NCBI GenBank assembly: GCA_046758705.1
Contig: JBHIAT010000048.1
Span: 1-21,629 of the forward strand
Reading direction: 5' to 3'
DNA from: Candidatus Bipolaricaulia bacterium
GTDB taxonomy: Bacteria; Bipolaricaulota; Bipolaricaulia; JBHIAT01
Length of the DNA: 21,629 bases
Shown: positions 1-21,629 of the stretch, piece after piece
Layout of the letters: every line of letters starts with the position of its first letter
Position numbering within the stretch: the stretch's first letter is position 1
Translations under genes and position numbers: made by a program
The notes under the pieces: model-generated
What the model was told of the DNA's origin: nothing
What the model saw: the letters and a program-made list of their open reading frames with translations, nothing else
Databases searched by the model: none

Positions 1-970
1 TGAACCCCACCAACGCCCCGTAGAACGCCGGCGTTCCACTCGAGGCGATGATCGTGATCTGCGGTGCATAGATCACCCCGCGTACCTCTGAGGTCCCTTG
101 GACTTCGATGGTGACACTCCCTGCCCCTAATACATACAAGATCAACGAACAGTCACCGGTGTCAGAGATGTCCCCAGCATCGGCACAGCGGCCGAGCTCT
201 GCTCCTCCTTTGATGGTCACATTCCCGTTCACGAACAGCCGGACGTCTCCGTCGATGACCACCTCCACGTTGCCGTTGAGGTTGATCCCATCGTAGAGGT
301 AGGTGGTCGGCCTGGTGAGATCGCCGTTGTTATCGGAGAGCGTGCCTCCAGAGCTGAGGGTTTCGCCGCTGTGATCCTCATCGTAGAGGTTGGGCGCGAT
401 GATCGATGGGAGTTCCGGAAGCAGCAAGATATCCCCGTTGATGGTGACACTGCCGGTTGTTTGGATCCCCCCATCCTCATCGGCAGCGACGGCAGTCGAG
501 AAGTACCTATCAACAGCTGAGGCGAAGAAGATGAGCGTCTGCCGCAGTATCCGCCGTGCTCCCTGGAACTCACCTTGAGAGAGGATTTGATAGGTACCAG
601 CCTCCGACTTGATGATAAACACCTCAGCACCGACCATTTGATCGTCTGGGACGCCCTCGTTCGCCAGCAGGTAGCCAGGGAGCTGGTAAGGGGAAGGAAC
701 CCAGCTCGGGGCGTTGACCGTTGCCGAAGCGAAGTCACCCTGTTGGGCGGCGATGTACTGTGTGGCGCGGTTGATACCGGCTTTGGCGATATACAGGGAT
801 CGTTCGCTGTCCTGGGTCAGAGAGCTGAACCGATGACTGTTGAGGGAGATACTGAAGTAGCCGATTCCTAGCAGTGTGATCAACAACAGGACGAAGAAAG
901 TGACAACCAGCGCCGATCCCCGGTCTTCTTCTCCCGTAAGATGTTTTCCTCTCAATCTCCGCATGCGCAT
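1..970 (-). CDS. PilX N-terminal domain protein (type IV pilus minor-pilin-like); 3' end runs off the window
   Basis: Not in the ORF track. Hand translation from ATG 970 gives MRMRRLRGKHLTGEEDRGSALVVTFFVLLLITLLGIGYFSISLNSHRFSSLTQDSERSLYIAKAGINRA..., with a prepilin-like G|SALVV hydrophobic helix and a PilX-like 'LYIAKAGI' motif. The same frame near the window edge reads ...SEVRGVIYAPQITIIASSGTPAFYGALVGF. About 120-500 was not translated codon by codon. Confidence 0.8.
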   Translation of the reverse strand, partial: MRMRRLRGKHLTGEEDRGSALVVTFFVLLLITLLGIGYFSISLNSHRFSSLTQDSERSLYIAKAGINRATQYIAAQQGDFASATVNAPSWVPSPYQLPGYLLANEGVPDDQMVGAEVFIIKSEAGTYQILSQGEFQGARRILRQTLIFFASAVDRYFSTAVAADEDGGIQTTGSVTINGDILLLPELPSIIAPNLYDEDHSGETLSSGGTLSDNNGDLTRPTTYLYDGINLNGNVEVVIDGDVRLFVNGNVTIKGGAELGRCADAGDISDTGDCSLILYVLGAGSVTIEVQGTSEVRGVIYAPQITIIASSGTPAFYGALVGF

Positions 971-1004
971 AGCGTACTTCCAATGGGAGAACATGGCAGG
1001 GTGC

Positions 1005-1853
1005 TCACCGAATACCCGACCCGTTAAAGGTTTGGGATACTCTGTCTTTTGTGTGTTGATACAGATCTTCAGGAATCGATTCGCGCACATCAACAAGGGT
1101 TTGTAATAATTGTAGATGAATTCTCCGAACTTTCTTGCTATCTTTGCTCAATCCGTCTTGCTCTGACAGGTCTACCAGCTCGGTGAGTATGCCGATCGCC
1201 TCCACCGTCTCAGTCAGACTTTGTTTCAGCTCCTTGCGTTGTGCGGTAAGCCGGTTTGCGTTCCGATACACTCGTCTGAACCTCTCAGTCAACCTTGCGA
1301 TCCTGATCTTATCCTGGATGGGAAGTTTGAAGGTCTCAAGCTCCTTGTTCCTGATCTTGCTGACATTCACAGCGGTGGGATCCATCCTCGTCTTGAGGAT
1401 CTCAAGGATGCCTTGCGCTTCGATATTCAACGCTTTGGTAATCTCCTCGATCGTCGGCAACCTGCCGCTCTCCTGGTAGAGTTTTCCGATGATCTGGCTC
1501 ACTTGATGATCCAACCGCTGAACCCATGCGGGCATCCCTGCAAGCGGGTTCTCATCGTGAAGGTGGTTCACAATTTCACGGGTGATCAAGTGGGCAGCAT
1601 GGGATCTAAACCCATTTCCTGAGATGGGGTGGGCGTGGTAGATCGCATTCAATAAGCCGATGTATCCTCTGGGTATCAGGTCGTCAACGGGTCGCTGGGG
1701 TATGACCCAATCCCTGGCGATCGATTCGATCAAATCCCGATGGGCTATGACCATCGCCCGTTCGAGCCCTGGATCTCGGCTTTCCCTGAGCTTCTGAATA
1801 GGTCGCTGGATCGGTTCACCTGCGCCTGTGACTGAGATTTCTATCTCTCTCAT
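1005..1853 (-). CDS. Atypical SigB/SigF-like sigma factor: regions 2 and 3 present, region-4 HTH replaced by a helical tail
   Basis: DDLIPRGYIGLLNAI...HLITREI (region 2) and GRLPTIEEITKALNI (region 3). Aligns with 19652-20437 up to LPIQDKIRIA/LPIEDRIGIA. ATG 1853 chosen from the SD AGAGGT 7 nt upstream. Confidence 0.8.
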   Translation of the reverse strand: MREIEISVTGAGEPIQRPIQKLRESRDPGLERAMVIAHRDLIESIARDWVIPQRPVDDLIPRGYIGLLNAIYHAHPISGNGFRSHAAHLITREIVNHLHDENPLAGMPAWVQRLDHQVSQIIGKLYQESGRLPTIEEITKALNIEAQGILEILKTRMDPTAVNVSKIRNKELETFKLPIQDKIRIARLTERFRRVYRNANRLTAQRKELKQSLTETVEAIGILTELVDLSEQDGLSKDSKKVRRIHLQLLQTLVDVRESIPEDLYQHTKDRVSQTFNGSGIR

Positions 1854-1858
1854 GAAGA

Positions 1859-2401
1859 TCACCTCTCTATCCTGTTAAGTCGCTCTCCCAGACGGGCATT
1901 TTCGAGGAGCAGAGATACCTGGCCCGCGATCGTCATCAAAAGATACCGATCTCTGAGGGTGAAACTCGGTTTGCCGTTCTTATTGATCAACTCGATCGCT
2001 CCGATCGTCCGATCCTTTAACTTGATCGGAACACAGAGGATGTTTTGGGTGTGGTAGTCGATTGCCTGATCGATCTCTCCGTAAAATCTGGGGTCCTCCC
2101 TCGGATCCGGGATGATGAGCGGCTCCCCATGGCGAATCACCCAACCCACGACTCCCTCGGCCAGCGGCATCTTCCTTCCCTGGAGCTGCTCCTGCTTCTC
2201 TCCGGTGACTGCCCGGAAGACCAGCCGATCCTCCCGATCCGGATCCTTGATCACGATCGAGCTGGCGTCCGCGTTGAGAACCTCATCGATGAGCTGGAGG
2301 GTCGTTTCAAGGATTTCGTCGGATGACCGGGAGGCTTCCATCAGCCTGCCGATCCTGGTGAAGATCACCCACGGGGCTTCGTAGACGCCTATATCTTCCA
2401 T
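1859..2401 (-). CDS. Stand-alone GAF domain protein
   Basis: EGVVGWV...PLIIPD...DPRF, NILCVPI...IGAIELINK...F...LLENARL. SD GGAGG upstream. No output domain. Confidence 0.9.
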   Translation of the reverse strand: MEDIGVYEAPWVIFTRIGRLMEASRSSDEILETTLQLIDEVLNADASSIVIKDPDREDRLVFRAVTGEKQEQLQGRKMPLAEGVVGWVIRHGEPLIIPDPREDPRFYGEIDQAIDYHTQNILCVPIKLKDRTIGAIELINKNGKPSFTLRDRYLLMTIAGQVSLLLENARLGERLNRIER

Positions 2402-2422
2402 TGGACATCCCTCCCAGGGGGT

Positions 2423-2845
2423 CTATGAGTTCACGTCCCAGATCGGCTTTCGCGGCTGCCCGGGTATCCTGATGATTTGGAGCCGATCCGGATCTTGGTG
2501 GCAATCCCGATTTCGGAGGTGATAGCGGATCTCACTTTTGATCAGCTGAGCCGCGTAGGGACGGAACGCGATGCCCGTGCGGGGATCGAAGTTATAGATC
2601 GCGTTGATCAATCCGATATAACCGGCTTCCATGAGCTCCTCACGGTCCTCGTCCTCGTTCTCACCGGCGCGTGAAAATCTGTCCACGATCGACTTGATCA
2701 AATCCATATTTCTCTTGACAATCGCCTGCTCGATCTCCACGTCAGCACTCTCTGAGAGCTGGTGAAGCAACTCCTCCGTCTTTTGACCGTTGTACTTTCC
2801 GTTGTACCTTGACCTTGATCTGTCGATGTCGATGTTGATCGTCAT
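2423..2845 (-). CDS. Truncated sigma-70 family protein (region 1.2/2 only), SigB/F-like
   Basis: EELMEAGYIGLINAIYNFDPRTGIAFRPYAAQLIKSEIRYHLR...IIRIP, then a stop at 140 aa. SD CAGGAG upstream. The next gene starts 21 bp later. Confidence 0.8.
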   Translation of the reverse strand: MTINIDIDRSRSRYNGKYNGQKTEELLHQLSESADVEIEQAIVKRNMDLIKSIVDRFSRAGENEDEDREELMEAGYIGLINAIYNFDPRTGIAFRPYAAQLIKSEIRYHLRNRDCHQDPDRLQIIRIPGQPRKPIWDVNS

Positions 2846-2874
2846 GGCAATCTCCTGGTTGAAGACCGCTACCG

Positions 2875-3849
2875 CTATCTGCCAAACCGGATGGTGGCCG
2901 ACAATCGATGGGTATCCGGGAGATCTGGATGGGCGAGGAACGCGTAATTGATCTCGAAGGAGCCACTGACGAGGCTGGCTCCCGCCGTTAACGGCAGCTG
3001 AGCGAGGTCCTCAAGTTGAAATGCCAGAAACTTGTCTAAGGGACCGTAGATGCCGCCTCGCAGCCCGAGAGGGCCGAGCCACAACTCAGCTCCCGCATGG
3101 AGGGTTCGATCCCGTTCGTCGAGGAGGTGATCGATGTCCATGGCCAGGGTCAACGAAGCAAGCTTCTGAACGCCGACCTTCAAGGATGCGCCTGCGCGAA
3201 CGTTTTGACCCCAGACTTCGGTGTGGCCACTTTGGTATTCGATCTCAGCTCCACTCACATTCTCCATGAGGGCACCGAAGCGCAACGGCCCCAGTTTGAT
3301 CATCCCGGCGGCGTCGATGGAGAACGTCCCGGTATCCTCATCGAGCGTCTCCACGTGATACGCTTTGCCGCGAATCCCGAACGACAGTAACGGGCCGAAG
3401 GCGACCCCAAACGATGCGATCGCCGCGTGATTGGTATAATCGAACTCCCCTTGCTCCACCCCGAGTTCGTCCCGCTGGGTCAAGCCCGGCGCGGTCAGCT
3501 GGAGCAGTCCAAAGCCGATATTCCGCTGCGCGTAGCCGAGGGCGCCATAGTTAGCCGCGTTGAACTGGTTGCTAGACAGGGAGGTGAGGCCGGAACCTTT
3601 CAGGAAGCCCAGCCCTGCCGGGTTGTAAAACAGGGCGTTCTCATCATCGGCCAATCCGACGAACGCTCCACCCATTCCCAGCGGCCTGGCCCCCATCCCG
3701 ATGCTGAATAACGCCCCCACGTTGACCAACTCCTCCTCCTGAGCGATCCCCTGAACCGGGGAGAGAGGCAGGATCGCGATTGACAGGACCAGCATCAGCG
3801 CGACCCGGTTTAGGGGTGAGCGGATTCTGGTTCTCATTCTGATTTTCAT
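2875..3849 (-). CDS. PorV/PorQ (UPF0164, FadL-like) outer-membrane beta-barrel protein
   Basis: Signal peptide, then the family signature GMGARPLGMGGAFVGLADDENALFYNPAGL. Amphipathic beta strands; C-terminus THRLSATIRF. ATG 3849 follows SD GAGGAGG. Confidence 0.85.
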   Translation of the reverse strand: MKIRMRTRIRSPLNRVALMLVLSIAILPLSPVQGIAQEEELVNVGALFSIGMGARPLGMGGAFVGLADDENALFYNPAGLGFLKGSGLTSLSSNQFNAANYGALGYAQRNIGFGLLQLTAPGLTQRDELGVEQGEFDYTNHAAIASFGVAFGPLLSFGIRGKAYHVETLDEDTGTFSIDAAGMIKLGPLRFGALMENVSGAEIEYQSGHTEVWGQNVRAGASLKVGVQKLASLTLAMDIDHLLDERDRTLHAGAELWLGPLGLRGGIYGPLDKFLAFQLEDLAQLPLTAGASLVSGSFEINYAFLAHPDLPDTHRLSATIRFGR

Positions 3850-3863
3850 GGTTATCGTCCTCC

Positions 3864-6800
3864 TCACTTGTTAACGACGAATCTTCCGATCTCAGACCGG
3901 ATGACGTTGCCGTCCTCATCGACCGCAACGATCAGGTAGATATACAGCCCATTTGCCAGGGACCTGCCGTAGTTATCCCGGAGCTCCCATCTGCCAATCC
4001 CAGGGTATTCGTTGCCCATTGGATCCAGATCGTCCTCAAACAGCAGCGCTCCGCTCACGTTGTAGATCCTGAGCTTGGCCGAAGCGATCCCCTGAGGCAG
4101 GGAGTAGTAGAAGGTCGTCCCGGCCCAACCGACCGGGTTGGGGCCGTTCACGACGATCAGCGATCCTTCGACGACAAACGGCACCTCCTCTGTCTGGAGG
4201 TTCCCCATACGGTCGGCGACGGAGATCCTGGCCGTGTAGTCGCCACTGAGCAGTTTCTCGATGGGTTCGGCGATCCACAAGGGTTCACCTGCCTCATCGA
4301 CGTCCGTATAGTAGAAGAAGTCGCTTTTGTCCATGACAACGGCGCCGGAGTGATCGATGTACTGGACTGAGACGCTTTCCTCATCGACGCCGCTCCCCGG
4401 ATCATAGGCTTTGAACCGCGCCTCCGGCCGGAACCGCTGGTAGAAGTCCCGCTCATCTCCAATTCCGACCTCGACGAACTCGGGAGGTCGGCTATCGACC
4501 AGCACCGCGTAGTCGCTGAAGTGATCGACCGAAACGGTGACGGTGTGAAGCTCGGTATCCACTTGATCGACCCCGACAAACTGCCATCCTTCATCTCCAG
4601 TGAAGAAGTAGATGGCCAGCTTGGTCGGATCCTCTGTCTGCTTCGGGTCATAAGCCAAGGTCAGTTTCGCGGGTTTGTCCGGAGAAAATGTCAGCCCGTC
4701 CGGATAGAAGCGCCACATCGAACTGACCGGGTTGAGTCCCTGTGTCTCTACCGATGAACTCTCCGGATCGCCATAGTCTTTCGGCGTGATGGATATCATC
4801 ACATCTGTGTCGAGAGCGCCCGCTGCGATCTCGATCTCGCTCGCCTCGTTCTTGACCGTCCCACCCGTCTGAGCCGATATGTTCTCGACGACGAACGACT
4901 CGGTTCGCAAGCTTGCGTTGCCCGCGTTGTCGGTGGCCACGAGGTAGATCGTTCCCATCCCCTCGAACGCCCCGAGTTCAACGGCCTGCTGATAGCGATA
5001 ATCTGCCTCTGTGATGGTGGTTTCAACGCTGTCCACCGTCTGCCCGCCTTCATCCTCGACCGTGAGCTGGATGAGAACCTGAGGATGCGCCTCCACGATG
5101 TGCAAGCCGACGGTCAATTGGGTATCGACCAGCTCCGCTGCGAATTCGCCCAACTGCGGCGGTGTGGTATCGATCAGGATCTTGACGCCCTCGGACGGAT
5201 CCTCTATGTTGCCGTTCTGATCCCACGCCCTGCTTCTCACCCAGTACTCCCCTTCCTCGACCGGAACCATCGGGAGCGTGTAGCTCCACGCCTCGGTCCC
5301 TTGGCTCTCCAACCAGGTCGCTTGGATAACCCATTCGCTGCCGTTCCAGTAGGCGTCGTCGAACTTCCTAAGGCTTATCTCGACCTTCTGCAAACCACTG
5401 AAGTTATCGAAGGCCGTCCCACTGATCTCAACATTTTCGAGCGTGTTGGACGCAAAGCCATCCTCAGGAGCGGTGATCTCAGAATGGGGGAGTTCTCCGT
5501 CGACTTTGACCCGGTAGTGGATGGTATCACTCCAGGCTCCCGGTTGGTTGTACTTCACTCTGAGATGGAGATAGGAGATACCGTTCTCTACATCGGTGAA
5601 GGTGAGCTGATCGCTGGTCGTGTTGACTTTCAGCTCTGGAACGGTCCCCTCGCTCTGATCGAACCGGTAGCTGTATCCCTCTACCTCGACGTTGTCAACG
5701 GGAACCTGCCAGCTGAACTTCACATCGTCGCTGCCGTACCAACGCGTCTGATCCGGATGAGTGCTGCTGTCAACGATCGGGCTGGGTGCGATGAAGAACG
5801 TGTACATCTCGCTGGATTCCAGCCCGCCGAGATCGACCGCGTAGACCGTGACGGTGACATCCCCGCCGACATCGGTATGGGGCTCATCCGGCGGGTATTC
5901 ATAGGTGTAACCGAACGGGACAGCGGATGGAACAGGCTTGGTGATCGAGATTCCGTTGATCTGGATATCGACCGTGCTCTCATCCACCCCCTTCCCCTCG
6001 TCCGTGACGGTGACGGTGATCGGCTCGCGTGTATCACCGGTTGCGTTATCACCGCTGCTCGAATCGGTGTTGGGGGTCTGAATCAGGATCGTCGGGCCGA
6101 GGCTGTCCACAAAGAAAGCTCCAGCGACCGCGCTCGCCGCGCTCCGGTTGCCCGCAACGTCTTGGGCGACCGCATACAGGTAGTTGTTCCCCTGGTTTAG
6201 CTGGACGTTCTGGAACAGATAATCTCCATCGACTATTGTGCTTTGAGTGCCCAGGCGCTCCGCTTCCACCTCGTCGCTGAGATCCCGATCCAAGAACAGC
6301 TCGACATGATCCACATCGCCTGCCGTGGCAGCGTCGGGGGTCACCTGGATGTCCGCAAGGTCATAGCTCAGCTCTGAACCCTCGGCTACGGCCGCCCCAT
6401 CCTTCAACACCACCAGGGCGGTCGGTGCCCCTGGAGGTATGGTATCGACGATGAAGGACAGCTGGCCGGCCACCCCAGAGTTGCCCGTGAGGTCGGCGTA
6501 CGCGACACTCACCTCGACTATGCCGTCTGAAAGCGGAGTGGATGGGGCATAGCTCAGATCCGTCTCGGTGATCGTGGCCTCCCCGGTGACGTCGCTTCCG
6601 TTCACCGTCAGCTGGACACTGGCCGTATCGATTCCCGAGCCGTCACCGTCGTCGAAGGTTGCGGAGAGGGTCGGTTGCGCATCGCTGGTATAGATGTCCT
6701 GCGCCGGGCTGGTGAACTGGACGGTGGGAACGACGGTGTCCAGGAGCAGCATGTCGGTTAACCGATTGGTGTTGCCGTATATATCCTTAGACAGCGCCTC

Positions 6801-9800
6801 GAACACATTGGTGCCCTCGGTCAGGGTGATGCCGCTGTAACTGAAGCCCTGAGTCTGCACACCCTGACTCACCCCGCCGATCAGCAGCTCGATCGACTCG
6901 AGATCCGGATCGAGGGGTGGGGTCACGATGACATCCACGTTGCTGACGTTGGTGGGCGTGGTGATCACGTTCTCTGTCCCGCTGGCCCGGTATACGGTGG
7001 CTTGGGGCGGGGTCACATCCGCGTCGACGGTGATGGCGAACGGCGCTGATGGATCGCTCTTGCCGATCACGTTCTCGGCCCTGGCGGTGATCTGATACTC
7101 ACCCGAGCTGGTTTCCTCCGGAAGACTCACCGTGATCAGGTATCCCCCGGTTTCATCGGCAAATTCCGTGCCGACCTCAACCCCGGTGAACAGGATCGTC
7201 ACGATCGTTCCGATCTCGGCTTGCCCGTTCACCTCGAAACTCTTGCCGACTTTGTCGTCGCCCGGGCTGACCACGCCGGTGATCGTCGGGACTCCAGGAA
7301 GGCTGTTGCTCACCCCGACCAAAGCCTCTGCGGTGCCTGAGTTGCCCGCCAGGTCCGTGGCAGTGAACGCGACCTTATAAACGCCCTCGCCGACGAGCTG
7401 GTTGGCGTCGTTGCGGCCGTTCCAGTCGAAGCTGTAATTCCCCGCCTCCTGGGACGCCCCGAACAGGATCCCTTTCACCTGGTTCTGGTTCCCATCCAGG
7501 ATCTTGATGAACAGCTTATTCACAGACTCTTTCAGTGTATAGTTGACCGTAGTCCTCCGTTTCTCAAGCGGATAGTCCGGGAGGGTGGTGAACGTCCGGG
7601 GGTCGGTGGTGGCACTGATCTCGGGCGCCGTGGTGTCAACCGTGAGGTTACGGCTGACCCCCTCGGTCTCGGTGCCTTTGCTGGCGGTCACCTCGATCTG
7701 ATTGACGCCTTCGATCAGGGTGCCGTCGGCAAGACTGAGGGTGAGCGAGAAGCTCCCGCTGCCGTCGATAGTCGCCGGACCGACGGCCGTGCCGTTGTTG
7801 TTCACGGTCAATGTCGCCCCGGTGTCCACCCGGCCGCTTACCTCAAGCTCCGTCGCCGCGAAATATCCATCCTGTGACGGGGTATCCACACGGAGCAGAC
7901 GGGATTCGTAAACGAGGAACTCACTTTCAAATGAGGTTTCGAGGAAATAGACCTCGTCCTTGCCGTCCCGGTTCAAGTCGGCCAGGACGACCGGAGCTTC
8001 CCACGCTCCGCCGCCGGTGACGCGTTCTCCCTGGTAGATGTTCTGATACCCGTTCGTCGTCCTCTTCCACAGGTAAAATTGATGGTAATCTTGTCCGTCC
8101 GTGGGGTCCCACCAGTTGAAGTTGATACCGATCTCAACCGCTCCGTCTCCATCGATATCTCCGATGTCGAAGTTGCGGTTTCGATAATCCCACCGGTTTA
8201 TATCCAGTTCTGGAGGAGGCGGCGTCAACACTTCCCCGATCTCCAGGGTGTTGGCCGCGGTCAGATGAAGCTCCCAGATCCGCTCCGATGTCTCCCAACT
8301 CGAACCGTTGTAGAGCACCTCATCCCGTCCGTCTCCATCGATATCGATCACCTTCGGCCAGCGGAAGTCGTTGGCTTTCCCCTGGTCGATGTCGCTTCGC
8401 AACTCTTCGACCAACTGGCCCGAGTTCGAGTTATAACCGTAGAGGTACAACGTGTTGTTCGATCCGGTGATGATCTCGTGTTGCCCGTCACCATCGAAGT
8501 CCCCGATCGCGGTTCCCCGCAACCAACCATCCAACCCGTCTACCTGATACGACAGTGCGAAATCGACTCCGGTCCACTGGAAACCCAACAGCTTTCCATC
8601 CCGAGTGGAGACGACGATATCCTTGTAGGGATTGGTAGCATCCACATCCCCAACGCTCAATGACCACCAGTCCCAGTCCGCCTCGCCGATCTCTCCACTG
8701 AACCACAACGGGTTGAATCCGTTTCCGTTCCACGCGAAGATACGGATGTAAAGCGGGTTGTAGTTCCCGTTCCAATCTCCGAGTTGCAGGATGATCACTT
8801 CGTTCAATCCGTCGCCGTTGACATCCTCAACCAGCACTTGCCTGAAATCCGAACCGAAGACCTCCTGGTAATACCACTCGGTGATGAACTTCCCGCTGAG
8901 CTCATCCCACTCGGTAAGCACAATATCACGCCAGCCGAGGAAGACCAGCTCTTCTGTGCCATCGTTATCCGCGTCTCCCCGGACCGCGGAGGTTGTCCAC
9001 ACGCCCGCGATCTCTCCCGGTTGCGTGATGACCCCTTCCGGTTGCAGTCCGCCGATGGTGGGGGTGATCTCCCCCGCCACCTCGTTGGTCACCTGGATGG
9101 TCCCAGGGGGAGACTTGGGGCTCTCGTTCCCGGCGGAATCGAAAGTGGTCCCCTCCACGACGGTCTTCCCTACGGTGACCGATATGGGCCATGCAAAGCG
9201 TCCTTCGGCGTCCGCGACCGTATCTTGTATCTCCCTGGCTTGGTTGGACCAGGTGATGTACAGTCGGACCAGACCGTTGGCCAGCGCTCCGTGCCCCCGG
9301 ACCTCAAAGTCGGTGATCAACTTGTTAATGTTGTAGGTGGTGAAGTCAAGCTGCGGCGCTTCAGGCGGGGTGGTGTCGATGAGGAAGTGGTTGTTACTGA
9401 CCACCTCGATCGCATTGCCCGCCCGGTCGGCCCCGGCGACGGTGACGGTGGCCTCACCGTCCAGGTAGTGGGTACCGTCCGCTGGGTTGGTGGTATAGGT
9501 GTAGCTGTAGGTCTTCGCATCCACCGTCGTCATCGTTCCACCGGCGATATCGTTAGAACCGGGTTGATCGATGTCGATCGTCGGGGCCGCCCCGAGGGGC
9601 TCATCGGCGGTGGCCATAATCTCCAGCGCTCCGGCCTTCACCGGCGATCCCGGTTGATAGCTCAACTGCACCGTTGGTCCTGCTGTGTCTACCTCGAAGG
9701 AATACTGGGTCTGGTTTGCGGCCGTCCCCAGCAGATCCTGGGTGTTCACCGTTACGGTGATCGTCCCATCGCTGTATGACGTCGCGGGTGTATATGTGTA

Positions 9801-12800
9801 GGTATAACTGGCTGGATCTCCGGATGGGGTCGGCTTCGTGATCGCGTTGCCGTTGACCCGGATCTCCACGCTGGTCTCGTCCACCCCTTTCCCGTCATCC
9901 GCGACGGTCACGACGATCGACTCTTTCGGGTTGTTCGTGTAGAGATCCCCGGTATCGGGATCGGTGTTGGGGGTCTGAATCAGGATCGTCGGGCCGAGGC
10001 TGTCCACGAACAGGTTGAACGATGAACTCGAACCGCTGGAGTTGCCTGCCTGGTCGATGGCCACGGCGGTGAGCACGTTGCTTCCCTGATCCAGCGAAAT
10101 GGCCGTAAACGAGTAGTAACCGTCGACCACAGTATTCTGGGTCCCTAAGCTCACCCCATCGCTGAACAGTTCCACTCGATCCACATCATCGGCCGTCGTC
10201 GCCTCAGGGAGCACCTTGACGTTCACCACACTGTACGACAGCTCGGAATCCGCCGCCACCGACATTCCATCGGCAGGATTGAGCACCTCTAAGCTCGACG
10301 GTGAATTCGGTGGCACGGTATCGATGACGAAACTCAGCTGGCCGGTGGAGCCCGAGTTGCCCGCCCGGTCGGCGTAATCGACAGCGACGTTTACCGCCCC
10401 GTCGGCCAGGTTGCTGAGCGGCGTGTAACTGAGGCCGGTTGCCGTAATCAGGGCATCCCCGGTCACCTCGACCCCGTTCACCTGCAGCACGATGCTGCTG
10501 GTATCGATTCCCGAGCCGCTCCCGTCGCCGAAGGCGGCCGAGATGGCCGGCCGATTGTTGCTGATATAGTCACTCTGACTGGGGTTGGTGAACTGGACGC
10601 TCGGCGCGATCGTGTCGAGCATCAGAGTATCCGTGAGGCTGTCGGTGTTACCGTAGATGTCCATGGCGATCGCTTCAAACGCGTTACTTCCCTCGGATAG
10701 GGTGACCCCGCTGAACGTGAACCCGGCAGTCTGGGTTCCAAGGCTGATGCCATCGAGCGTGAGTTTGATCGACGCCAGATCACTGTCCGCAGGTGAGGTG
10801 ATCACCGCATCCACAGGGCTGACGTTGGTCGGACCGGTTACGGCGTTCTGGGTGCCGCTTTCCTTGTAGGTGATGGCTGTTGGTGCATTCACCGTCGTAT
10901 CAGCCACGATCGTGAATGGGCCTGACGGGTCGCTTTCACCGATCACGTTTTTGGCGGTGGCCTTGATCTGATAGGAACCCGGCCCGGTGCCTGTGGGCAG
11001 GTTGGCCTCCATGTCATAGTCGCCGTTATCATCGGCGGATCCGGTGCCGATTTCGACCGTACTGGGGCCGAAGTAGATGGCCACCGTCGTCCCCGCCTCG
11101 GCCTGCCCGGTTACATGAAAGCTCTGGCCTACGGTGTTATCGCTGCTGGGGCTGGTGACCCCGGTGATCGTCGGAACCGTGGGCGGGCTGTTATCCACCC
11201 ACACCAGCAGCTCTTGGGTTCCCTGATTGCCCGCCAAGTCTGTGACGGTGAACGAGACCTTGTAAGCGCCCTCGCTGACGAGCTGGTTGGCGTCGTTGCG
11301 GCCGTTCCAGTCGAAGCTGTAACTCCCCGCCTGCCGGGACGCCCCGAACAGGATCCCCTTCACCTGGTTCTGGTTCCCATCCAGGATCTTGATGAACAGC
11401 CTGTCAGCGTCTTCACCCAGGGTATAGCTGATCGCCGTCTTGCTGTTCTCCGGGGGATAACCGGAGAGGGTGGTGAACGTCCGGGGGTCGGCGGTGGCGT
11501 CGATCTGCGGCGCCGTGTTGTCAATCGTGACGTTGTGGGTGACCCCCTCGGTCTCGGCGCCTTTGCTCGCCGCTACCTCGATCTGGTTGGCGCCTTCGAT
11601 CAGGGTGCCGGCGGCAAGGCTGAGGGTGAGCGAGAAGTTCCCGCTGCCGTCGATGGTCGCCGGGCCGACGGCCGTGCCGTTGTTGTTCACGGTCAACGTC
11701 GCCCCGGTGTCCACCCGACCGCTCACCTCGAGCTCCGTCGCCGCTAAGTAGACATCGCCCGTCGGGTTATCCACGCGGAGCAGTCGGGCCTCATAGACAT
11801 ATATATCGCCCTGATAAAAGTAGTAGATCTCATCCTTGCTGTTGGGGTTCAGATCAACTAACGCGACCGGTTTATCCCACTCATCGTACCTCAGGGTCTC
11901 CCCTTGATAGATCTGTTGGAACCCGTTCGCGGTCTTCCTCCATAAGTGAAGGCGATTATACCATTGGCTATCGGTGTTGCTCCACCAGCTGAAGTGGATC
12001 CCGATTTCGATCTCGCCGTCCCCATCAAGGTCCCCGATGCTGAATTGGTGGTTTCGGTAATCCCATGTGTTCATCCCCGCTTCCGGAGGCGAAGGGGTCA
12101 TCACATCCCCGATCTCCACGGTCCCGTCGGGGTTCAGATGAAGCTCCCGCACCCGGTCGCCCGTGTTCCAGTCCGAACTGCTGAACAGGGCCTCGTCCCG
12201 TCCATCCCCATCGATGTCGAGCGCTTGGGCCCAGTGAAAATCCCCAAGTTCCCCATTATAACCGGGGATATCTATATTTCCATCTAACTTCAACTCCTCC
12301 ACCAGGCCGCCGAACGCCGAGTCATAACCGTATATATAGAGGATATGGTTGCGTCCGGTCATGATCTCGTTCTTCCCGTCGCCATCGAAGTCCCCGACCA
12401 CCGTCCCTCGGAGGTCGTTCTCCAGACCGGTGATCTGGTGAAACAGTTTAAAATCGACCCCCGTCCATTGGTAGACGAGCAACTGCCCGTCCCGGGTGGA
12501 GACGACCAGGTCGTTGAACGGGACATCGGTATCGACGTTCCCGACGCTCAACGACTGCCAATCCCAGTCGATCTGCCCAATCTCATCGCTGAACCAGAGT
12601 TGAATGAATCCGTTTCCATTCCATTGGTAGATACGCAGATAGAGTGGATAGTGACTGCCGGTCCAATTCCCCCGCTGGAGGGCGATCAACTCGTTCAATC
12701 CGTCGCCGTTGACATCTTCGATGAGCAGTTGATTGAACCCCTCACCGGAGACATTTTGCCAATAGTCTTCAAATCGATACTCCGCTTTGAGGTCATCCCA

Positions 12801-13064
12801 TCGGACGATCCGGATGTTGTGCCAATCGGGATAGACCAGCTCCCGGGCGCCATCGTTGTCCACATCCCCGACCGCAAAGTGATTGGTCCAGCCGGCGTTG
12901 CTGATCGTCGCCTTCTGGACGATCACCCCTTCCTCCTGAAGGCCGGACAGCGTCGGGGTGATTGCGGCGAAGCCGGAACACCCTATACCGATCAGAAGAA
13001 GAACCGAAAGGATGAATACCGACGATGATCCGACTCTAACTCTAAGAGATTGAAGAGACGTCAT
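3864..13064 (-). CDS. Giant secreted surface protein/adhesin (~3066 aa): two FG-GAP/VCBS propellers, many bacterial Ig-like domains, two FlgD-Ig domains, a ZU5-like region and a T9SS type A-like C-terminal domain
   Basis: N-terminal hydrophobic signal. Repeated DxDxDG motifs (GDVDNDG, EDVNGDG, GDFDGDG, DIDGDG, GDLDGDG). 'D.AGN...DT..P' Ig repeats. FDWNGRND...EG.YKV (FlgD-Ig). C-terminal NGPNP...KLRIYNVSGALL...WELRD...LANGLYIYLI. ATG 13064 follows SD AAGGAGGT. Confidence 0.88.
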   Translation of the reverse strand: MTSLQSLRVRVGSSSVFILSVLLLIGIGCSGFAAITPTLSGLQEEGVIVQKATISNAGWTNHFAVGDVDNDGARELVYPDWHNIRIVRWDDLKAEYRFEDYWQNVSGEGFNQLLIEDVNGDGLNELIALQRGNWTGSHYPLYLRIYQWNGNGFIQLWFSDEIGQIDWDWQSLSVGNVDTDVPFNDLVVSTRDGQLLVYQWTGVDFKLFHQITGLENDLRGTVVGDFDGDGKNEIMTGRNHILYIYGYDSAFGGLVEELKLDGNIDIPGYNGELGDFHWAQALDIDGDGRDEALFSSSDWNTGDRVRELHLNPDGTVEIGDVMTPSPPEAGMNTWDYRNHQFSIGDLDGDGEIEIGIHFSWWSNTDSQWYNRLHLWRKTANGFQQIYQGETLRYDEWDKPVALVDLNPNSKDEIYYFYQGDIYVYEARLLRVDNPTGDVYLAATELEVSGRVDTGATLTVNNNGTAVGPATIDGSGNFSLTLSLAAGTLIEGANQIEVAASKGAETEGVTHNVTIDNTAPQIDATADPRTFTTLSGYPPENSKTAISYTLGEDADRLFIKILDGNQNQVKGILFGASRQAGSYSFDWNGRNDANQLVSEGAYKVSFTVTDLAGNQGTQELLVWVDNSPPTVPTITGVTSPSSDNTVGQSFHVTGQAEAGTTVAIYFGPSTVEIGTGSADDNGDYDMEANLPTGTGPGSYQIKATAKNVIGESDPSGPFTIVADTTVNAPTAITYKESGTQNAVTGPTNVSPVDAVITSPADSDLASIKLTLDGISLGTQTAGFTFSGVTLSEGSNAFEAIAMDIYGNTDSLTDTLMLDTIAPSVQFTNPSQSDYISNNRPAISAAFGDGSGSGIDTSSIVLQVNGVEVTGDALITATGLSYTPLSNLADGAVNVAVDYADRAGNSGSTGQLSFVIDTVPPNSPSSLEVLNPADGMSVAADSELSYSVVNVKVLPEATTADDVDRVELFSDGVSLGTQNTVVDGYYSFTAISLDQGSNVLTAVAIDQAGNSSGSSSSFNLFVDSLGPTILIQTPNTDPDTGDLYTNNPKESIVVTVADDGKGVDETSVEIRVNGNAITKPTPSGDPASYTYTYTPATSYSDGTITVTVNTQDLLGTAANQTQYSFEVDTAGPTVQLSYQPGSPVKAGALEIMATADEPLGAAPTIDIDQPGSNDIAGGTMTTVDAKTYSYTYTTNPADGTHYLDGEATVTVAGADRAGNAIEVVSNNHFLIDTTPPEAPQLDFTTYNINKLITDFEVRGHGALANGLVRLYITWSNQAREIQDTVADAEGRFAWPISVTVGKTVVEGTTFDSAGNESPKSPPGTIQVTNEVAGEITPTIGGLQPEGVITQPGEIAGVWTTSAVRGDADNDGTEELVFLGWRDIVLTEWDELSGKFITEWYYQEVFGSDFRQVLVEDVNGDGLNEVIILQLGDWNGNYNPLYIRIFAWNGNGFNPLWFSGEIGEADWDWWSLSVGDVDATNPYKDIVVSTRDGKLLGFQWTGVDFALSYQVDGLDGWLRGTAIGDFDGDGQHEIITGSNNTLYLYGYNSNSGQLVEELRSDIDQGKANDFRWPKVIDIDGDGRDEVLYNGSSWETSERIWELHLTAANTLEIGEVLTPPPPELDINRWDYRNRNFDIGDIDGDGAVEIGINFNWWDPTDGQDYHQFYLWKRTTNGYQNIYQGERVTGGGAWEAPVVLADLNRDGKDEVYFLETSFESEFLVYESRLLRVDTPSQDGYFAATELEVSGRVDTGATLTVNNNGTAVGPATIDGSGSFSLTLSLADGTLIEGVNQIEVTASKGTETEGVSRNLTVDTTAPEISATTDPRTFTTLPDYPLEKRRTTVNYTLKESVNKLFIKILDGNQNQVKGILFGASQEAGNYSFDWNGRNDANQLVGEGVYKVAFTATDLAGNSGTAEALVGVSNSLPGVPTITGVVSPGDDKVGKSFEVNGQAEIGTIVTILFTGVEVGTEFADETGGYLITVSLPEETSSGEYQITARAENVIGKSDPSAPFAITVDADVTPPQATVYRASGTENVITTPTNVSNVDVIVTPPLDPDLESIELLIGGVSQGVQTQGFSYSGITLTEGTNVFEALSKDIYGNTNRLTDMLLLDTVVPTVQFTSPAQDIYTSDAQPTLSATFDDGDGSGIDTASVQLTVNGSDVTGEATITETDLSYAPSTPLSDGIVEVSVAYADLTGNSGVAGQLSFIVDTIPPGAPTALVVLKDGAAVAEGSELSYDLADIQVTPDAATAGDVDHVELFLDRDLSDEVEAERLGTQSTIVDGDYLFQNVQLNQGNNYLYAVAQDVAGNRSAASAVAGAFFVDSLGPTILIQTPNTDSSSGDNATGDTREPITVTVTDEGKGVDESTVDIQINGISITKPVPSAVPFGYTYEYPPDEPHTDVGGDVTVTVYAVDLGGLESSEMYTFFIAPSPIVDSSTHPDQTRWYGSDDVKFSWQVPVDNVEVEGYSYRFDQSEGTVPELKVNTTSDQLTFTDVENGISYLHLRVKYNQPGAWSDTIHYRVKVDGELPHSEITAPEDGFASNTLENVEISGTAFDNFSGLQKVEISLRKFDDAYWNGSEWVIQATWLESQGTEAWSYTLPMVPVEEGEYWVRSRAWDQNGNIEDPSEGVKILIDTTPPQLGEFAAELVDTQLTVGLHIVEAHPQVLIQLTVEDEGGQTVDSVETTITEADYRYQQAVELGAFEGMGTIYLVATDNAGNASLRTESFVVENISAQTGGTVKNEASEIEIAAGALDTDVMISITPKDYGDPESSSVETQGLNPVSSMWRFYPDGLTFSPDKPAKLTLAYDPKQTEDPTKLAIYFFTGDEGWQFVGVDQVDTELHTVTVSVDHFSDYAVLVDSRPPEFVEVGIGDERDFYQRFRPEARFKAYDPGSGVDEESVSVQYIDHSGAVVMDKSDFFYYTDVDEAGEPLWIAEPIEKLLSGDYTARISVADRMGNLQTEEVPFVVEGSLIVVNGPNPVGWAGTTFYYSLPQGIASAKLRIYNVSGALLFEDDLDPMGNEYPGIGRWELRDNYGRSLANGLYIYLIVAVDEDGNVIRSEIGRFVVNK
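5790..9068 (-). repeat. Copy 2 of the ~3.3-kb intragenic duplication
   Basis: Runs from ITPTIGGLQPEGVI to YTFFI. 6063-6110 is identical to 9960-10007 (48 bp). Distal boundary approximate. Confidence 0.9.
9690..12962 (-). repeat. Copy 1 of a ~3.3-kb intragenic duplication in the giant gene
   Basis: Runs from ITPTLSGLQEEGVI to YSFEV. Colinear with copy 2 at an offset of about 3.89 kb. Distal boundary approximate. Confidence 0.9.
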
Positions 13065-13141
13065 ATTCAGAGATACCTCCTTCTTCAATTTCGCGCATTT
13101 AGTCTCTGAATGAAGGTTATTCCCGTTTTGTTTGGAGAATA

Positions 13142-13169
13142 TAGGGACAAATGTCGGAAAAAAACGGAA
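13142..13169. promoter_or_regulatory. 28-bp conserved intergenic motif, copy A (TAGGGACAAATGTCGGaaAAAAACGGAA)
   Basis: 26/28 identical to the copies at 16471 and 20561. Lies about 78 bp upstream of the giant gene start. Regulatory role is inferred. Confidence 0.65.
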
Positions 13170-13191
13170 ATGTTATCCTTTCCGCTATCCT

Positions 13192-13212
13192 GCTGATGGC
13201 TAAACGCTTACA
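13192..13212. repeat. Short heptamer array (gctgatg gctaaac gcttaca)
   Basis: Matches the 3' end of the array at 17579-17634. Confidence 0.55.
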
Positions 13213-13380
13213 CCAGATACACTGGCTTAACACCCCGGACAAAGATCCCCCGCCTCAGGACAAAGGTCATCCTCTCGACGCACGGATGTCCTTTCATATC
13301 TTCCAAGGCGCGTACTTTAATAAACTGATGGTGAAATATAGGACCGTCGCAGAAATTCTCGTAGTGAGGTGAAGCAACCC

Positions 13381-13824
13381 ATGAATCGGTATTGGGACGT
13401 GAGCTGGCAGGCGAGGTGGGTGGCCTTGACCCTCATTCTCGCTTTGGTCGTCCTGCCGGCCTTTCCGGTCCTCCTCTACGCCCAGGAAGGCCAAGAAGGT
13501 CAGGAAGGCCAGGAAGCCGAGAAGGGCATCACCCGGGAACAGATCCTGGATCAGGCCCGGGGGCTGCGCGACAAGATGGAGGAGATACGCGCCCAGCAGA
13601 TCCAGCTGGGAGAGGTGCTGGGCACTATCGAAGGGAATGTCGGGTTTCTGTTGGGACAGCTCGATATCTTGGAGGAGCTCGAGCGACTGGACGGGCAGAT
13701 CAGAGGATTAACGGAGCAGGCAGGAAAGCTGGAGCAGGCCAACCGGCTCAACCAGCAGCTGAGTCTGGTGAGTATCGGCGGGGTGGCCCTCGTCTTCCTG
13801 CTGGTGCTCGTAGGCGGCTCCTGA
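13381..13824 (+). CDS. Hypothetical exported coiled-coil protein with C-terminal membrane anchor
   Basis: Signal peptide ending LYA|QEGQEGQEGQE, heptad Leu/Ile pattern, C-terminal hydrophobic helix. SD GAGGTG before ATG 13381. Confidence 0.75.
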   Translation: MNRYWDVSWQARWVALTLILALVVLPAFPVLLYAQEGQEGQEGQEAEKGITREQILDQARGLRDKMEEIRAQQIQLGEVLGTIEGNVGFLLGQLDILEELERLDGQIRGLTEQAGKLEQANRLNQQLSLVSIGGVALVFLLVLVGGS

Positions 13825-13850
13825 TCGGGACCTCTTGGTGCAAAAGATGA

Positions 13851-13914
13851 GTTAAAAATCCGCAATTGGCCGAGGAAGATAAGATCATCGCCACCACCAA
13901 CTGTGGTCAGGGAA
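13851..13914 (+). pseudogene. kaiB: kaiB relic (internal fragment with a +1 frameshift)
   Basis: GTT AAA AAT CCG CAA TTG GCC GAG GAA GAT AAG ATC ATC GCC ACC (a) CCA ACT GTG GTC AGG GAA = VKNPQLAEEDKIIAT/PTVVRE. Matches the KaiB core NPQLAEEDKILATPTL and the intact copy's [19 protein letters not shown]. Confidence 0.8.
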
Positions 13915-13921
13915 GCAAAGC

Positions 13922-16456
13922 ATGGAAAGACCGGCTGACGACCTGGAAGCACAACTGGAACAACGAACGCGGGAATTACAGGCTAGCAAAGCCCGCTTCT
14001 GCAATATCATAGAAAAGAATGCTGATGGCATCATCATTGTGGACAGAAATGGAATGGTGCGTTTTGTCAATCCGGCTGCGGAAGCCCTCTTGGACCGCAA
14101 GGCAAAAGAACTCCTGGGTGAATTATTCGGCTTTCCGGTGGTGGCCGGTGAAACCACGGAGATTGACATTATTCGCAGAGATGGAGCAACAACCGTAGCG
14201 GAAATGCGCGTGGTGGAAACCGAATGGGAAGGTGAAATAGCCTACCTCGCATCGCTTCGAGATATCACTGATCGCAAGCAGGTCGAGGAGGAGTTAAAAT
14301 CAGCCCAGGAATACACCCGGGACCTGATTGATAGTTCTCTGGTTATGATCATCTCCGTAGACCAGGACCGCAGGATCGTTGAGTTCAACCAGGCAGCCCA
14401 GGAAACGTTCGGCTACAGTAAAGCGGAACTCCTCGGCCAGCCCATCGACATCCTCTATGCCGATCCAGCGGAAGGGTCGAAGGTTCATGAAACGATCCGG
14501 AGAACCGGTCGATTCACCGGCGAAATCGCCAACAAACGGAAGAATGGTGAGATATTTCCCTCGTTGCTCGCCGCTTCTGTTCTACGAGATGCGAGCGGTG
14601 AATTTTTGGGGGTCATGGGGGTCTCTCAGGACATCACTGAGCGCAAGCGCTTTGAAGCGCAACTGGTCCACTTGGCAAACCGCGACCCGCTCACCGGTCT
14701 TTTCAACCGGCGTCGCTTTCAGGAGGAGTTGGAGCGTCAGTTCGCGCAGGCACGGCGCTACAGGACCCAGGGGGCGCTGTTGTTTCTGGATCTGGACAGC
14801 TTTAAGGACATCAATGACAGCCTCGGTCACCAAGCCGGGGATGAACTGCTTACGAGTCTGGCCGCCCTGCTGAGGGAAAGGCTACGGGAGACCGACATCC
14901 TGGCGCGCCTGGGCGGCGACGAGTTCGCCATCCTCCTGCCGCACACTGAGGCGGATCAGGCACAGGCGGTCGCCGAGGATCTTCTGGAGACGGTGCGCTA
15001 TCACACCGTCGTGATCGACGAACACCCGATTGGCATCACGACCAGCATCGGTATCGCCCTGTTTCCCGACCACAACATCACAGTGGAGGAGTTACTCACC
15101 CGCGCTGATCTAGCGATGTACCATGCAAAGGAAAATGGCCACGACCTTTTTAGCATCTATACCCCCGATAGGGACTGGCAAGCACAGATTGAATCCAAGC
15201 TCACCTGGGCAAGACGCATCCGCGAAGCGTTGGAACAGGATCGCTTGCTGCTGTATGCCCAACCCATCCTCGACCTCAACAGCAATCAGATCTCCCAATA
15301 TGAGTTGTTGCTGCGCATGGCGGGCGAAGGGGGCGAGATCATCCTCCCCAGCGCCTTTCTCAACGTCGCCGAGCGGGTTGGCCTGATCCACGATATCGAC
15401 CGCTGGGTGGTGTACCAGGCGATCCATCTCATCGCTGACCATCACTCAGCTGGCCGAGACCTGTGTCTGGCAGTCAACCTCTCCGCCAGAGCCTTCGCAG
15501 ACAGAGAACTGCTGCCGATGATCCAGCGCGAACTGGCCGCCACCTCCATCAACCCGGCAAGCCTGATGCTGGAGATCACCGAAACCGCTACCATTGCCGA
15601 CATCAACCAGGCCCAGAAGTTCCTTAACGCCCTGAAGGCGCTGGGTTGCCGGTTTGCGCTTGACGATTTCGGCGTTGGGTTTTCCTCGTTCTATCACCTC
15701 AAGCACCTGCCCGTGGAATACCTGAAGATCGACGGCGGCTTTATCCGTAACCTGCGCCGCGACCCCGCGGATCAGCAATTGGTCAAGGCCATGGTAGCCA
15801 TGGCTCGTGGGCTAGGCAAACAGACCATCACCGAGCACGTCGGTGACGAAGAGACCTTGCAGCTGTTGCGGGAATATGGGGTGGATTACGCGCAAGGCAA
15901 CCATATCGGCCGGCCCGCTGCAGTGTCTGAGGTGTTGTCATCTAATTTTCGCCCGAAAAAACCGGAATACCTCTTCCACTCATTGGAAGAGGAGATTATG
16001 GCTGAGGTTGAGGTTGGAAAGCTTAAGATTCTGCTGGTCGAAGACAATCCTGATGACATCGAGATCACCAAGCGGGCGCTGAAGAAGAGCGAGCTCGACG
16101 ATGATCTGCTGGTCATCCAGGATGGTGAAGAGGCGCTCAATTTCCTTCATAAACGAGAAAAACACCGAGATGCGCCCCGGCCCGATTTGATCCTGCTCGA
16201 TCTGAACCTGCCCAAGATAGACGGCCGAGAGGTGCTGGTCCAGATCAAGCGGGATGAAAAACTCCGGCAAATCCCGGTGATCGTGTTGACCGTCTCGAAG
16301 TACGAGAAAGATATAGCGAAAGCCTACAACAGCGGGGCGAGCAGCTACATCACCAAACCGGCCGACTTCAGAGGGTTTGTGAAGATCATCAAGATCGTCC
16401 GGGACTATTGGAGGATCGTTAAACTGTCCTCCGAAAGTGATGACGTCAGATCATAG
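13922..16456 (+). CDS. PAS-PAS-GGDEF-EAL diguanylate cyclase/phosphodiesterase with C-terminal receiver domain
   Basis: Two PAS/PAC domains (DITDRK, DITERK), DPLTGLFNRR, RETD I-site, intact GGDEF. EAL-domain motifs ELLLR, EITE, DDFG, KID, QG. Rcp1-like REC: LLVEDN...LLDLNLP...VLT...YITKP. Confidence 0.95.
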   Translation: MERPADDLEAQLEQRTRELQASKARFCNIIEKNADGIIIVDRNGMVRFVNPAAEALLDRKAKELLGELFGFPVVAGETTEIDIIRRDGATTVAEMRVVETEWEGEIAYLASLRDITDRKQVEEELKSAQEYTRDLIDSSLVMIISVDQDRRIVEFNQAAQETFGYSKAELLGQPIDILYADPAEGSKVHETIRRTGRFTGEIANKRKNGEIFPSLLAASVLRDASGEFLGVMGVSQDITERKRFEAQLVHLANRDPLTGLFNRRRFQEELERQFAQARRYRTQGALLFLDLDSFKDINDSLGHQAGDELLTSLAALLRERLRETDILARLGGDEFAILLPHTEADQAQAVAEDLLETVRYHTVVIDEHPIGITTSIGIALFPDHNITVEELLTRADLAMYHAKENGHDLFSIYTPDRDWQAQIESKLTWARRIREALEQDRLLLYAQPILDLNSNQISQYELLLRMAGEGGEIILPSAFLNVAERVGLIHDIDRWVVYQAIHLIADHHSAGRDLCLAVNLSARAFADRELLPMIQRELAATSINPASLMLEITETATIADINQAQKFLNALKALGCRFALDDFGVGFSSFYHLKHLPVEYLKIDGGFIRNLRRDPADQQLVKAMVAMARGLGKQTITEHVGDEETLQLLREYGVDYAQGNHIGRPAAVSEVLSSNFRPKKPEYLFHSLEEEIMAEVEVGKLKILLVEDNPDDIEITKRALKKSELDDDLLVIQDGEEALNFLHKREKHRDAPRPDLILLDLNLPKIDGREVLVQIKRDEKLRQIPVIVLTVSKYEKDIAKAYNSGASSYITKPADFRGFVKIIKIVRDYWRIVKLSSESDDVRS
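15970..16000 (+). promoter_or_regulatory. Internal SD and in-frame ATG for the REC domain, with the SD partly inside a 9-bp hairpin
   Basis: CCTCTTCCA-ctcat-TGGAAGAGG perfect stem (15970-15992), GAGGAG at 15989-15994, ATG at 15998 in frame with 13922. Confidence 0.5.
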
Positions 16457-16470
16457 CCGTTGCGCCGCAG

Positions 16471-16498
16471 TAGGGACAAATGTCGGTTAAAAACGGAA
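16471..16498. promoter_or_regulatory. 28-bp conserved motif, copy B
   Basis: TAGGGACAAATGTCGGTTAAAAACGGAA, 28/28 identical to 20561-20588. Confidence 0.6.
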
Positions 16499-16508
16499 AT
16501 TTCCCCTT

Positions 16509-16598
16509 AGGGGAGGAACGGAGTGATGGTGGCAGGCATCGGCCTCATCGTGGGAATTTCAGCGCTCCTGACATTCCTCGGCCGGTGGGCGTTAATCG
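16509..16598 (+). pseudogene. Relic of the N-terminal part of a CPBP gene paralogous to 20827-21627
   Basis: 90-bp ungapped match to 20903-20992 (74/90 by hand count). GRNGVMVAGIGLIVGISALLTFLGRWALI vs GRKGVMAAGIGLIVAISVFLTSLSKWALI. Confidence 0.8.
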
Positions 16599-17023
16599 AG
16601 CTCGTAATCGATACCCCTGATCACTTGGAGTTGTGGAAGGGGATAGTGATCGACGTTGTTGGTCAGGAGAGGTACCCCAAGCGCCTCAGCGGTAGCGGCA
16701 ATGATCCCATCAGCGAGTCCCACGGTGATGCCACGGGAGCGCAACTGTTTCAGCAACTTCCCGGCTCGGCGCGCCACAGTGATATCCACCTCGATAGAGA
16801 CAAGACCATCAAGAAAGGCCTGGGTGGCGGCCTCCTCCTGAGGTCGCATTCCCATATAGACCTCAAGATGAGTGATCACACTGATAGCCGCCAGCCCTCC
16901 TGTAAAGCGGGTGAAATGATCTAAAAGCGTCTTTGCATATTGATGGCCGCGTAGGTAATCGATCACAATGTCCGTATCTAAAAGACAGGTGATCGGAAGT
17001 TCTTCCTGTTCCACTTCAGCCAT
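16592..17023 (-). CDS. vapC: PIN-domain VapC-family toxin
   Basis: LLDTDIVID...ISVITHLEV...LADGIIAATA...LLTNNVDHY. Probable start ATG 17023 overlaps the end of the antitoxin gene. Confidence 0.92.
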   Translation of the reverse strand: MAEVEQEELPITCLLDTDIVIDYLRGHQYAKTLLDHFTRFTGGLAAISVITHLEVYMGMRPQEEAATQAFLDGLVSIEVDITVARRAGKLLKQLRSRGITVGLADGIIAATAEALGVPLLTNNVDHYPLPQLQVIRGIDYELD

Positions 17024-17312
17024 CCCCTTCGATGAGCGAACGAATTCTTTCCTCATCGAGCTTTCTCAGTCGATCCACGTACTGAACGGTTGCTTCGGGT
17101 GTCAGGAGATCAGGATGGTCTTCAGCCTTCCAGGCTCCGTATCCCGCCTCCAGGCCTTGCCTTTGTCTATAACGGGCAAGGTGGATCCTGAGCGCTTCAG
17201 CGAGAAACGCACTGACTTTCCCTTTCTCGACGAGCTCTCGAAGTTCCCTGACAACATCGGCAGGCAAGGTGATCGAGAGTTTCTCGGTTTGAGGTTGAAG
17301 GTGTTTGGCCAT
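17016..17312 (-). CDS. Putative antitoxin (CopG/RHH-like N-terminus)
   Basis: KLSITLPADVVREL...VSAFLAEAL strand-helix-helix and a GAWKAEDHPDL tail. Directly upstream of and overlapping the PIN gene. SD AGGAGG. Confidence 0.82.
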   Translation of the reverse strand: MAKHLQPQTEKLSITLPADVVRELRELVEKGKVSAFLAEALRIHLARYRQRQGLEAGYGAWKAEDHPDLLTPEATVQYVDRLRKLDEERIRSLIEGDG

Positions 17313-17341
17313 CTTCTTAATCCTCCTTTTTATCATGGTTT

Positions 17342-17370
17342 ATAATACTACCAATAATATGATTTTTCAA
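17342..17370 (-). promoter_or_regulatory. sigma70-type promoter of the TA operon
   Basis: Minus strand TTGAAA-17 bp-TATTAT, about 30 bp upstream of ATG 17312. Confidence 0.6.
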
Positions 17371-17578
17371 GGCCTCACCGAAACAAGAACGGCAGGCCGA
17401 TGAGTCCTTCGTGATCGGGCAGATCGAAGTGATCTGTTGCCGGTGTCCACAAAGAGAGGCTTGATGACTTGGGCACCTTTAGTGTCTTGGCTTGGAAGGT
17501 AAGCTCCATCGTCGGCTGCCCATTTCGATCCGGCCAATATGCCTCCGGCATCGCTATCAGCTTAAGGCCAAGTGTTTT

Positions 17579-17634
17579 CCTGACGGCTGATTGCTGACCG
17601 CTGAATGCTAAATCTTGACAGCTGAACGCTTACA
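17579..17634. repeat. Degenerate heptamer tandem array (8 x gctgaNN)
   Basis: cctgacg gctgatt gctgacc gctgaat gctaaat cttgaca gctgaac gcttaca, preceded by the complementary gctatcagc at 17553-17561. Confidence 0.7.
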
Positions 17635-17668
17635 TTTAGAACCGCGGGCAAAGGTCACTTTCCCCTAA

Positions 17669-17680
17669 GACATCGGTCCC
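17669..17680. promoter_or_regulatory. Possible degenerate, inverted core of the 28-bp motif upstream of kaiB
   Basis: GACATCGGTCCC vs the motif reverse complement GACATTTGTCCC (10/12). Confidence 0.3.
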
Positions 17681-17944
17681 CTCTTCTCGAAACCAAGTTA
17701 ATCTCTTTGATGAATGGATGCCCTTCCATCTTTCAAAGCGTGCTTTTTCACTTAGGAGTGACATACGTAATGCTGCCGCATATAGGCTGGCGTATTTGTT
17801 TAGCGTCTCCAGATTCAGCTATAGGCAGGTTTAGGGGGTACACAACAGATTGGCTTCCTGGAGGCTGGGCCGCGTGACGTGGTGGAATTCACAGCACAGA
17901 ACGAAGACGAGCAACAAAATCAGCGGAGGAGGAGGAGAGGGATC

Positions 17945-18247
17945 ATGAAGAAATTTTTGCTGAAGTTATATGTCACCGGACAGACTCCGAAATCCGAGCG
18001 TGCGATCGCAAACCTACGTCACATCTGCGAGAAGGAGTTGAGTGGCCAATACCTGCTAGAAATCATCGATGTTCTGGATCGTCCTCAACTAGCTGAGGCC
18101 GAGGGAATCGTGGCCACGCCGACCCTGATCAAAGAATTGCCCCCACCCCTTCGACGCATCATCGGCGATCTGTCCGATATCGAAAAAGTTATATTGGGGC
18201 TTGACCTGCGGAAAACTGAATCAGAAGACCAAGAAGGAGACGAATGA
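17945..18247 (+). CDS. kaiB: Circadian clock KaiB family protein
   Basis: [19 protein letters not shown]...[12 protein letters not shown]...[21 protein letters not shown]...GLDL. Strong GGAGG run before ATG 17945. Confidence 0.95.
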
Positions 18248-18325
18248 TCTTGGACATCTATGATAGTCGATCTGGAGACGCTAAACAACTGCCTTAGCTC
18301 GAGCAGGAATGCAGACGGCATCATC
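18244..18325 (+). pseudogene. Possible relic of a PAS-protein 5' end downstream of kaiB
   Basis: SD AAGGAG and an ATG overlap the kaiB stop, but that frame closes after 17 codons. Another frame reads ...DLETL...RNADGII (aatgcagacggcatcatc, 18308-18325), the motif that opens both PAS domains in the window. Confidence 0.5.
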
Positions 18326-19651
18326 CTATGCAAACTCAAATTCTTTCTGGGTAAAAAGTCTCAAGCAAGCATCCACCACCTTGGGATCATAACGGACATC
18401 TCTTTTTTGTGCGATCTCCTTTAATGCCTTATCGATACCGAGAGCGGGTCGGTAGGGTCGATGAGAAGACATGGCCTCAACGACATCAGCCACACCCAAA
18501 ATCTTCGCTTCCAGGAGAATCTCTCCATCCGATAGACCTGAAGGATAGCCAGAACCATCTATCCTTTCGTGATGCTGAAGCACGATTTGGGCAACCGGCC
18601 ATGGAAATTCTATCGCCTTCAATATGTCGTAACCGATTTGCGGATGGGCCTTTATGATGTCAAACTCACTCTCGCTTAGCTGGCCGGGCTTATTGAGAAT
18701 GGCTGCCGGTACTGATATCTTGCCGACATCATGAATGAGGCCGGTGATGCGGATCCCCTCGATCTGCTCGTGCGAAACGCTCATCTCCCGGGCGATGGCA
18801 CAAGCGAGTTGGGACACGCGCCGTTGGTGGCCGGCGGTGTAAGGATCCCTCATTTCAACCATCAATGCGATGGCATGGACGGTGCTCTCCATGCTTCTTT
18901 GTAACCTCTCGAAACTTTGTTGAAGTTCTTCCTCGGCCCGCTTGCGCTCGGTGATGTCGCGCAGGGATGCAAGATAAGCACTTTTCCCCTCCCACTCGGT
19001 TTCCACCACACGCATTTCAGCGACGCGTACATCTTGATCCCTGCGAATAATGTCAAGCTCCATGGTTTCACCGGCCACCACCGGGAAGCCGAACAGTTCG
19101 TCTATGAATTCCTCCGCCTTGCGGTCCAAAAGGGCTTCCGCGGCCGGATTGACAAAATGTATTACACCCTTCCGATCTATAATGATGATACCATCAGCGT
19201 TCCCGGTGATGACATTGCGAAAGCTGGCCTCACGGGCCCGCAACGCCTGCTCAGCCCGCTTGCGCTCCCGTCGCTCCTCCGCCTCGCGCAGCTCGCGCTC
19301 AATAGCGGGGATCAGTCGCGTCAGATTGTCTTTCATGATGTAGTCATGCGCGCCAGCTTTCATGGCGGCCACCGCGACATCCTCGCTTATAGCACCTGAC
19401 ACGATGATGAATGGCAGGTCGAGCCCCCTGTTCTGCAACAGCGTCAATGCGGCAGGCGCGCTGAAGTTTGGCATGGCGTGATCGGCGATGACGATATCCC
19501 ATGATTGCTTATCGAGCGTGGCGTTCATGGCTTCGGGTGTGTCGACCCGTTCAAACACCAGGTCATAGCCGTTGCGTCGCAGCTCACGCATGAGCAACTC
19601 GGTGTCGTCTTCTGAATCCTCGACAATCAATACGCGCAGCGGTGTGCCCAT
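18326..19651 (-). CDS. REC-PAS-HD-GYP cyclic di-GMP phosphodiesterase response regulator
   Basis: VLIVEDS...ADHAMP...IVSG...YIMK (REC). PAS NADGIII. RDPYTAGHQRRV, HDVGK, HHERIDGSGYP, VADVVEAM, RPYR. Confidence 0.95.
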   Translation of the reverse strand: MGTPLRVLIVEDSEDDTELLMRELRRNGYDLVFERVDTPEAMNATLDKQSWDIVIADHAMPNFSAPAALTLLQNRGLDLPFIIVSGAISEDVAVAAMKAGAHDYIMKDNLTRLIPAIERELREAEERRERKRAEQALRAREASFRNVITGNADGIIIIDRKGVIHFVNPAAEALLDRKAEEFIDELFGFPVVAGETMELDIIRRDQDVRVAEMRVVETEWEGKSAYLASLRDITERKRAEEELQQSFERLQRSMESTVHAIALMVEMRDPYTAGHQRRVSQLACAIAREMSVSHEQIEGIRITGLIHDVGKISVPAAILNKPGQLSESEFDIIKAHPQIGYDILKAIEFPWPVAQIVLQHHERIDGSGYPSGLSDGEILLEAKILGVADVVEAMSSHRPYRPALGIDKALKEIAQKRDVRYDPKVVDACLRLFTQKEFEFA

Positions 19652-20437
19652 CTACGCCCTCCCGTTACGAGGTGTTCCATCTTGCAGCAGTCGCCTGATC
19701 TCGTTTACGATCTTTGTCTTGAGCTTTGATACGTACCATTGAGAATAGCCGATCTCCTCACCGACCTCCTTTTGAGTTTTGCCTTCATAGAACAGTCCCT
19801 CGATCACCCGCTGCTGGATATCGGAGAGCTGCTTCTCGACGATCAGCGCGATCCCGATCCGATCCTCGATCGGCAGCTGGTCCGACTCGCGCCGGTTGCT
19901 CCGGATCTTGCTGATATCGACAGACGGTTTGGGGTCGTCCTCGCGACACCCCTGATCGATCGAGATATAGTACATGCTCTTCCTGGTTTTGAGGGCCTCG
20001 ATGATCCCTTCCCGTGCCACGTTGAGTTCGTCGGAGAGCTCATCGAGGGAGGGCAACCGGCCGTTCTCCTTGAACAGTCGTTCCTGGGCTTCCGCGATCC
20101 GTTTGTTGAGCCGCTGAAGACACCGGGGGATTTTGATCAGCTGGTGTCGATCCCGAATGTGATGTCGGATCTCACCTGTGATCAGATGGGTCGCATAGGT
20201 AATGAACTTGACGCCACGGTCCGGATCGAAGTTGTGGATCGCGTTGAGCAGGCCGATATACCCCGCTTGGATCAGATCATCATAGTCCTCACCGGAGATT
20301 AAAAATTGTTTGGCGATCGACTTGACCAAGCCGATATGACGCTCTATGATGATCTGCTCGAGTTTCGGGTCGGCGCCTTTGGAGCGTTTGCGGAGGAGAT
20401 CTTCGGTCGCCTCGGCTTTGATCTTTGCTGTGCTCAT
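19652..20437 (-). CDS. RNA polymerase sigma factor, SigB/SigF/SigG (group 3) family, full length
   Basis: DDLIQAGYIGLLNAIHNFDPDRGVKFITYA...GEIRHHIRD...IKIPR. GRLPSLDELS (region 3). KTQKEVGEEIGYSQWYVSKL (region-4 HTH). Its TAG directly abuts the ATG of the HD-GYP gene. Confidence 0.93.
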   Translation of the reverse strand: MSTAKIKAEATEDLLRKRSKGADPKLEQIIIERHIGLVKSIAKQFLISGEDYDDLIQAGYIGLLNAIHNFDPDRGVKFITYATHLITGEIRHHIRDRHQLIKIPRCLQRLNKRIAEAQERLFKENGRLPSLDELSDELNVAREGIIEALKTRKSMYYISIDQGCREDDPKPSVDISKIRSNRRESDQLPIEDRIGIALIVEKQLSDIQQRVIEGLFYEGKTQKEVGEEIGYSQWYVSKLKTKIVNEIRRLLQDGTPRNGRA

Positions 20438-20560
20438 GGCTTATACCAGCTCAGTCTAACCGTTGCAGGTCTAAAGCAAAAGGACATATAGGGGATGAAA
20501 ATGAGAGTTTTGTTACAAATATCCTTTATAGCAGCTTATACCCTTTTCTTTTGGGGGAGA

Positions 20561-20588
20561 TAGGGACAAATGTCGGTTAAAAACGGAA
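20561..20588. promoter_or_regulatory. 28-bp conserved motif, copy C
   Basis: Identical to copy B. About 124 bp upstream of the sigma gene start. Confidence 0.65.
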
Positions 20589-20682
20589 TTTTTTTCTTAT
20601 TCAGAAGTGAATGTTTTTTTCTCCTGCTCCGGTTGCTGCCGATGTCCGCGCTGTGACAGGACAAAATTCCCTTCCATATCCC

Positions 20683-20712
20683 TTGACAATTCAAATTCAA
20701 GGGCGGTACAAT
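20683..20712 (+). promoter_or_regulatory. sigma70-type promoter for the CPBP gene
   Basis: TTGACA-18 bp-TACAAT. Confidence 0.7.
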
Positions 20713-20722
20713 AAGCCACAAA

Positions 20723-20788
20723 GGGATATTTGAGATATATTAGTGAGACATTTGAGATATTCTATTGAGACATCCAAGATATTTTAGA
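20723..20788. repeat. Three imperfect direct repeats with a 22-bp period
   Basis: gggatatttgagatatattagt / gagacatttgagatattctatt / gagacatccaagatattttaga. Confidence 0.75.
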
Positions 20789-20826
20789 AACCTTATATTA
20801 TAAATCTCCAAACGAAAGGGGCAAAG

Positions 20827-21627
20827 ATGAACACTGTGAACACCATCAAGAAGGTCCTGAAACGAAAAATCCGTTTCGATAAGAATCTCCACAGACAACT
20901 CCAGGGGAGGAAAGGCGTGATGGCAGCCGGCATCGGCCTCATCGTTGCGATCTCCGTGTTCCTGACATCCCTCAGCAAGTGGGCGTTAATCGTTGTGATG
21001 TCAGCGAGCATCTGGTTGATCTACGACGAATTCAGAAAGCGGGATCGATTAGACGTCCTCGAGAAGATCTCTCAGCGATTTCGCTGGTCGATGGTGCTGG
21101 AGGTAGCTATCCTGGATGCGCTCATCATCGGGGTGGGGGTGGGGTTGAACCGACTTCCCGGCTTCGATTGGGGGTGGATCGGGTGGCTGACCGAATCGGG
21201 CAGTGGATTGGGGGTGGCCTGGGAGGTCACCAAATCCCGGATCCTGTGGTTGCGGTTCTTCCCATCGCTGTTCTTCCTCGGGTTTCTGGCACTCATTCCG
21301 TTCCTGGCCTATGTGGAGGAGTGGATCTTCCGTCGGGGGAAGGACCGGCCCAAGGACTACAGCAAGTATGCGATCGCTTTCGGGTTGGCCCATACCATTA
21401 TCGGTGGTGTCCCGATCGGCTGGGGAATTGCGCTGATCACACTTGGGATCTTTCTGGGGCACAAATACAGCGTTGCCTACCGACGGTACCTCAACGAGCA
21501 CCCGCAACAATACCAGGAAGCGATAGAGAACGGCCTGATCGAGAGCACCACGTATCACTCCATCAACAACGCGCTGTTGATCGCCGGGGCGTTTCTCGCC
21601 GCCACCCAGGCGGCATTCACCTTGTGA
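20827..21627 (+). CDS. CPBP (Abi/CAAX type II) intramembrane glutamic endopeptidase
   Basis: Multiple TM helices and the motifs EEWIFR, FGLAH and HSINN. An alternative start at 20917/20920 after GGAGG is possible. Confidence 0.88.
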   Translation: MNTVNTIKKVLKRKIRFDKNLHRQLQGRKGVMAAGIGLIVAISVFLTSLSKWALIVVMSASIWLIYDEFRKRDRLDVLEKISQRFRWSMVLEVAILDALIIGVGVGLNRLPGFDWGWIGWLTESGSGLGVAWEVTKSRILWLRFFPSLFFLGFLALIPFLAYVEEWIFRRGKDRPKDYSKYAIAFGLAHTIIGGVPIGWGIALITLGIFLGHKYSVAYRRYLNEHPQQYQEAIENGLIESTTYHSINNALLIAGAFLAATQAAFTL

Positions 21628-21629
21628 AC

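Follow-up and report, generated by a model that had tools for sequence, protein, structure and literature searches.

The window analysed here (the whole stretch of 21,629 nucleotides) carries three consecutive small genes, designated ORFs A, B and C, whose coordinates are listed in Table 1 together with those of their neighbours. They code for a protein limited to sigma region 2, a stand-alone GAF protein and a sigma-like protein that lacks region 4. This is the architecture claimed in the initial annotation, and it was recovered with Pfam, NCBIfam and profile alignment. The Shine-Dalgarno (SD)-like sequences, open frames and tight spacing described there were all found as well. The start codon of ORF A is preceded at a distance of 7 nt by the SD-like sequence AGGAG, while the one of ORF B lies 3′ of a GGGAGGG located in the short spacer between the two genes. 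The ORF A termination codon (TAG, 2423–2425) is 24 nt from the ORF B initiation codon and shares its reading frame. ORFs B and C overlap in the sequence GTGA. ORF C, whose stop codon occupies positions 1005–1007, can also be initiated at an ATG at position 1853, preceded at 4 nt by the SD-like sequence AGAGGTGATC; this yields the 282 aa form found in the protein database (P0001).

Table 1. Position of the three ORFs, of their sub-regions and of associated genes in the window.
Feature	Position	Strand	Description
Downstream gene, cut by the contig end	2..994	-	DUF7305 (1e-11), N-terminal hydrophobic segment
ORF C	1005..1862	-	285 aa from GTG; sigma regions 2, 3, 3.2, start of 4.1, then helical tail
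ORF C orphan helical tail	1008..1268	-	residues 199-285, ~87 aa
ORF C 3.2 linker and beginning of region 4.1	1269..1367	-	residues 166-198, KIRNKELETFKLPIQDKIRIA
ORF C sigma region 3	1359..1505	-	residues 120-168
ORF C sigma region 2	1551..1751	-	residues 38-104
ORF B	1859..2401	-	180 aa, ATG start; stand-alone GAF domain
A-B spacer	2402..2422	-	21 nt, contains Shine-Dalgarno-like GGGAGGG
ORF A	2423..2845	-	140 aa, ATG start; N-terminal leader and sigma region 2 only
Upstream gene	2875..3867	-	330 aa; weak UPF0164 match
Giant FG-GAP/Ig-repeat gene	3864..13088		3074 aa
REC-PAS-HD-GYP gene	18326..19651		adjoins the stop of the full-length sigma gene
Full-length SigB/F-like sigma, reference paralogue	19652..20437	-	261 aa

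The cassette is embedded between genes of another kind. The end of the upstream gene, which we take to encode an outer-membrane barrel-like protein, is found 29 nt before ORF A, and this gene shares a 4-nt overlap with the giant FG-GAP/Ig-repeat gene. On the other side, the ATG of the DUF7305 gene, presumably coding for a PilX-type minor pilin-like protein, is positioned 10 nt past the ORF C stop codon. The barrel-like family is present in 157 of the 184 genomes of the class, and sigma and GAF genes are absent from the 1.5 kb around each of the 11 best loci of its homologues. No Rfam family was identified in the window. A promoter and terminator scan of positions 1–4200 gave no excess over shuffled sequences, and a repeat scan of positions 900–3000 yielded just four short matches of the size found by chance.

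Pfam assigns Sigma70_r2 to residues 43–114 of ORF A (E 6.7e-11, 42.3 bits; cut-off 24) and no region 3 or region 4 at E ≤ 1. The protein ends about 10 residues past the ‘IRIP’ motif found where regions 2.4 and 3.0 meet, and it matches the NCBIfam SigF/SigBFG models over model positions ~3–101 only. Most of the sigma2 alignment columns conserved in full-length sigmas are retained, and the structures nearest to its Atlas model are sigma2 domains. The stretch GYIGL[LI]NAI, previously noted as common to ORF A, ORF C and the full-length sigma at 19652–20437, is indeed seen in the three translations. ORF B has the signatures of GAF_2 (1.7e-21, 77.3 bits) and GAF (2.4e-21, 77.1 bits) over residues 25–167, and Pfam found no DNA-binding family in it at E ≤ 1. 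It is 51–53% identical to the N-terminal GAF of three proteins of the same genome, namely a 469-aa GAF-GGDEF protein and two GAF-GAF-HD-GYP proteins. Its N-terminus aligns with theirs, and it ends where the helix begins that leads to the GGDEF or GAF-HD-GYP part of these paralogues. GAF and sigma genes recur together in the genome: the two closest GAF-GAF-HD-GYP paralogues (C9 and C309) each adjoin a sigma gene, and the HD-GYP gene that adjoins the full-length sigma gene of the window features the motifs HDVGK and GSGYP.

In ORF C, Pfam recognizes Sigma70_r2 (E 1.9e-06, 28 bits; cut-off 24) and Sigma70_r3 (E 5.1e-07, 30.2 bits; cut-off 25.3) at the residues given in Table 1. The reference full-length sigma has r2 at 1.1e-20 (73.6 bits), r3 at 4.2e-06 and r4 at 3.5e-09, while neither Sigma70_r4 nor r4_2 was detected in ORF A or ORF C at E ≤ 1. 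Model TIGR02980 is matched by ORF C over positions 6–138 of 227 and by the full-length sigma over positions 4–226. Its curated cut-off of 234.35 bits is not reached by ORF A (56.3), by ORF C (63.3) or by the full-length paralogue (184.2), which indicates that the lineage as a whole is divergent. A profile built from 34 full-length sigmas covers ORF C residues 15–198 (probability 99.9%, E 2.3e-31) and goes no further than this last residue, where region 4.1 begins. The AlphaFold2 model of ORF C made with an alignment has a pLDDT of 80–96 in sigma region 2 and of 90–97 in region 3 (the single-sequence version, mean pLDDT 41.8, was unusable). Its sigma2 domain superimposes on solved sigma factors with Z of 11–14.4 and an rmsd of 2.2–3.6 over 89–98 residues (Z 12.7 for structure 6pfj).

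The segment that follows residue 198 is predicted to form the end of a long helix and a helical hairpin (helices 182–236, 240–258 and 265–282), with a pLDDT of 66–77 in the tail, which has no alignment depth. Its structural look-alikes are generic coiled-coil hairpins. Comparison of residues 194–285 to the full-length sigma profile with hhalign gave a probability of 0.2% (E 0.3). With the tail as query, the matches to paralogues of the genome are confined to its first 33–35 residues, except for a weak one to a protein designated C85 (79 residues, 37% identity, E 2.5e-4; see below); no sigma4, no GAF and no further paralogue similarity was found in the tail. None of the 150 phmmer matches listed for ORF C aligns past residue 252. 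A remnant of the coiled-coil linker of the sigma fusions described below, or of their first GAF helix, was also considered as the origin of the tail and is not supported, the local alignment scores being within those of 500 shuffles (z −0.8 to 0.4). A region 4 hidden by a frameshift was rejected: the other two frames of positions 940–1340 are full of stop codons, and tblastn with seven paralogues returned only the in-frame match of the 3.2 linker. The earlier statement that the tail has no region-4 HTH is thus upheld by HMM, other-frame and profile tests.

The proposal that the cassette codes for a split sigma of the SigO–RsoA kind fared differently. One working sigma would then result from the assembly of ORFs A and C, or of either of these with an HTH protein encoded elsewhere. 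The adjacency of two partial sigma genes is its sole support, and against it stand the presence of the same sigma2 module in both parts, the lack of sigma4 in either and the nature of ORF B, a GAF protein devoid of DNA-binding family matches. The cassette therefore cannot rebuild a complete sigma: no combination of its predicted proteins gives back −35 recognition, and we consider this arrangement very improbable.

The source genome codes for nine SigB/F-like modules, while the other phylum genomes that have any carry one or two, and the cassette is part of this genome-specific expansion. Three of the nine modules also lack the region 4.2 HTH. C58 (771 aa) combines N-terminal Sigma70_r2 and r3 with two GAF domains and HD_5. 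C46 (1276 aa) has an N-terminal Sigma70_r2 followed by four GAF stretches, HD_5 and GGDEF. In C85 (387 aa) the r2 and r3 matches are weak and the C-terminus is without assignment. In the alignment of these three proteins region 4.1 is kept and the 4.2 HTH is replaced. The HD, GYP and GGDEF motifs are present in the C46 and C58 fusions, which for this reason look like working enzymes. The architecture of ORF C (sigma2, sigma3, 3.2 and 4.1 kept) is the one of this region-4.2-less set. Region 3.2/4.1 is the best-conserved segment between ORF C and the fused region-4-less paralogues, with 20 of 35 positions identical to C58 and 18 of 35 to both C46 and C85.

Both shortened sigma ORFs had been described as paralogues of the full-length sigma at 19652–20437. 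ORF A is closest to the full-length copies (48–49% identity). For ORF C a correction is needed: its nearest relatives are C46 (E 3.9e-40) and C58 (E 2.9e-34), on other contigs, followed by the full-length sigma (E 8.3e-34). In the maximum-likelihood topology ORFs A and C fall together with the fused proteins that lack region 4, but this grouping has weak support (SH-aLRT 91 in a tree of 77 rows; bootstrap/SH-aLRT of 42/93 and 66/75 in one of 22 rows). The cassette would be the unfused form within a series of region-4-less sigma modules spread over the genome, a relationship overlooked in the initial annotation.

The columns conserved in 71 full-length sigmas were inspected in the region-4-less set. 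Region 2.1/2.2, which binds core RNA polymerase (RNAP), is mostly kept. Several columns of regions 2.3/2.4 are changed: Y82 is replaced by H in ORF C and C46, R96 is changed in ORF C, C46 and C85, and G89 and H93 are changed in all members. ORF C carries Y82H, G89R, H93N and R96H and, at the 2.4/3.0 border, AGMPAW in place of the ‘IKIPR’ stretch. These substitutions, together with the r2 score far below that of the full-length sigma, count against ORF C being a real sigma that needs no −35 contact, either because it acts at extended −10-type promoters or because it depends on an activator. Such a factor might drive the downstream pilin-like genes, ORF A being a side product or competitor. It would have the sigma2, sigma3 and 3.2 linker regions at its disposal, the latter working inside RNAP, and one full-length paralogue occupies an equivalent place on C258, flanked by genes for a T2SSE ATPase and a prepilin-type protein. 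Precedents are known, as E. coli sigma70 deprived of region 4 is able to initiate at extended −10 promoters and T4 gp55 functions without this region. Weighing the two sides, we find this role for ORF C improbable. A regular expression for the prepilin motif found it near none of the sigma genes at 19 loci of relatives, the C258 locus of the source genome being the only case. The genome has one partner-switching set, found on C34, that consists of two STAS proteins, a SpoIIE phosphatase and an RsbW-like kinase of 145 aa encoded at positions 19330–19767 of this contig; no sigma gene adjoins it.

Orthologues of ORFs A, B and C were not found in any of the databases searched. Counting the source genome (G000), 24 of 41 genomes had a sigma match in the class search, and the 40 other ‘same class’ genomes gave only ordinary sigma matches, in frames of 178–353 aa. 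A SigB/F-like match is present in 108 of 184 phylum genomes; among the matches listed, frames longer than 548 aa were found in G000 only. In a word-index protein search ORF A retrieved only itself, ORF B had its best relatives at 36–40% identity, and ORF C retrieved itself and one sigma-GGDEF protein. A phmmer search of 1.84 billion representatives returned 3452 matches at E ≤ 1e-3, of which only the query and the same-genome C46 reach E ≤ 1e-30. The commonest long relatives of ORF C are sigma(r2-r3-r4)-GGDEF fusions of ~410–490 aa. GGDEF was found in 43 of the 61 long matches scanned and region 4 is kept in 60 of the 61 at E ≤ 1e-5, the last one having a weak r4 at 1.4e-5. These fusions form a separate clade of 44 rows (support 100) with ORF C outside. 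Atlas has a cluster with the automatic name ‘Diguanylate cyclase, GGDEF/Sigma-70 region 2/3/4’, and our literature search found no study of the family. Region-4-less sigma matches elsewhere resemble fragments or frameshifted genes (P0050, P0122, P0070). Short proteins with only sigma2, or sigma2 and sigma3, mostly come from contigs of 660–1500 nt, have junk-like C-termini or are cut by contig ends; they were left out as support. Atlas also has many ‘region 2 only’ clusters of 115–157 aa that may likewise be fragments.

Sequence constraint was assessed from codon substitutions and codon scores. C46 and C85, compared over 233 codons, have dN 0.145 and dS 0.451 (dN/dS 0.32), and the family of region-4-less modules is under purifying selection. 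The ratio is 0.22–0.41 within a trio of full-length copies and 0.36 over 100 codons for ORF A against the full-length sigma, while dS is saturated (>2) between ORF C and its nearest paralogues. In ORFs A and B, in the sigma part of ORF C and in its tail, the coding frame has a better codon score than the other two. The frame of the tail is open for ~87 codons where the alternative frames have many stops. Long-standing decay is disfavoured because the frames are open, the codon scores are best in frame and dN/dS is 0.36 for ORF A and 0.32 for the region-4-less family, in agreement with the initial view. The stretch was found in four DNA runs of one hydrothermal-vent study, as contigs, and no RNA run was listed. 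A minor strain variant has an in-frame deletion of 6 nt at position 1824, and contigs diverged by ~10% span positions 936–1218 free of gaps. Among the differences listed, ORF C has two synonymous and three non-synonymous SNPs and ORFs A and B have none.

Recent truncation has to be weighed separately. The three ORFs may be non-functional or barely functional 3′-truncated leftovers of recombination between the numerous sigma and GAF-enzyme paralogues, still open due to the recent date of the truncations and are carried in the transcript of the adhesin/pilin array. Each ORF looks like a larger paralogue type cut at its 3′ end: ORF A lacks r3–r4, ORF B the GGDEF or GAF-HD-GYP part of its paralogues, and ORF C r4.2 or the GAF-enzyme part. 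The failure to find orthologues and the fragment-like appearance of region-4-less matches elsewhere fit this explanation. So do the recent sigma duplications (three full-length copies are 80–85% identical), a DDE transposase that adjoins one sigma copy, and the distal ~60 codons of the tail, whose low-GC DNA (GC 0.39–0.46 at positions 1015–1194), GC3 of 0.50 and weak codon score (0.04) would be typical of a gene that recently grew into sequence that was once non-coding. However, three successive 3′ truncations would be needed, each sparing the N-terminus and SD-like sequence of the next gene and a spacing of 21 nt or less. The ORFs are just 37–53% identical to their nearest paralogues, with dN/dS of 0.2–0.36 on those paths, which points to old lineages. 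The open tail is predicted to be helical, and other proteins of the genome plainly use region-4-less modules, joined in frame to enzyme domains with their catalytic motifs. We regard debris as the main alternative account of the cassette, possible but doubtful.

The interpretation that we tentatively prefer, at slightly less than even weight, is that ORFs A and C are regulators under constraint, sigma-like but devoid of region 4, which bind core RNAP or an RsbW-type anti-sigma and are coupled to GAF/c-di-GMP signalling. A, B and C are three intact single-module genes of a long same-strand array that comprises, in order, a giant adhesin-like gene, the barrel-like gene, A, B, C and the pilin-like gene. 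They are part of the expansion of SigB/F-type sigma modules in this genome, some of which have lost the −35-binding HTH of region 4.2. The sigma2-sigma3-3.2 module is joined to second-messenger domains either by fusion, in two paralogues (sigma-GAF-GAF-HD-GYP and sigma-GAFx4-HD-GYP-GGDEF proteins; the third region-4-less paralogue has a C-terminus without assignment), or by operon linkage, in the cassette. ORFs A and C are probably not classical promoter-reading sigmas. With the sigma2, sigma3 and 3.2 surfaces that they retain they may bind either core RNAP or the only RsbW-type anti-sigma kinase of the genome, and this binding could tune the activity of the full-length SigB/F paralogues. ORF B would supply ligand sensing, and B with C, whose start and stop codons overlap, might be a non-covalent version of the sigma-GAF fusions.

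A broader scheme is possible, which we consider rather unlikely as a whole. A group-3 sigma module without the −35 HTH would have turned into a signalling domain that tethers or gates GAF-controlled c-di-GMP enzymes and small adaptors on core RNAP or on an RsbW-type anti-sigma. It would be a SigB/F-type counterpart of PhyR linking partner switching to second-messenger turnover, with A-B-C as the unfused three-protein form in an adhesin/pilin operon. The occurrence of shortened sigma modules fused to predicted second-messenger enzymes is a hint that signalling and transcription may be connected in an unusual way. To our knowledge PhyR, which is of ECF type, is to date the only case of sigma mimicry. 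If the scheme is true, this would be a second and independent case, in which a SigB/F-type sigma2-sigma3 module is combined with GAF, HD-GYP and GGDEF, and the sigma fold would be reused more widely as a protein-interaction module. It would also connect c-di-GMP signalling physically and directly to the transcription machinery or to partner-switching regulators. The widespread sigma-GGDEF fusions that keep region 4 are cloneable targets for studying how a second messenger might act on a sigma in cis. Should the cassette be debris, it still documents the shedding and recombination of modules in a rapidly expanding family of regulators.

Several known systems resemble the cassette in part. PhyR, which takes part in the general stress response of alphaproteobacteria, mimics a sigma and takes the anti-sigma NepR from the real one (PMC4598750). 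As presented in that source, it has in common with our preferred reading that a sigma-like domain has ceased to function as a sigma, is linked to a sensor and works by protein binding. PhyR differs in combining an ECF-type sigma2, a sigma4 and a receiver domain in one chain, whereas the modules described here are of group-3 (SigB/F) type and have no sigma4, sigma2 being kept either by itself or along with sigma3 and 3.2; their sensor is a GAF domain, which has its own gene in the cassette and follows the sigma module in the fused paralogues. No receiver domain or sigma4 was detected by Pfam in ORFs A, B and C. SigO–RsoA of B. subtilis likewise distributes sigma functions over two small adjacent genes. 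Its two subunits are complementary and region 4 is present, unlike in ORFs A and C, which duplicate sigma2 and both lack region 4. The late sigma gp55 of phage T4 is also a sigma2-like protein without −35 recognition, but it is a phage protein dependent on gp33 and the sliding clamp, while ORFs A and C are clear members of the SigB/F family. The sigma-GGDEF fusions similarly join a SigB/F-like sigma to c-di-GMP machinery. They keep region 4, whereas ORF C, C46, C58 and C85 lack region 4.2, and ORF C has no enzyme domain. The RsiG–WhiG system of Streptomyces, with structure 6pfj among the fold matches of ORF C, differs from the cassette in that its sigma is complete and c-di-GMP bridges it and a dedicated anti-sigma. 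It is a precedent for control of a group-3 sigma, WhiG, by c-di-GMP via protein binding, in this case through RsiG (PMC7005675).

The cassette ORFs A (sigma region 2 only), B (a lone GAF domain) and C (sigma regions 2-3 followed by a helical tail) lie on contig C48 of the source assembly (3.7 Mb, 319 contigs, 93.9% complete), within an array of genes all on the minus strand (see Table). The giant FG-GAP/Ig-repeat gene overlaps the following 330-aa gene, which we take to be barrel-like, by 4 nt. The latter is separated by 29 nt from A, and A by 21 nt from B, while the stop of B and the start of C overlap (GTGA). The ATG of a DUF7305 gene, presumably pilin-like, is found 10 nt past the C stop, and this gene runs off the contig. 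A Shine-Dalgarno-like sequence precedes each of A, B and C, in agreement with the good ribosome-binding sites and tight spacing reported in the initial annotation. A scan of positions 1-4200 for consensus promoters and terminators gave no excess over shuffled sequences. The A stop codon (TAG) and the B ATG share a frame at a distance of 24 nt, a single stop codon thus parting sigma2 from GAF; even so, a separate Shine-Dalgarno-like sequence precedes B, and the N-termini of B and its paralogues can be aligned. No variant at this TAG was present among the differences listed from four metagenome runs. The giant protein, whose N-terminus is signal-peptide-like, comprises two halves that resemble each other, FG-GAP/VCBS-like repeats preceding Ig-like domains in both; a role as a surface adhesin is probable.

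Table. Coordinates of the cassette, its neighbours and related genes of the same genome
Feature	Position	Strand	Content
A	C48:2423-2845	-	140 aa ORF
B	C48:1859-2401	-	180 aa ORF
C	C48:1005-1862	-	285 aa from GTG, or 282 aa from ATG at 1853
A stop to B start	C48:2399-2425	-	TAG and ATG
Gene upstream of A	C48:2875-3867	-	330 aa
Giant FG-GAP/Ig-repeat gene	C48:3864-13088	-	3074 aa
PAS-GGDEF-EAL-REC gene	C48:13922-16456	+	
ORF pair	C48:16592-17336	-	154-aa PIN-domain ORF and 106-aa ORF
KaiB-domain gene	C48:17879-18247	+	
Full-length sigma and REC-PAS-HD-GYP gene	C48:18326-20437	-	junction 19651/19652; sigma at 19652-20437
C58 protein	C58:2655-4970	-	771 aa: Sigma70_r2 + r3 + two GAF + HD-GYP-type HD_5
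C46 protein	C46:16376-20206	-	1276 aa: Sigma70_r2 + four GAF stretches + HD_5 + GGDEF
C85 protein			387 aa: weak r2 and r3 + C-terminus without assigned domain
C9 gene group	C9:456-6052		
C110 sigma and transposase	C110:8-1510		
C258 sigma region	C258:126-2276		

The arrangement proposed initially, a sigma2-only protein, a GAF protein and a sigma lacking region 4, was borne out by Pfam, NCBIfam, profile alignment and an AlphaFold2 model. Pfam identified only Sigma70_r2 in A (E 6.7e-11), a GAF domain in B (E 1.7e-21) and Sigma70_r2 (E 1.9e-06) with Sigma70_r3 (E 5.1e-07) in C; region 4 was absent from A and C at E<=1, and r2, r3 and r4 are all present in the full-length paralogue of the window. 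The nearest NCBIfam models of the three sigma ORFs are those of SigB/F/G, covered at ~3-101 by A, at 6-138 of 227 by C and at 4-226 by the full-length gene. A profile of full-length relatives (34 rows) aligns to C residues 15-198 with 99.9% probability and ends where region 4.1 begins. The observation that would have counted against the initial proposal, a region-4 HTH in the C tail, was not made: neither Pfam nor alignment of the tail alone to this profile (probability 0.2%) detected one, and neither of the other two frames of this DNA, both stop-rich, shows sigma4 or GAF similarity. The AlphaFold2 model of C, run with an alignment restricted to sigma2-3 (mean pLDDT 82.4), has a sigma2 domain that matches solved sigma factors (Z 11-14.4), a sigma3 domain, a long helix (182-236) and a helical hairpin (240-282; pLDDT 66-77) whose structural look-alikes are generic coiled-coil hairpins. 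The suggestion that A and C form a split sigma is very improbable, given that sigma2 is present in each of the two parts and sigma4 is missing from both.

With A and C as queries, nine SigB/F-like modules were identified in the genome. Four are ordinary full-length sigmas (the window copy and those on contigs C112, C258 and C110), and a further N-terminal sigma piece is found at the end of contig C309. Three modules, on C58, C46 and C85, resemble C in the alignment: sigma2, sigma3, the 3.2 linker and helix 4.1 are kept and the 4.2 HTH is replaced. The C58 and C46 proteins start with such a SigB/F-type module, followed by GAF-GAF-HD-GYP in C58 and by GAFx4-HD-GYP-GGDEF in C46; the HD, GYP and GGDEF motifs are present. 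Neither the 150 best database matches of C nor the matches listed from the phylum's 183 other genomes include this architecture. The nearest relatives of B are the N-terminal GAFs of a 469-aa GAF-GGDEF protein and of two GAF-GAF-HD-GYP proteins (51-53% identity), and a sigma gene adjoins each of the latter two (C9, C309). The C9 group also holds a paralogue of the barrel gene, a 410-aa ORF without Pfam match and a divergently placed group-1/2-like sigma (r1.2-r4).

The stop of the window's full-length sigma adjoins the start of a REC-PAS-HD-GYP gene, with a PAS-GGDEF-EAL-REC gene 2 kb beyond the latter. A KaiB-domain gene lies nearby. Elsewhere in the window, a PIN-domain ORF overlaps an upstream ORF without Pfam match, a pair that looks like a VapBC-type toxin-antitoxin system. 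The C258 sigma is located between a T2SSE (PilB-like) ATPase gene and a gene with a prepilin-type N-methylation motif, the same sigma-then-pilin order as C and the DUF7305 gene. Immediately downstream of the C110 sigma is a DDE transposase gene (IS240-type domain). The only partner-switching set, on C34, comprises two STAS genes, a 145-aa RsbW-like kinase and a SpoIIE phosphatase, with no adjacent sigma gene.

The genome is the sole member of its family among those compared. No orthologue of A, B or C was found in the phylum genomes or by word-index protein searches, nor by phmmer for C. A SigB/F-like match is present in 108 of 184 phylum genomes, this one included, the 183 others having at most 1-2 copies each; the frames among the matches listed measure 166-548 aa, with no long sigma-GAF fusion. 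Word-index searches of 5.8 billion proteins returned for A the query itself only, for C the query and one sigma-GGDEF protein, and for B relatives at 36-40% identity. Exhaustive phmmer with C against 1.84 billion representatives gave 3452 matches at E<=1e-3. Of these, two alone reached E<=1e-30, the query and the C46 protein of this genome, and none of the best 150 aligns past residue 252. Many top matches are proteins of 410-490 aa. Among the 61 long ones scanned from the best 150, 43 have a C-terminal GGDEF domain and 60 have region 4 at E<=1e-5, the exception having a weak one. Members of a widespread family (within P0006-P0147, numbered by phmmer rank) carry GGDEF behind a complete sigma (r2-r3-r4). 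This family forms a separate clade (44 rows, support 100) in a 77-row tree of the nine modules and matches P0006-P0074, from which the genome's own proteins (P0001, P0004, P0005, P0009) were omitted. One of its clusters is named automatically in the Atlas, Armatimonadota being the commonest phylum. No study of sigma-GGDEF or sigma-GAF-HD-GYP fusions was found in the open-access literature searched. The short sigma2-3-only matches elsewhere offer no clean precedent: their contigs are very short, or their ends are cut or frameshift-like.

Several observations count for maintenance of A, B and C. The C46 and C85 modules have a dN/dS of 0.32 at an unsaturated dS of 0.45, which indicates that purifying selection acts on the region-4-less family (full-length trio, 0.22-0.41). 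A has a dN/dS of 0.36 against the full-length sigma and keeps most columns conserved in 71 full-length relatives. The in-frame reading has the best codon score of the three frames in every part of A, B and C. An in-frame deletion of 6 nt at 1824, near the C N-terminus, is seen in a minor strain variant (runs X1, X3), and low-depth, ~10% diverged contigs span the C tail and its junction with the next gene (936-1218) gap-free (runs X3, X4). After each of the three 3' truncations the next gene has a native N-terminus and ribosome-binding site. The SNPs among the differences listed (two synonymous and three non-synonymous in C, none in A and B) are too few to weigh. That the ORFs are debris rather than maintained genes is nevertheless a reading to which we give some, though lesser, credence: they lack orthologues, each is a shorter version of a larger paralogue type, dS is saturated between C and its nearest paralogues, and the genome has recent sigma duplications (C110, C112 and C258, so considered because they are 80-85% identical), a transposase adjoining one copy. 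The last ~60 codons of C also have a codon score near zero. GC is 0.39-0.46 at 1015-1194 against 0.5-0.65 around it, and GC3 is 0.50 in the tail against 0.66-0.73 in the other parts; here the ORF may have been extended recently into DNA that was previously non-coding. A and C group with the fused region-4-less proteins in the ML topology of both trees, though with weak support (the 77-row tree gives SH-aLRT 91, a 22-row tree 42/93 and 66/75).

In the region-4-less set, the region 2.1/2.2 core is retained, as is the 3.2/4.1 segment, which is more conserved between C and the fusions than any other (18-20 of 35 residues identical). Several region 2.3/2.4 columns conserved in full-length relatives are changed. 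This pattern fits a partner-docking module that has given up conventional promoter reading. Such a module would dock on a sigma-binding partner, plausibly core RNAP or the RsbW-type anti-sigma. That C is a true sigma independent of the -35 contact appears unlikely. C and B together would mirror the sigma-GAF part of the C58 and C46 proteins, and A could be a minimal sigma2 competitor or adaptor. The kept docking segments, and the precedents of RsiG-sigmaWhiG and PhyR, lead us to favour tentatively a cassette that would be the unfused form of these sigma-GAF proteins. The sigmaF surfaces contacted by SpoIIAB lie in regions 2.1, 3.1 and 4.1, which correspond to parts retained in the region-4-less set. 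In the RsiG-sigmaWhiG system, c-di-GMP can reportedly act on a group-3 sigma (PMC7005675). PhyR joins a sigma-like domain to a sensor and shows that such a protein can act purely by anti-sigma capture (PMC4598750).
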